Source: Candidatus Cloacimonadales bacterium (GTDB lineage: Bacteria; Cloacimonadota; Cloacimonadia; Cloacimonadales; WRIO01). From it: 64,000 nucleotides of DNA. How positions within the stretch are numbered: the stretch's first letter is position 1; each line of letters begins with the position of its first letter. The notes beneath the pieces were generated by a model, which worked only from the letters and a program-made list of their open reading frames with translations, did not search any database and had not been told where the DNA came from. The stretch covers positions 497 to 64,496 of the forward strand of contig JBAZCP010000005.1 of assembly GCA_041654875.1 (NCBI GenBank), given 5' to 3'. Below are positions 1 through 64,000 of the stretch, piece after piece. The position numbers and the translations under genes were made by a program.

Positions 1-1329
1 ACGAAAGTTGAAAGTCAAGACACCACCAGAATTTATAGTATTAACCATTTGCTGAGGATTAGGATGCACATTATTAACAGTGTATAACTCTGTAAAGGTA
101 TGATTATCATCATAATTATGAATAATGTTTTTTATATATCGATTAATAATCACATACGAAATACCATTAGAGTGTCTTTCACCAACAAGTAAATTTTTGT
201 TCATCCATTCTGTACCCTCAGCTGCAGGAGCTCTTTCGTAGTTCATCACTTTAGATACCATAGTTTGAAAGTCGTTAATACTTGCAATTGACATTCTACC
301 AATGATAGCATCGCCAAATAAATCATTTGTACCGCCAGCAAGAAACGTATATGGATAATCGCTTATAGAATTATAAGTACTGCCATAAGACCAAGTAGGT
401 ATCTCAAATCCAGTTGTTGCACTTGCATCTCCTATAAGCATAATATACTCTGGTTTATCTTCCCAAGTATCATAAGCATTTTGAATATAGGCTTTTATAG
501 AGGTGGTAGTGGTACCAATTTGCGTTCCTGTTGCAACTTTTACATTAAAACCTTTTTGAGTTTTCCAATTTATGATTTTGTTTAATTCAGTAAGATAAAG
601 TGGTTGATCGTTTGTTGGATAGAGAATAAGCAAAGTAGGTCTTTGATATTGAGGATAAGGTGACCGAATTTGTTCATAGTTAGCAAACATAGCTTTGTAG
701 AGAGGTTCAAAAGCACGAGATATTTTGGTATTGATTTGATATTGGCTTCCACCTGCATTGTTACTATGCTCAAGTATTATCTTAATCTCCTTATTAACTT
801 CTAATTGCTTGTTTTTTGCATTATAGACAAATGGTTGGACATTAACATTTACAAAAGCGTAATCTCTCATCACAGATATGTCTGATATGGTTGTTATCTG
901 CTCTGGATACTGCGCGTTATCTTGATAAAACTTAGTATTATAAACAAAATTCTTCTGTTGTTCTTCTTCGCCTTCCTGAGTTGGATAGATTAAAATGTTT
1001 TCATAATACTCTTGTTTGCTTGCAGTTTCAGATATTAATTGAACATCGCTATTATTAGGAACAGCAATAGTAATGCCGAAAATTGGCAATTCTGGCAAAC
1101 CTTCCGCTATTGTCATTTCAATGCCGCTTAAACTTATTCTGGTAAATACTTCAGACTCTTTGTTAATAGTATCTAAGCTATAATCTGGTAAATTAAATCT
1201 TATTTCTGTTCTTTCATTTTGAGTATTTACGTCAAAAGCTTCAGATGCTAATACAAAGTTTTGTGCAAATAGATTGCATATAAGTGCCATTGTAATTAAT
1301 ACAGTCAATATTAGAATATACCGTTTCAT
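1..1329 (-). CDS. Peptidase C25 (gingipain-like) family protein, N-terminal part; the gene continues beyond the left window edge
   Basis: Absent from the ORF track because it has no in-window stop. The reverse-strand ATG is at 1329 and the frame stays open to position 1 (own translation). It begins MKRYILILTVLITMALICNLFAQ (signal peptide). Later it reads ...RPTLLILYP...EYIMLIGDASATTGFEIPTW...SDYPYTFLAGG...GDAIIGRMSI, the pattern I associate with the C25 propeptide and start of the catalytic domain. The listed ORF 582..773 is in another frame inside it. Confidence 0.6.
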   Translation of the reverse strand, partial: MKRYILILTVLITMALICNLFAQNFVLASEAFDVNTQNERTEIRFNLPDYSLDTINKESEVFTRISLSGIEMTIAEGLPELPIFGITIAVPNNSDVQLISETASKQEYYENILIYPTQEGEEEQQKNFVYNTKFYQDNAQYPEQITTISDISVMRDYAFVNVNVQPFVYNAKNKQLEVNKEIKIILEHSNNAGGSQYQINTKISRAFEPLYKAMFANYEQIRSPYPQYQRPTLLILYPTNDQPLYLTELNKIINWKTQKGFNVKVATGTQIGTTTTSIKAYIQNAYDTWEDKPEYIMLIGDASATTGFEIPTWSYGSTYNSISDYPYTFLAGGTNDLFGDAIIGRMSIASINDFQTMVSKVMNYERAPAAEGTEWMNKNLLVGERHSNGISYVIINRYIKNIIHNYDDNHTFTELYTVNNVHPNPQQMVNTINSGGVLTFNFR

Positions 1330-1531
1330 ATTTTCCCTTTGCTTTTTCTTATTATTTTTTCATCTATTAACATATTAAAGCAAGATAGATTCCAAACACG
1401 ATTTATTAAAATTCTATAATATATAATTTTACATATTATAAGTTATAGATAACAACAAACACCTAATAGACATATGAGCTTTAATAGAGCAAGGCTTTTC
1501 AATAAAACTTATGAAGAAACAATCATTATAC

Positions 1532-2314
1532 TTAGTAATGATTTATAACAAAAAACCAATTATTCGAGTCTTTTTTTATTATTCCGTGATCATAAGAGCC
1601 ATATATTTGTTTGACTTGTAAATTAGCCATTTGGCACAGTTGCTTCATTTCTTCAATCTCAACACGTCTCAAAGCTAAATGGTGCACAAACTTCTCTATC
1701 TGCCCTTTTTTTATTGACTCATCAGTATAATTGATTATATATTTATCTTTCCAATACTGTATTTTTTCATCATTGTCTATTCTATATGAGGTCAGCATAG
1801 TAATATTTGCTTTCAAAACTTCATGATAATGATGATAATATGGTATGTACTCAAGTTGCGACTCGGCAATTGCAATAAAAGGTGAGATATCGAGTAATAT
1901 TTGCCCATCATCTGACAAATGTTTTTTTAACCTTTGTAATGTCTTAACCTGGTCTTCAGTTGTTAAAAGATATTGAAATGTCGAATAGCTCATTATTATA
2001 TGATCATATCTTTTTGGAAGATCAATATCTCTCATATCGGAACGAACTATTTCAAGCTTAGGCTGTTCACCAAGCTTATCAATAAGCTTTTCCAAAAAGG
2101 CTGGTGCACTGTCAACCACAGTTACATAGTCTGCAACTACCAGAAGGTGCTGCGTAATTCGCCCTGTTCCACATCCTATTTCAAGTACAGAACCCCTCTT
2201 TTTTGCTATCATTGATTGGTAGAATTCGACATCGTGTTTTTGCTCATCACACATGATATCAAATTCCCAATCATATAGCTCGACGAACTCATTCCAATTA
2301 AAAGTATTGTTCAT
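1532..2314 (-). CDS. Class I SAM-dependent methyltransferase
   Basis: 260-aa ORF with SAM-binding motif I VLEIGCGTGRIT followed by VVDSAP. Confidence 0.75.
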   Translation of the reverse strand: MNNTFNWNEFVELYDWEFDIMCDEQKHDVEFYQSMIAKKRGSVLEIGCGTGRITQHLLVVADYVTVVDSAPAFLEKLIDKLGEQPKLEIVRSDMRDIDLPKRYDHIIMSYSTFQYLLTTEDQVKTLQRLKKHLSDDGQILLDISPFIAIAESQLEYIPYYHHYHEVLKANITMLTSYRIDNDEKIQYWKDKYIINYTDESIKKGQIEKFVHHLALRRVEIEEMKQLCQMANLQVKQIYGSYDHGIIKKDSNNWFFVINHY

Positions 2315-3363
2315 TAATAAGTAATATACTCACTCAAAAGCTGTAATGTTGCATACAAAGCTTCTTTGTGTGTTCTTTCGTATCCATGAGATGCAAACAC
2401 GCCAGGTCCTACTAATCCATGTTTTATATCATATCCTGCACTAAGTGTTGCTCCAACGTCTGATCCATATCGTGGATAAATATCTATAGCATGCGGTATT
2501 TTATTATTTTCTGCTATTTCTATCAATTTGCTGGTAAGTTCATAATTATAAGGTCCACCAGAATCTTTTGCACAAATAGATACTTGGTATTCATCACAAG
2601 ATAAATCATCGCCAAGAGCACCCATGTCTACAGAAATCATTTCGACTGTTTCATCGGGAATACCAGAAGCTCCGCCATGACCAACTTCTTCGTATGTTGT
2701 AAACACAATATACACTTTTCTGTTCAACTTTACACTATCTGTTTTAACCCACTCAGCTAAACTTATTAAAATGCCTGCACTTGCTTTATCATCAAGATGC
2801 CTGCTTTTTATAAAACCCGATTCAGTATATACGGTTCGTGGGTCAATTGATATAAAATCCCCGACTCTGATACCTAAGTCTTCTATATCTTTTTTTGTTT
2901 TTACTTTTTCATCTAATATTAGCTCTACTGTGGTGTCGTTTCTTGATGCTGTGGCAACATTATCATACACATGAACAGAAGGTGTGGTCAAATAAAAAGT
3001 ACCATTATATTCTTTACCGCAACGAGTATGAACAATACAGTTTTCATTTTCTATATTATTTTCTGGATACCCTCCAATTTTGGTAAATCTTATCGCTCCA
3101 TTTGATTTTATTGATCTAACCATTGCCCCCAATGTGTCAACATGTGCGGCTAATACCAGAGGCTTTCCTTCTCCACCTAAACATGCTATCACCGAGCCTT
3201 TATTACTCTGATAAGGTAAATAACCAATTTCTTTTAATCTTTCCATCAAATAAACACATGCTTTTTGAGTATAGCCAGTGGGACTTGGTATTTTGCATAA
3301 TTTTACTACCTCTTGAACACATTTTTCAAGATATTCTTCTTTACAAATCATATATTCCTCCAT
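2314..3363 (-). CDS. M42 family metallo-aminopeptidase (FrvX / glutamyl-aminopeptidase-like)
   Basis: 349 aa. Contains LAAHVDTLGAMV and ...YEEVGHGGA... metal-ligand motifs. Length is typical of the M42 family. Confidence 0.8.
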   Translation of the reverse strand: MEEYMICKEEYLEKCVQEVVKLCKIPSPTGYTQKACVYLMERLKEIGYLPYQSNKGSVIACLGGEGKPLVLAAHVDTLGAMVRSIKSNGAIRFTKIGGYPENNIENENCIVHTRCGKEYNGTFYLTTPSVHVYDNVATASRNDTTVELILDEKVKTKKDIEDLGIRVGDFISIDPRTVYTESGFIKSRHLDDKASAGILISLAEWVKTDSVKLNRKVYIVFTTYEEVGHGGASGIPDETVEMISVDMGALGDDLSCDEYQVSICAKDSGGPYNYELTSKLIEIAENNKIPHAIDIYPRYGSDVGATLSAGYDIKHGLVGPGVFASHGYERTHKEALYATLQLLSEYITY

Positions 3364-3367
3364 TTTT

Positions 3368-4303
3368 TTAATAAGTCAAGTTTGAGTAATCTTTAAAGTT
3401 ATCAGCACCTCTTGTAAACCTATTGGTAAAATCATAATTTAATATAAATAAATAGTTCGGATTTGAAGAGCAAGATAAAATGCAGTTTTCCTTATCATAC
3501 TCATAAGCACTAAAGCTATATTCCTCACCATTTTTCAGTGTCAAATCTAAATCCATGATTTTTCTTTTGGCATACTGCTTCATATTCTCTTCGGTGTTTT
3601 CATAAGTCGTAGTTGACTGAATATATTGCAACACATTTAGTATTTTATAAAGGGTTCTATTTGAGCTATAAACTAAAAAAGTCTCATCTTTACTTATATA
3701 CTCCCACTCTTTTTCTGTTCTTTTTAAATGATAATTGTTTCTTTGCGAACTTACCTTAAGCTCAAGTATATCTGTTGGTTTAAGTCTCACAATATATGGA
3801 TCTTTCCACATTTGAAGATTTGGATATAAAAATTCAGATAGGTTACTATCCAATTCATATACAGCATCTTCATTAATAAAACGCAAACTACTATAAGCAT
3901 AAAAACTGCTTATACCAAGATAAAAGTCAGCTATCAAATAGTCATTATCACCAAGCAGCCTTATATGAGTACCAGTATCATCTGTAATACGATATTCATA
4001 ATGCTTAAATGAGTCTTTTGTAAGCGGTTTTACTAAACGTTTAGACTGTAAAAGATTATCAATAAATAATAAAACACGATCTTCATTAGCTGGATAATTA
4101 ATACTTGTTACCATCCACTTATTATTTATCTTTTTCAATTGCACAGTATCTGCATCTGCAGAAATCTCTATTTGTTTGATTGCTGACATATCAAAAGAAA
4201 AAGCTGGAATACTCTTTTCAATAGGCTCATGAGCACTAAATACAATAAATAAAAGCAATAGTACTATAGCAATTACAATCATTATCAGTGTCTTTTTACT
4301 CAT
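3368..4303 (-). CDS. DUF4340-like membrane-anchored protein (last gene of the GldG-type ABC operon)
   Basis: 311 aa with an N-terminal TM helix. It overlaps the stop of the GldG-like gene. This is the position usually occupied by DUF4340 proteins. The call rests on context more than on motifs. Confidence 0.5.
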   Translation of the reverse strand: MSKKTLIMIVIAIVLLLLFIVFSAHEPIEKSIPAFSFDMSAIKQIEISADADTVQLKKINNKWMVTSINYPANEDRVLLFIDNLLQSKRLVKPLTKDSFKHYEYRITDDTGTHIRLLGDNDYLIADFYLGISSFYAYSSLRFINEDAVYELDSNLSEFLYPNLQMWKDPYIVRLKPTDILELKVSSQRNNYHLKRTEKEWEYISKDETFLVYSSNRTLYKILNVLQYIQSTTTYENTEENMKQYAKRKIMDLDLTLKNGEEYSFSAYEYDKENCILSCSSNPNYLFILNYDFTNRFTRGADNFKDYSNLTY

Positions 4304-5900
4304 CTATATACTCTTTTTTTATGTTTTTCTCTCTTTTTAGTCTTCTAAAATAAAAGCAAAGCAAAATAGCTGCTATTATACATACTGGCAAGATAAAATT
4401 CAATATCTTCACCCACAGACGGTGAGCTTCTGGCAGTTCTTTTAATGGAGAATATGTCAATGTATGAGCTCTCATACCTATCAAAGCCTCATTGCCGAGC
4501 AAGTAATCAACTGAGTTCAAAAGAAACTCTCTGTTTCCTTGTACCCCACTTAAAACATCATTCCTTACAAATGAGCTCGACGACACCATTAATATACATG
4601 CGTTTTCAGTGCTTTCTTTATAATCATCATGCCGCAAACCTTTATTTTGATAAAAGCTTCGCATAGGTCCTTTATAAATGGCTGAAATAACGAAAGGTCC
4701 TTTATTATATGAGGAAGCAATATTAATCTCTTTGAATTGAGTATAATCGGTCTCAATTTCTTTGCCCATCCGTTCATCACTTTCAATTGAAGACATTAAT
4801 AGTGGTGTGAAGGACAAAGTACTCTTTTCATTAAAGAATAACTCAGATACATACATACTTTGAACAAGCCCAAGATTTTGGGTGATGATATGGTTTTTAT
4901 TGTGGTTCTTTAAAATTGGGATAAAAGGGTAATCGAAAGATACAGGAACTAAATGCCCACCTTGATTTCTGGCTGCGGTTAACTGATAACAAAACGCATC
5001 TAAAATAAGATTTGGTTTTATATAGACATATTGGTCAAATAAATAGCTTATAACATTCGACTGTATTATTTCAGCATATTCTTCATTATTGTCTGCATTA
5101 TACCTGTCTTGAAACCATAAAACAGGCTTTCCTGTCATAATAAACTGATCTAATAAATACAGCTGAGCTTCATGCAAGGAGTCGCGTATCCCACTAATAA
5201 TCAGCATATCTGTTTCTTGTGGTAAAGGAAAGAATAAATCGGTTCGATCGACAAGGTAATTATAAGATAGCAAGCTTATTGCAGCTTGAAAGTCTTGATC
5301 AAGAGGCACCCTGCCATCTTCTCCCCTAATATTTTCTTGAATAGGAGTAAAATATGCTATTTTCTTTTTTTCTGGTCTAAGCAAACGACTCAGCGTGGTA
5401 GATAAAATATATTCCAAACCGTCATTTGATGTTATTACTGGTACCGTTTCTAAATATCCACGATATGACAAAGCCATTCCCAAGAACACATCGCGATACT
5501 CCATTTTATCTTTTTCCATAACTTGTACTGTGATCGATGGTATTTTGCTGTTGAGTGCATCTTGTTTGAATTTCTCGACATTGCTGGTACTTACGAACTC
5601 AAAGCTAATCTTACCTTTAGAGTTACTTTGGTACTCACTTAATAGGTCTTTAGTGTAGTTTTTAATATTTAATAATTCAGCTGGTAAATCTGGAGAAAAG
5701 AAAAGCTTAATGCGTATTGGTTCTGTAAGAGATCTAACCAGCTCGATAGTTTCTTTACTTAACGTATATGACTTATTCTTTGTTAAATCATATTTTTTAA
5801 ACACATAAATAGATATGATATTTATTAATATGATAATTATTATTGTCAATAATCTTTGAATGCTTTTTTCTGACTTTTTTATATTTGCCATACCTATCAA
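4296..5900 (-). CDS. GldG-like ABC-transporter auxiliary protein (ABC-type uncharacterised transport system)
   Basis: 534 aa with N- and C-terminal TM helices around a large periplasmic domain. It follows the ABC-2 permease and ATPase directly. Confidence 0.65.
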   Translation of the reverse strand: MIGMANIKKSEKSIQRLLTIIIIILINIISIYVFKKYDLTKNKSYTLSKETIELVRSLTEPIRIKLFFSPDLPAELLNIKNYTKDLLSEYQSNSKGKISFEFVSTSNVEKFKQDALNSKIPSITVQVMEKDKMEYRDVFLGMALSYRGYLETVPVITSNDGLEYILSTTLSRLLRPEKKKIAYFTPIQENIRGEDGRVPLDQDFQAAISLLSYNYLVDRTDLFFPLPQETDMLIISGIRDSLHEAQLYLLDQFIMTGKPVLWFQDRYNADNNEEYAEIIQSNVISYLFDQYVYIKPNLILDAFCYQLTAARNQGGHLVPVSFDYPFIPILKNHNKNHIITQNLGLVQSMYVSELFFNEKSTLSFTPLLMSSIESDERMGKEIETDYTQFKEINIASSYNKGPFVISAIYKGPMRSFYQNKGLRHDDYKESTENACILMVSSSSFVRNDVLSGVQGNREFLLNSVDYLLGNEALIGMRAHTLTYSPLKELPEAHRLWVKILNFILPVCIIAAILLCFYFRRLKREKNIKKEYIDE

Positions 5901-6610
5901 TTGCTCCTTCTATCTTTTAAATACTCTATTGAAAAGAAAAGAAATATATACACAAGACTGACAAAATAGACTATGACACGACTATCCAATACCCCTTTAC
6001 TAATATTTCCGTACTGCCAAGTTATACTAAAATACTGAAAAAATGATAGCAAACTACTTGGCACAAATATTAATGCGTATTCCATCAAAAAAAGCACTAA
6101 AGACAAGACAAAACTCAATATAAAAGCCGATATCTGATTTGCATTGATAGTCGAACAAAAAAGACCAATCGCTGCATATACTGAACCTATCAAAAATAAG
6201 CCCAAATATGCACAAAATATAACTCCATAATCAATGTTTTGACCCAATAATGCGATAGTTATGAAGTTTGGCAAAGTCAATAATAAGCTGATTAAGATAA
6301 TCAGAAGTGTAAACATATATTTACCTAAAACTATCTCTTTGATCTTAATAGGCATTGTCAAAAGTGTTTCTATAGTTCCAATGTTTCGTTCTTTTGCAAT
6401 CAGCCCCATCGATAAAACAGGTATATATACCAACCAAACAAGCTGAATACTATAAAAAAGCCCATTTAATGTTGCATTACCCGATGAGAATAAGGGCATA
6501 ATGAAAAACCACGTGTTAATTAGTGTAAAAACCAACAGAGTAATATAAGCTGTTGGACTTTTAAAAAAAGAAACAAATTCACGATAGGCTATTAATTTAA
6601 TCTGTTTCAT
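5897..6610 (-). CDS. ABC-2 family transporter permease (GldF-like)
   Basis: 237 aa, polytopic and hydrophobic. Translationally coupled to the ATPase upstream and the GldG-like gene downstream. Confidence 0.75.
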   Translation of the reverse strand: MKQIKLIAYREFVSFFKSPTAYITLLVFTLINTWFFIMPLFSSGNATLNGLFYSIQLVWLVYIPVLSMGLIAKERNIGTIETLLTMPIKIKEIVLGKYMFTLLIILISLLLTLPNFITIALLGQNIDYGVIFCAYLGLFLIGSVYAAIGLFCSTINANQISAFILSFVLSLVLFLMEYALIFVPSSLLSFFQYFSITWQYGNISKGVLDSRVIVYFVSLVYIFLFFSIEYLKDRRSN

Positions 6611-7569
6611 TGTTTTATCCCTTCTATTTCTCCGTTTAAAAGCTTGCCAATTGTTACGTTATGAAACACTTCCTCTAATGTCTTTTCTTCGTATTTAAGC
6701 CCCAAAATGGTGGCTTTAAGGCTGTTTAAATACTTAGACAGCTCAAATCTAATATCTTTTGTAGAAGTTGTCTCACATACTACTACAATACTTTTTTCCA
6801 TTTTTTCGAATCTTTTTACTGTTATAAATGGAAAATGAGTGATTAAATCGTCTTCGGTAATATCAACAAGAGTGAATTCTAAACTTATTGTTTGTCTTTT
6901 TTGTACACTTTTTAATAACTCTTCTTTTGGTGCATCTGCTGCTATGCTACCTTGATGAATAATTATTATGCGATCACAAATAGCTTGTACTTCTTGCAAG
7001 ATATGGCTTGAAAGAATTATTGTTTTATTTTTGCCAAGCTCTCTTATCAAACTCCTGATTTCTATTATTTGATTGGGATCCAAACCGTTTGTTGGCTCAT
7101 CAAGAATTAAAATTGGTGGGTCATGAATTATTGCTTGAGCAAGACCTACTCGTTGTTTAAACCCTTTTGAAAGTGTTGATATTTGCTGGTTAAGTCTCTC
7201 TTTAATACCACATTTGCCCGCTATCTCTTTTAATTTGGCATTAAACTCAGAGCCTTTTATACCCCTCACTTCACAAACAAATTTTAGATACTCAAAAACA
7301 GTCATTTCTGAGTAGAGTGGGTTTAGTTCGGGTAAATAGCCAATAAGTTTTTTGGTGTTTTCTGGTTCAATTTCAATATTTTGTTCATTTATATATACTC
7401 TTCCGCTGCTTGCTTTGTTGTAACCTGCTATAATTTTCAAGGTACTTGATTTACCAGCACCATTAGGTCCCAAAAAACCTGTAATCTCGCCTTGCTTAAT
7501 TACCAAGCTTATGTTCTTTACAGCCTTTATATCACCATATTCTTTTGATAACGACTCTATTCTTATCAT
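6607..7569 (-). CDS. ABC transporter ATP-binding protein (GldA-like)
   Basis: Walker A GPNGAGKS, signature LSKGFKQR, Walker B ILILDEPTNGLD. Confidence 0.9.
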   Translation of the reverse strand: MIRIESLSKEYGDIKAVKNISLVIKQGEITGFLGPNGAGKSSTLKIIAGYNKASSGRVYINEQNIEIEPENTKKLIGYLPELNPLYSEMTVFEYLKFVCEVRGIKGSEFNAKLKEIAGKCGIKERLNQQISTLSKGFKQRVGLAQAIIHDPPILILDEPTNGLDPNQIIEIRSLIRELGKNKTIILSSHILQEVQAICDRIIIIHQGSIAADAPKEELLKSVQKRQTISLEFTLVDITEDDLITHFPFITVKRFEKMEKSIVVVCETTSTKDIRFELSKYLNSLKATILGLKYEEKTLEEVFHNVTIGKLLNGEIEGIKQ

Positions 7570-8053
7570 AATTAATCCTCTTTTGTAATCTTTTTTACTT
7601 TACCATTTTTTGTCAAATGATATTTCTGAGAATATGTTTATACTAAAAAGAATATCTAAGCAAACAAAACAACTATAAATCAGTAATACCAAAGCAAATA
7701 AATATGATTTTTGAATAAATAATTCTGAATAATATTGTTCATTCTCATTATAAACTGAGAAAAGGAAATAACATTTCAATATTAATATAGTGATCAAAAA
7801 AAGTGATTAATGATTAATTAGAAATCTGGTTCTGCTTACAAATCGTAATTTTGCTCAAAACCCACAATACATGCTTATTATTAACAGTTTTAAAGAATAA
7901 ACTAAAAACTTTAACTAATATCATACTAATTAAAAAAATCTTATTATTGTATACTGCTCAAATTAATACATTACATGCATTAAATATTTTATAAACATTC
8001 TAAATTGTTACTGAATAATATTTGTAAAACTGCATCATACAAAATTAAGCAAT

Positions 8054-8139
8054 CAAAGCATCCCGTTACCATCCCGTTACCATCCCGTTACTTTGCCGTT
8101 CATTCTCCAAGATAGCAGGGGAGATCAAAGGGGATGCTT
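8054..8139. repeat. Copy 1 of a three-copy intergenic element: 3 x CATCCCGTTAC tandem 11-mers followed by a conserved palindromic core
   Basis: Exact 11-mers at 8058-8068, 8069-8079 and 8080-8090. The core at 8095-8136 aligns with 52545-52586 in reverse orientation. Flanking inverted repeat AAAGCATCCC (8054-8063) / GGGATGCTTT (8130-8139). Confidence 0.8.
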
Positions 8140-8314
8140 TAGGTATAATATCCTGTTAATTAGAGGTTTATATGAGGTTCTCTCCTAAATTAATAATCAC
8201 ATCAAAAATAATATAAAAACACAGTTCGATATTTAAAAAAAGAGTCAAATTCCTTAGCTTTTACACATATGAATATATTTATAGTTAACAATTATTTAAG
8301 TATGCTTGTAAATA

Positions 8315-8352
8315 CAAAAAAAGCCTTGCTGCATAGTTACACACAGCAAGGC
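8315..8352 (-). terminator. Rho-independent terminator downstream of the CoADR-fusion gene
   Basis: Stem GCCTTGCTG (8323-8331) / CAGCAAGGC (8344-8352). On the minus strand it is followed by TTTTTTTG. Confidence 0.75.
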
Positions 8353-8373
8353 GCAGTGTTTAGGAAGGATTGT

Positions 8374-10842
8374 TTATATAAAGAGGTTTAAGTTTGATTT
8401 TTCAGCTTCTTCGAGATAGCTTGCAACACCTCCGATAATGACGTTGTCAAGTAATTCTTCTTCTTTGACGCCCATCACATCCATCGACATTTGGCAAGCA
8501 ATCATCTGAATACCAACGTCTGCAGCAGCTTTTACCATGCTTTCAAGAGAATCTATTTTTTGTGATGCCATTCTCTTTTTCATCATAATTGAACCCATGC
8601 CCATCATATTAAGCTTTGAAAGGTTGAGTTTGCCATTATGAGCTGGCAACATCATTGAAAACATTTTGCCCATAAAGTCCTTTTTTACTTTGGGTTTTTG
8701 TACTTTTTTTATTACATTCAAGCCCCAGAAAGTAAAAAACATTGTGACTTTCTTACCTGTTGAAGCTGCACCGTGAGCAATTACAAATGAAGCTAAAGCC
8801 TTGTCCATATCATCGCTAAAGACAATAATTGTTTTATTATCACCCTGAACCTGAGAGCCAGTTTTTGCTTTTTGCTCTTCTTTCATTATTTCTGCAATAA
8901 TTTTTCCTTTTTCATGCTTAATTCCTAACAACTTATTACCCGTAATATTGGTCCAAGAACCAACATCTTTGGTAAATCCAGGATCTGAAGCTGTTATAAC
9001 TAAAACATCGCCTTCATTAATTTTGTCTATTTCATTTTTTAGTTTCATAATAGGTCCAGGACACTGCAAACCACAAGCGTCAATGTTTATTGTTTTTGTT
9101 TCTCTATCTTGTCTCATATGTGCAGGATTAGCTTGTAAAATCATATCGTCTTTAGTGATATAGTTCTTTTCAAAAATATCCTCATTACTTTGTTTTTGTG
9201 TTGAGTATTCGTAAGTTTTGTATCCCCCAGATAGGTTATAAACTTCTTCATATCCATTTTGCATTAATATTCTTGCAGCCAGATAGCCACGAAGACCGAC
9301 ACTACACAAAGTAATAATCTTTTTATCTTTAGGGATTTCATCAAGGCGGCTACGTATATCATCCAAAGGAATATTAATTGAGCCATCTATAGAACCTAAT
9401 GCAAACTCATCAGCAGTTCTTATATCCAAATAGAAATGGTTTTCTCTATCTGCTTCCAGTAGATATTTCCAGTCAACAGTTTTTAGTAAGCCTTTTATAA
9501 TGTTTTCAGCTACGAAACCAGCAATATTAACAGGGTCTTTTGCTGATGAAAATGGAGGTGCATATGCATGTTCTATTTCTTGCAAGTCGTATATGCTTCC
9601 AGAATCATTTAGAACTGTTGCTATAATATCTATTCTCTTATCAATACCCTCATATCCAATTATTTGAGCACCATACACTTTCTCACCATCGGGAGAAAAG
9701 AGAAGCTTTAATGTTAAAGGCAATGCATCAGGATAATACCCAGAATGCGATGTGCCATGAGTAATAGAAGAGATAAAGGGTATATTTTCTTGTTTTAAAG
9801 CTTTTTCTGATAAACCTGTTGAGGCAACAGTTATGTCAAACACTTTGGCAATTGCACTCGCAATTGCACCCTTATATTTCCTTTTATTACCATATATTAT
9901 ATTATCAGCAACTATGCGTCCTTGTTTATTTGCAGGTCCAGCAAGATAAGTTATAACAGGCTTATTCAAAAGAGGATGCTTAAACAAAACTGCATCGCCC
10001 AAAGCATAAATATTCTCATCGCTTGTTTGCATATAGTCATTAACAACAATACCTTTTCTCTCCCCTACTTCTAAATTAGCATCGATTGCTAATTTACTAT
10101 CGGGACTAACCCCAATAGAAAGAATCACTAAATCAGTGCGAATCTTTTTGCCACTTTTTAAGTTAACTATCAGAGTCCCATTATCTTCTGAAAAGGAAAC
10201 AACAGAGTCTTTTAGGAAAAACTCGACATTTTTGGTTTTTAAATGTTGATGTATTTGAGCAGCCATTTCATAATCCAGCATATTCATTACTTGTGCAGCC
10301 ATTTCGACAATTGTAACATTCATGCCAATATGATGTAAGTTTTCAGCCATTTCCAAGCCGATAAACCCTGCCCCGATAATTACAGCACGTTTTGCATTAT
10401 TCTCGTCTATATAGCTTTTAATTTTATCAGTATCAGGCACATTTCTTAAAGTAAATATCCCTTTCTTGTCAATACCTGGTAATGGTGGCTTAATCGGTTC
10501 AGCACCAGGTGAAAGAACTAACTTATCATATGTTTCTTCATACTCTTCACCTGTCTGTATATTTCTTACTAATACAGATTTACGATCTCGATTAATTTTA
10601 ACAACCTCAGATAAAACTCGTACATCAACGTTGATTTTGCTACGAAAAGTATCAGGTGTTTGCACAAAAAGTTTTTCCCTATCATTAATAACTCCTCCAA
10701 TATAATAGGGTAATCCGCAGTTTGCATACGAAATATACTCGCCTCTTTCGAACATGATGATTTCTGCGTGTTCGTCAATTCTTCTCAGTCTTGCAGCTGT
10801 AGTTGCACCACCAGCTACACCACCCACGATAACTATTTTCAT
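8374..10842 (-). CDS. Multidomain CoA-disulfide/persulfide reductase-like flavoprotein fused to rhodanese, TusA/SirA-like and DsrE/DrsE-like domains
   Basis: 822 aa. Contains GGVAGG FAD motif, redox Cys42 in SYANCGLPYY, a second GAGFIGLE dinucleotide motif, rhodanese loop C513 (CSVGLRG) and TusA motif CGLQCPGP (C594). The C-terminal ~150 aa are DsrE-like. Confidence 0.85.
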   Translation of the reverse strand: MKIVIVGGVAGGATTAARLRRIDEHAEIIMFERGEYISYANCGLPYYIGGVINDREKLFVQTPDTFRSKINVDVRVLSEVVKINRDRKSVLVRNIQTGEEYEETYDKLVLSPGAEPIKPPLPGIDKKGIFTLRNVPDTDKIKSYIDENNAKRAVIIGAGFIGLEMAENLHHIGMNVTIVEMAAQVMNMLDYEMAAQIHQHLKTKNVEFFLKDSVVSFSEDNGTLIVNLKSGKKIRTDLVILSIGVSPDSKLAIDANLEVGERKGIVVNDYMQTSDENIYALGDAVLFKHPLLNKPVITYLAGPANKQGRIVADNIIYGNKRKYKGAIASAIAKVFDITVASTGLSEKALKQENIPFISSITHGTSHSGYYPDALPLTLKLLFSPDGEKVYGAQIIGYEGIDKRIDIIATVLNDSGSIYDLQEIEHAYAPPFSSAKDPVNIAGFVAENIIKGLLKTVDWKYLLEADRENHFYLDIRTADEFALGSIDGSINIPLDDIRSRLDEIPKDKKIITLCSVGLRGYLAARILMQNGYEEVYNLSGGYKTYEYSTQKQSNEDIFEKNYITKDDMILQANPAHMRQDRETKTINIDACGLQCPGPIMKLKNEIDKINEGDVLVITASDPGFTKDVGSWTNITGNKLLGIKHEKGKIIAEIMKEEQKAKTGSQVQGDNKTIIVFSDDMDKALASFVIAHGAASTGKKVTMFFTFWGLNVIKKVQKPKVKKDFMGKMFSMMLPAHNGKLNLSKLNMMGMGSIMMKKRMASQKIDSLESMVKAAADVGIQMIACQMSMDVMGVKEEELLDNVIIGGVASYLEEAEKSNLNLFI

Positions 10843-10999
10843 AATGAACTCCTTAATGTTGTTTTCATTTTATAGTATAATATATAAACGATAAAAATAA
10901 ATAAGCAAATTATTTTTTAAATATTTTTATAGATTTTCATTGACATAAAAAGCAAAATTAAAAGTATTAGTTTAAGTTAATTAAAAAAAATATAGGAGA

Positions 11000-12250
11000 A
11001 TGAAAATGTCAATAGTTCGCCCTTTCCCAGCAGTAAGACCTGCAAAAGAAAAAGCTCACTTAATAGCAGCATTACCTTATGACGTAATGAGCTCTGATGA
11101 AGCAAGAGAAATGGTTAAAGGTAACCCCCTTAGTTTTTTACATGTAGATAAAGCAGAAATTGATTTACCAAGAGAAATTGATCTTTATGATGAAAGAGTC
11201 TATCAAAAAGCTAAAGAGAATTTTTACTCATTAATCGATAATAAGCATTTCATAAAAGAAGAAAAGCCATGTTTTTATCTATATCAACAAGTAATGAATG
11301 GTCATGCGCAAACAGGTTTAGTTGCAGGTGCCTCAATAGAGGAATATGAAAAAGACTTAATTAAAAAACACGAACATACCCGTGCTGACAAAGAAGCAGA
11401 TAGAATAAAACATGTTGATACTTTAAATGCACAAACAGGACCGATATTTCTTACATATCGAGCTCAAAAGAATATTACTGATAAAATGAATGAATTAATG
11501 AAAGACCCGCCATTGTATGACTTTACTGCAGAAGATGATGTCAGACATATAGTGTGGCGTATTGATAAAAATGAAGATATCAATTTCTTTATGAATAGCT
11601 TCAAAGAAATTGAATGCCTATACATTGCTGATGGGCACCATCGTAGTGCTTCTGCTGTGAGAGTTGGACAAAGAAGAAGAGATGCAAACCCAAACCATAC
11701 AGGAGAAGAAGAATATAATTTCTTTTTATCTGTAATTTTCCCACATGATCAGCTTGCTATCTACGATTACAACCGCATTGTGGTTGATCTTAATGGTAAT
11801 ACTAAAGATGAGTTTATGAATAAAGTAAATGAAAAATTTGAAATAGAAGAATACTCTGCTGATAAGGCTTACAGGCCAGAAGCTCTTCATACATTTGGAA
11901 TGTATATTGATAAAATATGGTACAAATTGACTGCAAAAAATGGTACATTCCCAGCTGATGATCCTGTTGGCTCACTTGATGTTTCTATTATGCAAAACAA
12001 TTTACTTGAGCCTATACTGGGTATTAAAGATCCCAGAACTGATAATAGAATAGATTTTATTGGTGGAATACGTGGACTTGATGAGCTAAGTAAAAGAGTT
12101 GATGCTGGAGAAGCAGTCGCATTTTCAATGCATCCAACATCAGTTGACGAATTAATTAATATTGCAGATGCAGGCATGATTATGCCACCAAAATCTACTT
12201 GGTTTGAACCAAAGTTACGTTCTGGCTTACTTTGCCACTTATTAAGTTAA
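11000..12250 (+). CDS. DUF1015 family protein
   Basis: N-terminus VRPFPAVRP...ALPYDV and an ADGHHR motif. AGGAGA lies at 10994-10999, so the ATG at 11006 is the more likely true start. Confidence 0.8.
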   Translation: MKMSIVRPFPAVRPAKEKAHLIAALPYDVMSSDEAREMVKGNPLSFLHVDKAEIDLPREIDLYDERVYQKAKENFYSLIDNKHFIKEEKPCFYLYQQVMNGHAQTGLVAGASIEEYEKDLIKKHEHTRADKEADRIKHVDTLNAQTGPIFLTYRAQKNITDKMNELMKDPPLYDFTAEDDVRHIVWRIDKNEDINFFMNSFKEIECLYIADGHHRSASAVRVGQRRRDANPNHTGEEEYNFFLSVIFPHDQLAIYDYNRIVVDLNGNTKDEFMNKVNEKFEIEEYSADKAYRPEALHTFGMYIDKIWYKLTAKNGTFPADDPVGSLDVSIMQNNLLEPILGIKDPRTDNRIDFIGGIRGLDELSKRVDAGEAVAFSMHPTSVDELINIADAGMIMPPKSTWFEPKLRSGLLCHLLS

Positions 12251-12260
12251 AAATACACAC

Positions 12261-12292
12261 AGCAGGGCAAAATCTTGCCCTGCTTTTATTTT
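12261..12292 (+). terminator. Rho-independent terminator after the DUF1015 gene
   Basis: AGCAGGGCAA-aatc-TTGCCCTGCT followed by TTTATTTT. Confidence 0.8.
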
Positions 12293-12319
12293 CCATTTCA
12301 ATAAATTTTTAGAGGTGCA

Positions 12320-13630
12320 ATGAATAAGTTTGCTATAGTTAGTTTAGGTTGTCCCAAAAACTTAGTTGATTCTGAATATTTCAAACAGATATTTTTAGAT
12401 TATGGATTGATATATACAGAAATTCCTGAAGAGGCAAAGTATATATTAATAAATACTTGTGGTTTTATAAACCCCGCAAAAGAAGAATCTATTAATAACA
12501 TACTTGAATACGCAGAACTGAAACATAATAATAAGAATGTCAAACTGATTGTGACTGGTTGTCTTGTAAAAAGATATATTGATGTTTTAAAAAAGGAAAT
12601 AAGCGAAGTTGATTACTGGATAGGACTTAAAGATTTTGATTTACTAAAAAACATCTTGTCGCAAATGCCAGCAACTGTTAAAAGTTCCGACAAACATGAG
12701 CAATTGCCACTAAAGAGATCAATACTTACTCCTCATCATTATGCCTATTTAAGAGTTAGTGATGGTTGCAATAACCATTGTTCGTATTGTGCAATTCCAA
12801 GCATACGTGGAGATTTGCAAAGCGAAAGTATCGAATCTTTGATAAAAGAGGCAAAAACACTTGCTAATCAAGGCGTTAAAGAATTGATAATAAATGCACA
12901 AGATACAGCACAATATGGTACTGATTTATATAAACAGCAAAGATTGATAGACTTATTGAAAGAAGTCCAGAAAATACAAGATTTTCGTTGGATAAGATTA
13001 CTATATTTGCATCCAGCTCATTTGACTTTTGAGATAATTGACGAACTTGCAAAGATAAAGAAACTATGCCATTATTTTGATATTCCAATACAGCATATTA
13101 ATGATGATATTTTGAAAGACATGAATAGACACACTGATAAAGCTCACATTATCTCAATCTTAAGTCATATTAGAAAAAGAATCCCTGATGCTGTGTTAAG
13201 AACAAGCTTGATCACAGGCTTTCCTGGAGAAGATGTTAAGAGATTTAATGAACTTCTAAGATTTATACAAGAGATGAAATTCGATAAATTGGGTGTATTT
13301 AGTTACTCGCCAGAAGAAGGCACAACAGCTGCAGATCTTCCAAAACAAGTAACACCAAAAACTGCTGATAGACGTCGAGACAAAATTATGGCTTTGCAGC
13401 AAGCAATCTCGGCTGAAAACTTAGTGAGGTTTATCGGTAAAGAGCTTGAAGTAATAATCGATAATGAGTCAAAAGAAGACGGCTATCAATGGGAAGCAAG
13501 AAGTGAATATGATGCTCCAGATATTGATGGGATTGTTTATATCAAGCAGTCTAATAGAAATATCGGAGATATTGTTAAAGTAAAAATCATAGACTCATTA
13601 GAGTATGATTTAATAGCAGAAGAGGTTTGA
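12320..13630 (+). CDS. rimO: Ribosomal protein S12 methylthiotransferase
   Basis: 436 aa. N-terminal SLGCPKNLVDSE, radical-SAM motif CNNHCSYCAIP, and a C-terminal TRAM-like region. Confidence 0.8.
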   Translation: MNKFAIVSLGCPKNLVDSEYFKQIFLDYGLIYTEIPEEAKYILINTCGFINPAKEESINNILEYAELKHNNKNVKLIVTGCLVKRYIDVLKKEISEVDYWIGLKDFDLLKNILSQMPATVKSSDKHEQLPLKRSILTPHHYAYLRVSDGCNNHCSYCAIPSIRGDLQSESIESLIKEAKTLANQGVKELIINAQDTAQYGTDLYKQQRLIDLLKEVQKIQDFRWIRLLYLHPAHLTFEIIDELAKIKKLCHYFDIPIQHINDDILKDMNRHTDKAHIISILSHIRKRIPDAVLRTSLITGFPGEDVKRFNELLRFIQEMKFDKLGVFSYSPEEGTTAADLPKQVTPKTADRRRDKIMALQQAISAENLVRFIGKELEVIIDNESKEDGYQWEARSEYDAPDIDGIVYIKQSNRNIGDIVKVKIIDSLEYDLIAEEV

Positions 13631-13669
13631 GCTATGTAGTATAGTTATTTAGCTTCAGAAAGGGCAAGA

Positions 13670-14431
13670 ATGTTTTTATTACATCCACAAAATATCAAAA
13701 TTGATACAGAATTATTAAACACATTAGAAGAAAAAAAGAAAAAATTATTCCGTTACTTAGTTTACGAACGAAAATACAATAACTTAAAGCTTTTTAGAAC
13801 ATACTTAAAAGGCTTGTTGAGATTGCAAGACGTGATGAACATTAAAAGTGCACAATTTGAAGCCAATAGCAGACAAGAAGCTGAAATATACACAAGTAAT
13901 CTTGCGAAAGGTCTTGACTACATTGCTGATGAAGTAATTAATAATCATTGCATAAATAGCCCTAAAGATATTATTTACTTGCACTATTTAGTTGATCCCG
14001 AAAATCATGCAAAATGTAATGCAACATATAGGAAAACTCAGGTGCAGTTGGGCAAATTAAACCCTCCAGAACCTCATCGATTAAACTCTCTCATAGAAAA
14101 CATGTTGTTTAAACTTGACGAGATTAATAACTCTATTTTAAAAGGAATCTACTTGCATCATGAAATAGTCCGCATACACCCTTTTACAGATGGTAATGGA
14201 AGAGTGGCAAGGTTGTCAGAAAATTGGGTTCTTATGTTTGATCTATACCCTCCAATTGTGATTTCATCGCCAAAAGACAGACAGAACTATATTAGGGATT
14301 TAGAAGCAAGCTTCCTATCGTTAGAAAATAATCCAGAAGAAAACAACGATGCAACTACAAAGTTTTTTAATAATCAAATCAAAAGACTTAATAATAGTCT
14401 TGATTATTTGTATGTACGCTTAAAAATGTAG
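13670..14431 (+). CDS. Fic family protein (AMPylase-type fido domain)
   Basis: Canonical Fic motif HPFTDGNGRVAR. Confidence 0.85.
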   Translation: MFLLHPQNIKIDTELLNTLEEKKKKLFRYLVYERKYNNLKLFRTYLKGLLRLQDVMNIKSAQFEANSRQEAEIYTSNLAKGLDYIADEVINNHCINSPKDIIYLHYLVDPENHAKCNATYRKTQVQLGKLNPPEPHRLNSLIENMLFKLDEINNSILKGIYLHHEIVRIHPFTDGNGRVARLSENWVLMFDLYPPIVISSPKDRQNYIRDLEASFLSLENNPEENNDATTKFFNNQIKRLNNSLDYLYVRLKM

Positions 14432-14676
14432 CTCTATTAAATTGATATAATTTTCAAATATACTAAGTTTAATGCAAGTTTTTATGAAAAACATATTTAT
14501 AAATAATGCTTATTTTTACACATTTTCAATACATAATTTGATAATAAAAAAATCTCACAGTGTTTTCTCTAATGTTTATTGCCTATTCATGATATTTTTT
14601 TGATAAATTTATTATCTATTTTTCAATATGTTAGCTCTTTACGAATTAAATATTTAAACATTTATTAAAAAACTTA

Positions 14677-14705
14677 TTGACAATAAAACATAGGTTCAAT
14701 AAATA
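14677..14705 (+). promoter_or_regulatory. Possible sigma70-type promoter for tRNA-Asn
   Basis: TTGACA (14677-14682), 17-nt spacer, TAAATA (14700-14705), about 35 nt upstream of the tRNA. Confidence 0.35.
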
Positions 14706-14738
14706 GGTAAATATAAATCATAGCAGTGATGAAGACGA

Positions 14739-14814
14739 TCCGGAGTGGCTCAGGGGTTAGAGCGGGTGGCTGTTAACCACTAGGTCGGGGGTTCAAATCC
14801 CTCCTCCGGAGCCA
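14739..14814 (+). tRNA. tRNA-Asn (anticodon GTT), CCA encoded
   Basis: Acceptor stem TCCGGAG/CTCCGGA, anticodon loop CTGTTAA, T-loop GGGGGTTCAAATCCCTC, 3' GCCA. Confidence 0.9.
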
Positions 14815-14820
14815 TAAATT

Positions 14821-14846
14821 AAAAGCAGGCAAATGCCTGCTTTTTT
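14821..14846. terminator. Bidirectional hairpin terminator between tRNA-Asn and the convergent ArsC-family gene
   Basis: AAAA-GCAGGC-aaat-GCCTGC-TTTTTT. Confidence 0.75.
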
Positions 14847-14856
14847 ATTACAAATT

Positions 14857-15189
14857 TTACTGTAATAACTGCTCCAGCATATCAATATCGAAGCCTAAAA
14901 AAGCCTTATTTTGCTTTCTGATTATTGGAGTTTTAAACAATAGAGGCTGTGCTAAAAGCTTTTCAAGTTTATCATGAATGATATACTTTAAATTAAGCTT
15001 TTCATATTCTTTTGAGTTTTTATCAATCAAATCGTCAATAGGGATTTGTTGACTTATCTTTGTGATCTCTCCAAGACTTAGACCCTTTATTTGTAAATCT
15101 TTAAACTGAAAATCAATACCCCGTTCTTTTAAGTAACGTATTACTTTTTGAGTATCACGACATTTTTTAGTTCCAATAATTTGTATCAT
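14857..15189 (-). CDS. ArsC/Spx/MgsR family protein (YffB-like)
   Basis: 110 aa. N-terminus MIQIIGTKKCRDTQKVIRYLKERGIDFQFKDL shows a thioredoxin-like fold signature with a single Cys. Confidence 0.7.
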   Translation of the reverse strand: MIQIIGTKKCRDTQKVIRYLKERGIDFQFKDLQIKGLSLGEITKISQQIPIDDLIDKNSKEYEKLNLKYIIHDKLEKLLAQPLLFKTPIIRKQNKAFLGFDIDMLEQLLQ

Positions 15190-15245
15190 AAAAACTCCTT
15201 AAAAAAAAGGCAGAGCCTTTTGACTCTGCCAAATATTGGTAATTG

Positions 15246-16739
15246 TTATTTACTTTCTGACATTTTCTTCACAAAGTAGAATAAAGTTTTTACTGCAAAA
15301 CCTGTTGCACCTTTTTGCTGCCAAGCTTTTGGTTTATCAGTCATTGCCATGCCAGCAATATCAATATGCATCCAAGGTCTATCTTGAGCAAACTCTCTTA
15401 AGAACAAACCTGCAGAGATTGTGCCAGCCATTCTACCTCCAGAGTTCTTCAAATCGGCAACAGTTGATTTGTTCAAGTTTGCATATTCTTCATCTGTTGG
15501 TAATTGCCAGTATTTTTCATTTGAATATTTCTCGGCGTATTGTAGAGCCTCATATAGTTCTTGTTGGTTTGTTAATACAGGAGCTCTTGTTCCTCCTAAT
15601 GCTACCACTGCTGCACCGGTTAAGGTTGCAATGTCTACAAGTTGAGTTACTCTTTCGTGTTTTATTGCAAAATGCATGGCATCAGCGAGAGTTAATCTGC
15701 CTTCTGCATCGGTGGAGATTATTTCGACTGTTTTCCCTGCCATAGTATTAATAATATCTCCAGGTCTATATGCACGACCAGAAATCAAGTTTTCACATGC
15801 AGCAACAACTGCAGTAACGTTGATTGGTAGCTTTGCATTAGAAATAGCAGCCATTGCACCTATAACAGCTGCAGAGCCAGCCATATCACTCTTCATTGCA
15901 CCCATGCCTTCACCAGGCTTAATATTGTAACCTCCTGAGTCAAAAGAAAGTCCTTTGCCAATTAAGCCAAGAATATCATGCGGGTTGCTTGGATCTCCTT
16001 TGTGATACATAACAATCAATCTGGGCTGATTATCTGAGCCCTTTGCAACGTTTATGTATGCGTCCATACCAAAAGATGAGATTTTTTTCTCATCATATAC
16101 TTTGACTTCAAAATCATATGAATTTCCTGTTTTTTGAGCCATTTCTGCAATTTTACGAGGAGTCATTTCATTTGCAGGTTCATTTACAAGCTGTTTTGCA
16201 AGGTTGATTGCTTGTCCAAAAAGCAAACTATTTTGCACAAGTTCAATGATATTTTCGGTTGTTTTTTTACTTATGAATACAGCCTTTTTGAGGAGATATT
16301 CTTGTTTTTTTTCAAAATAAGTGTCGAATTCATATGAGCATTCTTCAAAAGTTTGTGCTGCTAATTGGATAAATTCTTCTACGTTTCCAAAATCTGCAAT
16401 TAAGTGTTCTGCAATTACATTAATTTCTTTCGCTTTATTTTTTTTTGCCAGATTATAGATATCTGCAAAAATACCTTGCATTTGGTTATACGAGAAGTTT
16501 TCTTTTTTTTCACCAAGCCCTAATAAGATGATATCTTTGTCCTCTTTTGCATTATTGAAATTGATATATTGAAGCTCATCAGATTTCCAATTGTATTCTT
16601 TCTTCTGGATCCATGCCTCAATTACTTTGAAAATACCAGCAGGTATAAATGCTTTCAATTCATTAAAATCAAAATCTTGCCAAGCTGGTATGACGACGAG
16701 AAAATTAGATTGAATTTTTTCATTAAGTTGTAGTTTCAT
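15246..16739 (-). CDS. pepA: Leucyl aminopeptidase (M17)
   Basis: 497 aa. M17 signature STDAEGRLTLADA plus MKSDMAGSAAV. Confidence 0.9.
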   Translation of the reverse strand: MKLQLNEKIQSNFLVVIPAWQDFDFNELKAFIPAGIFKVIEAWIQKKEYNWKSDELQYINFNNAKEDKDIILLGLGEKKENFSYNQMQGIFADIYNLAKKNKAKEINVIAEHLIADFGNVEEFIQLAAQTFEECSYEFDTYFEKKQEYLLKKAVFISKKTTENIIELVQNSLLFGQAINLAKQLVNEPANEMTPRKIAEMAQKTGNSYDFEVKVYDEKKISSFGMDAYINVAKGSDNQPRLIVMYHKGDPSNPHDILGLIGKGLSFDSGGYNIKPGEGMGAMKSDMAGSAAVIGAMAAISNAKLPINVTAVVAACENLISGRAYRPGDIINTMAGKTVEIISTDAEGRLTLADAMHFAIKHERVTQLVDIATLTGAAVVALGGTRAPVLTNQQELYEALQYAEKYSNEKYWQLPTDEEYANLNKSTVADLKNSGGRMAGTISAGLFLREFAQDRPWMHIDIAGMAMTDKPKAWQQKGATGFAVKTLFYFVKKMSESK

Positions 16740-16747
16740 GTTGCCTC

Positions 16748-17527
16748 CTATATTATTTTTATTTGATTAAATCCGGTATAGAGGTTAAATCTTTTCCCTC
16801 TGGCAAATGCTATTAGATATAGCTTGTGTTCCCATGCAAGCCTAATTGCTTCAGATGTAGCTGCAGAATGTGAGACAATTAAAGGAAATCCAAGTCTAAT
16901 AGCCTTTTTTACTATTTCGGAAGAGACTCTACCTGTTGAAAGCAAAACACAGTCATTCAATGTCTTTTTTTGTTGCAAAAAACTGCCTGCAACTTTATCA
17001 ACAGCGTTGTGTCTACCAATGTCATTTCGTACGCACTTTATCTGATTATCTTGCAAAATAGCAGCACTATGGACGCCTCCTGTTTGCTGAAAGAGATCAG
17101 ATTTTTTTTGAAAATCTATCATGGCAGAGAAGATTAAGTCTTTTTCAATTTTATATTGAGGAAAGTCACTTTTACCGCCAGAAATTGAGTTACTAAAAGC
17201 TGCAGCACATCCTGAGTTTTTCTCTCTGCTAAGCATAAAACTATTAATTCTTTGATTTGGTATATCGCAATTGAAATAAATCGAATGTTCATCTTTTTTA
17301 AAATCGACAGAAATTATCTCATGATGAGAACGAATAATGCCTTCAGAGAACAAAAAGCCATATGCAAGTTCGTGTAAATACTCAGGTAGAGTAGATAAGC
17401 CAATAAAACGAGTATTATTAATGTAAATCTCGAGTGTTATTTCTCTAACAACTACATCAGATAAGAATTCTTCATTATCATTTGTAAACCTTTTTATTTC
17501 GATAAGCCTTTTTAAATCATCATCCAT
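16748..17527 (-). CDS. fdhD: Formate dehydrogenase accessory sulfurtransferase FdhD-like
   Basis: GGVHSAA, GRHNAVDK and STGRVSSE motifs. Only one Cys (NSGCAAAF) sits in the loop where, as I recall, E. coli FdhD has two. Confidence 0.8.
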   Translation of the reverse strand: MDDDLKRLIEIKRFTNDNEEFLSDVVVREITLEIYINNTRFIGLSTLPEYLHELAYGFLFSEGIIRSHHEIISVDFKKDEHSIYFNCDIPNQRINSFMLSREKNSGCAAAFSNSISGGKSDFPQYKIEKDLIFSAMIDFQKKSDLFQQTGGVHSAAILQDNQIKCVRNDIGRHNAVDKVAGSFLQQKKTLNDCVLLSTGRVSSEIVKKAIRLGFPLIVSHSAATSEAIRLAWEHKLYLIAFARGKRFNLYTGFNQIKII

Positions 17528-17621
17528 ATATATCCTTTTTTAGACAACTGTGATGGATTGTCTCTATATTATATTTAAGCCATTTTAGGCAAGCAGTTAT
17601 TACAATGTTCATGTATATCCT

Positions 17622-18635
17622 TTATTGTAAATCAATTATATCTGTACCATCGGCATATTTTCGTGTTTTGTACTCTGTTATAGTTCTAATTTTATTGATA
17701 ATTTCGACGATTCTTTCGATATTTGATAAAATACTGCTGATACTTTTTTCCAGCCATGGATTTTGTTTTGCTTTCTCACTTAACAGCTCGCAATGCCCCA
17801 TAATAATTTGTAAAGGTTGGTTAAGCTCATGTGATACAGTACCTGCAATCTCCAGAATACTTTTTAATTTTTCAGAATAAATATTTAATTCTTCTGCCTT
17901 CTTTTTTTGAGAAATATCTTCACCAACTTTGACAAAATGTGTTGTATCACCAGCACTGTTTTTTATTGGTGCAATTGAGGCAGACTCCCAATAGTATGTG
18001 CCATCTTTATTCTTATTATAAAATTCACCATTCCATTTTTCACCTCTGTTCAAAATATCCCAGAAGTTTTTATAGAATTCACTACTTTGATGCCCAGAAT
18101 TGAATATTTTAGGACTTTTGTATTTTATTTCTTCAAAAGTAAAGCCAGTTTGCTCTGTAACTTTTGGGTTGATATACTCAATTAATCCCTCTTTGTTTGT
18201 AATTATTATAAGAGTTGGACTTTGCTCGACAGCTTGAACCATCTTATTTAGCATACTTTCTTGTTCTTTTCTCTTTATAGCATAGGCACATGTGATAGGA
18301 ATCATTTGTAAATAAGCTCTTTCTTTGTCTTTAACAAGAAAATCAAATGCACCTGCTTTCATACTTGTAACAGCAAGCTCAACGTCTTCAGCACCAGTAA
18401 TAATAATCAATGGAATATCTTTGTATAATGCCATTAGCTGCATTGCATCGCCATCACCTAATTGGTAATCAGAGACAATTACATCTATTCTATTGTCTTT
18501 AAGTAGGCGCAAAGCTTCTTTGAATGAACTTGCAAAGTAAAATATGTATTCATTGTCATAATCTTTCAAAAAACGCTCAATAGCCTTTCTATCTATAAAA
18601 TCATCTTCAACAAGTAAAACTTTGTAATTTATCAT
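17622..18635 (-). CDS. Response-regulator receiver + PAS + HisKA-type DHp domain protein with no HATPase domain
   Basis: The ORF track starts at 18674. The ATG at 18635 is preceded by AGGAGGT, giving MINYKVLLVEDD. Contains a REC domain, a PAS domain (…GEKWNGEFYNKNKDGTYYWE…) and the H-box SHELNQPL. The protein ends about 60 aa after the H-box. Confidence 0.75.
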   Translation of the reverse strand: MINYKVLLVEDDFIDRKAIERFLKDYDNEYIFYFASSFKEALRLLKDNRIDVIVSDYQLGDGDAMQLMALYKDIPLIIITGAEDVELAVTSMKAGAFDFLVKDKERAYLQMIPITCAYAIKRKEQESMLNKMVQAVEQSPTLIIITNKEGLIEYINPKVTEQTGFTFEEIKYKSPKIFNSGHQSSEFYKNFWDILNRGEKWNGEFYNKNKDGTYYWESASIAPIKNSAGDTTHFVKVGEDISQKKKAEELNIYSEKLKSILEIAGTVSHELNQPLQIIMGHCELLSEKAKQNPWLEKSISSILSNIERIVEIINKIRTITEYKTRKYADGTDIIDLQ

Positions 18636-18649
18636 AAAACCTCCTATCT

Positions 18650-19060
18650 TTATAATAATACCTGTGTATCCCAATAGTCAAAAGTAATTTTTAGACTCTT
18701 TGCAAATATCTTATTGTTTGAACATTTGTGAATATAACCACGTGCACCCGATTGATAAGCTTGCATGACATCATTCTCATCTTTTGAAGTTGAAACAATT
18801 ATAATAGGGATAGTATAATATTTTTGCTCAAGTTGTATCTTTTTCAAAAAATCAAATCCATTAAACTTGGGTGTATTTAGATCTAAGAATATAATTCCAA
18901 TAGAATTTACAAAAAACTCTTTAGGACTATTAAAGAATTCTTCTCCATTTTTAAATATTAAAAGTGGATTGTTAATTTCTAAGTCTTTTAGACACTTTTT
19001 AAAAACCATTATATCAACTTTATCGTCTTCTATTAAAACTATGCTCTTTCTATTCAGCAT
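18650..19060 (-). CDS. Single-domain response regulator (CheY-like receiver)
   Basis: 136 aa: IVLIEDDKVD...IIFLDLNTPKFNG...VSTS... Confidence 0.85.
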   Translation of the reverse strand: MLNRKSIVLIEDDKVDIMVFKKCLKDLEINNPLLIFKNGEEFFNSPKEFFVNSIGIIFLDLNTPKFNGFDFLKKIQLEQKYYTIPIIIVSTSKDENDVMQAYQSGARGYIHKCSNNKIFAKSLKITFDYWDTQVLL

Positions 19061-19077
19061 TACTACTCCTTATAACT

Positions 19078-19105
19078 AATATATAATATTTAAAGCTATT
19101 GTCAA
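19078..19105 (-). promoter_or_regulatory. Sigma70-type promoter for the REC / REC-PAS-DHp operon
   Basis: On the minus strand, TTGACA (19105-19100), 16-nt spacer, TATATT (19083-19078), then AAGGAG and the ATG at 19060. Confidence 0.5.
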
Positions 19106-19318
19106 GTATTATTTTTGTACACTAATTGGTGAGTTGGTTTAGTCAGCGTACGGTGAGTTATAAATAGTGAATTACGTTTAGTATGTTTGTAATGGAGCAA
19201 TTTAATGCTTGGAAACAGGAATTTATAGGCTTTTATTTATACAAGTTGAAAACTTTCATTAAGCGGGTTTTATTTTTACAAGATGAAAGCTTGTATTTGC
19301 GGTTTCTTAAGATTTCAC

Positions 19319-19349
19319 TTGACAATTTTGTAGCAAAATATGTTATTTA
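19319..19349 (+). promoter_or_regulatory. Possible sigma70-type promoter for ansA-dapA
   Basis: TTGACA at 19319-19324 and TATTTA at 19344-19349. The 19-nt spacer is sub-optimal. Confidence 0.3.
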
Positions 19350-19377
19350 ATTTAAAATCATAATATGAAGGTGAAAA

Positions 19378-20343
19378 TTGAAAAAAAGAATCTTAATTAT
19401 TACCACGGGTGGCACAATAGCGATGAGATATGACTCAGAGAAGGGTGTTATTCCTTCTGATGAGCTCATAGAATTTTTGTTGAAATTTCCGAAGTTAAAC
19501 TCAGTTGCTAATATAGATATTCTGGAGTTTGCAAATATTCCAAGCCCATTTATGACACCAGACAAAATGTTTGAACTTTCTAAGTTTGTAGATTTAAAAA
19601 TAATTGATTATGATGGTATTGTGATAACTCACGGTACTGATACTCTTGAAGAAACCGCTTATATGCTTGATCTTACACTTACAACACGTAAACCAGTAGT
19701 GTTTACTGCGGCTATGAGATCAGGTGATGAATTAGGGCTTGATGGACCTCGTAATATCGTTGGCTCAGTTAGAGTAGCAGCTCACCCAAACTCCATTGAT
19801 AAAGGTGTTTTGGTTGTTATGAATGATGAAATTCATACAGCAAGAGATGTTGTAAAAGTTGATACAGGCCGTGTTGACTCTTTTGAATCGCCAGGTTATG
19901 GCACTCTTGGCTATATTGACTCAGATGATATTATTTATCACAGAAAAATAATCCAGAGAGACAGCGTCTGGACAGACAAAATTGAAACAAATGTTGATCT
20001 TATTAAAATGGTCTCTGGAATAAGTAATAGGTATTTAAAAAGCTCTTTAGATAATAATGCAAAGGGAATTATTATTGAGGCATTTGGTCGTGGAAATATA
20101 CCGCCATATCTTGTTACAGATATTGTAAATTTAGTTAATAATAATATTATTGTGGTTCTTGTTTCAAGAGCTTACACAGGGCGTGTTTTGCCAGAATATG
20201 GATATTCCGGTGGAGGAAAAGATCTTGTCAATCACGGTGTAATTATGGGAGGTGATCTAAAAGGACCTAAAGCACGAATTAAGCTAATGTGCTTATTAGG
20301 CAAATATATAGAACCAGAAACAGTTAAAAAAATGTTTTTATAA
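19378..20343 (+). CDS. ansA: L-asparaginase, type I
   Basis: TTG start after GAAGGTGA. Motifs ILIITTGGTIAM and HGTDTLEETA. Confidence 0.85.
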   Translation: MKKRILIITTGGTIAMRYDSEKGVIPSDELIEFLLKFPKLNSVANIDILEFANIPSPFMTPDKMFELSKFVDLKIIDYDGIVITHGTDTLEETAYMLDLTLTTRKPVVFTAAMRSGDELGLDGPRNIVGSVRVAAHPNSIDKGVLVVMNDEIHTARDVVKVDTGRVDSFESPGYGTLGYIDSDDIIYHRKIIQRDSVWTDKIETNVDLIKMVSGISNRYLKSSLDNNAKGIIIEAFGRGNIPPYLVTDIVNLVNNNIIVVLVSRAYTGRVLPEYGYSGGGKDLVNHGVIMGGDLKGPKARIKLMCLLGKYIEPETVKKMFL

Positions 20344-20359
20344 AAGAATTGGAGGAATT

Positions 20360-21235
20360 ATGAAAGGATCCATGGTAGCACTTGTAACACCATTTAAGAA
20401 CAATGAAATTGACTATAATGCCCTTGAAAAACTTATTGATTTTCATATTGAAAATAAAACCGACGTAATAGTCCTTTTAGGTACAACAGCCGAGACTGCA
20501 ACTTTGGCAAATGATGAAAAAGAAAGCTTATTACGTTTTGCAACACAAAGACTTAAAGGCAAAATCCCTTATATCATCGGTACAGGTACAAATAATGTAT
20601 CTCAAACACTCCTCAACACAGCAAGAGCAAAGTATTATGAAGCAGAAGCAGCTTTGATTGTTACCCCATATTATAATAAACCAACTCAAGAGGGTATTTA
20701 TCAATATTATAGCCACTTAGCAAAAAATGTCGATATTCCGATTATTATGTATAATGTACCAGGCAGAACAGGGTGTAATCAATCAGCAGAAACAACAATA
20801 AAACTTGCAAAAGAATTTCCTAACAAAATTATTGGTATCAAAGAAGCAAGCGGCAATATTGTACAAGCAGGTAAAATAATTAAAGATGCACCTGCAGGTT
20901 TCTTTTTATTATCAGGAGAAGATGCAATCAACTATCCATTGATGTGTATAGGTGCTCAGGGATGTATATCAGTAACAGCAAATATTGTACCTTTAAAAAT
21001 GCGTAATTTGATACATGCAGCATTGGATAATAATCATGCTGAGGCAAGAAAAATTCACTTAGAATTGCTTGAATTAAATCAAAATATGTTTATTGAAACT
21101 AACCCAATACCCGTGAAAAATGCCCTTTCAATGATGGGATTAATTTCGAATGAGCTTCGCTTACCTTTGTGTGATTTAGAACCACAAAATTTTATAAAGC
21201 TCGAAAAATGTTTAAAAGATAATAACCTAATTTAA
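20360..21235 (+). CDS. dapA: 4-hydroxy-tetrahydrodipicolinate synthase
   Basis: 291 aa. Motifs GTTAETATL, YNVPGRTG and IKEASG. Confidence 0.9.
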   Translation: MKGSMVALVTPFKNNEIDYNALEKLIDFHIENKTDVIVLLGTTAETATLANDEKESLLRFATQRLKGKIPYIIGTGTNNVSQTLLNTARAKYYEAEAALIVTPYYNKPTQEGIYQYYSHLAKNVDIPIIMYNVPGRTGCNQSAETTIKLAKEFPNKIIGIKEASGNIVQAGKIIKDAPAGFFLLSGEDAINYPLMCIGAQGCISVTANIVPLKMRNLIHAALDNNHAEARKIHLELLELNQNMFIETNPIPVKNALSMMGLISNELRLPLCDLEPQNFIKLEKCLKDNNLI

Positions 21236-21237
21236 AA

Positions 21238-21678
21238 ATGTCGTCAGAAAAGAGAAGAGATAGAACCCTCAATAAAAAATGGGGCATTTCAGACTCTAAT
21301 AATATTATTTGTCATAAAACTAAACGCTTTGAAAGCATGATTGTATGTGCAAGTAATTGCAAGACACGTTGTAATCTTTTTAAGCGTTTTTTTAATATAA
21401 AAATACTCCTGGACTTTGTTGAACAACATCCAGAATATGAAATCATTGGAGAAATAATGCAAGAAGCAAAAGGAACCAAAAAAACAGGTAAAACTGCAGG
21501 TAAACCCCAACAGAAAATTGAAAAGCTTTTTTGGGTGATTACTGAAGGAAACTTTGTTGAAGTAACAGAATCAGAATTATTAAACAACCCAATTCCCTAT
21601 TTGGATAAACTTATAGTTGAAAAACCAAGAGGTGAGTTTGAATTAATAGTTACACTAAAGAAAAAAAGCAGTAAATAG
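21238..21678 (+). CDS. Hypothetical protein (Cys-rich N-terminus, Lys-rich linker)
   Basis: 146-aa ORF starting 3 nt after dapA. No motif recognised. C25-x11-C37-x3-C41-x3-C45. Confidence 0.4.
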   Translation: MSSEKRRDRTLNKKWGISDSNNIICHKTKRFESMIVCASNCKTRCNLFKRFFNIKILLDFVEQHPEYEIIGEIMQEAKGTKKTGKTAGKPQQKIEKLFWVITEGNFVEVTESELLNNPIPYLDKLIVEKPRGEFELIVTLKKKSSK

Positions 21679-21682
21679 TTAA

Positions 21683-22462
21683 TTAGCCCATCATTTTCAT
21701 CAAGATAAGAATGTCTTGCTTGAATTTGCCAAACATTTCGTTAACAAGAGTTGCATAGTAGGGCCAAAAGTATTGCAATATGTATAGACCAAGCAAGATG
21801 TTCAAGACTAAAATGATGCTAAAGATATCTGCTTCTTGAACCATTTTGTTCAATATGCCGACCATTATTCTTATTAGTAACAATAAGATCATAACAGGTG
21901 CAGCAATTCTTATTCCTGAAATAACTATTATCTGAAGAATTGATACAAATTTAGGCACAAGCTCAGAAGGTAATTGTAAACCATTTAAGGGTATAATTAT
22001 AAAGCTATCTGCTATGACTTTAATAAAAAAGTGGTGACCATCTACTAATAAAATTAAGAGTACAGCAACGATATTGAATAGTTCTGAGATAGCCTGAGAT
22101 TGCTCATCATATAAAGGGTCTATCATTTCAGCCATATTAATACCCATGAGATGCCCTACTTGACCGCCTGCAAAACGGAAACTTTCAAATAAAATGGCTG
22201 CAAACATCCCTATACAGGCTCCGACTATTGCTTCTTTAACAGTCAAAAAAATAAAGGCAACAAATTCTTTGGGCAAACTTTGTTCATATGGTATGATTTT
22301 AAACAATATTAATGAAAAAAACAATGAGATGAATACCTTTACACGAGGGTCAACAGACTCGTTAGAAAACAAAGGTAAAACAACAAACAAAACAGCTATT
22401 CTGATAAATATTAAAAGCCAGTTTTGAAACTCAATTAGTGTTATGCCAAGTGTTTCAAACAT
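21683..22462 (-). CDS. fliR: Flagellar biosynthetic protein FliR
   Basis: 259-aa polytopic membrane protein directly after fliQ. Confidence 0.85.
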   Translation of the reverse strand: MFETLGITLIEFQNWLLIFIRIAVLFVVLPLFSNESVDPRVKVFISLFFSLILFKIIPYEQSLPKEFVAFIFLTVKEAIVGACIGMFAAILFESFRFAGGQVGHLMGINMAEMIDPLYDEQSQAISELFNIVAVLLILLVDGHHFFIKVIADSFIIIPLNGLQLPSELVPKFVSILQIIVISGIRIAAPVMILLLLIRIMVGILNKMVQEADIFSIILVLNILLGLYILQYFWPYYATLVNEMFGKFKQDILILMKMMG

Positions 22463-22474
22463 CGCTTAAGCCAT

Positions 22475-22741
22475 TTATTTTACCGTCATCATAATATTCA
22501 TAATATAATTAAAGTATTCGATAAACTTATTGATCATCCAGGGTATGGTCAACAAAAGTACGACAGTAATTGATAAGATTTTGGGGATAAATGTCAACGT
22601 CATTTCTTTTATTTGAATAACTGATTGCATTATAGACAAAAGAACACCTATAACCAAACCTGTTATAAGTACTGGTGCAGCAATTATCATTGTATAATAC
22701 AGTGTTTTAGTTGCTATTTCTACTACTAATTCTTGGCTCAT
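22475..22741 (-). CDS. fliQ: Flagellar biosynthetic protein FliQ
   Basis: 88 aa with two TM helices, between fliP and fliR. Confidence 0.85.
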   Translation of the reverse strand: MSQELVVEIATKTLYYTMIIAAPVLITGLVIGVLLSIMQSVIQIKEMTLTFIPKILSITVVLLLTIPWMINKFIEYFNYIMNIMMTVK

Positions 22742-22747
22742 ATATAC

Positions 22748-23530
22748 CTACCAATTTATGCTTCTTACAAGAGTTTGAACAATTAAATACCAGCCATCAA
22801 CAATTATAAATAAAAGTATTTTTAATGGTGCAGATATCATTGCAGGAGGCAACATCATCATTCCCATCGACATTAAGATACTCGCAACTATCATGTCTAT
22901 CATCAAAAATGGCAGGTATATTAAAAAGCCCATTTCAAAAGCAAGCCTGATCTCGCTCAATGCATATGCACTTACAAGAATAGGAAGAGTTATCTCGTCT
23001 GCATTTTCTGGTTTTGGCATTCTGGAAGTGTTTAACATCAAAGCTAAATCTTTTTCTCTTGTTTGCTTTAACATAAATGTTCTTAAAGGGCTTATTCCTT
23101 CTTTATAGAATTCTTCATGAGTCAGTTCCGCTTTCAAATATGGTTGTAATGCTCTATCATTGATTTGTTTGAATACAGGGCTCATTATAAAAAAAGTTAA
23201 TAAAAGAGATATACTTACCAATATCTGATTGCTTGGGACAGGTTGAGTTCCCAAAGCTTTACGTACAAATGATAAAACAATTGAAATGCGAGTAAAGCAT
23301 GTCATCATAATTAGAATTGAAGGTGCAAGTGAAATAACAGTGATTAGTAATAGAATTTGTAAGCTATTTGCAACGTCTTTCGGTGACTGGGCTTCATCAA
23401 AACCAATACTTACTCGTGGCATTACTTGCCCATAGATACTACAAACACTTAAAACAAGAACAAGAAAAATCAAAGTTCGTTTGTTTAAAAATGTCTTAAA
23501 CTTTTGAACATTGGGAAATCTAATGTTCAT
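22748..23530 (-). CDS. fliP: Flagellar biosynthetic protein FliP
   Basis: 260 aa. Conserved ...LLLITVISLAPSILIMMTCFTRI.. and GFLIYLPFLMIDMIVASILMSMGMMMLPP. Confidence 0.9.
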   Translation of the reverse strand: MNIRFPNVQKFKTFLNKRTLIFLVLVLSVCSIYGQVMPRVSIGFDEAQSPKDVANSLQILLLITVISLAPSILIMMTCFTRISIVLSFVRKALGTQPVPSNQILVSISLLLTFFIMSPVFKQINDRALQPYLKAELTHEEFYKEGISPLRTFMLKQTREKDLALMLNTSRMPKPENADEITLPILVSAYALSEIRLAFEMGFLIYLPFLMIDMIVASILMSMGMMMLPPAMISAPLKILLFIIVDGWYLIVQTLVRSINW

Positions 23531-24023
23531 TTTTACCCTTCTTCTTTAAATGCTTGGCATATAGACTAATAAAAATAGAGTTTTCTTGTTGTGGCTTTTG
23601 ATTAGTAATTTCTTCTATTTCTTCTTGATTTTCGATAATATCAATCACTTTAATAGTGTTTTGATTGGAGGCAATTATATATAGTTTTTTACTAATCAAA
23701 ACAAGTTGCACTAATTGCTTATAAGCCAAGGGCTGAGTCTCTATTACCTTTATATTATTTTTAGATTTTAATGATAATCCTCGATTCAAAGACTTAAAAA
23801 GCCTTAAAGCTATATAAAGTATTAATGAAATTATGATTAGGCTAAATATCATTTTCCCCATCATGATAGCAAACGAAGGTGTTGCAGTGCCTTCAAGACT
23901 TGTCACACTGTAAGATGAACTATCCAGTGTATCGATACTGGTATCCTTGAAAAAAGTACTATCAATTTGCGGAAAAAGCAACGTAGTTGATATAAGGAAA
24001 ATAATTAACAAGATATGCTTCAT
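23520..24023 (-). CDS. fliO: Flagellar protein FliO/FliZ
   Basis: 167 aa with a single central TM helix, located between fliN and fliP. Confidence 0.65.
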   Translation of the reverse strand: MKHILLIIFLISTTLLFPQIDSTFFKDTSIDTLDSSSYSVTSLEGTATPSFAIMMGKMIFSLIIISLILYIALRLFKSLNRGLSLKSKNNIKVIETQPLAYKQLVQLVLISKKLYIIASNQNTIKVIDIIENQEEIEEITNQKPQQENSIFISLYAKHLKKKGKNEH

Positions 24024-24952
24024 TAATCTTGACCAAGACTTTTAATTCTTTCTTCTCTTGATACAAGACTGACAATTCGGACAGCATAATTTTCATCAGC
24101 CACCATCACCTCACCAACAGCGAATTTTTTACCGTTAATCATCAAATCGACTAAATCGCCTGCAAGTTTGTCGAGTTCTACAACGGAGCCCTGCCCGATT
24201 TCTAATATCTCTTTGATTTTCATGTCTTTTCTACCAAGCTCGACTGTAACAGGCAAAACAACATCCATTAGTACATCAATGTTAATATTTTTACCTGAAC
24301 TTGGTCTGACTTCTTCAATTTCGCTAAATTGTGCTCTCGATACTCTAACAGGCTCTTGTTGTATGCTATCTTTAAATGAGGGTTTATCTGGTTGGTATGC
24401 AGGAGTATCATCTACTTCAAAGCTTGCGTTGATAGAAGCAATTGCTTGATCGTCAAAAACTAAAAAGCACGAAAATGTTTTTCCAATGACCGTAAATGTC
24501 AATTCTTGCATCTTGCTATCAATTAAAAAATTTTGTTGTATTTCCATATCAGTAAGTTCAATTTCACTAACTGTACCACTCAAATTTACATCTTCTCCTG
24601 CAAATTCAGCAGTCATACTACCAAGTATTTGATTGCACATCTCTTTCATTGCGTCATTATGTTCATCAGGTATATAATCCGCATCGCCATCACCTAACAT
24701 CATGAGATCAGCGAATATGGCTACTGATTCCTTGTCCATGATAAGTTGAAGCTGAAAGCTTGCACTACCAGAGTAGGTAATGGACAAAGCAATGCAAGGT
24801 ATTTCAATATTTGACTGGATTTTGCTAAAGTCAAAGTCGCCAAATTCAACTACGTTAAAATCAATAATTTGATTTGTAATAGTGTTTAAAACACCTGATG
24901 CATTGTTAATGAAAAACTCTATATATTTTTTTATTTGTGGAGAGTTACTCAT
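24023..24952 (-). CDS. fliN: Flagellar motor switch protein FliN/FliY (long form)
   Basis: 309 aa. C-terminal SpoA/FliN domain (VTVELGRKDMKIKEILEIGQGSVVELDKLAGDLVDLMINGKKFAVGEVMV). The N-terminal ~200 aa carry one partial CheC-like D-x3-E-x2-N motif (DAMKEMCN). Confidence 0.8.
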   Translation of the reverse strand: MSNSPQIKKYIEFFINNASGVLNTITNQIIDFNVVEFGDFDFSKIQSNIEIPCIALSITYSGSASFQLQLIMDKESVAIFADLMMLGDGDADYIPDEHNDAMKEMCNQILGSMTAEFAGEDVNLSGTVSEIELTDMEIQQNFLIDSKMQELTFTVIGKTFSCFLVFDDQAIASINASFEVDDTPAYQPDKPSFKDSIQQEPVRVSRAQFSEIEEVRPSSGKNINIDVLMDVVLPVTVELGRKDMKIKEILEIGQGSVVELDKLAGDLVDLMINGKKFAVGEVMVADENYAVRIVSLVSREERIKSLGQD

Positions 24953-25935
24953 ATTATATCTCCTTCATCATCTGTAATATGTTCCACTTTAAATGAATAT
25001 TTTTTATTATAAATTCCTGGTGCTCCAGAAAACAAATACTGACCTTGTACTTTTGCTACACACGCATCGTTTATCGATTTTTGCAAAACCAATATATCAT
25101 CTTGCTCTAAATTCATAAAATCTTGAACAAGTAGATCAAGGGATCCTATTTCAACTGAAAACTTAACTGGGGTATTCTCAAGCGATCTGTAAAGGTTTTT
25201 TGCATCAATTTCATTAGGTTTTTTCTTTGTAAGAGCAATATAATTTTGGGTAATTAATTTTTTTAAAATTGGCTCAAGCATAAAATATGGAAAGCATAAT
25301 AGGATATAAAACTCGAAGTTTCTGGCTATTACTGGAAAGTTAAATACAATCATAGTTTCAGATGCTGGTGCTATTGTAACAAGTTGAGGGTTAGTTTCAA
25401 ATGTAAGAACATTGGGTTGTAAAATATCAATATGTTGCCATGCTTCTTTTAAAAACTCTAAGACTCTTTCAGAGACTGTATTCATAACAGAGCGCTCGAT
25501 AATAGTTGGTGTTGCTTCATTTCTTTGCACACTGCTTCCAGTACCACCAAATAGTCTATCAATCACAAAAAATGATAGATTTGGGTCAACTTCAAGTAAT
25601 GCTTGCCCATCCAAATTAGTAATATCAAAGATATACATATAAGTAAAGTCGGATGCTGACATAGTGAATTCCAAATAGGTTACTTGTTCAATAGTTGGAG
25701 GTTTAACGTCAATCATGGTTCTTAATTGATTAGACAAGTAAGTCGACAAAAGTCTTGCAAAGTTATCATGTATGTTTCTTAGTATTTTTAATTGCTCTTT
25801 AGATACACGATCAGGATGCCTAAAGTCATAAAGACGCAATTCTTTCTTTTTATTCTCGAATTCAAATACTTGATCGGGACCTTGCTCTTGGGAGAGCAAC
25901 GCATCAACTTCTTCTTGTGTTAATAACTTACTCAT
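24949..25935 (-). CDS. fliM: Flagellar motor switch protein FliM
   Basis: 328 aa. N-terminal LTQEEVDALL CheY-P-binding-type motif, with YDFRHPDR downstream. Confidence 0.9.
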   Translation of the reverse strand: MSKLLTQEEVDALLSQEQGPDQVFEFENKKKELRLYDFRHPDRVSKEQLKILRNIHDNFARLLSTYLSNQLRTMIDVKPPTIEQVTYLEFTMSASDFTYMYIFDITNLDGQALLEVDPNLSFFVIDRLFGGTGSSVQRNEATPTIIERSVMNTVSERVLEFLKEAWQHIDILQPNVLTFETNPQLVTIAPASETMIVFNFPVIARNFEFYILLCFPYFMLEPILKKLITQNYIALTKKKPNEIDAKNLYRSLENTPVKFSVEIGSLDLLVQDFMNLEQDDILVLQKSINDACVAKVQGQYLFSGAPGIYNKKYSFKVEHITDDEGDII

Positions 25936-25945
25936 TTATGCGTTC

Positions 25946-26461
25946 CTATTGTATTACAAACTGTGGAATCAAGACGTTTGATATTTTTCCTTCTATTAAT
26001 AAGCTATTGATTTCCCTTTTTAAGTCACGCTTAAATGATTCTCTGGAATCAATATCTTGTAATTCTTCTTTTTCTTTTATAGAAAAATAACTAAGTACCT
26101 TATCTTTTATCAACAAATCCTTATTTTTTAATTCAGTGATAAGATTTACATTTTTTGTTTGATGCTCTAATGCAATTGAAACAACAAGAAAGCTTTCTGG
26201 AGCATTTCTTGGATTAACTACAATATCGCTAAGTTCTGTAATCATATATTCTTTGATATAATCTCTTGCTTTTGTATTGGTGAAGCCTCCTTCTTCAGAT
26301 ATAATGGCATCTTTATTTGAATGCTCAACTTTTATTGGCTTAATTTTTTGTTCACCTTTTGAAGATAAGATGAAATATAAAACTCCCGCTATAATAATTT
26401 GAGCAACAACAATAATAACAATAACTAAAACATTCACTTTTCCGATATTATTAATCTTCAT
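25946..26461 (-). CDS. fliL: Flagellar basal-body-associated protein FliL
   Basis: 171 aa with a single N-terminal TM helix, located between motB and fliM. Confidence 0.75.
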   Translation of the reverse strand: MKINNIGKVNVLVIVIIVVAQIIIAGVLYFILSSKGEQKIKPIKVEHSNKDAIISEEGGFTNTKARDYIKEYMITELSDIVVNPRNAPESFLVVSIALEHQTKNVNLITELKNKDLLIKDKVLSYFSIKEKEELQDIDSRESFKRDLKREINSLLIEGKISNVLIPQFVIQ

Positions 26462-26462
26462 A

Positions 26463-27203
26463 TTATTCTCCTACACTTGATAAAATACTTTTTCTTACTT
26501 CGCTTCGTAAATTCACATAAATCTCAACGCGTCTATTAAGCCCTCTGCCTTCTTCTGTTAGATTATCGGCTATCGGTCTTGTTTCTCCGTAGCCTATTAC
26601 TTGAAAACGACTGCTATTAACGCCGTTTTCATTAAGCTGTTTGGCAACTGACAACGCTCTTGAAAAAGATAGCTCCCAGTTTGAAGGAAACATAGGTGTG
26701 CTAATTGGCAAGTTATCAGTATGACCTTCAACTCTAATTTCAAAAGGAAAAAGTATGAGCACGTCTGAAATTAGTTTGATTAGAGGCTTTGCTGTATCTT
26801 TCAAATCAGCAGAGCCAGTAGTAAATAGCATTGGTGCAGATAAACTAAAATGAATAGTATCTTTATCATGAGTAATTTTTAACATTTCATTCTCGCCTGA
26901 TTTTTGAGCTGTAGTGCGTATTTCTTTCATAATCTCTTCAACCAACTTGTCAGTTTTTCCTCTTCCAACAGAAAACAATGGCATTTTTGTCATTGGTAGC
27001 ATTTGACCTTGCGTACCTTGCAAAACACCTAAAGCACCCTTGAGAGAAGTTGAAGCCATAGAAAATTTTGATTGTTCAATTGAAGAGAAAGAGATTAACA
27101 AGACAAAAAAGGTGACGAGCAAAGTCATCATATCTCCGTAGGTAAGCATATACTCTGGTGCACCAACTTTGGGGCATTCAGGGCATTTCTTATTCTTTGC
27201 CAT
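26463..27203 (-). CDS. motB: Flagellar stator protein MotB (OmpA-like C-terminus)
   Basis: 246 aa. TM helix with Asp (TYGDMMTLL) and an OmpA-type NRRVEI motif. Confidence 0.9.
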   Translation of the reverse strand: MAKNKKCPECPKVGAPEYMLTYGDMMTLLVTFFVLLISFSSIEQSKFSMASTSLKGALGVLQGTQGQMLPMTKMPLFSVGRGKTDKLVEEIMKEIRTTAQKSGENEMLKITHDKDTIHFSLSAPMLFTTGSADLKDTAKPLIKLISDVLILFPFEIRVEGHTDNLPISTPMFPSNWELSFSRALSVAKQLNENGVNSSRFQVIGYGETRPIADNLTEEGRGLNRRVEIYVNLRSEVRKSILSSVGE

Positions 27204-27964
27204 TACTTTGATCCTTTTCTAAGTTTTGGTGGTATAAAAGTTTCGAGTTTATCTCTCAAAACTCTTGGGTTGTCTCCTGATTGAATAGCTAAAATCCCAC
27301 TTAAGATGATGTTTTTCTCTAATACTTCGTGTTTTGATCTTCTATCAAGTTTTGTTGCCAATGGTATACATATAGTGTTTGCAATAAGAGATCCATAAAA
27401 TGTAGTGATTAGTGCAACAGCCATTCCAGCACCAATATTACTTGGATCGTCAAGAGCTTTCAGCATTTGAATCAACCCAATAAGAGTTCCAATCATTCCA
27501 AATGCAGGTGCCAAAGAGCCTAATGCATCGAAGATATCTTTTCCAGTCTTATGTCTATCTTCTATATTATCGATTTCAATTCCCATCACACCTTCAATAA
27601 CTTGTACTTCATTTCCATCTACAGCGAGCTGTATAGCTTTTTTTAAAAAGTCATCATCAAAGTTTGCAAGTTCTCTTTCAAGTGCTAACAAGCCTTCTCT
27701 TCTTGCTTTTTCTCCAAGATCTACGAGGCTATCAATAATTTTTGCATAATCTTGTGGCTTTGAAAAAAAAGCTTTTTTTAAAGCTGCAAATGCTCCAAAC
27801 AATTCAGGTATAGGAAAAGAAGTTAAAACCGCTGATATAGCACCACCAACAACTATCAAAATAGATGGTATATCGATAAAAGACTCCAAATCTCCAGCCA
27901 TAATAATGGGAATAAAGACAAGTGCATTTGCCAACACTAAACCAAGAACAGTACCTAAATCCAT
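27203..27964 (-). CDS. motA: Flagellar stator protein MotA
   Basis: 253 aa with four TM segments. Conserved GTLIGLIQML and ALITTFYG. Confidence 0.9.
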   Translation of the reverse strand: MDLGTVLGLVLANALVFIPIIMAGDLESFIDIPSILIVVGGAISAVLTSFPIPELFGAFAALKKAFFSKPQDYAKIIDSLVDLGEKARREGLLALERELANFDDDFLKKAIQLAVDGNEVQVIEGVMGIEIDNIEDRHKTGKDIFDALGSLAPAFGMIGTLIGLIQMLKALDDPSNIGAGMAVALITTFYGSLIANTICIPLATKLDRRSKHEVLEKNIILSGILAIQSGDNPRVLRDKLETFIPPKLRKGSK

Positions 27965-27976
27965 ATCAACCTCAAC

Positions 27977-28183
27977 CTATTTTTTTGATATTGAATCCCA
28001 ATTTTTAATTGTTTTATTTTTGAATTCAATAATTTTATCGATTACTTCTTCTATTGTTTCTTTTACGATAAGCTTTTTCCCTGTAGTTAAACTTATAATA
28101 GTATCTGGTGTTGACTCTATAAACTCCATCAGATCATTGTTGATATATATTTCTTGTCCATTAATTCTTGTTAATTGTATCAT
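27977..28183 (-). CDS. flbD: Flagellar protein FlbD
   Basis: 68 aa: MIQLTRINGQEIYINNDLMEFIESTPDTIISLTTGKKLIVKE, typical of FlbD. Lies between flgE and motA as in spirochaetes and Firmicutes. Confidence 0.85.
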   Translation of the reverse strand: MIQLTRINGQEIYINNDLMEFIESTPDTIISLTTGKKLIVKETIEEVIDKIIEFKNKTIKNWDSISKK

Positions 28184-28203
28184 CTTTCCTCCATTCTTAA
28201 GTC

Positions 28204-28232
28204 AAATTAAAAGAAGAGCAAAAAAAAGTCAA
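28204..28232 (-). promoter_or_regulatory. Possible sigma70-type promoter immediately upstream of flbD
   Basis: On the minus strand, TTGACT (28232-28227), 17-nt spacer, TAATTT (28209-28204). RBS GGAGGA at 28192-28187. Confidence 0.35.
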
Positions 28233-28331
28233 TACATAGTTTATGTTTTTTTGTTTTATTATAAAATGTAGAGTAAATAATGCATTTTGAATTGCCCTTA
28301 CTTGATTCACAACTATGTTCTCTTGTATAAG

Positions 28332-28359
28332 ATATCGACACGAATTGTGCAAAACTTTA
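28332..28359 (-). promoter_or_regulatory. Sigma28 (FliA)-type promoter candidate for flbD-motAB-fliLMN-OPQR
   Basis: The minus strand reads TAAAGTTT-tgcacaattcgt-GTCGATAT. The consensus is TAAAGTTT-N11-GCCGATAA, and here the spacer is 12 nt. Confidence 0.5.
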
Positions 28360-28365
28360 ATACTT

Positions 28366-28400
28366 ATATAAAATAGACGGGCAATTCAACTTGCCCGTCT
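28366..28400 (-). terminator. Hairpin terminator/attenuator downstream of flgE
   Basis: AGACGGGCAA (28375-28384) / TTGCCCGTCT (28391-28400), a 10-bp stem. On the minus strand it is followed by ATTTTATAT. Confidence 0.65.
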
Positions 28401-28411
28401 TATTATTTTAA

Positions 28412-31117
28412 TTATCGCTTCATTCTGTCGATGATTGTGGAAAGAATCATATCTGAGGTATTTATTACTTTTGAGTTTGCTTCAAGTGCACGTTGAGAAA
28501 TAATCAGCTTTGCAAATTCATCAGTCAAGTCAACGTTAGAGCTTTCCAAATATCCTGCTTTTATAACAGATTTGTTATTTTCACCAGCCCAACCAACAAT
28601 AGCATTACCAGAAGAACCATTTGAAGAGTAAAGACTATTTCCTTCTTTTTGCAATCCTGCTTCATTTGTAAAGTTTGCCATCGCAATTTGAGCTAAAGTT
28701 TTTGTAACACCGTTTGAGTAAATACCGGAAATAATCCCTTGATCATCAACATTTATATTATTTAGTACGCCAAGTGCATAACCATCTTGTTGAATAGCCA
28801 CGTTAGTACTTGCTGATGCAAGCTGAGTCATGCCCGAAAATGAACCTGCATTACCTGCATTCAAGCTTATACTAACTTCTCCACCACCAGGTGCGTTAAA
28901 TTTTAAAGCATCCCCGTTATCATACAAGAATGCACGCAAAGAGCCATCTTCATTAAAAGTAGCTGTTCCGCTATTACCTGAATGAGGAGCAATTTTTCCA
29001 TCATCAATCACAATATCCCAGAACCATTTATTTGTACCTGGTTCAGTATCTTGAGTATAATTTATCTCGACAATATGTTTTTGTCCAATATTGTCGTAAA
29101 CATCAATTGTTGTGCTATGTTTTCCAGTTTCTCCCTCAACCAAAACAGAGAAAGAAGGAAGCTGTATTACTGAGTTATTTGTACCTGCGTTGCTTGTAAA
29201 TGCTGTTGCCATACCTCCAGTTCCGATATTACTTGCATTATCGATAATTTGGAATGAAGTATAGTTATATTCGTCAGTTAAAGAATCATCATTAAACACA
29301 ATTTTCCCATCTACTATATCAGCAGTAATACCCGCAAACTCATTACTATTATTGATTTTGTCAACAAAATCTTGCAGGCTTAATCCATCATAATTTCCAT
29401 CAACATCAGGATCACCGTAAACAAAAGTTACAGTTTTTGTAGCACCACCTATTAAAGTAGCATGAATAGTGATTTTATCTCCAGCAACATAGTTGAGAGC
29501 ATTAACGTCATTTAAATCTGCGTCTACATCTAATGGACTATTATCAGCCATGATAAAAGCTTTGTTTGTCATGGAAAATCTTTCAGTAGTAAATTCGATA
29601 TTAAACCCTTTTGAATCATCAATATTTGATAATTTTATTGAAGAATAACTTTCACCAGAAGAGTTGTCAGTAAGCATAATTTTTCCTGTTGTATTGTCTA
29701 AAGTTGCAGTTACGCCATAGAAAGTTTTATTGATTTTTGCCATCAAATCTTTAATAGTCAGCCCATCAAATCCATCATCTTTTGAACCAAAAGTAAAGAC
29801 AGATGATTTATAAGTTCCATCAGGGTTAGTTCCTTCAATTTTAATTTGATTACCTGTTGAGAGAAAAGCACCGCTAACATCCATTAAATTTGATGTTATA
29901 GAAACATTTTGATCAGCCAAATCAGTTGTATTTCCAGATCTATAAACCTCGTCTATTGTTATACCATCGACATCAATACGATTTACTATTAGTTTTGTAA
30001 TGCCACCATCATCGATAATTTCTGCAAAATAGTCAAATCCATCTTGGTTACTATTTAGCTGATCTAAAACTTCTCTCATTGTCATACTTGGATTGATATT
30101 GATGACATTTCCATCAAAATCAATAGACGATCCAGTTTCACCCAGTGCAGACATTTTATAGTTAATACTTTTTAGTGCATCAAGCGATTCATGTGATTCA
30201 GTACTTGCATTATGTTTTGTAATGGCTGTCAAGAATATTGTGGTATCATTTTCTCCTGCACTATTTGCAATTAATCTAAACTTACCATTCTGATCGATAG
30301 TACAAGATGAACCTTCAACACTGGTGCTATTGAAAGCTTGGTTAATTCTATTCATGAGATCATTAATTGTTGTTCCATCTTTTCCATATGTAAATTTCCA
30401 ACTTTGGTTTTCATACATAACTTTTGATCCGTCTCGATGTGTTCCAGTAATTTCAATCTCATCCCCAAGATGCATTGTCAAACCATCTATTTCAGCTAAA
30501 TCAGTTGTACCATTAGCTGCTTTACCATCATTTGTATAGAAAGAAGCACCGCCTATCCATTCTTCGATTTTGGAACCGTTCTTATCTAAGTTACAATATA
30601 AATCAATGTTGTTTGTTGCTTTTGCTGGCTCTTTTCTTCCGAAAGGTAATATAATCCTATTAATTGTTGTTGTTGATGGTAAATGACCTTCATTATCTGC
30701 AACTCTACCCATCATATAGTAATTACCACCTTGAGACATTAAACTACCATCATCTTGTATCTGAAGGGCTCCTGCTCTTGTAAAGAATCTTCTTGTTCCG
30801 TCAGTAACAATAAAAAAACCTTTACCATTAATTGCAAGATCAGTTACTTGACCTGTTGAATCCAATGACCCTTGTTTGTAGTTAGTATCAACGCTTGACA
30901 CGACTGATCCTCTACCTATTTGTACAGGGTTAGCACCACCAAAATTGCCAGCAGTTCCTCTTGCACCTGATACTGTTTCTGATAATGCATCGGCAAAAGT
31001 GATGCGATTTGACTTAAAGCCTGTTGTATTAACGTTTGCAATATTATTTGAAATTACGTCCATTTGAGCTTGTTGGTTTTTAACACCAGTGATTCCTGAA
31101 TATAGTGATCTTAACAT
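28412..31117 (-). CDS. flgE: Flagellar hook protein FlgE, unusually long (901 aa)
   Basis: N-terminus MLRSLYSGITGVKNQQAQMDVISNNIANVNTTGFK. C-terminus GYLESSNVDLTDEFAKLIISQRALEANSKVI. Central insert of about 465 aa. Confidence 0.9.
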   Translation of the reverse strand: MLRSLYSGITGVKNQQAQMDVISNNIANVNTTGFKSNRITFADALSETVSGARGTAGNFGGANPVQIGRGSVVSSVDTNYKQGSLDSTGQVTDLAINGKGFFIVTDGTRRFFTRAGALQIQDDGSLMSQGGNYYMMGRVADNEGHLPSTTTINRIILPFGRKEPAKATNNIDLYCNLDKNGSKIEEWIGGASFYTNDGKAANGTTDLAEIDGLTMHLGDEIEITGTHRDGSKVMYENQSWKFTYGKDGTTINDLMNRINQAFNSTSVEGSSCTIDQNGKFRLIANSAGENDTTIFLTAITKHNASTESHESLDALKSINYKMSALGETGSSIDFDGNVININPSMTMREVLDQLNSNQDGFDYFAEIIDDGGITKLIVNRIDVDGITIDEVYRSGNTTDLADQNVSITSNLMDVSGAFLSTGNQIKIEGTNPDGTYKSSVFTFGSKDDGFDGLTIKDLMAKINKTFYGVTATLDNTTGKIMLTDNSSGESYSSIKLSNIDDSKGFNIEFTTERFSMTNKAFIMADNSPLDVDADLNDVNALNYVAGDKITIHATLIGGATKTVTFVYGDPDVDGNYDGLSLQDFVDKINNSNEFAGITADIVDGKIVFNDDSLTDEYNYTSFQIIDNASNIGTGGMATAFTSNAGTNNSVIQLPSFSVLVEGETGKHSTTIDVYDNIGQKHIVEINYTQDTEPGTNKWFWDIVIDDGKIAPHSGNSGTATFNEDGSLRAFLYDNGDALKFNAPGGGEVSISLNAGNAGSFSGMTQLASASTNVAIQQDGYALGVLNNINVDDQGIISGIYSNGVTKTLAQIAMANFTNEAGLQKEGNSLYSSNGSSGNAIVGWAGENNKSVIKAGYLESSNVDLTDEFAKLIISQRALEANSKVINTSDMILSTIIDRMKR

Positions 31118-31196
31118 TTTTCCTCCTGAATTTTATTATTGTTTGGTGCATCAGTCGTTCAGCACCATGGAGGCTTCCTCTAAGAGGTCCAGCCTA

Positions 31197-31589
31197 TTAT
31201 TTTTCTAAGATCATTGCGCTATCTATTTGCGTGAAAATATTTTCTTTTAAATTTTGATTATCCATCGCCGTGACAACAGTACGGTTAGGGATATTTACAA
31301 CATATGCGACATTATCCATCATTATCAAAGAGTCTTTTCCTCCCTTTTGGGATATTTTCGACACTGCGTTTTCAAGACGTGTTTTATCTTCTTCATTAAG
31401 ATATATATTTCTTTCTTCCAACCTATGAAGAGCATGTGCAGAAAAAGATAACTCTTTTGTTTGTAACTGATCATTTAATATTTCTGCAAAGCTTTTTTGC
31501 CTACGTTGCTCGAGGTTTACATTTTTTTGAATATGCTTAGGCTCTGCATTAATTGGTGTGGGTATTTGATTGACAATTCTATTAATCAC
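31197..31589 (-). CDS. Flagellar operon protein (TIGR02530-like small protein between flgD and flgE)
   Basis: 130 aa. The segment SFSAHALHRLEERNI resembles the family signature as I remember it. The position matches. Confidence 0.6.
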   Translation of the reverse strand: MINRIVNQIPTPINAEPKHIQKNVNLEQRRQKSFAEILNDQLQTKELSFSAHALHRLEERNIYLNEEDKTRLENAVSKISQKGGKDSLIMMDNVAYVVNIPNRTVVTAMDNQNLKENIFTQIDSAMILEK

Positions 31590-31598
31590 TTATCCTCC

Positions 31599-32396
31599 TT
31601 ATTGTCCAATTACCCGTGATAAAAACTTACTAAGTCCCTCATCAACTTGGTTGACAAATGGCTCTGTAGCAGACTGAGAACTATTGCTATCGTCATTTTG
31701 ACTGCTTGGCAGATTATTCACAGCAACATTGTTATATTGCTCAACCGTCCAAATGTCGCTCAACGAAATAATTTGTCCATTTACCATTAAATATGGAATA
31801 CCTCCAGAATATGTAACTCCATGTACAACACCATAATTGATAGGCTCTGGAGTCATTATACCATTTGCATCTTTTGCTTCAACAGTAAAGGTATAGTATC
31901 CAGATTTTGATTTTTTTCCATCTAAGTCTTTCCCATCCCATTTAACAGCTCTTTCACCTGCTTTTGCACCATTATTAGAAATTAATGCTACCTGTTTTCC
32001 ATTTTCGTCATAAACTTTTACAGTGATTTCTGATGCATCTCGTGGAATTTCAAAATAAATAGATGAATCTTCGCCTTCTGTGTGTGTAAAACTGTTTCCA
32101 GAGGATTTAACTGCTTTACCGATAAGACTTATCATATATGAGTTATTCATCGACTGGGTTACCATAATTTGAGATTGAATGTTTTCATTAATATTCTGAA
32201 GAGTTTCCAATTGGCTAAACTGGGCAAGCTGCGTAGCAAATTGTTCGTTAGAAACAGGATTAATTGGGTCTTGATATTTCAATTGAGTTGTTAGTAAATT
32301 AAGAAATTCATCTTTACCCATTATTGATTTTTTTGTCATAGTTTGATTTGCCGCTTCTCTGACTGAATCAGTAATACCAATTAGTTCTCCACTCAT
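31599..32396 (-). CDS. flgD: Flagellar hook capping/assembly protein FlgD
   Basis: MGKDEFLNLLTTQLKYQDPINP...QFSQLE, plus a FlgD Ig-like domain (VKWDGKDLDGKKSKSGYYTF). Confidence 0.9.
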   Translation of the reverse strand: MSGELIGITDSVREAANQTMTKKSIMGKDEFLNLLTTQLKYQDPINPVSNEQFATQLAQFSQLETLQNINENIQSQIMVTQSMNNSYMISLIGKAVKSSGNSFTHTEGEDSSIYFEIPRDASEITVKVYDENGKQVALISNNGAKAGERAVKWDGKDLDGKKSKSGYYTFTVEAKDANGIMTPEPINYGVVHGVTYSGGIPYLMVNGQIISLSDIWTVEQYNNVAVNNLPSSQNDDSNSSQSATEPFVNQVDEGLSKFLSRVIGQ

Positions 32397-32443
32397 TATT
32401 TCCTCCTTTCTTTAGACAATCTCGAAAGACTGTCTTCTATTCT

Positions 32444-35400
32444 TTATATTGTATATTCCATTGAGTTGTAACCATAATCTCTTTTTATTGTATGTACTTC
32501 TTCTTGCAAAGATTCATGGTTATCTTTTTGATTGTTTTGATTTTTGCTTGTATTTTGTTGTGAAGCCTGATTGTTAGACTGCTGTCTTGATTCCTTATGA
32601 AAGTCATATTCAATTAGTACGTCCTCAAAGCCTTGTGCTTTAAGTTGATGTTCTAATGTGTGCATGTTTTCTTTTAAGCTTTTAACTTTTTGAATATCTT
32701 CTGCCTCGAATCGAATAATTAATCGCTCACCTTGCTTCTCGATATTGGTCTTAACATATCCTAATTCATTTGTTTCTATTTCTAAAACTGCTTTTTTGAT
32801 GCTATGTTCGCGATTAAAGCTTTGTGTTGTTTCTAATAGTTTGGGAATAAAATCAGATATTGAGTATCTACTTCCTGTTATATTGAATCCAGAATTTATA
32901 TTAGAGAATGCTTTCGAGTTCATTTGGTTAAAGCTATTAAAGTTCTGCTGGTTTTGATCTTGTTTATATTCAGAATTCTCTTTATGTTTATTATTTGAGA
33001 TAGCTCTGTTTTGTGTACTATTTGAAGAGGAATTTTGAGTATTTTTAGCATCATTGTTCTTTATGAATACAGACCTTTGTTTTTCTTTGCCATCTGTATC
33101 AAGATACTGAACAAATAAGGGCTCATTATTATCAAGATAATCTTGTATTGTTTCATAAGCAATTGCGTTTTTATGAACAAATGTATCTTCAAAGCCTTGC
33201 ATCTCATCATTTCCTTTCAAATTTGTTTTGCTATTCAATGAAGTATTGTGCAATTGCTGTGCCAATACATCATGGCTTGTTCTATGCCACAATTGACCAT
33301 CGATTGGGGCATTTGTAAACTCTGCATCATCGCTGGTATTAGTATGCAAATTCTTCTCAAAAACATTCTGTTTAGGTAATATTTTCTCCTCACCAGACAA
33401 TAATGATGAGCTGACAGATTGGTTAGATATACGACCTGTTTCTATAGTATGATTTGATGTTTTGATACCTTTGGTGGCATCGCCTGATTGAATCTGGATA
33501 TTTTCTTCATTGGACTTATCAAGACCTTGTTTAACAATACTATCCCTAATTAGCTCAGATTCTTTAGGATTTTTAGTTGATATGGCTTTATGATCTATTT
33601 TTATATCTTTAGTAAGTCTAATTGTTGTATCATGTTTAGATATATTATTGTGATAATTATTATCAATTGCATCCGCTATCTTGTTCTTATTAATTACATT
33701 ATTAAATTTGTTTACGGAGTTTATCTGCTCCTGTTTATCTGTTTTTGTCTCAGATGAAGATATAGACTCTCTTCTATCTAAATTTGTTTTACCTGTTAAT
33801 GGATTATTTGTTATTTGATTCTTTCTTATACCATTAACTTGCTCTATAGGGTTTTCCTTAGTTTTCTTCATTTTAATATCTGTAATCTTATAACTGCTTG
33901 TTTTAACCAGTGGCACTAAATCAGATTCTCTAAATTGGCTTTTGGAGATTATCTGCTCCTGCTTATCTGTTTTTGTCACAGGTGAAGATATAGACTCTCT
34001 TCTATCTAATTTTGTTTTACCTGTTAATTGATTATTTGTTATTTGATTTATTCTTATGCCTTTAACTTGCTCTATAGGGTTTTCCTTATCGACTTTCACA
34101 TTATCAACATTTTGTTTTCTATCAGTAATGTTATTGTTCTTAAAAGGAGGCGTTATAGTTTTCTTCATTTTAATATCTGTAATCTTATAACTGCTTGTTT
34201 TAACTTGTGGCACTGAATTAAATTTTCTAACTTCAATACTGACAGCTTTAGCCTTTTGAGATGATATATCTTTATTGTTATCAATTAGTTCTGTAATATG
34301 CTTTTCCTTGTATTTTTTATAAGATTGAGCATAATTAGATTTAAAAGGTTCTTTCAAAATTTTACCAGTCGTTGTTTCAGCGATATTTGCTGCATTTCTG
34401 GCTGTTTTTATATCACTTAAAACTAATTTTGAAATAGTATTATAATTATCAAATTCTTTCTTTGTATGAATATCACCACTATTGCTCTTCTTGGCAATAA
34501 ACTCGGATTGTTTAATATCTTGTTGAACGTTTACATATGGCTTAACCTCATTATTTTCAGCTTTAATGTTGATATTAGCTTTATCTTTTATTTTATAAAC
34601 ACTATTGCTCTGGCTTTGATCTGTTTGTTTTTGGTCTTTGGGCGTACTTATATGAGGTTTAATTTCCTTATAATCATCTTTATTGATACGATTAACTTGC
34701 TTTCCATGCTTGTAATCACTTGCCTTATGCTCATAAGTACTAAGTTTAGGTTTTATAGACTTATTCTCATCTTTAATTATGGTGTAATTTAAATCTAATT
34801 TTTCAATATTTCCCTTATTTCTAACATTATCTCCAACTATTTTTAATTTGTGTACATTCAATTGCTTGGTTGTATTCTCTTGATCTTTTTTTAAGCGGGG
34901 AGTTGTTTCAAAAGCAGATGCTTTTACAATAAGGGACTTATTTGAAGCTTGCATAAATTTTGTATTCGTTTTTAATGTTTGTGAATTTTGTGAACCACTT
35001 ATAAGAATACTTGATTCATTAGTTCTTTCCAGTGTTTTAGACTTAATGTTTTTGCTGATAATTCCTGCAGAGCTTGTTTTCCCTGGCTCTTCAATTTGAC
35101 TATTGTCTGCATTTACAAAGTTCACTTTAGCACCAGAATTAAGATTTATATGCTCTACATTTTCAAAAGTATTGTGATTTTTGTGCAAAGAAATATTCTC
35201 AACAAAATTAATTTTAGTTATATTTTGCTTATTTTGTTTAGTTTGGGCATTATAAGGTTGGGTTATCTCACCCACATCATATTTTGGAGATATATTTTGC
35301 ATATTAATTGTGTTTGGCAAGCTAACGGGTTTAACATTGGTATCTTTCTTAAGATTAAGAAAGACTCCGTTATGTTGGCTTTTGTTGTTAAGGCCAAACT

Positions 35401-36937
35401 GTTTATCATTATTTTTAAGGATTACTTTTTCTGATACATCGTTAGTAGTAACAGTTTTATGTTTTATTTGATAAAGTGTTGTTTTTTTATTATCTTGAAC
35501 TTTATTAATATTTATCAATTTGTTTCTTGCTAAAATAACTTCTCCACCTGGCTGCTTTACTCTCCTAAAAGCTTTGTAAACATTTTCTTTGATAAGAGGA
35601 TTGGTATTTGCTGCTTTTGGCTTATACGCAGATTCCAAAAGGTAATTGTTATTTTTCATAAGCAAATTTCTTTGATTTTGAAAGGCTAAAGACGGTGTAT
35701 ATTGATTTATATTTTGCATATTTGAGATATCGGGCTTGATCTTTTCAGTTTTAAAGTAAGAAGTTGTGGGATTCTTAGCCTTATTAGATACATTATCCAT
35801 TCCCTCAATTTTAAGATGCTTAATAGCTTCAGTTTTGATAATCTTGGTGTTATATACTCTATGATTTTGTATATTATTCACAGTTTCTTGCTGATTGATA
35901 TGTGAGTCATCATTCTTGGGTGAATTTACTTTTACTTTTGAATCAATAAAACTTTGTTGTTTATCAGGCAATTTAATTGCTATATTTTCGACAATTTGTT
36001 TGGAACCCATTACATAATCATGATTAATTTTAGCATGATTTTTGGTGTTTGTAGAGCTATTTACATTTTGTGTGTTTTCTTTGTTTTCTGTGGATGGCTT
36101 TGTTTTTATTTGTTTAAAAATACTTTTGTTTTTCTCTATGCCAATTCTTTGAATACCATTTGTTTCATTTATTATTGTTCGTTTATTTAAGCTATTTGAT
36201 TGGGGTTCACGATTTTCACGAATATTTATCATATTGTTTTTTTTTATATTAAATCTGTCATTTTTGCCTATTGAAAGCTCTGTAATTCTATTTTTTTCAG
36301 TCTTATTGAATGATTTTATTTGATTAGTATTCTGAGCTACCCTATTTACAGTTTTGTTTTGTCTGCTATTTTTTTTAGTAAAATCTACAATTTCTTTAGA
36401 AGTAGTGTCTGTTACCTTCTTTGGAGGTAAATCGGAATCAATAACAGCATTTAAGTCGTTGATGACTAACTGTATTAATACACTATTCTCAGCAGTTTTA
36501 TTCTTATCATTTTTTATATTTATTGCTACGTTTTTATTATATCTATTAAGAATTTGATTATCACCTGTGTTTTGCACATTTAATAGGGTTTTATCTTTAT
36601 TATCGCTTGTTTGATCTTGATTAGGTACATGTTTATTGGGTATCACTTTAGAGTTAATTAGAGTTTTATCTTTATTAATAAAAAGGTTTGTGACATTTAT
36701 ATATTGATTATTCTTTTTAATAAAAACTTCTGCATTATTTGTTTTTAAAAAGTCTTTCAATTCACCAACAGTTAATTCGATAGGCATTTCTATTGTTTTC
36801 ATCATTAGATTAGGTTTATTATTAATTTGCATGAGGTTTGAAAAAGACTTGTTTGTAGTTTGTTTAGCTATGTTTTCTTTTCCAATTTTCAAAAAGAATG
36901 TATTTGTATTGATTTGTTTTTGTACTAATGCTTTCAT
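32444..36937 (-). CDS. fliK: Flagellar hook-length control protein FliK, giant form (~1498 aa)
   Basis: C-terminal Flg_hook-type domain (AVLEIETNELGYVKTNIEKQGERLIIRFEAEDIQKVKSLKENMHTLEHQLKAQGF). The rest is an N/K/Q/T-rich low-complexity body. The ATG at 36937 follows AGAGAGGAA, 11 nt after the flbB stop. The ORF-track start at 37030 would overlap flbB. Confidence 0.8.
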   Translation of the reverse strand: MKALVQKQINTNTFFLKIGKENIAKQTTNKSFSNLMQINNKPNLMMKTIEMPIELTVGELKDFLKTNNAEVFIKKNNQYINVTNLFINKDKTLINSKVIPNKHVPNQDQTSDNKDKTLLNVQNTGDNQILNRYNKNVAINIKNDKNKTAENSVLIQLVINDLNAVIDSDLPPKKVTDTTSKEIVDFTKKNSRQNKTVNRVAQNTNQIKSFNKTEKNRITELSIGKNDRFNIKKNNMINIRENREPQSNSLNKRTIINETNGIQRIGIEKNKSIFKQIKTKPSTENKENTQNVNSSTNTKNHAKINHDYVMGSKQIVENIAIKLPDKQQSFIDSKVKVNSPKNDDSHINQQETVNNIQNHRVYNTKIIKTEAIKHLKIEGMDNVSNKAKNPTTSYFKTEKIKPDISNMQNINQYTPSLAFQNQRNLLMKNNNYLLESAYKPKAANTNPLIKENVYKAFRRVKQPGGEVILARNKLININKVQDNKKTTLYQIKHKTVTTNDVSEKVILKNNDKQFGLNNKSQHNGVFLNLKKDTNVKPVSLPNTINMQNISPKYDVGEITQPYNAQTKQNKQNITKINFVENISLHKNHNTFENVEHINLNSGAKVNFVNADNSQIEEPGKTSSAGIISKNIKSKTLERTNESSILISGSQNSQTLKTNTKFMQASNKSLIVKASAFETTPRLKKDQENTTKQLNVHKLKIVGDNVRNKGNIEKLDLNYTIIKDENKSIKPKLSTYEHKASDYKHGKQVNRINKDDYKEIKPHISTPKDQKQTDQSQSNSVYKIKDKANINIKAENNEVKPYVNVQQDIKQSEFIAKKSNSGDIHTKKEFDNYNTISKLVLSDIKTARNAANIAETTTGKILKEPFKSNYAQSYKKYKEKHITELIDNNKDISSQKAKAVSIEVRKFNSVPQVKTSSYKITDIKMKKTITPPFKNNNITDRKQNVDNVKVDKENPIEQVKGIRINQITNNQLTGKTKLDRRESISSPVTKTDKQEQIISKSQFRESDLVPLVKTSSYKITDIKMKKTKENPIEQVNGIRKNQITNNPLTGKTNLDRRESISSSETKTDKQEQINSVNKFNNVINKNKIADAIDNNYHNNISKHDTTIRLTKDIKIDHKAISTKNPKESELIRDSIVKQGLDKSNEENIQIQSGDATKGIKTSNHTIETGRISNQSVSSSLLSGEEKILPKQNVFEKNLHTNTSDDAEFTNAPIDGQLWHRTSHDVLAQQLHNTSLNSKTNLKGNDEMQGFEDTFVHKNAIAYETIQDYLDNNEPLFVQYLDTDGKEKQRSVFIKNNDAKNTQNSSSNSTQNRAISNNKHKENSEYKQDQNQQNFNSFNQMNSKAFSNINSGFNITGSRYSISDFIPKLLETTQSFNREHSIKKAVLEIETNELGYVKTNIEKQGERLIIRFEAEDIQKVKSLKENMHTLEHQLKAQGFEDVLIEYDFHKESRQQSNNQASQQNTSKNQNNQKDNHESLQEEVHTIKRDYGYNSMEYTI

Positions 36938-36947
36938 AAATTCCTCT

Positions 36948-37703
36948 CTATTTAGTAATCTTCTGTGAGTATGCAGCTGCTGTTTGAGCTTGCATAGCTG
37001 CCAAGATTTTAGCTGATCTTTTCTGATCAATGGACTTCAGTACAATTACCCCAGTGTCAAAATCCATTTTTGGCAATATTTCTGCTGCTTTTTTGGGGTC
37101 CATATTATTATAAATACCAATCAATTTTTTAAGATTAGCGTCAATCTTCTCATCTTTAATCAACGCAATCTCTTGTTTGTGAGAAGCAATCAAATTCGAG
37201 ATGTTCTTTTCCAAATCATCAATCTTTTTATTCCTCTCGATAATCACGGTGTTTGTTTTGTGCAACGTGTCTCTGAGAGTAATGATAGTCTGCTCAAGCT
37301 TGTTGTTTATTTTTTTTTGTTCAGCGATCTCTTTTTCCATTTTTTTAAGTGTAGAATCCACCAACGACCACTTATCCTCAATTTCAACAATCTCATCTTT
37401 TTTATCATCAGTACTCAAGCCATATATTGCTTTTAGCTTTTCCACAAGCTCCAAAAACTGTATTTCTTCAGGTGAGTAATTTCCAGATTTATCTTGTTTT
37501 GCTACATTAGACTCTGTTTCTTGATCAATATCTTGCACTGGTTGCTGGGAAATATCACTTTCATGTATAAAGACTGTATCAACAGCTAATGTGTCGGATT
37601 CAATCGCCTTTTTTTTGTTTGAGGTTAAAAAAAATAAAGCTAAACTTGTGAATAAGAAAGCAAGCAAAAATATGCCTACATAGATTATCATTTCTTTTTT
37701 CAT
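36948..37703 (-). CDS. FlbB/YlxF-like flagellar protein (TM anchor, coiled coil, MgtE_N/MotE-type C-terminal domain)
   Basis: 251 aa. N-terminal TM helix and C-terminus NMDPKKAAEILPKMDFDTGVIVLKSIDQKRSAKILAAM. Sits between fliJ and fliK, as do ylxF (Bacillus) and flbB (Borrelia). Confidence 0.65.
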   Translation of the reverse strand: MKKEMIIYVGIFLLAFLFTSLALFFLTSNKKKAIESDTLAVDTVFIHESDISQQPVQDIDQETESNVAKQDKSGNYSPEEIQFLELVEKLKAIYGLSTDDKKDEIVEIEDKWSLVDSTLKKMEKEIAEQKKINNKLEQTIITLRDTLHKTNTVIIERNKKIDDLEKNISNLIASHKQEIALIKDEKIDANLKKLIGIYNNMDPKKAAEILPKMDFDTGVIVLKSIDQKRSAKILAAMQAQTAAAYSQKITK

Positions 37704-38155
37704 TTTTGGTTTTCCTGTTTGAATCGGTAGTTTTGGATAGAGACTTCGTCGAGAACAATGCGCTCGTGTTTTTTATACTCTTTTTTAAATTCATCATACT
37801 TTATTTCTTTAAGACGTTCGAGAGATTTTTTCTCTTGTGACTTTGTAAGCAACATTGCTTTAACTTTCTTCTCTTTTTCTTTTAGTTCTTTTATTTCTTC
37901 TTTTAATAGTTCAATTTTCTTTTGCAGGCTTTCGAGATACTTATAATGAAGCATTATTTCAGATGATTGAGTTACTTTTTGGCTCAAAATAGAGATTTTT
38001 ACACTTTCTTCAGAAATATTTTCCTCCAAATCAAGAATATTTTTCTCTTTTTGAAGAATATCATGTTGAATTAATGCTAAATCTTTTTGCAGGATTTTTT
38101 CTTCTATCTCTTTGACTTCGAGTACTTTCTCTAACGAAAATTGAAACTTTTTCAT
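37700..38155 (-). CDS. fliJ: Flagellar export protein FliJ
   Basis: 151-aa all-helical coiled-coil protein (MKKFQFSLEKVLEVKEIEE...), first gene of the block. Confidence 0.7.
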   Translation of the reverse strand: MKKFQFSLEKVLEVKEIEEKILQKDLALIQHDILQKEKNILDLEENISEESVKISILSQKVTQSSEIMLHYKYLESLQKKIELLKEEIKELKEKEKKVKAMLLTKSQEKKSLERLKEIKYDEFKKEYKKHERIVLDEVSIQNYRFKQENQK

Positions 38156-38190
38156 ATTTACCTCAAATCATCTAATTTTACTCTAAGTTA

Positions 38191-38207
38191 TGCAAGCCTT
38201 ATGCCAA
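38191..38207 (-). promoter_or_regulatory. Sigma54 (RpoN) -24/-12 promoter upstream of fliJ
   Basis: The minus strand reads TTGGCAT-aaggc-TTGCAT, with exact GG-N10-GC spacing and TGGCA/TTGC cores. It lies about 36 nt upstream of the fliJ ATG. Confidence 0.75.
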
Positions 38208-38304
38208 TTATACAATTTTGAATCTTGTCAATGTGTATAAACCTCTAATGGCATATCACTATAAACTTTCTCATTTTTAAAACAAATATAAATGTACTTG
38301 ATTA

Positions 38305-38333
38305 TTTACATTTTTACTATTTTCCCATATCAT
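38305..38333 (+). promoter_or_regulatory. Sigma70-type promoter candidate firing into repeat copy 2 / towards trmB
   Basis: TTTACA (38305-38310), 17-nt spacer, TATCAT (38328-38333). The predicted start near 38340 is just before the element. Confidence 0.45.
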
Positions 38334-38343
38334 GCCAATTCGC

Positions 38344-38427
38344 ATTACCATCCCGTTACCATCCCGTTACCATCCCGTTATATTCCCCTTTATTCTCCAA
38401 GATAGCAAAGGGAATCATGGGGTAATC
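38344..38427. repeat. Copy 2 of the three-copy intergenic element (3 x CATCCCGTTAC/T plus core)
   Basis: 11-mers at 38349-38359, 38360-38370 and 38371-38381. Core ...ATTCCCCTTTATTCTCCAAGATAGCAAAGGGAATCATGGGGTAAT. Flanking ATTACC / GGTAAT inverted repeat. Confidence 0.8.
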
Positions 38428-38626
38428 AATCGACTATATCAGGCTTTTGGAATACTTTACAAAGTGATGCTAACCTAATATGTATCAATTGCTAAAGATT
38501 AGGAAAATTTGTTAGTATTTTTCGATTTAACTTATTGTTTAAACTTGATTGCAATAAACCAAAATATTTAAAAAATCATTTGACATAATTTATTAAAAAC
38601 AAGAAATGGGATATTAAGGTAAAAAT

Positions 38627-39256
38627 ATGGATAATGATTATAAATTAAAATATTATGTAATAGATAAAAAGGATGATGAATTGCTCGATTTTTCAAAAGT
38701 TTTTAACAACGATAATCCTATCTACTTAGAAATAGGAAGCGGTAAAGGTGAGCTTATACAATTGCAATCATTTTTTTTAAAAAACATTAATTTCGTAGGA
38801 GTTGAAATCAAGTCAAAAAGGATATTAAACACAATCAAAAAGCTTGATATAGTGCATAATAAAAACGTAAGGTTATTGAATTTATTTATTGATGAACGAG
38901 TCAAAGATTGGGTAAAGGCAAAAACAGTAGAACAAATTATTATTTTTCATCCAGACCCATGGCCAAAACGCAAACATTTTAATCGCAGATTGATCCAACA
39001 TGCTTTTATTGACAGCCTAAGCTATCTATTAAAAAATAACGGCATTTTAAAAATATCAACAGATCATCCAGATTATGCTGAATGGATAATAAAACATTTT
39101 CGAGAAAGAGATGAATATATTCCTTTGTTTAATGATGAAAGTAGATTGATATTCCCTGAAGACCATTTTACAACGTATTTTGATGAATTAAAAGCAAGTG
39201 AGGGCTATCCACCTCAATTCTTATACTACAAAAAAATCAAAGATATTGAGAGGTGA
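38627..39256 (+). CDS. trmB: tRNA (guanine-N7)-methyltransferase
   Basis: 209 aa. Motifs LEIGSGKGE and FHPDPWPKRKHFNRRL. Confidence 0.85.
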   Translation: MDNDYKLKYYVIDKKDDELLDFSKVFNNDNPIYLEIGSGKGELIQLQSFFLKNINFVGVEIKSKRILNTIKKLDIVHNKNVRLLNLFIDERVKDWVKAKTVEQIIIFHPDPWPKRKHFNRRLIQHAFIDSLSYLLKNNGILKISTDHPDYAEWIIKHFRERDEYIPLFNDESRLIFPEDHFTTYFDELKASEGYPPQFLYYKKIKDIER

Positions 39257-40416
39257 CTAATTTGGACTACAACTCTCAATTAAAAGATATTTATACAAAA
39301 ATAAACACTTGTCGATATAACTTTTCTGAGTATGCTTTCAAAGATGAAAATGCATGGCGAAAAAGAGATGAAAAAACAGAGCTGGTTCGAACAGCATTCG
39401 CAGTAGATAGAGACCGAATTCTATATAGCGGTGCATATCGTAGATATCACGGCAAAACTCAAGTGTTTTCTTTTTCAAATTTAATAGATGAAGAAATGAC
39501 AAATAGAAACTTGCACACAACATATGTATCACAAATATCCCGTACAATTAGCAAAGCATTAGGATTGAACCTCGAATTAACAGAAGCAATTGCTTTAGGA
39601 CATGATTTAGGTCATTCGCCTTTTGGGCATGATGGAGAGAGAGCTCTGAGTGAATTATGTGGAGCACACAATATTGGGCAATTTCACCACAATATAGAAA
39701 GTTTGCATATTGTTGATAATATATCAAATAAAGGCAATGGATTAAACTTAACTTTTCAGGTTAGAGATGGAATAATATCTCATGATGGAGAGGTACACAA
39801 TACTACTCTCATGCCGTATTATGAAAAGACAGAAAAAGATATAGAGAATTATATTAAAGACAAAACTGCTGGTAAAGATGTCCAATTTATGCCTGCAACT
39901 CTCGAGGCTTGCGTAGTAAGAGTTACAGATACTATAGCTTATATTGGGCAAGATATCGAAGATGCAATAAGATTAAATATATTAAAAAGAGAAGAGATAC
40001 CAAAAGAATGTGTTGATTTTCTGGGCAATAATAACAGTCAAATCATCGACACATTAGTTAAAAGCATAATCATCAATAGCTTTGAAAAACCCTATATTCG
40101 ATTTGATACAGAAACATCGGAGTATTTAAAAAAGCTAAAAGATTTCAATTATCAAAGAATATATCTAAACGACGAAATAAAAAAAGCAAATAGAGTTATC
40201 AAAAAAAGCATGGAATTATTATTTGAGAAGTATTTGGAAGATATCAAAAGCCAAGATGATAATTCGAAAATATTTAAACACTTTCTGGCTAACAAAAACC
40301 AAAAATACTTAGATACCTATTCAGATGCCGAAAAAGTACGTGATTTTATTGCTACAATGACAGATAGATACTTTAATGAAGAAGTTAAAGATTACCTTTT
40401 ACCCTGGAAATTATAA
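39253..40416 (+). CDS. dGTP triphosphohydrolase-like HD-domain protein
   Basis: GTG start overlapping the trmB stop. HD motif HDLGHSPFGHDGE. Confidence 0.8.
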   Translation: MTNLDYNSQLKDIYTKINTCRYNFSEYAFKDENAWRKRDEKTELVRTAFAVDRDRILYSGAYRRYHGKTQVFSFSNLIDEEMTNRNLHTTYVSQISRTISKALGLNLELTEAIALGHDLGHSPFGHDGERALSELCGAHNIGQFHHNIESLHIVDNISNKGNGLNLTFQVRDGIISHDGEVHNTTLMPYYEKTEKDIENYIKDKTAGKDVQFMPATLEACVVRVTDTIAYIGQDIEDAIRLNILKREEIPKECVDFLGNNNSQIIDTLVKSIIINSFEKPYIRFDTETSEYLKKLKDFNYQRIYLNDEIKKANRVIKKSMELLFEKYLEDIKSQDDNSKIFKHFLANKNQKYLDTYSDAEKVRDFIATMTDRYFNEEVKDYLLPWKL

Positions 40417-40431
40417 TATAAAGGAGAATTA

Positions 40432-41536
40432 ATGGACTTACAAGAATTTTCAAAATCTAAAGAAGATATATTAATTAAAATTAATGACTTACGGAGCTTT
40501 CTTTGACAAAAATAAGATTGATACCGAACTAAAAGAATTGGAAACCCAAATGCAAGATGCTAACTTTTGGAATGACCAAAACAATGCCAAAAGAATTACA
40601 CAACAAGTATCTTTTTTAAAAGATGAATTAGATAATTATCATAATCTAAATACTATTATAGATGAGCTCGACACTTTTGAACAAATCTTGCAAGAAGAAT
40701 GGAGTGAAGAGCTATTTGCAGAAGCTTTAAAATTCTTAAAAGAATCACAATCGTATGTTGATAAAAATGAAATAAAACTCTTACTTAATGGGAAATATGA
40801 TCGTTATAATGCAATATTGACAATACACCCTGGTGCAGGAGGCACTGAGTCTCAAGACTGGGCAGAAATGCTTTTGCGCATGTTTAAACGATGGGCTGAA
40901 CGTTCGAAATTTGGATTCAATATTGTAGATTTGCTGTCTGGAGACGAAGCAGGTATTAAAAGTGCAACAATCGAAATCACAGGAGAATTTGCTTATGGAT
41001 ACCTTAGAGGTGAAGCAGGTGTGCACCGCTTAGTTAGAATCTCACCGTTTAATGCTCAGGGTAAAAGACAAACATCATTTACCTCTATTTACGTATATCC
41101 TATGATTGACGATGAAATTGAAGTTGAAATCAACCCTTCTGATTTGAAAATTGACACTTATAGAGCCAGCGGTGCAGGAGGACAACACGTCAACACAACT
41201 GATTCGGCTGTCAGAATAACTCACTTACCAACAAACACAATTGTTCAATGCCAAAATGAACGATCTCAGATACAAAATAGAGAAAAAGCTATGCAAATGC
41301 TTAAGTCAAGGCTTTACCAATTATTCGAACAAGAAAGAGAAAAAGAAAGACAAAAAGCAGAGTCCGCAAAAACAGATATAGGCTGGGGTAATCAAATACG
41401 CTCTTATGTATTTGCACCTTATCAAATGATCAAAGATCATAGAACAAATTTTGAAACAGGTAATATAAACCCAGTTATGGATGGAGACCTTGATGACTTC
41501 ATGTATGCTTATCTAAAATGGAATGCAGAAAATTAG
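40432..41536 (+). CDS. prfB: Peptide chain release factor 2 with programmed +1 frameshift
   Basis: Frame 0 runs ATG 40432 ... CGG AGC TTT CTT TGA C (40501-40507). The +1 frame continues as GAC AAA... and joins the listed ORF. SPF (RISPFNAQG) and GGQ (SGAGGQHVN) motifs are present. Confidence 0.9.
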
Positions 41537-41553
41537 TATTGTGAGTTAAGTTT

Positions 41554-42291
41554 ATGAACTATAAGGAAATAATTAAAAAACTCGATATTAATAAGTTACC
41601 AAAACATATAGGTGTAATTATGGACGGTAACGGACGATGGGCAAACAAACAAGGTGCTATTAGGCTTTGGGGGCATAAACATGGCGTAGAGTCAGTGCGA
41701 GCAATTGTGGAGGCATCCGTTGAAGTTGGTATAAAATACCTTACTATTTACGCTTTTTCAACAGAAAACTGGACAAGACCAGAAGATGAGGTTAAGGGCT
41801 TACTCAAGCTTATTTTAGATAGCTTAATCAAAGAAGTTGATGCATTAAATAAACAAAATATTATAGTTCGTTTTTTAGGTACTGATCTGGGGCTCTCTGA
41901 TGAATACAAACAAAAGATTGAAAAAGAGTGCGAGAAAACATATACTAATAACGGTTTAAATTTCAATATTGCCTTCAATTATGGTGGACGTTTGGAATTA
42001 TTAGAAGGTATTAAGACTATTGCGAAACAGATACAAGAAAATAAAATATCTTTATCTGATATAGACGAATCTATTGTGTCTTCTGTGCTTTATACTTCTG
42101 GTATGCCAGATCCTGATCTAATAATTAGAACAAGTGGAGAGCAAAGACTGTCCAATTTTTTGATTTGGCAATCTGCATATGCAGAGTTTTATTTCACTGA
42201 TGTACTGTGGCCAGACTTTCGAAAAAAGGATTTTGTTAAGGCAATATTAGAGTACCAAAATAGACAAAGACGCTATGGGGGATCAAAATGA
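41554..42291 (+). CDS. uppS: Isoprenyl transferase (undecaprenyl-diphosphate synthase)
   Basis: Motifs GVIMDGNGRWA and RTSGEQRLSNFLIWQ. Confidence 0.9.
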   Translation: MNYKEIIKKLDINKLPKHIGVIMDGNGRWANKQGAIRLWGHKHGVESVRAIVEASVEVGIKYLTIYAFSTENWTRPEDEVKGLLKLILDSLIKEVDALNKQNIIVRFLGTDLGLSDEYKQKIEKECEKTYTNNGLNFNIAFNYGGRLELLEGIKTIAKQIQENKISLSDIDESIVSSVLYTSGMPDPDLIIRTSGEQRLSNFLIWQSAYAEFYFTDVLWPDFRKKDFVKAILEYQNRQRRYGGSK

Positions 42292-43091
42292 ACGAATTGG
42301 TTAAAAGAATAATAGTAGCTGTTATTGCAATACCTGCCTTGTTATTTATTTATTATTATGGTGATATATTTTTGTTGACATTCTTACTTGTTTTAAGTTT
42401 GGCATGTGCACTTGAATTAACTAAAATGCTCAAAAACAAGTCAATAAACATTATGATATCAGTTGTACCTTTGACAGCTTTTTTAACATTTTTGACAGCA
42501 AGCTATAATACTAAATATTCTATCTATCTGTTGTTTATATCATTACTAATTTTTAGTGCTGAGGATATATTTAAAAACAGAATTGAGGGATCGATTAAAA
42601 GAATAAGCTCTTCTTTGATGATTATGATTTATTGCGGTATAAGTTTGGGACTCGTATACCAAGTGCATAGTTTGCCAAATGGACGCTTTCTATTGCCAAT
42701 TTTATCTATTCTTATCTGGCTGACAGATACGGCAGCATACTTTGTTGGTATGAGCTTAGGTAAGCATCGTGGCATCTTTAAAGTAAGCCCAAAGAAGTCA
42801 GTTGAAGGCTTTATTGGGGGTTTTGTGAGTGCTATGCTTTTTGCCCTTTTAGCACACTTTTTAAAACCAGAAATATTCCATCTATCAACAAGTTTATTGA
42901 TGGGATTAACGATCGGAACTGTAGGGCAGTTTGGAGACTTATTTGAGTCTCTTTTAAAACGCGATTGTAATATTAAAGATAGTTCAAACTTCATACCTGG
43001 CCATGGAGGCATCTTAGATAGGTTTGACAGCTTTATCATAGCTATTCCCGTTTTTTATATTATTTATTCTATCGGAGTTATATCTTTATGA
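42288..43091 (+). CDS. cdsA: Phosphatidate cytidylyltransferase
   Basis: Polytopic membrane protein with signature SLLKRDCNIKDSSNFIPGHGGILDRFDS. Confidence 0.9.
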   Translation: MNELVKRIIVAVIAIPALLFIYYYGDIFLLTFLLVLSLACALELTKMLKNKSINIMISVVPLTAFLTFLTASYNTKYSIYLLFISLLIFSAEDIFKNRIEGSIKRISSSLMIMIYCGISLGLVYQVHSLPNGRFLLPILSILIWLTDTAAYFVGMSLGKHRGIFKVSPKKSVEGFIGGFVSAMLFALLAHFLKPEIFHLSTSLLMGLTIGTVGQFGDLFESLLKRDCNIKDSSNFIPGHGGILDRFDSFIIAIPVFYIIYSIGVISL

Positions 43092-44566
43092 GCAAAAACA
43101 AGTTAATTATTTTTATTGTTTTGTTATCATTTTTTGTAATAAATGCATGTAGTTTAAATCTTCTCTCAAAAATGAATAACGAAGAAATCGAACAACCAAT
43201 TGAAAGCTTTTTAAATGTTGATTCTCTGTATAATGTGATTGAAAGCCAGACATTGACTATCTTTGAATTACAAACAACGCTTGATAGCATTCTCTCAGCA
43301 GTGGATTCACTAAAACAAAATGAATTAGAAATTGAAAACTATCATATAATAAACAAGGAATTTAACTTTCCAGATGTATATGAATTTGCTGGTGTGAGCT
43401 TTGACTTAAAGAATGAAAGAATTAGGAATAAACTCGAGATTATCTACAACTATGAGGTAAAAAAAGCTTCTGTTTTTATTCCAAGAAGTGCATGCTATTT
43501 CCCATTATTTGAAACATATTTTGAGCAATATGATATACCTGACGATGTTAAATACTTAGCAGTTGCTGAAAGTAATTTAAGCTATATGGCATATTCATCT
43601 GTCGGTGCAGCTGGATTATGGCAGTTTATGCCAAGTACAGCAAAAATGTATCAACTCAAAATAGATAATTATTCAGATGAAAGACGTAATGTTTTTAAGT
43701 CTACTGAAGCAGCATGTAAATACTTGAGAGACAACTATAAAACATTGCAAAATCGTGGTATCGACGACTGGTTATTAGCTATGGCTGGTTATAATGCAGG
43801 TATTGGAAATATTTTGAAAACCATGAATGAACAAGGTGCACAAGACTTTTTTTCATTGATAATGAGACATGATGAAACCAATAATTATATCTGGCGAGCG
43901 ATTGCAATAAAAATGATCTTTGAATATGAAGAACAAATATTCGGAAAAAGATTTGATAGAGAAGAATATCTGCTTGCTAAAGCAAAGTTAGTAGATATTG
44001 AACTGAATGGTTATCACAATATAAATAATTGGGCAATAGCACAAGGAACGAACCTGTCCACAATTTGGGAGCTAAACCCATGGATAAAAATTAATAAGAG
44101 AAATCAAGGAAAATATTCAAAAATCAATCAAATACTTTTGCCGCCTGGAAAATACCAGATACTGCTACCTCATGATGCTCAAGCAGATAGTGTGGCTCTG
44201 GTAAACGTAGAAAAAACCCTCTTGAGCAAAACATCTACTGCTTATTCAGTAGATGGAGTTAACCACAAAATACAAAAAGGAGAAACTTTAAGTGGCATTG
44301 CAAAGAAATATGGTGTAACTGTATCTCAATTAAAGCAATGGAACAACTTATCATCAAATACTATAATAACAGGAAGAAACTTAATTATCAGTAATCAATC
44401 TAACAATAGAAAATATATTGTCAAAGATGGTGATAATTTATACAATATTTCGAAAAAATTAGGAATAAGTGTCCAACACTTAATGACAAAAAACAACTTG
44501 AAAAACACTACAGTAAATGGTAAGCAAATAATACTACTAAAAAAAGGTCAAACATTGGTTTACTAA
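43088..44566 (+). CDS. Lytic transglycosylase (SLT domain) lipoprotein with two LysM domains (MltD-like)
   Basis: Lipobox-like FFVINAC. SLT motif AVAESNLS...GAAGLWQFMPSTA. Two LysM repeats (HKIQKGETLSGIAKKYGV..., YIVKDGDNLYNISKKLGI...). Confidence 0.8.
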   Translation: MSKNKLIIFIVLLSFFVINACSLNLLSKMNNEEIEQPIESFLNVDSLYNVIESQTLTIFELQTTLDSILSAVDSLKQNELEIENYHIINKEFNFPDVYEFAGVSFDLKNERIRNKLEIIYNYEVKKASVFIPRSACYFPLFETYFEQYDIPDDVKYLAVAESNLSYMAYSSVGAAGLWQFMPSTAKMYQLKIDNYSDERRNVFKSTEAACKYLRDNYKTLQNRGIDDWLLAMAGYNAGIGNILKTMNEQGAQDFFSLIMRHDETNNYIWRAIAIKMIFEYEEQIFGKRFDREEYLLAKAKLVDIELNGYHNINNWAIAQGTNLSTIWELNPWIKINKRNQGKYSKINQILLPPGKYQILLPHDAQADSVALVNVEKTLLSKTSTAYSVDGVNHKIQKGETLSGIAKKYGVTVSQLKQWNNLSSNTIITGRNLIISNQSNNRKYIVKDGDNLYNISKKLGISVQHLMTKNNLKNTTVNGKQIILLKKGQTLVY

Positions 44567-45007
44567 ATGAATTGCACAATAAGAAAAATGACAGAGGAAG
44601 ATATACCTGACTCATTAGCTATTGAGTTAGACCTCGAGCAAGATACATGGGGAGTTGATGGGTTTAAGATATCTTTCATCCACGATGAGTCTTATGTTTT
44701 GATTGATAATAAAAACAATCAAATAATCGGATTTTTATTTGGTTATGAATCTTGTGATGAATTTAATATTTCTAATATTGCAATAAAAAATGAATATAGA
44801 AATAAAGGTTATGGTACGTATTTGTTAAAACAAATTATCCAAAAGAAAGAGCATATAAATAGCTTTTTCCTTGAGGTTCGCACAACAAATATACCAGCAC
44901 TAAAACTTTATGAAAAAATTGGCTTTTTACCCATGTATGTCAGAAAAGGTTACTATAATAACCCAGCGGGAGATGCCTTAGTTATGGGGTTGATTTGTGA
45001 TAGTTGA
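44567..45007 (+). CDS. GNAT N-acetyltransferase (RimI-like)
   Basis: 146 aa. Acetyl-CoA motif RNKGYGTYLL and FLEVRTTNIPALKLYEKIGF. Confidence 0.65.
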   Translation: MNCTIRKMTEEDIPDSLAIELDLEQDTWGVDGFKISFIHDESYVLIDNKNNQIIGFLFGYESCDEFNISNIAIKNEYRNKGYGTYLLKQIIQKKEHINSFFLEVRTTNIPALKLYEKIGFLPMYVRKGYYNNPAGDALVMGLICDS

Positions 45008-45091
45008 TCTACTGTATGAAAAATTTCAAACGCTTGAAAGTTGTACTCAAATAACTTTAAAGCTTACAATAATGAAAGTGAGCAAAGAATT

Positions 45092-46690
45092 ATGTATCAA
45101 TATGATTTTTTGGTGATTGGCTCTGGTGTTGCAGGGCTTGTATACGCTTTGGAAGTATCCCGATTAGGTAAAGTTGCTGTAATAACAAAAAAACTACTTA
45201 ACGATAGTAATTCTGACTATGCACAAGGAGGTATAGCAGCTGTTCTTGACCATCATGACACCTTTAGTGCACATGTACAAGATACATTTCATGCAGGGGC
45301 AGAACTTGGTAAGAAAAAAATCATCGAAACTATTGTAAAGGAAGGTCCTGAAGCAATAGAATATTTGATTAAAAAAGGAACATTGTTTACTGTAAAAAAC
45401 CCTCATTTAGATCGTTCAATCGAAAACTTATCTTTAACAAAAGAAGGTGGTCACTCAAAGCAACGCGTGGCTTATGCTGCAGATTCTACAGGGCATGAAA
45501 TTATGGAAGCCCTTATACAAAGCTGTATGAAAAACCCGCAAATAGATATATATGAAAACCACATAGCAGTTGATCTAATAACTCAGCATCATATACCCCA
45601 AACTGACGGCTTTATCCCTCGTATTACGTGCTGGGGAGCATATGTTTTAGATATAATAAGCGGTAAAATCAAAACCTTTGTTAGCAAAAAAACAATGCTT
45701 GCCACTGGTGGTGCCGCACAGGTGTATTTGCAAAACACAAACCCTGATGTAGCAACTGGTGATGGTATTGCAATGGCAAGATTAGCTGGAGCTCGTATAG
45801 CAAACATGGAGTTTATTCAATTTCATCCAACAGCCTTTTACTCTCCAGATGGTCATACATTTTTAATAACAGAAGCTTTAAGAGGGGAAGGTGCCGTTTT
45901 ACGATTACAAGATGGTAATACTTTTATGGAAAAGTATCACGAAATGGGTTCATTAGCACCTCGTGATATTGTATCGCGTGCAATAGATTTTGAATTAAAA
46001 AAGCGTGATGAAAGATTCGTTTATTTGGATACAAGCCCAGTAGAGAAAAACAAATTACAAACACATTTCCCATATATAGATAAAAAGTGTAAAAGACGGG
46101 GTATTGATTTTACAAAAGACTTTATTCCTGTTGCTCCTGCAGCACACTATTTTTGTGGAGGTGTTTTAGCGACTATAAATGGGGAAACTGATATAGCAAA
46201 CTTGTTTGCCGCTGGAGAAGTTGCCTGCACAGGCCTTCATGGAGCTAACAGGCTTGCTTCAAACTCACTTTTGGAAGCTTTAGTTGTTGCTAAAAGAGCA
46301 GGAAATCACCCATCCAATGATGAGCATGTTGACTTTCCACAAATCCCTGAGTGGCGTGATATTGGCTACTTTAATGAAAACGATTGGGTGGTTATCTCTC
46401 ATAATAGAGAAGTTGTAAAGCATACAATGCAAAATTATGTAGGAATAACACGCAGCAGAAGATTGCTCAAATATGCACAAACAAGATTAAACTCAATATA
46501 TCAAGAAATTGATAACTTTTATCATCACAACAATATCAGAAAAGAAGTGATAGAAACCAGAAATTTAGCGATCATTGCTAACCTGATTATAAAATCTGCT
46601 CTACAAAGAAAAGAAAGTCGTGGCTTGCATTTTGTTACAGATTTTGCAGACAGAAACGACGAACTTTTTCTTAAAGATACAATTATTTAG
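45092..46690 (+). CDS. nadB: L-aspartate oxidase
   Basis: In-frame ATG at 45092 gives MYQYDFLVIGSGVAGL, the FAD motif at the N-terminus. The ORF-track TTG at 45041 is less likely. Also contains HGANRLASNSLLE. Confidence 0.85.
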   Translation: MYQYDFLVIGSGVAGLVYALEVSRLGKVAVITKKLLNDSNSDYAQGGIAAVLDHHDTFSAHVQDTFHAGAELGKKKIIETIVKEGPEAIEYLIKKGTLFTVKNPHLDRSIENLSLTKEGGHSKQRVAYAADSTGHEIMEALIQSCMKNPQIDIYENHIAVDLITQHHIPQTDGFIPRITCWGAYVLDIISGKIKTFVSKKTMLATGGAAQVYLQNTNPDVATGDGIAMARLAGARIANMEFIQFHPTAFYSPDGHTFLITEALRGEGAVLRLQDGNTFMEKYHEMGSLAPRDIVSRAIDFELKKRDERFVYLDTSPVEKNKLQTHFPYIDKKCKRRGIDFTKDFIPVAPAAHYFCGGVLATINGETDIANLFAAGEVACTGLHGANRLASNSLLEALVVAKRAGNHPSNDEHVDFPQIPEWRDIGYFNENDWVVISHNREVVKHTMQNYVGITRSRRLLKYAQTRLNSIYQEIDNFYHHNNIRKEVIETRNLAIIANLIIKSALQRKESRGLHFVTDFADRNDELFLKDTII

Positions 46691-46767
46691 GATATATTAA
46701 GGTATTACGGAATTGTTTTTGCTTTTAGTTTATAAAATGTTATTATGTTATTATTAGGAGAGGTTTG

Positions 46768-47397
46768 ATGAATTCATTATTTATTACTTTTGAAGGAATA
46801 GAAGGCTGTGGTAAATCCACACAAGCGAAGCATTTATATGATTTTTTGGTCAATCAAGGTTATGAAGTTGTACAAACAAGAGAGCCTGGTGGAACTGAAA
46901 TAAGTGAAAAAATAAGAGATTTGATATTAGATTGTGAAAACTCGAAAATGAATAAAGAGACAGAAACATTATTATATATGGCTTCAAGAGCACAGCATAC
47001 CGAAAAACATATTATACCTGCGTTAAAATCTGGTAAAATAGTCATATGTGATCGCTATTTTGATTCCACTTTAGCCTATCAAGGATATGCACGAGGTATT
47101 AATATACAAACTATAAAAATGATTAACACCTTTGCAAGCTATGGCTTAAACCCAGACCTAACTTTTTATTTAGATATACCAGTTGAAGAGAGCATGAAAC
47201 GTATAAAAGATAAAAAACAAGATAGACTGGAAAAAGAGTCTGAAGAATTTCATCAAAAGGTAAAAGATGGGTTTGAACGAATCATGTTAGATAATCCACA
47301 AAGATTTATCTGTATCAATGGTCTATTAAGTATTTCCGATATTAGAAAAGAAATAGAGAATACAATTATTTGGAAGCTGAAAGAAGGGCAAAAATGA
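46768..47397 (+). CDS. tmk: Thymidylate kinase
   Basis: The ATG at 46768 lies 5 nt after AGGAGAGG. P-loop FEGIEGCGKSTQ. Confidence 0.9.
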   Translation: MNSLFITFEGIEGCGKSTQAKHLYDFLVNQGYEVVQTREPGGTEISEKIRDLILDCENSKMNKETETLLYMASRAQHTEKHIIPALKSGKIVICDRYFDSTLAYQGYARGINIQTIKMINTFASYGLNPDLTFYLDIPVEESMKRIKDKKQDRLEKESEEFHQKVKDGFERIMLDNPQRFICINGLLSISDIRKEIENTIIWKLKEGQK

Positions 47398-48992
47398 ACA
47401 TTTTAAGAAAAAACAAAATTATCTTCTACTCAATTTTAGTAATTTGGGTATTTTCAGGAACTTTAATATTTAATTACTCCATTGGCAATGCACAAAACCA
47501 AATGGATTCACAAGAGTTTTATAAGTACCTAAGGATTTTCAGAGATACAATAACCCTTATAAAGCAGAATTATATAGAAGATATTGATTTTAAAGACCTG
47601 TTTGAATACGCTATCGAAGGTATGTTAAATGACGTTGATCCTCATACCAACTTTATGAGACCAGAGGACTTTAAAGACTTTCAAACAAGTACTATGGGAG
47701 AGTTTGGAGGCTTAGGAATAACTATAGAAAAACAGGGAGAATATATAACGGTTGTCTCACCGATTGAAGGTACACCCGCATACAAAATGGGGATTCTTGC
47801 TGGTGATAAAATAGTAAAAGTTGATGGCGATAATGTTGTAGGAATTTCAACCGAAGACGTCATCAAAAAGATGCGTGGAGAAAAGGGATCTAAAGTATTG
47901 ATAACAATCTCAAGACCTGGTATTAAAAACACATTAGATTTCGAAATTATTAGAGATATAATAAAAATCAAAAGTATTCCTTATGCATTCAAGCTTGATA
48001 ACGGTGTCGGTTATATTAGAATTAGGCAATTTAATGCAAATACATCGCAAGAATTAAAAGAACAATTAAACAAGCTGGAAAACTTGGGAATTAGAGGACT
48101 CTTGATTGATTTACGCTTTAATCCTGGTGGACTTCTCAACGAAGCCATAGATACTGTAAATGAATTTATTGGCGGAAACAAGTTAGTAGTATTTACAAAA
48201 GGAAGAATTCCAAGATACAATCAAGAATACTACACACGATACAATCGTATACGAACAGGATATCCGGTTGTAGTTCTGGTTAACGAGGCAAGTGCAAGTG
48301 CATCAGAAATATTTGCAGGGTCACTACAAGATTGGGACAAAGGCTTAGTTGTTGGTAAAACAACATTTGGCAAAGGCTCAGTGCAGCAACTATTCCCATT
48401 AATAGATGACTATGGGATTAAAATAACAATCTCCAAATACTATATAAAGTCTGGACGCTGCATCCATAAAGATATTAATGATAAGATTTTAAGAGGTAAA
48501 GAAGTTACTGATGATGAAAAAGTAAAGATTGAAAAAGATATACACGATCATATTTATAAAACAGAAAATGGCAGAACTGTATATGGAGGTGGAGGTGTTA
48601 CCCCTGATATAGAGATAGAGCAAGATAAGCTAAACGACTTAGAAATGGAAATAAGAAGATTAAACTTATTCTTTAGTTACTCTGTTGAATATACTACCAC
48701 GCACGATATTGATGAAAATTTTATAGCAGATGACTCAGTCATTCAGGACTTTATGGAGTTTAGTAAAAACAAAGGGCTGAAGTATGAACAAAGTGCGGCA
48801 GATAGCTCTTATTCATACATAAAAAACTCTCTTACAAGTAGTATCATTGACAAAAAGTTCGGTGAAGTTGCTGGTTATAAAGCTGGTCTTTTGATTGATA
48901 AGCAGTTAATGGAAGCAATTTCTCTCTTTGATAAACATGAGACATTAGATGATATGTTTGAATATGCTAAAAGCATTGCTAAAGATAATTAA
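47394..48992 (+). CDS. ctp: Carboxy-terminal processing peptidase (S41) with PDZ domain
   Basis: The ATG at 47394 overlaps the tmk stop (ATGA). PDZ region (GILAGDKIVKVDG). S41 motifs DLRFNPGGLL and SASASEIFAG. Confidence 0.85.
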   Translation: MNILRKNKIIFYSILVIWVFSGTLIFNYSIGNAQNQMDSQEFYKYLRIFRDTITLIKQNYIEDIDFKDLFEYAIEGMLNDVDPHTNFMRPEDFKDFQTSTMGEFGGLGITIEKQGEYITVVSPIEGTPAYKMGILAGDKIVKVDGDNVVGISTEDVIKKMRGEKGSKVLITISRPGIKNTLDFEIIRDIIKIKSIPYAFKLDNGVGYIRIRQFNANTSQELKEQLNKLENLGIRGLLIDLRFNPGGLLNEAIDTVNEFIGGNKLVVFTKGRIPRYNQEYYTRYNRIRTGYPVVVLVNEASASASEIFAGSLQDWDKGLVVGKTTFGKGSVQQLFPLIDDYGIKITISKYYIKSGRCIHKDINDKILRGKEVTDDEKVKIEKDIHDHIYKTENGRTVYGGGGVTPDIEIEQDKLNDLEMEIRRLNLFFSYSVEYTTTHDIDENFIADDSVIQDFMEFSKNKGLKYEQSAADSSYSYIKNSLTSSIIDKKFGEVAGYKAGLLIDKQLMEAISLFDKHETLDDMFEYAKSIAKDN

Positions 48993-49023
48993 TAAGTATA
49001 AATCGAGAATAAACAAAAAACCG

Positions 49024-49052
49024 CTCATTTGAGCGGTTTTTTAATTATCAAT
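49024..49052. terminator. Bidirectional terminator between ctp and the convergent pfp
   Basis: AAAAAAA-CCGCTC-attt-GAGCGG-TTTTTT. Confidence 0.8.
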
Positions 49053-49058
49053 TTATTA

Positions 49059-50273
49059 TTATCTCAAGATTTTCTCAATCTTTGATGCCCTCAATCTTGC
49101 AGGTTGTTTGAACCCTGAACCAATTAATGGGCGACAATAAGAAAGAAATTGTTCTGTTACATAGTTACCATCTGAGTTAATATACTTATCAGGCATAAGC
49201 CTTGTCTTTGCTGCTATTTCAATAAGTGGCACAGGCTTATACTCAACAGCATAATCTCCAACACGTTGTATAGTAATAGAGCAGTCAATGTTATGCCAAA
49301 TAGCAAAATGTGCAGCCTTCTCCCCTACCTCTCTTGCTTCGATCTGATCGATATCAGATACACATGGCATGAATGAGCGCTGCAAATAGCCAAATGTATC
49401 AGCCCTTACACGACCAATTTTCAGATTCTTTTTGATATACTCTGACAATAAATCACCTAAAGCACCAGTACCAGAAAGCTGGACATTTCCATGAGCATCT
49501 CTTTCGACAGTATCTGTAAGTGTACTAATTATTGGGATTCCCTTTCTGTCTGTAATACCCTCAGAAACGGCGATTACACAACGTCCATATTTATCGTATG
49601 TAGTCTTAACGTCATTTAAGAACTTTTCTTTGTCAAAAGCCCTTTCTGGCAAGTATATTAAGTGCGGTCCATCATCTGGAAATTTCTTTGCCATTGCAGC
49701 AGCTGCAGTTAAAAAGCCTGCATGTCTTCCCATGACTACACCAATATAAACGCCTGGTAAAGATCTGTTATCTAAATTTGCACCCACAAATGATTCAGCT
49801 ACAAACCTTGCAGCAGAGCCATAGCCAGGTGTATGATCATTCAAAACTAAGTCATTGTCTATAGTTTTTGGGATATGTATTGCTCTAAAATCATAGTTTT
49901 CTGCTTTTGCTTTTTCATTAATAATTCGCACTGTATCGGACGAATCATTACCACCGATATAAAAGAAATATCTTACATCGTGTGCTTTTAGCACTTGAAA
50001 AGCTTGTGCACAATATGCTTCATCTGGTTTATCTCTTGTAGAAAGCAATGCAGATGATGCACTATTTGCCACCTGTTCTAAGTTATGATTTGTTTCTTGT
50101 GTTAAATCGAGAAAATCTTCATTTAATATGCCTCTTATACCATTTACAGCACCATATATTTTTGTAACTTGAGGAAACTTTCTGGATTCAAGAATTGCAC
50201 CAACTAAAGATTGATTGATTACAGCTGTGGGACCTCCCCCTTGAGCTATGACAACTTTTCCTTGTAACTTCAT
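49059..50273 (-). CDS. 6-phosphofructokinase, PPi-dependent-type signature
   Basis: 404 aa. Contains GGGPTAVIN. GGNDS has Asp where ATP-PFKs have Gly, and IPKTIDNDL has Lys where ATP-PFKs have Gly. Confidence 0.8.
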   Translation of the reverse strand: MKLQGKVVIAQGGGPTAVINQSLVGAILESRKFPQVTKIYGAVNGIRGILNEDFLDLTQETNHNLEQVANSASSALLSTRDKPDEAYCAQAFQVLKAHDVRYFFYIGGNDSSDTVRIINEKAKAENYDFRAIHIPKTIDNDLVLNDHTPGYGSAARFVAESFVGANLDNRSLPGVYIGVVMGRHAGFLTAAAAMAKKFPDDGPHLIYLPERAFDKEKFLNDVKTTYDKYGRCVIAVSEGITDRKGIPIISTLTDTVERDAHGNVQLSGTGALGDLLSEYIKKNLKIGRVRADTFGYLQRSFMPCVSDIDQIEAREVGEKAAHFAIWHNIDCSITIQRVGDYAVEYKPVPLIEIAAKTRLMPDKYINSDGNYVTEQFLSYCRPLIGSGFKQPARLRASKIEKILR

Positions 50274-50304
50274 CTAAAACCTCCATTATAGTTATTATTT
50301 ATTT

Positions 50305-50332
50305 AATATATATTTTCTCACTATTTTGTCAA
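50305..50332 (-). promoter_or_regulatory. Sigma70-type promoter for the phosphofructokinase gene
   Basis: On the minus strand, TTGACA (50332-50327), 16-nt spacer, TATATT (50310-50305). Confidence 0.5.
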
Positions 50333-50335
50333 TAA

Positions 50336-50366
50336 ATAAAAATGCCCTTCTTTAAACAAGAAGGGC
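50336..50366 (-). terminator. Rho-independent terminator after the T9SS-tailed protein gene
   Basis: GCCCTTCTT (50344-50352) / AAGAAGGGC (50358-50366). On the minus strand it is followed by ATTTTTATTTATT. Confidence 0.75.
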
Positions 50367-50385
50367 AAACTAATATTTGTTTGAT

Positions 50386-52200
50386 TTATTTCATCAAAAT
50401 GGCTCTTTTTACTTCTAAATTATTCTCTGTTTGCAATTTATAGTAATAAATGCCAGAGGGCATATTGGTTCCATTAACATCTTTACCATTCCAGTTCACT
50501 GTATGATTACCAGCGTTTTTAATATCATTTACTAAAGTTACAACTTTTTGCCCTTTACAATTATAAATAGATATATTTACCATTTCACTTTTATCTATTT
50601 GGTAGGCTATAGTTGTATTTGGGTTAAATGGATTAGGATAATTACCTTGCAATTGCTTTGTTTTGGCGATAGCATTATTGTCTGTTGCTACCCAAGCAAA
50701 GTCAGAAAGCATTCTGCTTGCTACAAATCTTCCATCTACTCTTTCGTGAGGGATACATGCCATTGTTATTGTTCCACTTGGTACGGGTGTTTCTATATAA
50801 TCTTCATCATAAAAAGATGTGCGGAAATTAGCATTACCTGTACCGTCTGTAATAGGATAAACACTTCCTACTTCAAAATCTCCAGATGCATTAACAAAAG
50901 TAAGACCACTAATTGCAACAAGCCTGGATTCATACATATCAAAGTTTGAGTTAAGTTGTTGAATTGTTATTGAAATAGCGGTAACAGGGTTGTTTGAAGA
51001 GCTTGGTGCTGTTATATTTACTGTTGGAATAAACTGCAACATTCCATTAAATGTTTCAATTTTTCCTGACAATCCAGTTATTCCATCGCCTATATTGAAA
51101 TTAGTACTAATAACGTTTGAATAGTCATCAATAAGAATTCCTGCATTTGCGTCTTGTACAAAGATTTGATTTCTAAAGCTTTGTGTAAACGACACTATCA
51201 CTTCACCTGTTACTGTATATATTGTCACGCCATCGTCGTTTTGTTGCCTTAATTCACTTAAATTAGCCACAGCTACAGCAAATGAGTAGGTTGCAGAAGT
51301 TGTATTACTTGGTGTAAAATTATCTTTATAGGCTTTTGCTTTCAGAATAGTTGTTTCAGAAATAGTTATTGGATTTGAATATAAAGTTGACGACTCTGTT
51401 GGTTCATCACCATTAATTGTGTAATAGATTTGTGCACCTGCTGTTGGACAAGTAATAGAGACGGAAATAGGCTCACTATAAACACCGCCTGCGGGGTCAA
51501 AGCTTGGTGCTAAAACAATATCACCAGCTGTGCTGCTAAATGTTATGTTATCATATCTGTAAGTACCACCAGTACCATAACTACCTGTTGGGTTTGCAGG
51601 TCCATAAGCGTTTGTACCTGAAACAAAGGCTGATACAATTCTTATTCCAAAATTTGCGTTGTTATTAACTTCTTGAATTGAAGCAAAACTTGCAGAGCGG
51701 TAAAACCAAGTACCCCCAGCGTCAACAATATATAAGCCATTATCATAAGCAGATTCATTGTTGGTGATTGTATTTGTATTGCTTGCATTTGCAGCATTTG
51801 CATCAAAATCTATCCAATTTACGCCATCAATTGTGTACTGAAGACACATGCGACTTGAGCCTGTATTGCTATTCCTTTGGTGCCAGCTAATTTCGACATT
51901 TTCTTTACCAACTGTTGATACCATTGCTTGAATGCCGGCAGTCTTGTTGCCTGTTCCTTGAGCAGGATATCCAGTAGATTGAAGAGCTAAGCCGCCAGAG
52001 CCTGAACCTGTAAAGCCTGTGAGAAATTCGTAACTTATATCTCCAATTGTGGTCAATACACCGTCTCCTTCAGCTGGAATAAAGTTACTATTTTCAAAAT
52101 CCCAGTAAGTAAAAGATGTTTGGGCATAAAGCATGCCAAAAGAGAAAAGAACAAGCAATATGAGCATTGTGTTTTTAATTGTTAAACTTTTAACCTTCAT
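50386..52200 (-). CDS. Secreted multidomain protein with CHB_HEX_C-like domain and T9SS (Por) C-terminal sorting domain
   Basis: The ATG at 52200 follows GGAGGA. Signal peptide present. YYTINGDEPTESSTLYSNPITISETTILKAKAY is a chitobiase C-terminal-like segment. The C-terminus is YPNPFNPNTTIAYQI...SGIYYYKLQTENNLEVKRAILMK. Confidence 0.7.
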   Translation of the reverse strand: MKVKSLTIKNTMLILLVLFSFGMLYAQTSFTYWDFENSNFIPAEGDGVLTTIGDISYEFLTGFTGSGSGGLALQSTGYPAQGTGNKTAGIQAMVSTVGKENVEISWHQRNSNTGSSRMCLQYTIDGVNWIDFDANAANASNTNTITNNESAYDNGLYIVDAGGTWFYRSASFASIQEVNNNANFGIRIVSAFVSGTNAYGPANPTGSYGTGGTYRYDNITFSSTAGDIVLAPSFDPAGGVYSEPISVSITCPTAGAQIYYTINGDEPTESSTLYSNPITISETTILKAKAYKDNFTPSNTTSATYSFAVAVANLSELRQQNDDGVTIYTVTGEVIVSFTQSFRNQIFVQDANAGILIDDYSNVISTNFNIGDGITGLSGKIETFNGMLQFIPTVNITAPSSSNNPVTAISITIQQLNSNFDMYESRLVAISGLTFVNASGDFEVGSVYPITDGTGNANFRTSFYDEDYIETPVPSGTITMACIPHERVDGRFVASRMLSDFAWVATDNNAIAKTKQLQGNYPNPFNPNTTIAYQIDKSEMVNISIYNCKGQKVVTLVNDIKNAGNHTVNWNGKDVNGTNMPSGIYYYKLQTENNLEVKRAILMK

Positions 52201-52406
52201 ATTATCCTCCATTCAATATTTAAACCAGATTATAAAACATGGAAAATATGGCAAGAATTTTTATTAAAAAAGTTTAAGAAAGAATCCATTGTATATAATA
52301 ATCATATAAATAGATTTTTTTTACTCAACAAAAGTAGTCAATCAATGAAAATATTTCAATCATTATCCAATCTTTTTATCAACTAAAATTCTTACCCCAA
52401 TATATT

Positions 52407-52435
52407 TTGACACCTTGATGCTTTATAAATATAAT
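52407..52435 (+). promoter_or_regulatory. Perfect-consensus sigma70 promoter with no adjacent ORF (fires into repeat copy 3)
   Basis: TTGACA (52407-52412), exactly 17 nt, TATAAT (52430-52435). Confidence 0.6.
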
Positions 52436-52529
52436 GTATCTGTGTTGGCAGAAAAGGAACAGCAAAAATCATAGATGTATAACATAAAAAATGCTTTTGG
52501 GGATGCAAATTATCATATTGTCGTAAAGT

Positions 52530-52620
52530 ATTACAATCCCGTTAGATTCCCCTTTGATTCCCCCTGCTATCTTTGAGAATGAATGGATATATAGTAGACA
52601 TATAAGAGGCATATAAGAGG
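52530..52620. repeat. Copy 3 of the three-copy intergenic element (core inverted relative to copies 1 and 2; 2 x CATATAAGAGG 11-mers)
   Basis: The core at 52545-52586 matches the reverse complement of 8095-8136 at 36 of 42 positions (hand count). One ATCCCGTTA unit at 52536-52544. 11-mers at 52599-52609 and 52610-52620. Confidence 0.8.
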
Positions 52621-52831
52621 TTTTAAATGGGTATTATAATAATATTATGGGTAGCAAGCTTATTAAAAATAAGTACAAGGTTTATATGATTTTCATTGTT
52701 TTGATAGAAATAAAAGATATACCTCAAGCTAAAATAGTCATTTTTGGCAGCAATTTTTTGGCATAAGTTTTGTTTTTTTGTATACCAAAAACTGCAAACT
52801 CAATTTTATTTAAAGAAAATCATAATTTTTA

Positions 52832-52860
52832 TTGACAAGAATAATTTTTTTTTATATATA
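52832..52860 (+). promoter_or_regulatory. Sigma70-type promoter for the Y_Y_Y/PP2C sensor operon
   Basis: TTGACA (52832-52837), 17-nt spacer, TATATA (52855-52860), AAGGAG at 52869-52874, ATG at 52878. Confidence 0.5.
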
Positions 52861-52877
52861 GTCTGATCAAGGAGTTT

Positions 52878-55800
52878 ATGATGAAAAAAATATTTTTATT
52901 TATTCAACTACTAATACTCGCAACGTTGGCATATGCTCAATCATTACCTATCAGAAACTATTCAACAGACGATGGGTTGGTACAAAGTCAGGTATCACAA
53001 ATTTCCCAAGATAATAACGGTTATATATGGTTTTTAACTCTTGGTGGTGCTTCAAAATTCGATGGATACACTTTTTTAAATTACAATTTAGCGACAGGAT
53101 TAGCAACAAATACAATGAGCCAATTTGATGTTAATGACGACATTATCTATTTTATTGGTAATAACACAATTAGTATTGTTGAAGGAAAGAATATTATTAA
53201 ATATGATCAGAATTACTTTTTGGACGAGCTTCATGAAAAAGTTTTAAATATCGCATTAACTGGCGATTCTACAAAAACTTTCATCAACGTTGCAACAGAG
53301 TCAAAAATTTATAGATACAGCAATGATGAAAAAGTTTTCAAAGAGTATTACGATTTACGACAATTACCTGAACCAATTAACACAGATGCCCTCACAGTTC
53401 GATACCCAGATAATGACCACATAATGGTGCTATTTGACAAAAGTTGTTATTTAGTACATCTTCATGATAATAGCATTACAAACCTATTAGAAGAGCTTGA
53501 TATTTCATTAGAAAACGGCGGCTCAATTGGTTATTATGGAATCAATAATGATAAGGGAGAATACACATTATTTTATACGAATGAATCTTCAACAGAATCA
53601 AAAATCATTCAATATAATGTTTTGACAAAAGAAAAAGATTTGGTCTTGACAAGCAAAAACATTACTGAAATTGCGTATAACAGTGAATCAGGCTCTTCTC
53701 TCTATTATAAAAAAGACGACTACTATCAATTTGTAACAGCAGAAGGTAAAATATTTAACTATAATCCATTAACTAAAGATAGATTTTTTAGCGATGACTT
53801 AATTCAGCCCAAAAAAATAAATATGTCTAATGTCGTCAATGTATACTATCTTAATGATCATCTTTGGATAGGTACAAATGAGGGGCTTATTGACTACAAT
53901 ATTCAAACGAAGAAAACAAAAACTTATACAACCGATGATGGCTTGTCAAGCAACAATATTCAATGTATTTATGTCGATCGTGAAGACAATATTTGGTTAG
54001 GCATGAATGGCACAGGAGTTGATGTTGTTGTTCAAGGTAATATCAGTAATTATGATGCAAAAAATGGTTTATCTCATTCTGGTACAACTAACTGTACTGA
54101 AGGTGATGATGGCAGCCTATGGATCAGTTGCGATAATGGCTTATCACGATTATTGCCTGATGGGACCATAAAAAATTATAATTCAAATGATGGCTTACCT
54201 CATAATGACACATGGGCACTTTCTAAAGATACAAATGGACAGATTTGGGTAGGTACCTATAATACAGGGCTCGTTTCATTTGATGGAAAGAAATTTATTA
54301 ACAGAAGACCAAAAGAACTTGAACCTTATAGTGGCTACTTAACTGGTATATTTTCCGATTCAGAAGGTAATATTTGGGTGTTTATCAGGTATTATATCAT
54401 AAAATACGACAAGGATTATAACTATACTATTTACAAACAGCCAGAGTCACAATCTGTCTATGAGGTCGTAGAAGATAGTGATGGGCTTTTGTGGGGTGCT
54501 TTAGGGAATAAAGGTATAGCTGTTATGAATAAAAATGCAGAAATATTAGCTAACTACCCAATTGATACGCGAGTTTTCAATTCAATTATTGTAGGATTAG
54601 AGATTGTTGACAAAAACACTATTTTATGCTTTACATACGGTGAGGGAATTATTGAATTTGATAGAAACACAAAGCAATATAATAGAATCTTCAAATCCAA
54701 ATTACAGGACTATGGAATCACCAAAGCTCATGTAAGAGATGACGATGGTAATTTGTGGGTTGGGACTATAAAAGGCATAGTGAAAATTACTAAAGACAAT
54801 ATTATAAAAGAATTTAAGAAAGAAGATGGCTTGATTGGAGAAGATGTCAGAACAACAGGAGCATTTAAAGACAGTAAGGGTGTTCTTTGGTTCTGCACAT
54901 CAGCAGGACTTGTAAGAATAATCGCAGAAGAACAAAATATTGATTCTACTCCACCCAAAATGATTATTACCGATTTCAAATCAAAACAAACTCATAATAT
55001 CATTAATAATCAAAAAGTCACGCTTGCCCCCAATGATAGAACAATCTCAATAAGCTTTACAGGTATTGATTTAAGAAACCCAAATCGCGTACAATACTCA
55101 TATATTTTAGAGGATTTTGATCAAGATTGGTCACCGCTTTCCTTAGATAGATCGATCAGATATACAAACCTAAACAATGGGAAATACACATTCAAAGTAT
55201 ACTCGATTGATCATGCAGGCAATAAAAGTGAGATAAAAGAGATTGATATTGTTATTTTAACTCCATTTTGGAAGACATGGTGGTTCATTAGTTTGGAAGT
55301 TTTAATCCTGATACTTATTGTTATCGGTATTATTAACTGGCGATTAAGATTACTAAAAAGAAAGAATGAACAACTTGAATTCTTAGTTGCACTAAGAACC
55401 AAACAGCTTAAAGAAAAGAACGATCAATTGTTGAGTAGTATTAGATACGCTGAAAGAATACAAAAAGCTTTATTAGTTGATAAAAGCGATCTAAAGAAAG
55501 TATTTAAAGACCTATTTATATTGTTTTTACCTAAAGATATTATATCTGGTGACTTCTATTGGTATTATAAGAATGAAAATTATTATTACTTAGCTGTTGT
55601 TGACTGTACTGGGCATGGTGTTCCAGGTGCACTATTATCAATTGTTGGCAATATGCTTTTAAATGAAGCTGTTAATGGCATTCAGAATGCAAAGCCTGGA
55701 GAGCTACTAACAAGCTTACACGAAAATGTGAGACTTGTCCTTTCTCAAACTAATGAAAGAGGCGGTTCAAGAGACGGCATGGAGGTTGCACTTTGCCGTA

Positions 55801-56198
55801 TTAATAAGGATTTAACTGAGTTAGTATTTGCAGGTGCCAATCGTCCACTTTACTATTTTGAAAAATCAAACTTAAAGCAACTCAAAGAAGTGTCGGGAAC
55901 TCGTAAAGGAATTGGAGGTTTGCAACGCGAAGAATTTAGAGTTTTTGATGACACAACTATATCATTAGAGAATGTACATTCATTATATATGTATAGTGAC
56001 GGGCTGGTAGATCAAAATAATGCTGCTAATAAAAAGTTCTCATCAAGATATTTAAAATCTATTCTTAAAGATATAGTAAATAAAGATATGGAAGAACAGG
56101 AAAAAATAATCATTGACGAATTAACCAAACATAAAGAAAATGAACCACAAAGAGACGATATAACAATGATTGGTCTTGTTGTTCACAATAAAGTATAA
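52878..56198 (+). CDS. Sensor protein: beta-propeller repeats + Y_Y_Y domain + TM helix + SpoIIE/PP2C-type phosphatase domain (SiaA-like role)
   Basis: 1106 aa with a signal peptide. Repeated ...DGLSSNNIQCIYVDREDNIWLG... propeller motifs. Y_Y_Y region YSYILEDFDQDW...YTNLNNGKYTFKVY. TM helix WWFISLEVLILILIVIGII. PP2C motifs ISGDFYWY, VVDCTGHGVPGALLS, YMYSDGLVDQ and RDDITMIG. Confidence 0.8.
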   Translation: MMKKIFLFIQLLILATLAYAQSLPIRNYSTDDGLVQSQVSQISQDNNGYIWFLTLGGASKFDGYTFLNYNLATGLATNTMSQFDVNDDIIYFIGNNTISIVEGKNIIKYDQNYFLDELHEKVLNIALTGDSTKTFINVATESKIYRYSNDEKVFKEYYDLRQLPEPINTDALTVRYPDNDHIMVLFDKSCYLVHLHDNSITNLLEELDISLENGGSIGYYGINNDKGEYTLFYTNESSTESKIIQYNVLTKEKDLVLTSKNITEIAYNSESGSSLYYKKDDYYQFVTAEGKIFNYNPLTKDRFFSDDLIQPKKINMSNVVNVYYLNDHLWIGTNEGLIDYNIQTKKTKTYTTDDGLSSNNIQCIYVDREDNIWLGMNGTGVDVVVQGNISNYDAKNGLSHSGTTNCTEGDDGSLWISCDNGLSRLLPDGTIKNYNSNDGLPHNDTWALSKDTNGQIWVGTYNTGLVSFDGKKFINRRPKELEPYSGYLTGIFSDSEGNIWVFIRYYIIKYDKDYNYTIYKQPESQSVYEVVEDSDGLLWGALGNKGIAVMNKNAEILANYPIDTRVFNSIIVGLEIVDKNTILCFTYGEGIIEFDRNTKQYNRIFKSKLQDYGITKAHVRDDDGNLWVGTIKGIVKITKDNIIKEFKKEDGLIGEDVRTTGAFKDSKGVLWFCTSAGLVRIIAEEQNIDSTPPKMIITDFKSKQTHNIINNQKVTLAPNDRTISISFTGIDLRNPNRVQYSYILEDFDQDWSPLSLDRSIRYTNLNNGKYTFKVYSIDHAGNKSEIKEIDIVILTPFWKTWWFISLEVLILILIVIGIINWRLRLLKRKNEQLEFLVALRTKQLKEKNDQLLSSIRYAERIQKALLVDKSDLKKVFKDLFILFLPKDIISGDFYWYYKNENYYYLAVVDCTGHGVPGALLSIVGNMLLNEAVNGIQNAKPGELLTSLHENVRLVLSQTNERGGSRDGMEVALCRINKDLTELVFAGANRPLYYFEKSNLKQLKEVSGTRKGIGGLQREEFRVFDDTTISLENVHSLYMYSDGLVDQNNAANKKFSSRYLKSILKDIVNKDMEEQEKIIIDELTKHKENEPQRDDITMIGLVVHNKV

Positions 56199-56228
56199 AT
56201 GATAATAAAAATTAATCAAGGAGTTTTG

Positions 56229-56813
56229 ATGGTAAACAATCATAAAGAACACGATTTTTACATGTCTGATTCTGATCTGTTTTCCCTATATTCGAGTGGG
56301 GGGCTTGAAAAGACAATTTTAATGTTCAAAGGACTTTTAACACAAGATATCTTGGTTGTTTTGGCTGAAATGTTAGCAAATAATTTATCTAATGATCCAA
56401 GACAAAAAACAACCAAGAAAATGTTTTCAATCTTCGTAGAACTTGCACAGAATATACATCGTTATTCAGAAGAAAGATTCATATCTGAAGGAAAAGAAAT
56501 TGGTGCAGGAATTGTATTAGTTAATGAATTTAAAGACTATTACACTCTTATTTCGGGCAACATCGTTCAAAATAATGTTTATCTATCCCTCAAAGAGAAA
56601 GTAGACACCTTAAACAAAATGGATGACACAGAATTAAAATCATATCGAAAAGAAAAACTTAAACAAAAAAGAAAAGAAGGCGATAAAGGAGCAGGTGTAG
56701 GATTAATTGATATTGCAAGAAAAGCTTCTAAGCCGATAGGACTCAAAGAAAAAAGACTTGAGAATGATCTTTCGTTTATTAGCTTCTATATTTTACTTGA
56801 AAAGGAGTTTTAA
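56229..56813 (+). CDS. SiaB-like GHKL-fold protein kinase (DUF6272-type)
   Basis: The ATG at 56229 lies 5 nt after AAGGAG; the ORF-track start is 56199. Contains ILMFKGLLTQDILVVLAEML... and GAGVGLIDIARKASKP, resembling the SiaB family as I remember it. Confidence 0.6.
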   Translation: MVNNHKEHDFYMSDSDLFSLYSSGGLEKTILMFKGLLTQDILVVLAEMLANNLSNDPRQKTTKKMFSIFVELAQNIHRYSEERFISEGKEIGAGIVLVNEFKDYYTLISGNIVQNNVYLSLKEKVDTLNKMDDTELKSYRKEKLKQKRKEGDKGAGVGLIDIARKASKPIGLKEKRLENDLSFISFYILLEKEF

Positions 56814-57211
56814 TGGAGAACTTATATATTGAGGGAAGTAAATTTACTATGGAAGTCAACTATAATGCCGAAACAAACTTATGCATTATGAAAGGGAATT
56901 CTTACCCAGAGGATGCAATCAACTTTTTTGAGCCCTTAAATGAATGGTTAGAACAATATATAGAGGAAATTAACAAACCATTAACAATGGAAATTCAACT
57001 ATACTACTTGAATTCAAGCTCTTCTAAATGTTTTATGGATATTTTTGATATTCTTGATGAATACCAAGAAGATGGAGGCAGCGTAATAGTAAAATGGTTC
57101 TACGAGAGAAATGATGATGAAATACGAGAAGCAGGAGAAGAACTACTTGAAGATATGAGCTTTAAGTTTGAGTATATTGAGATTCCAGAGTCATCATTAT
57201 ATGAGGCATAA
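56813..57211 (+). CDS. DUF1987 (SiaC-like) partner-switching protein
   Basis: 132 aa. Contains IMKGNSYPEDAINFFEPLNEWLEQY and LYYLNSSSSKCFMDIFDIL. TAATG overlap with the upstream gene. Confidence 0.7.
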   Translation: MENLYIEGSKFTMEVNYNAETNLCIMKGNSYPEDAINFFEPLNEWLEQYIEEINKPLTMEIQLYYLNSSSSKCFMDIFDILDEYQEDGGSVIVKWFYERNDDEIREAGEELLEDMSFKFEYIEIPESSLYEA

Positions 57212-58203
57212 TGAATAGTAAAAAAACAGAAAACCAAGTAGATAAATCTGACAGAGATACTCAGTTAAAAAAGTTTTATCGAAGTGAGTTTGAGCTATAT
57301 GAAGAGTGCATGGATATTGCTCAAGAAAAAGATGCACAAGAAAAGGTTTTTAAAGCTTATGAAAGATTATTAAAAGCATATTATAAGAACCTGAGAATGA
57401 GTTTGAAGATTACAAATATTGGTGATTCAACACAAAACAAACTTTTAAAAACACAAGAAGCTCTAAGAAATCAAGAAGAAAAATTAAGAGCAATATTTGA
57501 CAATGCAATTTCAAGCATCATTACGATTGATCTTCAGGCAAAGTTTTTGTCATACAATAATAATTGGTTACAAATGATAAATCAAGAAGATGTGCCTATG
57601 GAAGAAAAATACTTTCATGAATTTCTGCATAATGAAGATAAAGAGAAATTCATTGTTGAATTTGACTCTCTAATTAAAAAAGAAAATAACTATTTCAGAT
57701 TGCTCCTTAGGCTATTTGATCAAGAAAAATATTTTTGGTCTGACTGTTCTGCTTCGATTATTCATAACAAAGAAAATAACCCAGAATCAATAATTATCAT
57801 TATTAATAATATTGATGAACAAATCAAAACACAAGAAAAGCTTGCTGAATCTTATTTGCAACTTAAAAATGCACAAGATGAAATCTTAAAATTAGAAAGA
57901 GAAACAACAGCACTGGCAATGGCAGTCACAGCAAATCACGAAATAAACCAACCTTTAATGGTAATTAAAGCCAATCTTGATATGTTAAAACTTAAAATTG
58001 ACCCCAATAATGTTGATACATATATAGATAAATATATGCAAAGAATTGATGAGTCTGTAGATAGGATAAGCTCGATATTAGATAAGTTCAAGAAAACACA
58101 AGAGGTTGAATTTAACGATTATGGTGGAAATACTACTATGGTAAGTTTTAATTACGATTCAGAATTTGATGATGGGCTTGATGACCCGTTTGACGATTTG
58201 TAA
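57211..58203 (+). CDS. PAS + HisKA-type DHp domain protein without HATPase domain, acidic C-terminal tail
   Basis: 330 aa. Coiled coil, PAS-like region, H-box NHEINQPL, and no N/G1/G2 boxes. Ends ...DSEFDDGLDDPFDDL. TAATG overlap with the DUF1987 gene. Confidence 0.65.
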   Translation: MNSKKTENQVDKSDRDTQLKKFYRSEFELYEECMDIAQEKDAQEKVFKAYERLLKAYYKNLRMSLKITNIGDSTQNKLLKTQEALRNQEEKLRAIFDNAISSIITIDLQAKFLSYNNNWLQMINQEDVPMEEKYFHEFLHNEDKEKFIVEFDSLIKKENNYFRLLLRLFDQEKYFWSDCSASIIHNKENNPESIIIIINNIDEQIKTQEKLAESYLQLKNAQDEILKLERETTALAMAVTANHEINQPLMVIKANLDMLKLKIDPNNVDTYIDKYMQRIDESVDRISSILDKFKKTQEVEFNDYGGNTTMVSFNYDSEFDDGLDDPFDDL

Positions 58204-58224
58204 TAGCTATATATGAGATAAGAT

Positions 58225-59451
58225 ATGTTTATTTATAATTTATTTTTGAGAATTGCGTATATAGTTTTCTTTCCTATTCTATACTTTTTATTTAGAAACA
58301 ATAATTTTAAACAAAGATTTAGAATAAAAGAACTAAGCTTGACCGACACAATTTGGATACATGCATCATCTATTGGCGAAGTTAATGCAGTCAAACCTCT
58401 TCTTTTAAAACTGATTAGATTATACCCAAGACGCTCTTTTGTAATGACATGCATGACAAAAACTGGCTTGGAGAATGCAAAAAAAATAAACAATAAGCTT
58501 ACTGTTTTGCCATTCCCTTTTGATATGCCGCATATAATAAAAAGATTTGTACGTGTAATAGATCCTTCTCTTATTATACTTGTTGAAACAGAGATTTGGC
58601 CCAATTTAATAAATATTGCTTATAAGAATAAAATACCTGTCGCTATTGTAAATGGAAGAATATCAGATAAATCTTACCCACGATACCACTATACACGTTT
58701 CTTTTGGAAAAACATCTTTAAAAAAATTATGATTGTAAATGCACAGTCCGAGAAAGATTCTCAAAGATTTAAGAGTCTTGGAAGTAAAAATGTATTAAAC
58801 TCGAATAACCTTAAATTCTCATGTGATTTTCCAGAATATGATAAAAGTGAATTAAGGAAAGCATGGGGCTTTTCATTCAATGACATTATAATATCCTTTG
58901 GAAGCACCAGGCCTGGCGAAGAAAAAATAATTATTGATTTAGCAAGACAATTAAAACATGAAATACCTCGTTTAAAGATTATAGTAGTGCCACGACACCT
59001 CCATAGGATAAATGAGGTTAAAAAGCTGTTAAAAAGACATGAATACAGCTTATTTTCTGAGAATATTCACGATAGACTCATTACAATTGTTGATGAGATG
59101 GGTATTTTAACACAAGTATATGCCTTATCAGATATAGCGATTATAGGCGGTAGCTTTTCAAATTTTGGGGGTCATAATCCTCTTGAAGCTGCAGCATATA
59201 AAAATGCTCTGATTATCGGACAATACCATCAATCCTGCCGCGATATTGTTGAAAAACTACATGAAAGCAACGGTATCATTATTGCAGATGAAAATAGCCT
59301 ACACCAAGAAATAACAAGACTTATGAGTAATATTGAAATAAGAAAAATGATTGGTAATAATGCATTTAACGTTATTGAAGCTAACAAAAATAGTATTGAC
59401 CTACACATAAATAATTTGCAAGAAGTAATTAGTATGAAAGAAATAGTATGA
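58225..59451 (+). CDS. waaA: 3-deoxy-D-manno-octulosonic acid (Kdo) transferase
   Basis: 408 aa. Motifs IWIHASSIGEVNAVKPLL, VETEIWPN and GGHNPLEAA. Confidence 0.85.
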   Translation: MFIYNLFLRIAYIVFFPILYFLFRNNNFKQRFRIKELSLTDTIWIHASSIGEVNAVKPLLLKLIRLYPRRSFVMTCMTKTGLENAKKINNKLTVLPFPFDMPHIIKRFVRVIDPSLIILVETEIWPNLINIAYKNKIPVAIVNGRISDKSYPRYHYTRFFWKNIFKKIMIVNAQSEKDSQRFKSLGSKNVLNSNNLKFSCDFPEYDKSELRKAWGFSFNDIIISFGSTRPGEEKIIIDLARQLKHEIPRLKIIVVPRHLHRINEVKKLLKRHEYSLFSENIHDRLITIVDEMGILTQVYALSDIAIIGGSFSNFGGHNPLEAAAYKNALIIGQYHQSCRDIVEKLHESNGIIIADENSLHQEITRLMSNIEIRKMIGNNAFNVIEANKNSIDLHINNLQEVISMKEIV

Positions 59452-60449
59452 TAAAAAAAACTAAAGCATCTTATTGGCATAAGCTTGAAAATCTAAATAT
59501 CCAGTGCCAATTATGTCCAAATTTGTGTGTTATTGATAATAATCATAGAGGCATTTGCCGAACAAGAATAAATGAAAATGGTGTTTTGTATACTGAAACA
59601 TACGGTAATATCTGCTCAACAAACATTGATCCTATTGAAAAAAAACCTCTTTTTCATTTTTATCCAAATACAAAAATCTATTCAATCGGATGCAACTCAT
59701 GCAACCTTAGCTGTCAATTCTGTCAAAACTATGAAATTAGTCAATACGAAGTTCCTATCTTATATATAGCACCTGACAAATTACTTGATATGGTGTTGAA
59801 AAGTCAAGCAAAATCAATTGCATTTACTTACTCAGAACCGCTAATGATGACAGAATATTTACTTGATTGTCTTCCTTTATTTAAACAATATCAAATAAAA
59901 ACAGTTTTGGTTTCAAATAGCTTTATTAATGAAAAACCGCTCTTGGATATAATACCCTATGTGGATGCATGGAATGTCGATTTTAAGAGTATTTCAAATG
60001 ATTTTTATCATAATATTTGCTCAGCTGATTTAGATATTGTAAAAAGAAACATAAAAATTATTGCAAATAATGCACATTTAGAAATCAGCTTTTTACTCAT
60101 ACCTACTTTAAACGATAGCGATGAGGAAGTATTGGAAATTGCGTCATTTATTAAATCTATAAATCCAAATATCCCTTTACATATCAATAGATATCACCCT
60201 GCTTATAAAATGCAAATACCTGCAACACCCATAAAAACATTAGTTAATGCTTATGATATTGCAAAAACACAATTAAAATATGTGTATATTGGTAATATTG
60301 GTAAATCTGATTATAATCAAACTTATTGCCCAAATTGTAATACCCTACTTATTGATAGAAACAATTCCGTTGATTATTCAAAAAGTATATCAAACAATAT
60401 ATGTAGCAATTGCAACCATCCGATCTATGGACACTTTTGTAAGTTTTAA
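59448..60449 (+). CDS. AmmeMemoRadiSam-system-type radical SAM enzyme
   Basis: N-terminal CQLCPNLCVI...GICRTR, radical-SAM motif CNLSCQFCQN, C-terminal CPNC...CSNC cluster. Confidence 0.65.
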   Translation: MIKKTKASYWHKLENLNIQCQLCPNLCVIDNNHRGICRTRINENGVLYTETYGNICSTNIDPIEKKPLFHFYPNTKIYSIGCNSCNLSCQFCQNYEISQYEVPILYIAPDKLLDMVLKSQAKSIAFTYSEPLMMTEYLLDCLPLFKQYQIKTVLVSNSFINEKPLLDIIPYVDAWNVDFKSISNDFYHNICSADLDIVKRNIKIIANNAHLEISFLLIPTLNDSDEEVLEIASFIKSINPNIPLHINRYHPAYKMQIPATPIKTLVNAYDIAKTQLKYVYIGNIGKSDYNQTYCPNCNTLLIDRNNSVDYSKSISNNICSNCNHPIYGHFCKF

Positions 60450-60458
60450 GAGAATTAC

Positions 60459-60845
60459 ATGAACTATAGCATTATAAAAGACATTAAGAATACTTTATCA
60501 AAAGCAGATATAGCGTTAATTATTGTTGTCATTTTAATTTCAACAACTTCTTTATTTTGTCTTGGCTTATCTAAAAAGCCAAACACAATTATTGTGCATC
60601 TGGATAATAAAGACTTTAATGAATATGATCTCAATAAAGATCAAATTATCGTAATAAATAATCATAACACAGTTGAAATTCGCGATAAGAAAGTTAGAAT
60701 GTTATATTCTGATTGCAAAAACCAACAATGTGTAAAACAAGGTTGGTCAGAAAAAGTGCCAATTATTTGTGTACCAAACAAACTAAGTATTAAGTTTTCG
60801 ACCAAAGAATCAACCATTAATCAAGAAATGCTAATAACGTACTAA
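60459..60845 (+). CDS. NusG domain II-containing membrane-anchored protein
   Basis: 128 aa with an N-terminal TM helix. Contains DCKNQQCVKQGW...IICVPNKLSIKF. Confidence 0.5.
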   Translation: MNYSIIKDIKNTLSKADIALIIVVILISTTSLFCLGLSKKPNTIIVHLDNKDFNEYDLNKDQIIVINNHNTVEIRDKKVRMLYSDCKNQQCVKQGWSEKVPIICVPNKLSIKFSTKESTINQEMLITY

Positions 60846-60846
60846 C

Positions 60847-62391
60847 ATGAAAAGAATTTTACTGTTAATATTTGTTTTTTTACTCTTGGTAAGCACATTT
60901 TTTTTCATAAGTAGCAAGTTCACCGATAGCGTTACAATAAAGCAAATTAAAGTTATCTCAGTATCAGCTATGAAATGGGTCTTTCTTCTAATGATCATAT
61001 CTATTATACTGTTAGTTATAAAAGAAAACTCCAACCCTGTAAAAACATTAGCATGGGTGCAAGTCTTAATATTTCTGCCAGTGATTGGATTTATCCTTTA
61101 TATTGTATTTGGTATCAATTACAGAAAGAAAAAACTATATAAGAAGAAGTCAAAAAAAGACTTTGCAACTATTGACTCGATTATTTTTAATAAAAACTTA
61201 CAAACTAATGACTATTACAATGTTCTAAAAAGTAAAAGTAAAAATGCACACAAACTGATCAATTTACTTTATAATAACAGCAAGGCTGTTCTTTGTTTAT
61301 ATAACAATATTAGTGTTTTTTATTCTGGAAAAGAGAAAATTGATTCCCTTTTTAAAGATATAGTTGATGCACAATCATCAATTCATTTAGAATATTTTAC
61401 AATAATGGACGATAAGACAGGTTATAGATTACAGGAATTATTATTGCAAAAACTGTCTGAAGGAGTGCAAGTACGCATCATATATGATTCTGTGGGTTGT
61501 TGGCGTACTAAAAGAAAATATTGGAATAAAATTAGAGATGCAGGAGGAGAATGCTACCCATTCTCAGCAACTTTTCTTCCTTTCCTCTCAAGTAAACTAA
61601 ACTATAGAGATCATCGAAAGATTGCTATTATTGATGGTAAATACGCTTATATTGGTGGCGTAAATATCGGAGATCAATATATGGGTTTGTCTAAACATTT
61701 TGACTATTGGAGAGACACTCATTATAGGGTAACAGGTCAAGCATGTGCTATTATTCAACAAATGTTTTTACTGGATTGGCTGTTTGTGTCGAAACAAGAT
61801 GAATTTAAAGCTCAGTTTTTTCCCAAACACAATGTAACTCATTTATGCCCTTTGCAAGTGATTAGCTCTGGTCCTGATTCTGATTGGCAAAATATTCATC
61901 AAGCGTATTTTGAGATGATTTGCAGTGCACGCCAAAAGTTGTATATCCAAACTCCTTATATGTTTTTGGATGAAAGTATATTAATGGCATTAAAAATTGC
62001 TGGCTTATCAGGAGTTGATGTAAGAATTATTCTTCCTCACAAGTCTGACCATACATTCGTACACTTTGGAACAAAATCTTATTATTATGAGCTTTTGGAA
62101 GCTAATGTTAAGCTATATGAATACACAAAAGGATTTATGCATGCTAAAGTAATTATTGTTGATAATGAGCTTTGCTCGGTAGGCTCTGCTAATCTCGATA
62201 TTAGAAGCTTTAGTCAAAATTTCGAAATGAATGCACTTGTTTATGAAGAAAATGAAGTTCAAAGACTTTTGGAAAGCTTTTCCATCGATTTAGAAAATAG
62301 CATACAAATAAAAATTGAAAACATAAAAAAGAAAAAAGTGTTTCATAGATTTATTGAATCATTTGCAAGGTTATTTTCACCAATATTTTAA
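60847..62391 (+). CDS. cls: Cardiolipin synthase
   Basis: Two N-terminal TM helices and two HKD motifs (HRKIAIIDGKYAYIGGVNIGD; HAKVIIVDNELCSVGSANLD). Confidence 0.9.
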   Translation: MKRILLLIFVFLLLVSTFFFISSKFTDSVTIKQIKVISVSAMKWVFLLMIISIILLVIKENSNPVKTLAWVQVLIFLPVIGFILYIVFGINYRKKKLYKKKSKKDFATIDSIIFNKNLQTNDYYNVLKSKSKNAHKLINLLYNNSKAVLCLYNNISVFYSGKEKIDSLFKDIVDAQSSIHLEYFTIMDDKTGYRLQELLLQKLSEGVQVRIIYDSVGCWRTKRKYWNKIRDAGGECYPFSATFLPFLSSKLNYRDHRKIAIIDGKYAYIGGVNIGDQYMGLSKHFDYWRDTHYRVTGQACAIIQQMFLLDWLFVSKQDEFKAQFFPKHNVTHLCPLQVISSGPDSDWQNIHQAYFEMICSARQKLYIQTPYMFLDESILMALKIAGLSGVDVRIILPHKSDHTFVHFGTKSYYYELLEANVKLYEYTKGFMHAKVIIVDNELCSVGSANLDIRSFSQNFEMNALVYEENEVQRLLESFSIDLENSIQIKIENIKKKKVFHRFIESFARLFSPIF

Positions 62392-62446
62392 TGTTATTTT
62401 TTATATAAGATCTGTGTTGCATAATCATGATTAAAGGGGGGTTCCA

Positions 62447-64000
62447 ATGAAAAGAGTTTTGATTATTTTTATACTTGTGCTTATGTTATCAAGCCTAAAT
62501 GCAAGAACCATAAAAGTTGGTATATACGAAAATAAACCATTGGTTTATATTGACAGCAAAAAGCAGCCCGTTGGATTGTTTATTGATGTTTTGGAGTATG
62601 TTGCAAAAGAAGAAGATTGGACAATTGACTATGTTTATAGCTCTTGGTATGACTCTTTGGATTTATTAGAAAAAGGCTTAATTGATTTGTTGGTTGATAT
62701 TGCATATACTCCCAGCAGAGCTAAACTATATGAATTCAATGATGAGAATGTTTTTTTAAATTGGGGTGTTGTATATGTAAATAATCATGACATTAAAAGT
62801 ATCTTAGACCTAAACAGAATGAATATTGCAGGTGTAAAGGGTGATTTATACTACGAAGAATTTGTTAAATTGCTGACTATGTTTGATATTAACTGCAATT
62901 TCATACCTGTCAGTGAATACTCTGAATCATTAAAACTTGTAGAAGAAAACTTAGCAGATGCAGGTATAGTAAATCGTCTTTTTGGCTCCCAAAATCAAAA
63001 ATATTATAATATTATCAAATCAGATATAATATTTGAATCTTCAGAATTGCGTTATGCAGCTCCAAAGAATAAAAATAAAGATATATTACATATTATTGAC
63101 TCATATCTAATAAAGATGAAGAATGATAGTAATTCTTTATATTATAAAAGCCTTGAAAATCATATCTCTGGGACAAAACAGGCCAACTCTTTTTCGAACC
63201 ATTCATTAGAACTCGATATATCATTTCTAATTATTCTGACAATTAGTTTATGTGCTATTATTATTCTATTGATTTTACTTTATAGATCAAAAAAACTGCA
63301 TAAATTATTCCAAACATTGCCACTTGCTTTAAAAAAACAATACCCATATACATACATTCAGTATGATAAAAATTTTAAAATTATAAAATCAAACTCAACT
63401 ACTGAGCTTAACTCTTTTACAACAAGTAATAAGGAACCTCAGAATATCAAAGACTTTCTTGAAACAGATAATAGTTTAATTAATTTTGATCACGTAATAT
63501 ATAAGAACATAAAATTTAAAAACAAAAGCTTAATAGATAATCATTTTGCTATTATATTTAGAGATATGAAAAATAAAGCCTATTATGACATGTTTATTTT
63601 AGAAAACCTTTCAAGTGCAAAATTACTTAAAACATATCAACAAGAAAATCAGTATCTTGTTGATATATTGCAAAATCTACCAAACCCATATTTAATTTAT
63701 AATGAAAAAGGTGAGATCGTTAAAGCTAATAAAGCTTTACTGGATTTCAACAAAATATATGAAAACCATTCAACACTAAAAAACCTTTATGAGCTGTTCA
63801 ATCATGATATTATAAAAGAAATTAATGAACATTTCACAATGACTAATAACAGATTTACCAAGCAGACTGAATTAAATCTTACCAATACACAAAATGCTCT
63901 TGTGAATATTGAAGTAATAAAACTTGAACATACTAATAACGCATTTTTTATAATGTCAATATCAAAAGAAATACAAGCTGAATATGAGGTTACAAAGATA
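62447..64000 (+). CDS. Sensor protein, N-terminal part: periplasmic family-3 solute-binding domain + TM helix + PAS-like region; continues beyond the right edge
   Basis: Absent from the ORF track because it has no stop in-window. ATG at 62447 after AAAGGGGGG (own translation): MKRVLIIFILVLMLSSLNARTIKVGIYENKPLVY... TM helix ISFLIILTISLCAIIILLILLY. Then LPNPYLIYNEKGEIVKANKALLDF (PAS-like). Confidence 0.6.
   Translation, partial: MKRVLIIFILVLMLSSLNARTIKVGIYENKPLVYIDSKKQPVGLFIDVLEYVAKEEDWTIDYVYSSWYDSLDLLEKGLIDLLVDIAYTPSRAKLYEFNDENVFLNWGVVYVNNHDIKSILDLNRMNIAGVKGDLYYEEFVKLLTMFDINCNFIPVSEYSESLKLVEENLADAGIVNRLFGSQNQKYYNIIKSDIIFESSELRYAAPKNKNKDILHIIDSYLIKMKNDSNSLYYKSLENHISGTKQANSFSNHSLELDISFLIILTISLCAIIILLILLYRSKKLHKLFQTLPLALKKQYPYTYIQYDKNFKIIKSNSTTELNSFTTSNKEPQNIKDFLETDNSLINFDHVIYKNIKFKNKSLIDNHFAIIFRDMKNKAYYDMFILENLSSAKLLKTYQQENQYLVDILQNLPNPYLIYNEKGEIVKANKALLDFNKIYENHSTLKNLYELFNHDIIKEINEHFTMTNNRFTKQTELNLTNTQNALVNIEVIKLEHTNNAFFIMSISKEIQAEYEVTKI

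Follow-up and report, generated by a model that had tools for sequence, protein, structure and literature searches.

An undescribed interspersed repeat module of Cloacimonadota with an invariant center and mirrored arms of 11-bp units

In the BIME-1, or RIP (RIB), elements of E. coli, a central IHF-binding segment separates two inverted REP units; the hallmark of REP itself is a short GTAG-headed palindrome. The Correia elements of Neisseria are MITEs that carry promoters or sites. The parC centromere of plasmid R1 has a promoter core with a block of five 11-bp iterons on either side, to which ParR binds. These iterons are all direct, and there is one such site per plasmid, with parM and parR adjacent. 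The double-strand origin of the rolling-circle plasmid pMV158 combines a nick-site hairpin with three 11-bp direct repeats bound by RepB, and geminivirus-type origins have an invariant nonamer in a stem-loop together with iterons. Finally, the OmpR/PhoB family uses operators made of 11-nt direct repeat units, as in the pho boxes and the PHO DRu arrays of Streptomyces. How does the element described here compare?

The window, meaning the whole 64,000-nt stretch of DNA that was analyzed, belongs to a Candidatus Cloacimonadales bacterium (assembly GCA_041654875.1, contig JBAZCP010000005.1, positions 497 to 64,496 of the forward strand). As a sequence-only reading had reported, each of its three longest intergenic gaps contains one copy of the same element, with the sequences quoted at the time. 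These copies, C1 to C3 (Table 1), belong to an undescribed, lineage-specific interspersed repeat module of Cloacimonadota. The center pattern ATTCTC[C/A]AAGATAGCA matches the window three times, against ~0.12 expected, and none of 100 shuffles gave three or more matches. Tandem Repeats Finder located the 11-bp tandem repeats that had been described in all three copies, and the arrays of C1 and C2 are the top-scoring tandem arrays of the window. The outer inverted repeats are also as claimed: that of C1 (AAAGCATCCCGTT / AAGGGGATGCTTT, the outermost unit pair) spans 13 nt with 92% complementarity, and the ATTACC / GGTAAT pair of C2 is visible in the sequence. The element was rightly taken to be non-coding, C1 being overlapped by ORFs of 20 to 36 aa only, and a CRISPR array was rightly excluded because the 11-mers are contiguous (start-to-start spacing of 11) and have no unique spacers between them. 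Two statements must be corrected, one of them, on the core hairpin, further below. The repeat of C3 had been called completely different from that of C1 and C2, but its other arm contains one mirrored C1/C2 unit, AATCCCGTTAG (52535-52545, + strand), and 2.5 further 11-nt units.

Table 1. Positions in the window of the three module copies, their parts, and their tandem arrays
Feature	Position	Strand	Evidence
C1, whole module	8055-8140	+	nhmmer match 8048-8144, E = 2.1e-17
C1, left arm, three perfect tandem CATCCCGTTAC	8059-8091	+	sequence, Tandem Repeats Finder
C1, degenerate inner unit TTTGCCGTTC, phased with the tandem repeats	8092-8101	+	sequence, alignment
C1, center ATTCTCCAAGATAGCA, invariant, asymmetric	8102-8117	+	pattern search
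C1, right arm, GGGGAGAT-CAAA-GGGGATGCTTT, a pair of mirrored G-rich units	8118-8140	+	sequence, alignment, periodicity
C1, tandem array (period 11, 3.0 copies, 100%)	8059-8091		Tandem Repeats Finder
C2, whole module, between the fliJ operon (-) and a trmB-like gene (+)	38346-38426	+	nhmmer match 38337-38434, E = 1.9e-17
C2, left arm, CATCCCGTTAC x2 then CATCCCGTTAT	38349-38381	+	sequence, Tandem Repeats Finder
C2, degenerate inner unit ATTCCCCTTT	38382-38391	+	sequence, alignment
C2, center ATTCTCCAAGATAGCA, invariant	38392-38407	+	pattern search
C2, right arm, two mirrored units AAGGGAAT-CAT-GGGGTAAT	38408-38426	+	sequence, alignment
C2, tandem array (period 11, 3.3 copies, 100%)	38345-38380		Tandem Repeats Finder
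C3, whole module, between a T9SS-tail protein gene (-) and a Reg_prop/Y_Y_Y/SpoIIE gene (+)	52530-52620	-	nhmmer match 52637-52536, E = 2.2e-18
C3, center ATTCTCAAAGATAGCA, one C-to-A difference	52565-52580	-	pattern search
C3, right arm (element orientation) GGGGGAAT-CAAA-GGGGAAT-CTAACGGGATT	52535-52564	-	sequence, Tandem Repeats Finder
C3, left arm (element orientation) (CCTCTTATATG)x2 then two degenerate units	52581-52620	-	sequence; aligns to MITE model positions 96-140
C3, tandem array (period 11, 2.0 copies, 100%)	52599-52620		Tandem Repeats Finder
C3, tandem array (period 11, 2.5 copies, 87%)	52537-52563		Tandem Repeats Finder

How far does the family extend? A sister species, represented by the MAG Cloacimonadota JPAS_maxbin.145, carries at least 55 distinct copies, and contigs from digester and sludge metagenomes yielded at least 63 more. 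With three ~90-nt modules per 64 kb in the window, the frequency is about one per few tens of kilobases. No copies were found outside Cloacimonadota, and blastn searches of plasmid and phage collections returned no similarity to the module; two pattern matches in IMG/VR lack the arms and were dismissed as chance. Full-text literature searches, motif strings included, turned up nothing relevant.

The architecture of the module is established. Its center is the 16-mer ATTCTCCAAGATAGCA. Loci that carry the family and related ones, 1.28 Mb in all, contain 153 exact occurrences and one variant, and the center is identical in the window species, JPAS_maxbin.145, and the other contig types. The center is asymmetric, with the inverted elements ATTCTCC and GGGGAAT placed around an invariant AAGATAGCA(A). 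On one side stand two to five C-rich units (approximately A-T-Y-C-C-C-N5) and on the other their G-rich mirror images, the units being spaced by 11 bp, which is one helical turn. Perfect tandem 11-mers occur on either arm, depending on the copy; the left-arm 11-mer of C1 and C2 recurs in mirrored form, (GGGATGGTAAC)x3-4, on the right arms of L211, L218, L245, and L286. The power spectrum of C in the left arm and G in the right peaks at 11.0 nt (1.09 versus 0.19 in shuffles) and shows a 5.5-nt harmonic, and C1 to C3 by themselves reproduce the 11.0-nt peak. Identity between copies is highest at the center and falls off outwards. So fully invariant and asymmetric a 16-mer is not what a transcription factor usually binds, a point against the protein-docking reading preferred below; it fits a recombinase or nuclease recognition site at least as well. 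By inspection, G-quadruplex potential is found only in copies with at least three GGGATGGTAAC units.

Whole 11-bp units are gained and lost between strains. The three tandem units of C1 compare with two in strain L379 (SRR11702766), a loss of 11 nt; at C2, strain L359 likewise has two units where the window has three, an 11-nt deletion within 471 otherwise identical nt; and L250 is 22 nt shorter than L157. Length thus changes by whole units, in steps of 11 or 22 nt. C3 is identical in four strains.

The module favors intergenic regions that contain promoters, especially divergent ones. The flanking genes (left, right) are oriented (-,+) in 23 cases, (+,+) in 9, (-,-) in 7, and (+,-) in 4, and between tandem genes the module itself shows no orientation bias. 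What these genes do offers no common theme: eight flanking proteins named with NCBIfam are mutually unrelated. Neighbors in the window are a gldA-like ABC transporter gene, fliJ, trmB, a T9SS cargo gene, and a SpoIIE-type phosphatase gene, and elsewhere the genes for MeaB, glutamate dehydrogenase, a glycosyltransferase, Dcm, YbaB, CinA, an NtrC-type regulator, and FlgB. The copies therefore do not mark a classical regulon. In JPAS-type sequences, the orthologs of all six window flanking genes have an element within ~140 to 490 nt, with the same arm facing the gene at four of the six. Element orientation differs at two orthologous positions, trmB and an 822-aa gene. Breakpoints in gene order between the window species and JPAS_maxbin.145 fall in element-bearing intergenic regions. 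The positional conservation may partly reflect a scarcity of long intergenic regions or rearrangements that break at repeats.

In the sister species, the module lies either just upstream of a multicopy orphan gene (short-type copies) or inside a 354-bp MITE with terminal inverted repeats (TIRs) and 5-bp target-site duplications (TSDs) (long-type copies), within which it has been dispersed. The TIR is GAGGCTGTTGCATAA. Both ends are recognizable in 13 of 130 copies, and 6 of those 13 are flanked by TSDs (L032, ATTAT; L183, TACCT; L191, TTAAT; L178, ATAGA; L236, TAACG; L015, TTTTT). Columns of the MITE consensus are conserved only to ~60 to 80%. The window copies match positions 96 to 177 of the 354, the inner ~80 nt, and nhmmer found no similarity between them and the MITE beyond the module. 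No copy of the TIR was found near C1 to C3, two distant window matches with three mismatches being at chance level, and by eye no direct duplication flanks them; the AAAGC / GCTTT flanks of C1 are inverted, not direct. No autonomous transposon for the MITE turned up in the loci searched, which contain only three solitary TIR-like ends, and there is no transposase among the flanking genes examined. The REP/MITE-like nature suggested earlier thus holds in the broad sense of a dispersed family of at least 55 copies that includes a true MITE in the sister species. The window copies are short, non-coding, and dispersed in number but have neither TIRs nor TSDs. They also have no GTAG-headed palindrome: where REP and BIME units are imperfect palindromes of 20 to 40 nt with a tetranucleotide head and a stable hairpin, the module is ~90 nt long, with a 9- to 10-nt asymmetric center and arms of 11-bp units.

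What, then, is the module for? A protein-docking site in DNA is more likely than an RNA, and our tentative preference, held with a little less than even confidence, is a double-stranded site for protein docking or DNA architecture, with a putative binder. An RNA would be a multicopy sRNA or a 5' leader hairpin whose apical loop, AAGAUAGCA, is conserved; its promoter would lie immediately upstream of the array. In keeping with this, short-type copies have a promoter-like TTGCCA-N16/17-TATATT on one side and the orphan gene's ribosome-binding site on the other, C2 has a TTTACA-17-TATCAT that ends 13 nt ahead of its array, the inner stem has an invariant T-G position that in RNA would become a U-G wobble, and the RNA fold of C1 beats shuffles (z = -2.4 / -3.6). 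Yet RNA-type signals are absent from the family. In the window and 18 family-bearing loci, Rfam at gathering thresholds found tRNA only, and a permissive scan of 7950-8400 (E <= 10) found nothing credible, the sole overlap being psRNA6, which scored 11.5 bits where its gathering score is 60. Across 90 nonredundant copies folded as a 25-pair hairpin, 79.3% of cells are paired versus 78.4% after shuffling, and 11 pairs have double-sided changes versus a shuffled mean of 11.9; the arms keep sequence rather than complementarity. Folding energy shows no strand asymmetry in those 90 copies (mean MFE of -27.10 kcal/mol on the + strand and -27.08 on the -, with 45 copies favoring one and 44 the other), C2 (z = -0.9 / -1.6) and C3 (-0.3 / +1.75) fold like shuffles, and the predicted MFE structure differs for each window copy. 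Promoter-like hexamers point toward versus away from the element in 44 versus 41 cases on the left and 20 versus 32 on the right, the sole strong promoter at C3 reads the element in the sense opposite to that at C2, and an 11-nt period has no obvious RNA rationale. A structured RNA is accordingly quite improbable. The core hairpin drawn in the sequence-only reading retains its sequence symmetry but has no notably stable fold, either as single-stranded DNA (z = -1.58, +0.56, and +1.70 for C1 to C3, none better than shuffles) or, except in C1, as RNA; a cruciform or single-stranded DNA hairpin was set aside on the same folding scores. The surroundings of C2 bring to mind a different activity, in which the array would serve sigma-54 promoters as an upstream activator (enhancer) to which an enhancer-binding protein binds. 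A perfect promoter, TGGCATAAGGCTTGCA, lies ~190 nt from the C2 center, on the left-arm side and upstream of fliJ, in an arrangement retained in JPAS_maxbin.145 at L032, and C3 has a near match, TGGCATAAGTTTTGTT, on its left-arm side and about as far away. No such site exists at C1, though, and flanking genes are mostly housekeeping. Of 103 copies, only 12 have a sigma-54-like site that lies within 700 nt and faces outward, and this explanation is thereby largely refuted as a general one; it accounts for ~10% of copies at most and has very little probability for the family.

The module might also have no host function. In that case, it would be a selfish or relic repeat, the remnant of MITEs or other mobile elements tolerated between promoters, and its center would be kept uniform not by selection but by gene conversion or repair with breaks at the palindrome center. 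The long-type copies are true MITEs by their TIRs and TSDs, the outward decay of identity is what short conversion tracts should produce, neighboring genes are functionally unrelated, and synteny breaks coincide with element-bearing regions. Against this, the 16-mer is unchanged across several species whose flanking proteins are only 64 to 89% identical, and conversion within genomes alone should fix species-specific variants. The TIRs, which transposition requires, are far less conserved than the center, with both ends found in only one-tenth of copies; the window copies have kept nothing of the MITE but the module; and the JPAS-type orthologs of the six flanking genes all adjoin an element as well. 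On balance, a relic is unlikely, albeit worth keeping in mind. A DNA-processing enzyme offers another way to make use of an invariant center. The module could be a recombinase core (inverted 7-bp elements, a 9- to 10-bp asymmetric spacer, and arm-type repeats) or an HUH-type nuclease site (a nonamer between inverted repeats, plus 11-bp iterons, as in a rolling-circle origin or REP/RAYT). Its anatomy agrees, with ATTCTCC / GGGGAAT around AAGATAGCA(A) and 11-bp direct repeats alongside, and may resemble core-plus-arm att sites and the pMV158 origin. The near-absolute invariance of the asymmetric center, the gene-order breakpoints, and the switched orientation at trmB and the 822-aa gene point the same way. 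But none of the copies examined has a recombinase, Rep, or RAYT gene beside it, plasmid and phage records show no similarity, 55 or more copies per genome are far too many for an origin, a single-stranded hairpin is not thermodynamically favored, and strains remain collinear (six near-identical ones across C2 and four across C3). An enzyme site is therefore improbable.

Several narrower readings were tried and dropped. A Bacteroidetes-type -7 box in the minus-strand center TATCTTGG (TATCTTTG in C3) fell because there is no -33 TTTG at the right spacing and because trmB orthologs from five Cloacimonadota retain the canonical TTGACA. For CCAAGATA, a sigma-28-like reading made by eye was abandoned since the window copies have no -35 part, and inward-facing sigma-70 promoters are not a family feature, not being enriched relative to outward-facing matches. 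A CsrA-type GGA-repeat RNA on the minus strand (ACGGGAUGG three times in C1 and C2, by inspection) is not kept in C3 or JPAS-type copies. A plasmid iteron or rolling-circle double-strand origin was rejected on the copy number of at least 55, the lack of plasmid or phage similarity, and the lack of an adjacent rep gene, the neighbors being chromosomal housekeeping genes. Likewise, a ParR/parC-type centromere was discarded: no partition genes, in the form of a ParM/ParA-type NTPase and an adaptor, flank C1 to C3 or the other loci examined.

Among the three roles proposed at the outset, structured RNA is not supported, the REP/MITE-like element survives in its broad sense, and the phased protein-binding array is consistent with the data (a sharp 11-nt period, mirrored arms, and length steps of 11 or 22 nt) but unproven. 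How might a protein-docking site work? The module would act as double-stranded DNA, with a putative sequence-specific protein recognizing the 16-bp center. The same protein or a partner would bind cooperatively along one helix face of both arms, and a bent or wrapped nucleoprotein complex may form, serving as an operator, insulator, or architectural site between adjacent promoters. The number of 11-bp units, altered by replication slippage, would tune protein loading. A candidate partner is an orphan protein family of ~190 aa confined to Cloacimonadota: searched with a profile, 1.8 billion representatives yielded only 33 members, and all with a source name are Cloacimonadota. In the sister species, each orphan paralog seen lies directly downstream of a module, and in short-type copies the position of the array, between promoter-like site and ribosome-binding site, is operator-like. 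Against such a partnership, only one of the three orphan paralogs found in samples containing the window species has a module nearby, ~700 nt upstream, and in a more distant Cloacimonadales genome the orphan gene occurs with no array at all. The family has no relative in Pfam, PHROGs, or PDB sequences, these searches and Foldseek revealed no recognizable DNA-binding domain, and two AF2 models (pLDDT 69.5 and 81.6) had no Foldseek match at E < 2. In its boldest form, which we consider unlikely, module and orphan proteins would make up a new chromosomal nucleoprotein system. A family with a new fold would recognize the 16-mer and polymerize along the 11-bp units, and ~60 coated, bent sites per genome, spread by MITEs and tuned by phase-keeping gain and loss of units, would insulate or coordinate divergent promoters.

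Cloacimonadota are abundant uncultured syntrophs of anaerobic digesters whose gene regulation and genome dynamics are almost uncharted. A module conserved beside the same genes in two species and polymorphic in unit number between strains provides (i) a handle for finding a lineage-specific DNA-binding protein, possibly with a new fold, and (ii) a natural marker for strain typing and for rearrangement breakpoints in metagenomes. It is also a clear case of a MITE conserved in an internal module rather than at its ends, and the host or another element therefore presumably uses that module. Even if it is only a relic repeat, it will need masking in searches of the phylum for regulatory RNAs and CRISPR-like arrays.

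Set against the systems introduced above, the module shares with BIME-1/RIP a dispersed, non-coding, extragenic nature and a genome complement in the tens. In each, two mirrored arms enclose a conserved but asymmetric center at which a DNA-bending protein would dock, and each has an architectural role, acting or proposed, as double-stranded DNA. They share no sequence similarity, and the module has phased arrays of 11-bp units in place of single 35-nt REP hairpins; by eye, it shows neither a GTAG-type REP head nor, in its center, an E. coli-type IHF consensus. It lies mainly in promoter-containing regions rather than at gene 3' ends, in a host of another phylum. Like Correia elements, the sister-species module resides in a non-coding element (354 bp) with TIRs and TSDs, near gene starts and with an internal segment resembling a protein site. 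Unlike them, the TSD is 5 bp, the internal module is conserved rather than the ends, and the window copies, which correspond to no more of the MITE than its inner 80 nt, lack both TIRs and TSDs. With parC, the module shares 11-bp units on both sides of a unique central segment, and cooperative coating of one helix face, known for parC, is proposed here; short-type arrays just upstream of a small gene would likewise allow autoregulation. Here, though, the arms are mirrored, and the 55 or more copies are chromosomal, with unrelated neighbors and no plasmid similarity. The pMV158 and geminivirus-type origins offer a parallel in three tandem 11-bp repeats beside an inverted repeat enclosing an invariant 9-nt segment, from which the module departs in its many chromosomal copies, the lack of a nearby rep gene or of any plasmid, phage, or viral match, and an unfavored single-stranded DNA hairpin. 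Pho boxes and PHO DRu arrays, unlike the module, run head-to-tail only, have no invariant asymmetric center, and define a functional regulon; what the module has in common with them is a variable number of 11-bp units in helical phase, a number that could set occupancy.

What kind of sequence is repeated three times in the window? The sequence-only reading had described three copies (C1 to C3) as non-coding and as lying in long intergenic gaps, and this holds: all three sequences were found as quoted, they occupy the window's three longest gaps, and C1 is crossed only by ORFs of 20 to 36 aa. The 16-mer ATTCTC[C/A]AAGATAGCA occurs 3 times in 64 kb, against a chance expectation of 0.12. Around an asymmetric centre, each module carries a left arm of two to five C-rich 11-nt units (A-TTCCC-TTTAG in JPAS-type genomes, those like the sister-species MAG JPAS_maxbin.145; CATCCCGTTAC in the window) and a right arm of two to five G-rich mirror images (GGGGAAT-GTAA-AGGGAAT). 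The centre's 16 nt are invariant across an alignment of 90 non-redundant copies (A2), and a profile search over family-bearing and related loci, 1.28 Mb in all, returned 153 exact centres and 1 variant. The arms are helically phased, with a sharp spectral peak of C/G positions at 11.0 nt (1.09 vs 0.19 in shuffles) that recurs when only the window's own copies are analysed. On the opposite arm, the perfect tandem 11-mer shared by C1 and C2 is seen mirrored, as (GGGATGGTAAC)x3-4, at four loci (L211, L218, L245, and L286). C3, which has two more period-11 arrays, one per arm, contains one such mirrored copy, so its unit is not "completely different," as had been claimed. Since the 11-mer is found on either arm, mirrored, the arms are two-fold symmetric about the centre and each is able to expand.

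Unit number is polymorphic between strains. At C2, 471 nt are identical among six strain contigs except for one unit fewer in L359, while C1 has one unit fewer in the L379 strain, which is also 2 SNPs away elsewhere. Contig L250 has exactly two units fewer than L157 within identical flanking sequence, the two being taken to be the same locus. C3 does not vary among four strains.

Locations of module copies and associated features (window positions unless a contig is named)
Feature	Location	Strand	Detail
C1	8055-8140	+	gldA-like ABC transporter operon / 3' end of 822-aa oxidoreductase/rhodanese/TusA/DsrE fusion gene
C2	38346-38426	+	fliJ flagellar operon / trmB-like gene
C3	52530-52620	-	T9SS-tail protein gene / Reg_prop/Y_Y_Y/SpoIIE gene
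11-mer arrays	8059-8091; 38345-38380		best two tandem repeats of the window
Intrinsic terminator	8323-8352		strong; after 822-aa fusion gene
822-aa fusion gene	8374-10842	-	pyridine-nucleotide disulphide oxidoreductase, rhodanese, TusA, and DsrE-like domains
tRNA gene	14739-14811	+	Rfam 67.7 bits; 62% G+C within AT-rich genome
Sigma-54 promoter	38191-38206	-	perfect, TGGCATAAGGCTTGCA; upstream of fliJ operon
Sigma-54 promoter, sister species	L032		TGGCACAACGGTTGCA; fliJ promoter conserved
Sigma-54 match	52759-52774	+	weaker, TGGCATAAGTTTTGTT; upstream of Reg_prop/SpoIIE gene
Sigma-70 consensus	52407-52435	+	TTGACA-17-TATAAT, 12/12; ~440 nt upstream of 1106-aa Reg_prop/Y_Y_Y/SpoIIE gene
TTGACA box	38583-38626; L364-L367		~45 nt before trmB start codon in five Cloacimonadota
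Variant centre	L294:5559-5656		AAGATAGTA; upstream of orphan-family gene; position orthologous to 3' side of 822-aa gene
Solitary TIR-like ends	L015:7309; L191:9651; L239:8358		
Orphan genes, JPAS-type	L151:2848-3414; L294:5814-6392; L099:495-1067; others		
Orphan genes, window species	L377:2501-3145; L386:1201-1800; L389:1201-1914		
Second motif/repeat sites	L377:2200-2310; L386:1100-1170; L389:560-650 and 1040-1130		AATGAATGAAATTTAGTTTTGCAAAACCCC..TTTTGTCCTGCGTATTATAGTAGAGGGG; upstream motif common to orphan genes in window-species samples

How widespread is the module? When one genome per GTDB species was scanned for the exact pattern, true homologues emerged in a single representative, JPAS_maxbin.145, which holds at least 55 distinct copies. 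A metagenome scan gave at least 63 further distinct copies on contigs from anaerobic digesters and activated sludge. The window organism, present in public assemblies ERZ27247346, GCA_028695195.1, GCA_028686915.1, Ga0116251, and Ga0172382, is close to JPAS_maxbin.145 (89% identity in the 822-aa protein, 72% in TrmB). The element is absent from more distant Cloacimonadota at two checkable orthologous loci. Plasmid and phage collections held no similar sequence, and two IMG/VR pattern matches were dismissed as chance. A literature search found no description of the module. We regard it as a new family among bacterial interspersed repeats.

In JPAS-type genomes the module has two settings. Long-type copies are MITEs, having ~354 bp in common, TIRs (GAGGCTGTTGCATAA / TTATGCAACAGCCTC), and perfect 5-bp target duplications in 6 of the 13 copies that retain both termini; the MITE with TIR GAGGCTGTTGCATAA carries the module at L032, L178, L183, L191, L236, and L015 (element +/- 200 nt). 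The module is MITE positions 96-177, the sole part similar to the window copies, which have no TIRs. No autonomous transposon of the 354-bp MITE was found. The proposed REP/MITE-like role is thus borne out as to dispersal in the sister species but not as to REP anatomy or the window copies. Short-type copies lie 40-200 nt upstream of a multicopy orphan gene, with a promoter-like TTGCCA-N16/17-TATATT further upstream.

The orphan family (~190 aa, MKVYLTGDHKFPKRIG...) was found in Cloacimonadota only. It has no relative in Pfam, PHROG, or PDB and no recognisable fold or domain; its AF2 model (pLDDT 81.6), which combines a small sheet at the N-terminus with a bundle of helices, has no Foldseek match. 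Because each of the at least 10 paralogues seen in JPAS-type genomes has a short-type module directly upstream, an operator-like position, the family is the obvious candidate for a partner protein. For the window species the link is less tight: in its samples the module accompanies only one of the three paralogues found, ~700 nt upstream; a more distant genome has the orphan gene without the array. Orphan genes of the window-species samples lie within short 8-10-bp tandem repeats, and JPAS-type ones are likewise flanked by repeats (GTGTGTTGT-type and GCTGACGAGCAAAGCTCGCCCC-type).

Flanking gene orientations (left, right) are (-,+) in 23 cases, (+,+) in 9, (-,-) in 7, and (+,-) in 4; the element prefers divergent promoter regions, and tandem regions show no orientation bias. 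All six genes flanking C1 to C3 (gldA-like, 822-aa, fliJ, trmB, T9SS, and Reg_prop) have JPAS-type orthologues ~140-490 nt from an element, at six separate loci. The left arm still faces the gldA-like, fliJ, and Reg_prop genes and the right arm the T9SS gene, whereas the arm facing trmB and the 822-aa gene differs between species. Gene order also differs, with breakpoints within element-bearing gaps: for example, compared with L294 of JPAS_maxbin.145, window positions 8374 to ~14800 (822-aa gene to tRNA region) are inverted, and the C1 intergenic region is one breakpoint. Either the module was retained beside these genes, or rearrangement took place at the repeats, or both; the positional-conservation statistics are weakened because long intergenic regions are few. 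A transcript from the sigma-70 consensus promoter near C3 would read through it antisense to the element. The TTGACA box retained before trmB in five Cloacimonadota suggests that the phylum uses canonical sigma-70-type promoters, not the Bacteroidetes -33/-7 type.

Does the symmetry serve RNA or DNA? A palindrome selected as RNA is expected to fold better on one strand, via G-U pairs, yet the module's strands fold alike (mean MFE -27.10 vs -27.08 kcal/mol, favoured by 45 and 44 copies). The covariation that an RNA family would leave is missing: for a 25-pair hairpin, 79.3% of A2 cells are paired, vs 78.4% with shuffled partners, and double-sided changes show no excess over shuffled partners. 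The suggested Rfam scan gave no match on the element. As RNA, only C1 among the window copies beats shuffles, and predicted structures differ from copy to copy; as ssDNA, the window copies fold no better than shuffles. Promoter-like hexamers face the element no more often than they face away. The structured-RNA or hairpin reading was rejected on the absence of an Rfam match, covariation, strand asymmetry, and a favoured ssDNA fold, and we consider it improbable. With these folding tests negative, the symmetry is a property of the duplex sequence.

Tentatively, and with somewhat less than even confidence, we favour a docking site on double-stranded DNA. A sequence-specific protein would recognise the centre, and protein would coat one helix face of both arms; the coated module could then serve as an operator, insulator, or architectural complex, its loading tuned by unit number. 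The phased protein-binding array suggested earlier fits the period and mirrored arms. The neighbouring genes share no function. A relic repeat without function, its copies homogenised by gene conversion, would also account for identical centres and is unlikely; the TIRs are much less preserved than the centre, which argues for selection on the module, not mobility. A recombinase or HUH-type enzyme site, favoured by the breakpoints and disfavoured by the ssDNA folds, is distinctly unlikely. A sigma-54 enhancer is highly improbable, as such promoters, including that of fliJ in both species, lie near only ~10% of copies.

By the defining tests of known classes, the module is not a CRISPR array, as the sequence-only reading had held, nor a plasmid origin, centromere, regulon operator, or Rfam family, and the window copies are not MITEs. 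In BIME-1/RIP, mirrored arms surround a protein-binding centre. Among known systems, BIME-1/RIP comes closest to the module in this logic, Correia-type MITEs in dispersal, and the R1 parC, pMV158 dso, and PHO-box DRu arrays in the use of 11-bp iterons.

Follow-up and report, generated by a model that had tools for sequence, protein, structure and literature searches.

The window analysed here is a stretch of 64,000 nucleotides from a Candidatus Cloacimonadales bacterium, and positions 52878-58203 hold four co-directional genes (Table 1). All four open reading frames lie exactly where the initial annotation had placed them, and the TAATG stop/start overlaps that it reported between genes 2 and 3 (56811-56815) and between genes 3 and 4 (57209-57213) were found in the sequence. 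The locus had been described as a SiaABC-like partner switch with a propeller/Y_Y_Y input and, as the fourth gene, a PAS-DHp protein without an ATPase domain. In the Pseudomonas aeruginosa SiaABCD system, SiaA is a PP2C phosphatase, SiaB a kinase, SiaC a phosphoprotein and SiaD a diguanylate cyclase (PMC7647112, PMC8457831). The description of the locus came through each check directed at it, as the SiaB and DUF1987 assignments hold (Pfam, NCBIfam and alignment to the chains of 6KKO), no cryptic HATPase domain is present in gene 4 or in its 91 closest homologues and the linkage of the fourth gene is kept across Cloacimonadota.

Table 1. Features of the four-gene locus (positions in the window; DHp*, the DHp-like module of gene 4).
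Feature	Position	Strand	Basis or remark
Promoter-like element, TTGACA-17 nt-TATATA	52832..52860	+	Inferred, read from sequence; directly upstream of gene 1
Gene 1, SiaA-like sensor phosphatase, 1106 aa	52878..56198	+	Pfam, NCBIfam, PP2C motifs
Gene 2, SiaB-family GHKL-type Ser/Thr protein kinase	56199..56813	+	DUF6272, NF038262, 6KKO_A
Gene 3, SiaC-family (DUF1987) phosphoprotein	56813..57211	+	PF09345, 6KKO_C
Gene 3 Ser68 codon	57014-57016	+	Within LNSSSSK
Gene 4, N-terminal helical docking domain (putative) + PAS + DHp*, 330 aa	57211..58203	+	Pfam, AF2
Putative SiaC-docking motif K66-ITNIGDSTQ-75	57406..57435	+	Helix before PAS; matches SiaD stalk RISDRYQ
Gene 4 PAS domain, aa 91-200	57481..57810	+	PAS_3 27.4, PAS 25.1, TIGR00229 43.9 bits
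DHp* helical hairpin	57814..58095	+	HisKA 28.0 bits; contains LAMAVTANHEINQPLM
His243 codon, predicted phospho-acceptor	57937-57939	+	Inside LAMAVTANHEINQPLM helix
C-terminal beta-hairpin VEFND-YGGNT-TMVSF	58105..58149	+	Family consensus F..Y...T.MV.F
Acidic tail, 8 D/E in 17 residues	58150..58200	+	Read from sequence

The arrangement was examined in the Cloacimonadota species-representative (reference) genomes holding a full-length gene 4 homologue. SiaB-SiaC lie immediately 5' of gene 4 in 11/11 of these genomes, a recurrence far beyond chance, and the PP2C sensor is also present in 10/11. The genes are co-transcribed, with metatranscriptome contigs 56115-58741 and 55680-58117 spanning genes 2-4. 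The transcription unit probably extends downstream past gene 4, since the spacing to kdtA is just 22 nt, this gap contains no terminator-like site and one RNA contig covers gene 1 through to kdtA. At the other end, RNA contigs from two metatranscriptomes begin at 52883 and 52912, and no metatranscriptome contig covers 52284-52851.

Gene 1 was shown to be a membrane sensor that combines a propeller/Y_Y_Y domain in the periplasm with a PP2C phosphatase on the cytoplasmic side. A signal peptide is followed by a periplasmic Reg_prop beta-propeller (Pfam, 82.5 bits) and Y_Y_Y (55.3 bits, aa 734-794), a TM segment (aa 797-821), a coiled coil and a SpoIIE/PP2C domain (67.7 bits, aa 900-1100) in which the PP2C motifs DCTGHG, RDGME, YSDGL and RDDIT were found, in agreement with the layout first proposed. 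The NCBIfam SiaA model covers only the C-terminal 275 aa, and its score of 167.8 bits is below the cut-off of 700. The identification of gene 2 as a SiaB-like GHKL kinase is backed by matches to DUF6272 (Pfam, 126.6 bits) and NF038262 SiaB_fam_kinase (NCBIfam, 150.6 bits, cut-off 85) and by alignment to the SiaB chain 6KKO_A (E 1.4e-18). The protein keeps ELAQNI, the catalytic Glu/Asn box, and GAGVGL, the Gly box, and matches P. aeruginosa SiaB in size, without any extra domain. The ATG at 56229 is the more probable start, giving 194 aa, because it is preceded by AAGGAG and this length matches the orthologues.

Gene 3 (PF09345 SiaC/DUF1987, Pfam, 134.5 bits) and P. aeruginosa SiaC (6KKO chain C) align end to end over residues 1-120 (E 1.3e-23). 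By residue count along this alignment, the phospho-acceptor Thr68 corresponds to Ser68 in LNSSSSK, as had been supposed for this segment. In the known complex, SiaD R80-Q86 contacts SiaC Y31, Y65, N67, T68, S69, E110 and D114 (PMC8457831); Y31, Y65, N67, S69, E110 and D114 are invariant and are kept in gene 3. The alignment thus shows that gene 3 belongs to the SiaC family, has Ser68 where the acceptor lies and conserves the surface used for target binding.

Pfam found PAS and HisKA in gene 4 and no match to HATPase_c, which together with the sequence bears out the PAS-DHp protein with an intact H-box, no ATP-binding domain and an acidic tail that had been expected. The H-box reads ANHEINQPL, the His being His243, and the protein ends 87 residues beyond it. 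The AF2 model, a monomer like the other structure models used, comprises helices 10-97, a PAS domain at 102-200 (pLDDT about 90) and helices 202-262 and 270-295. Top Foldseek matches were PAS/LOV-FixL kinases with the alignment limited to the PAS-DHp part, and the nearest folds to a model of the DHp* module (pLDDT 87) were kinase DHp domains. A model from a 108-sequence alignment predicts hairpin strands at 299-303 and 309-313, where Y304 is invariant and F301, T308 and M310 vary little or not at all. In some genomes gene 4 is fused to a complete kinase with DHp* in front (L015-L017); the fusion names no partner for gene 4, as the kinase half has no stand-alone orthologue in the short-form genomes.

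The HisKA score of gene 4 (28.0 bits, aa 241-293) lies barely above the Pfam cut-off of 26.9 bits, as would fit a PAS histidine kinase that has lost its ATPase domain and lies beside siaBC incidentally. However, the orthologues (39-64% identity) all share the hairpin motif and stop 76-94 residues beyond the His, the SiaBC linkage is kept in 11 species and gene 4 is transcribed, as the RNA contigs show. There is also no ATPase remnant downstream, the stop codon being only 22 nt from kdtA. The chance that gene 4 is a decayed remnant is negligible, the conservation data effectively refuting it.

Instead, gene 4 is a member of a large, undescribed, lineage-specific family of kinase-less sensors. 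The family, 238 clusters at E<=1e-10 and almost confined to Cloacimonadota, is built on DHp* as a near-invariant module made up of the LAMAVTANHEINQPLM helix, a second helix, the beta-hairpin and an acidic tail (mean 4.4 D/E in the last 15 residues). The H-box motif is near-invariant in the 91 homologues, the His is present in 145/145 motif-bearing representatives and E+1, N+3, Q+4, P+5 and L+6 relative to it are also conserved. No more than 5 of the 105 family representatives combine DHp* with HATPase_c. Preceding domains include TPR, PAS, REC, propeller and Cache sensors, among them combinations typical of kinases (propeller/Y_Y_Y-TM-PAS, dCache-PAS and SBP-PAS). DHp* follows REC in 16/105 representatives and in other cases HisKA-HATPase_c-REC, the HPt position of hybrid kinases (L044, L058, P0113). 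A simple HPt-like role fits poorly at L006, where the hybrid kinase upstream of the REC-DHp* gene already has an Hpt of its own. A second, divergent ATPase-less DHp protein is also encoded within the window.

A DHp* module cannot autophosphorylate by itself. The complete, conserved H-box and the kinase DHp fold favour phospho-chemistry over a scaffold role, and the most likely activity predicted from these features is phosphotransfer between His and Asp in both directions, removal of phosphate from a receiver domain, or both. Within a genome, the paralogues fused to TPR, PAS, REC, propeller and Cache domains hardly differ in the H-box and the adjoining helix face, so gene 4 and the other DHp* sensors probably converge on one shared partner. 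Neighbour analysis found no receiver partner or phosphodonor of DHp*, there being no enriched stand-alone receiver or ATPase beside DHp* genes at 79 loci, and the REC domains near these genes are diverse.

The shared partner could be an unlinked CA-only ATPase, docking on the hairpin and acidic tail and phosphorylating all DHp* modules while the sensors or SiaC gate access to it. The invariant His and common helix face would suit this, as would the conserved C-terminal hairpin and tail, which lack an assigned role, and the way in which DHp* stands in for a whole transmitter in ordinary sensor-kinase architectures. Given that the 79 loci yielded no enrichment of a stand-alone HATPase_c gene and no candidate, and that positions after REC or HK-REC better suit phosphotransfer from a receiver, we consider such an ATPase unlikely. 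It is also rather unlikely that DHp* is a dimerisation or interaction module whose His is chemically unused and which regulates canonical kinases by binding them, whether to inhibit or to activate, in the manner of RetS-GacS. The RetS-GacS DHp complex 7N0E is among the structural neighbours, and some DHp* genes adjoin (L041, L050, L075) or are fused to (L015-L017) complete kinases. However, most have no kinase neighbour, a full H-box in 145/145 representatives would not be needed for mere binding, and the H-boxes of the adjacent or fused kinases (HDLxxP, HELRTP) are unrelated to that of DHp*, which counts against a common interface for heterodimers.

A further source of phosphate had been put forward in the initial annotation, namely that the GHKL kinase supplies ATPase activity in trans. 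In such a split histidine kinase gene 2 would phosphorylate His243, with SiaC modulating the reaction. The GHKL nucleotide-binding core of gene 2 with its Glu/Asn and Gly boxes, the translational coupling of genes 2-4 and the intact H-box of a protein missing its own ATPase domain are all compatible with this. However, the same H-box occurs at at least 12 DHp* loci in one genome (OY771587.1), none of them beside SiaB, whereas one SiaBC locus was detected per genome, and the proposal is disfavoured on this ground. Furthermore, gene 2 has gained no domain relative to the SiaB of P. aeruginosa, the canonical substrate site on SiaC is kept as Ser68, and SiaB-SiaC pairs also serve cyclases and other DHp-less targets. 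Phosphorylation of His243 by gene 2 is therefore very unlikely.

The other role suggested for the switch, in which SiaC in its unphosphorylated state gates a DHp protein of the phosphotransfer or phosphatase type, gained specific support from a SiaD-like SiaC-binding motif in gene 4. KITNIGDSTQ corresponds to RISDRYQ, the stalk motif by which SiaC binds the cyclase SiaD. The pattern K/R-I-x-x-I-[SGN]-D-x-x-Q is common to gene 4, SiaD-like cyclases, a hybrid kinase (L094) and small Bacteroidales proteins, and all these groups sit directly downstream of SiaC. It was present in 64/91 ORFs downstream of SiaC against 16/5039 other ORFs, and in 19/21 SiaC-linked DHp* entries against 0/69 unlinked ones. 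An hhalign profile-profile comparison also supports docking, with E 1.8e-5. The docking reading is weakened by a Gly in gene 4 where SiaD has Ser82, which hydrogen-bonds SiaC T68 (PMC8457831), by the single copy of the motif where many SiaD have two, and by an hhalign probability of only 78%.

On balance we favour, with some reserve, a SiaABC-type partner switch rewired onto a two-component-like output through docking and DHp* switching. An envelope signal would alter the phosphatase activity of gene 1. Dephosphorylated SiaC would then dock on gene 4 at its dimeric N-terminal helix, in the way that SiaC binds SiaD, while phospho-Ser68 made by SiaB would prevent docking. Docking would reshape the PAS-DHp* dimer and switch the activity of DHp*.

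Several known systems resemble parts of this scheme. In RetS-GacS (PDB 7N0E) a DHp likewise regulates a second two-component protein for which it does not serve as kinase, but RetS keeps a CA domain and the interaction joins two specific kinases. The H-box of DHp* shows full conservation and is unlike those of neighbouring kinases. FixL/NtrB/DctB-type HisKA kinases share the H-box HE[IL]NQPL and the PAS-DHp architecture, and FixL-based kinases are the best sequence and fold matches of gene 4, which unlike them has no HATPase_c. Spo0B (Bacillus), ChpT (Caulobacter) and PhyT (Sphingomonas) also have a His-bearing kinase-like dimerisation helix without functional ATP-dependent autophosphorylation (PMC3433190, PMC5898713), and the positions of DHp* after REC or HK-REC are those expected for a phosphotransfer step, as in DHp-type phosphotransferases. 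These proteins retain a degenerate CA-like alpha/beta domain where DHp* has only a 15-residue beta-hairpin and acidic tail; DHp*, for which phosphotransfer is a prediction, is in addition mostly sensor-fused and highly multiplied per genome. Partner switches with non-sigma outputs are known in HptB-HsbR-HsbA-HsbD (P. aeruginosa) and BgrSTUWV-BgrR (Sinorhizobium) (PMC8457831, PMC7647112). There, as predicted here, a STAS-like or SiaC-like protein that can be phosphorylated binds a signalling enzyme directly and so controls it, although their outputs are diguanylate cyclases, none of them DHp-only, and their components are of STAS/RsbW type rather than DUF1987/DUF6272.

With SiaABCD itself the locus shares the PP2C phosphatase, SiaB kinase and SiaC protein and the order of their genes, an acceptor at position 68, the target-binding surface of SiaC and a target with a SiaD-like docking motif in an N-terminal helix just before the first globular domain. 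It differs in having Ser rather than Thr as acceptor, one docking motif with Gly for Ser82, a Reg_prop/Y_Y_Y periplasmic sensor in place of the SiaA N-terminus, scores under cut-off for all three NCBIfam equivalog models and an output of PAS + DHp* with no GGDEF domain. The SiaA/B/C switch would here be coupled to a histidine-kinase-like protein instead of the usual c-di-GMP synthase.

All four open reading frames of the operon were found on the plus strand exactly where the initial annotation had placed them, and both TAATG overlaps are present in the sequence. The window has a GC content of ∼31% and its nearest protein matches are from Candidatus Cloacimonadales or Cloacimonadota. The protein of gene 1 has a signal peptide, a transmembrane segment at residues 797–821 and the PP2C motifs DCTGHG, RDGME, YSDGL and RDDIT, with the metal-binding motifs present, and is probably the PP2C-type phosphatase in the role of SiaA. 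The NCBIfam SiaA equivalog matched only its C-terminal part (167.8 bits, cut-off 700). Gene 2 encodes a SiaB-family kinase, scoring 150.6 bits with the subfamily model NF038262 (cut-off 85) and aligning to the SiaB chain 6KKO_A with the catalytic Glu/Asn and Gly boxes kept. Its probable start is at 56229, behind AAGGAG, which gives 194 residues, a length as in the orthologues. The alignment of gene 3 to crystallised P. aeruginosa SiaC (6KKO_C) spans 120 residues and, by residue count, Ser68 takes the position of the phospho-acceptor Thr68, giving a SiaC phosphoprotein in which residue 68 offers a hydroxyl acceptor. The SiaB and DUF1987 assignments made earlier are upheld by Pfam, the NCBIfam subfamily model and the 6KKO alignments. 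Since the equivalog scores for SiaB (NF038264, 96.6 bits, below 225) and SiaC (NF038265, 115 bits, below 150) also fall short, as for SiaA, genes 1–3 are family members and not orthologous equivalents.

Coordinates of the operon, its flanks and loci used for comparison.
Feature	Source	Coordinates	Strand	Content or evidence
Gene 1	window	52878-56198	+	Pfam Reg_prop 82.5, Y_Y_Y 55.3, SpoIIE/PP2C 67.7 bits
Gene 2	window	56199-56813	+	Pfam DUF6272 126.6 bits
Gene 3	window	56813-57211	+	Pfam SiaC family (formerly DUF1987), PF09345, 134.5 bits
Gene 4	window	57211-58203	+	Pfam several PAS models and HisKA
Promoter-like TTGACA-17-TATATA	window	52832-52860	+	Sequence; fits resumption of RNA coverage
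Sigma-70 consensus TTGACA-17-TATAAT	window	52407-52435	+	12/12
First RNA contig	window	56115-58741		Gene 1 end to kdtA start
Second RNA contig	window	55680-58117		
No RNA coverage	window	52284-52851		Intergenic, both runs
REC-PAS-HisKA gene	window	17622-18674	-	349 aa
Single-domain receiver gene	window	18650-19060	-	135 aa
Context gene	window	50386-52212	-	
Context gene	window	49059-50273	-	
Context genes	window	58225-62391	+	
tRNA	window	14739-14811	+	
gyrA-siaB-siaC-gene 4-maf	L002	4714-6633		
gyrA-siaB-siaC-gene 4-maf	L003	3048-4967		
gyrA-siaB-siaC-gene 4-maf	L018	5017-6936		
Long fusion	L015	5986-8571		
Long fusion	L016	6001-8571		
Long fusion	L017	5950-8487		
TPR-DHp* triplet	L005	7001-11472		
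SiaBC with hybrid kinase	L094	4371-8866		
Docking module only	L095	3114-3443		
Docking module only	L098	5386-5718		
Docking module only	L099	2550-2870		

Gene 4 carries an H-box DHp of the HisKA family (PF00512, 28.0 bits, cut-off 26.9) whose histidine, His243, is invariant across the family of related modules called DHp* here. The proposal that the protein has no ATPase domain was borne out, as HATPase_c gave no match in gene 4 with Pfam or NCBIfam, the chain ends just 87 residues after His243 and PF02518 (HATPase_c) was missing in all 91 database homologues. Orthologues at 39–64% identity end 76–94 residues past the histidine. The AlphaFold model (pLDDT 79) comprises helices 10–97, the PAS domain and helices 202–262 and 270–295 with no alpha/beta ATPase fold, and Foldseek matched it to LOV/PAS-FixL kinases with the alignment confined to the PAS-DHp part. 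No GGDEF match was found in gene 4 or its orthologues, thus a SiaD-type diguanylate cyclase output is not seen. The Hpt profile (PF01627) gave no match in gene 4, and nothing indicated an HPt fold; this search was sensitive enough since Hpt was detected in neighbouring hybrid kinases. The reading of gene 4 as a truncated pseudogene was ruled out by its conservation and expression.

The locus was contained in two metatranscriptomes, both from anaerobic digesters. One RNA contig runs from the end of gene 1 through genes 2, 3 and 4 to the start of kdtA, 22 nt past the gene 4 stop codon, and a second lies over much the same region; the contigs are strandless and possibly include some DNA, hence they support co-transcription without proving it. 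A terminator-like site was not found after gene 4. RNA coverage, missing from the intergenic region in both runs, returns at 52883 and 52912, close to the promoter-like sequence listed in the Table. A perfect sigma-70 consensus is present ∼440 nt upstream of gene 1 in the 665-nt intergenic region, where neither metatranscriptome has RNA contigs. The Rfam scan of the window gave tRNA only, leaving this 665-nt region without a known RNA element. Products of the context genes include a T9SS-sorted surface protein with a chitobiase-C domain, phosphofructokinase, Kdo transferase, a radical SAM protein, a NusG_II protein and a cardiolipin-synthase-like PLD, besides one tRNA, and the synteny of the block 3' of gene 4 is kept in related genomes.

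With each GTDB species represented by one genome, 193 module-encoding loci were detected, nearly all in Cloacimonadota with two in Calditrichota. SiaB and SiaC were encoded immediately upstream of the gene 4 homologue in all 11 genomes with a full-length homologue, so that the linkage of a DUF1987 gene to a HisKA-only gene holds in other genomes, and the propeller-PP2C gene was also present in 10 of them. The order gyrA-siaB-siaC-gene 4-maf, with no phosphatase gene adjacent, occurs in one Cloacimonadota subgroup (L018, one of the 11, and the metagenome contigs L002 and L003), where a SiaA-type phosphatase is either lacking or encoded at another site. As the phosphatase gene is not adjacent in these loci, the conserved core is SiaB-SiaC-gene 4.

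In the SiaC-SiaD crystal-structure study, SiaC in the unphosphorylated state was reported to bind a dimeric helical stalk preceding the SiaD cyclase domain; residues Y31, Y65, N67, T68, S69, E110 and D114 of SiaC contact R80, I81, S82, D83, R84, Y85 and Q86 of SiaD, and phosphorylation of Thr68 blocks binding (PMC8457831). Gene 3 and its Cloacimonadota orthologues have all the SiaD-contacting residues unchanged except T68, which is serine. Residues 66–75 of gene 4, KITNIGDSTQ, lie on a long helix ∼25 residues before the PAS domain and form a putative SiaC-binding stalk motif resembling RISDRYQ of SiaD. In a profile-profile comparison (hhalign), residues 46–87 of gene 4 aligned with the SiaC-binding motif nearest the cyclase domain in the SiaD stalk (probability 78%, E 1.8e-5). 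In a survey of 80 SiaC loci, the gene after SiaC in Proteobacteria encoded a ∼260-aa GGDEF protein with one or two RISDRYQ-type motifs. A GAF hybrid kinase encoded downstream of SiaC in L094 has RLTNISDVNQ at its N-terminus, and 106–110-aa Bacteroidales proteins, also encoded downstream of SiaC, have KMTRIGDKTQ. Counted per locus, with several sites fetched more than once so that independent loci are fewer, the strict motif pattern matched 64 of the 91 ORFs called immediately downstream of SiaC versus 16 of 5,039 other ORFs and, within the DHp* family, 19 of 21 SiaC-linked entries versus none of 69 unlinked ones. The two SiaC-linked misses are one genomic site with the near-variant KIAKTNDSSQ. 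From the conservation of the SiaC residues, the motif enrichment and the profile alignment we infer that gene 4 would be a direct binding target of dephospho-SiaC, and the locus is very probably a SiaABC-type switch with gene 4 as its target.

The docking helix also occurs with other partners. L094, from an uncultured bacterium, encodes SiaB-SiaC, a second DUF6272 protein and then a GAF-HisKA-HATPase_c-REC-REC-Hpt hybrid kinase, and would be an independent instance of SiaC being connected to an entire histidine kinase. In Bacteroidota, free-standing coiled-coil proteins of 106–110 aa that consist of the SiaC-docking module alone form more than 60 clusters (P0217–P0282; loci L095, L098 and L099), their genes lying directly after SiaB-SiaC in the Bacteroidales loci examined. 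The next gene there encodes a ∼700-aa TPR-TM protein with a weakly SpoIIE-like, sub-threshold C-terminus, which may be the SiaA equivalent. SiaB/SiaC plus a short docking helix behaves like a modular cassette which evolution has attached to quite different outputs, and this would provide a sequence rule predicting SiaC targets in any genome.

DHp* is the C-terminal 110 residues of gene 4. It begins with a coiled-coil lead-in, continues with a near-invariant first helix (LAMAVTANHEINQPLM.i.gNl.mL) and a second helix, and ends in a conserved F..Y...T.MV.F segment and an acidic tail. Searched exhaustively with HMMER, 1.84 billion representatives yielded 686 clusters at E≤0.001, of which 238 reached E≤1e-10. 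The motif was recognisable in 145 of the 150 top representatives, all 145 having the histidine; the median distance from the histidine to the C-terminus in these top representatives was 77 residues, exceeding 130 in only three proteins. A Pfam scan of 105 of the 150 found HisKA in 103, TPR in ∼47, PAS in ∼24, REC in 16 and GAF in 5, with HATPase_c outside the 25 commonest families. Further architectures include propeller/Y_Y_Y-TM-PAS-DHp*, dCache-PAS-DHp*, a substrate-binding domain with PAS-DHp*, five PAS domains with DHp*, and REC-PAS-DHp*-pentapeptide repeats. Copies are numerous within individual genomes; one Cloacimonadales genome, OY771587.1, has at least 12 DHp* loci among the 80 loci kept, one of them a tandem triplet. 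A DHp* model from a 108-sequence alignment (pLDDT 87) has a helical hairpin and, after it, a beta-hairpin (residues 299–303 and 309–313 of gene 4) that was seen only with this alignment; in the gene 4 model, made from 21 sequences, the tail is disordered. The Foldseek neighbours of DHp* are kinase DHp domains (FixL chimeras, ERS1, GacS, CpxA and EnvZ), with weak E-values but as a consistent set. These proteins, which lack a specific annotation and appear as "PAS domain S-box protein", "tetratricopeptide repeat protein" or "response regulator", are sensors in which the phospho-acceptor half of a histidine kinase is kept and the ATPase half systematically lost.

The Reg_prop/Y_Y_Y sensor of gene 1 is also fused to DHp* through a TM segment, with or without PAS (loci L022, L024 and L039; proteins P0102, P0109 and P0202), hence propeller input reaches DHp* by two routes in the phylum, directly and via PP2C-SiaC. 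Tandem triplets of overlapping TPR-DHp* genes (L005, also L023, L026 and L027) are followed by genes for a phosphonate-type periplasmic binding protein and an HDOD-HD protein, an arrangement kept in several large Cloacimonadales genomes. The window itself encodes a second ATPase-less DHp protein, REC-PAS-HisKA with the H-box SHELNQPL and a tail, YADGTDIIDLQ, resembling the DHp* hairpin. At its upstream end the gene for this protein overlaps one for a single-domain receiver; kinase genes are not adjacent, and FdhD and peptidase M17 genes follow.

The contexts of DHp* tie it to His-Asp phosphorelays. In L044, L058 and P0113 the order is sensor-HAMP-HisKA-HATPase_c-REC-DHp*, placing DHp* where hybrid kinases normally have HPt. 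REC-DHp* proteins are common, one being encoded directly after a hybrid kinase bearing its own Hpt, and TPR-DHp* genes sometimes adjoin those of TPR-HisKA-HATPase_c kinases. Three large Cloacimonadales genomes (L015–L017) have a SiaC-linked fusion of 845–861 aa, docking helix-PAS-DHp*-PAS-PAS-HisKA(AHDLRGP)-HATPase_c, with two different H-boxes per polypeptide and the entire DHp*, including hairpin and acidic stretch, kept inside. Searching reference genomes with the kinase half revealed no separate orthologue in short-form Cloacimonadota and returned only generic PAS-kinases of other phyla (32–50% identity). The adjacent or fused complete kinases do not share the H-box of DHp*, which speaks against heterodimers with them.

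The earlier suggestion that SiaB provides ATPase activity in trans to the gene 4 DHp is disfavoured. The SiaC site that is the substrate of SiaB is kept, SiaB is without additional domains, SiaBC pairs also serve targets without a DHp, and over 90% of DHp* proteins lack a SiaB neighbour while just one SiaBC locus was detected per genome. A different, unlinked ATPase acting in trans on DHp* is a possible alternative. When the two genes either side of 83 DHp* genes were clustered, the only enriched neighbours were SiaB, SiaC, T9SS-tail proteins, an HDOD-HD protein and local synteny genes; neither a stand-alone ATPase nor a stand-alone receiver was enriched there. REC domains that occur in DHp* fusions or are encoded next to DHp* genes share 20–48% mutual identity and are not one orthologous group. 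That the complete H-box is invariant speaks for phosphoryl chemistry and against a role in dimerisation alone. In canonical kinases, paralogues as a rule differ at the DHp surface by which the receiver is chosen; in DHp* paralogues this surface is nearly identical, suggesting a single common partner. We are evenly divided on whether DHp* works on a receiver through phosphotransfer or phosphatase chemistry. Of the two roles first proposed, the one in which SiaC would gate a phosphotransfer- or phosphatase-type DHp is favoured by the docking motif, the DHp* family data and the phosphorelay contexts.

Overall we lean towards a SiaABC-type switch rewired onto a two-component-like DHp* output. More tentatively, and with more doubt than confidence, Cloacimonadota and a few Calditrichota may run a parallel kinase-less two-component layer, in which dozens of sensor types per genome would end in one almost identical DHp* and converge on the same partner. 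This would be a receiver or else an ATPase that acts in trans and docks on the hairpin and tail. The SiaC-binding helix would then be a portable adaptor joining the Ser/Thr partner switch to this layer and, in other phyla, to cyclases, hybrid kinases or free-standing 107-aa coiled-coil proteins. The locus would join Ser/Thr partner switching directly to His-Asp-type signalling and raises the question of how phosphate enters or leaves the DHp* proteins of these abundant uncultured anaerobic-digester bacteria.

In the literature searched, SiaABC appears only as the regulator of the cyclase SiaD in Pseudomonas (P. aeruginosa SiaABCD), no report was found of SiaBC with non-cyclase outputs or of DUF6272, and the docking-motif rule and the DHp* family are undescribed; the SiaABCD authors suggested only that DUF1987 proteins may modulate adjacent proteins. 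Gene 4 is like part of a HisKA-family histidine kinase without the CA domain. It is alike in concept to Spo0B, ChpT and PhyT, with the histidine and a modelled DHp-like fold, but without their CA-like domain, helix 2 being followed only by a 15-residue beta-hairpin and the acidic tail in place of the degenerate alpha/beta domain of Spo0B and ChpT. The locus differs from SiaABCD in its output, which is not a GGDEF cyclase, and would be alike up to and including the docking of the target.
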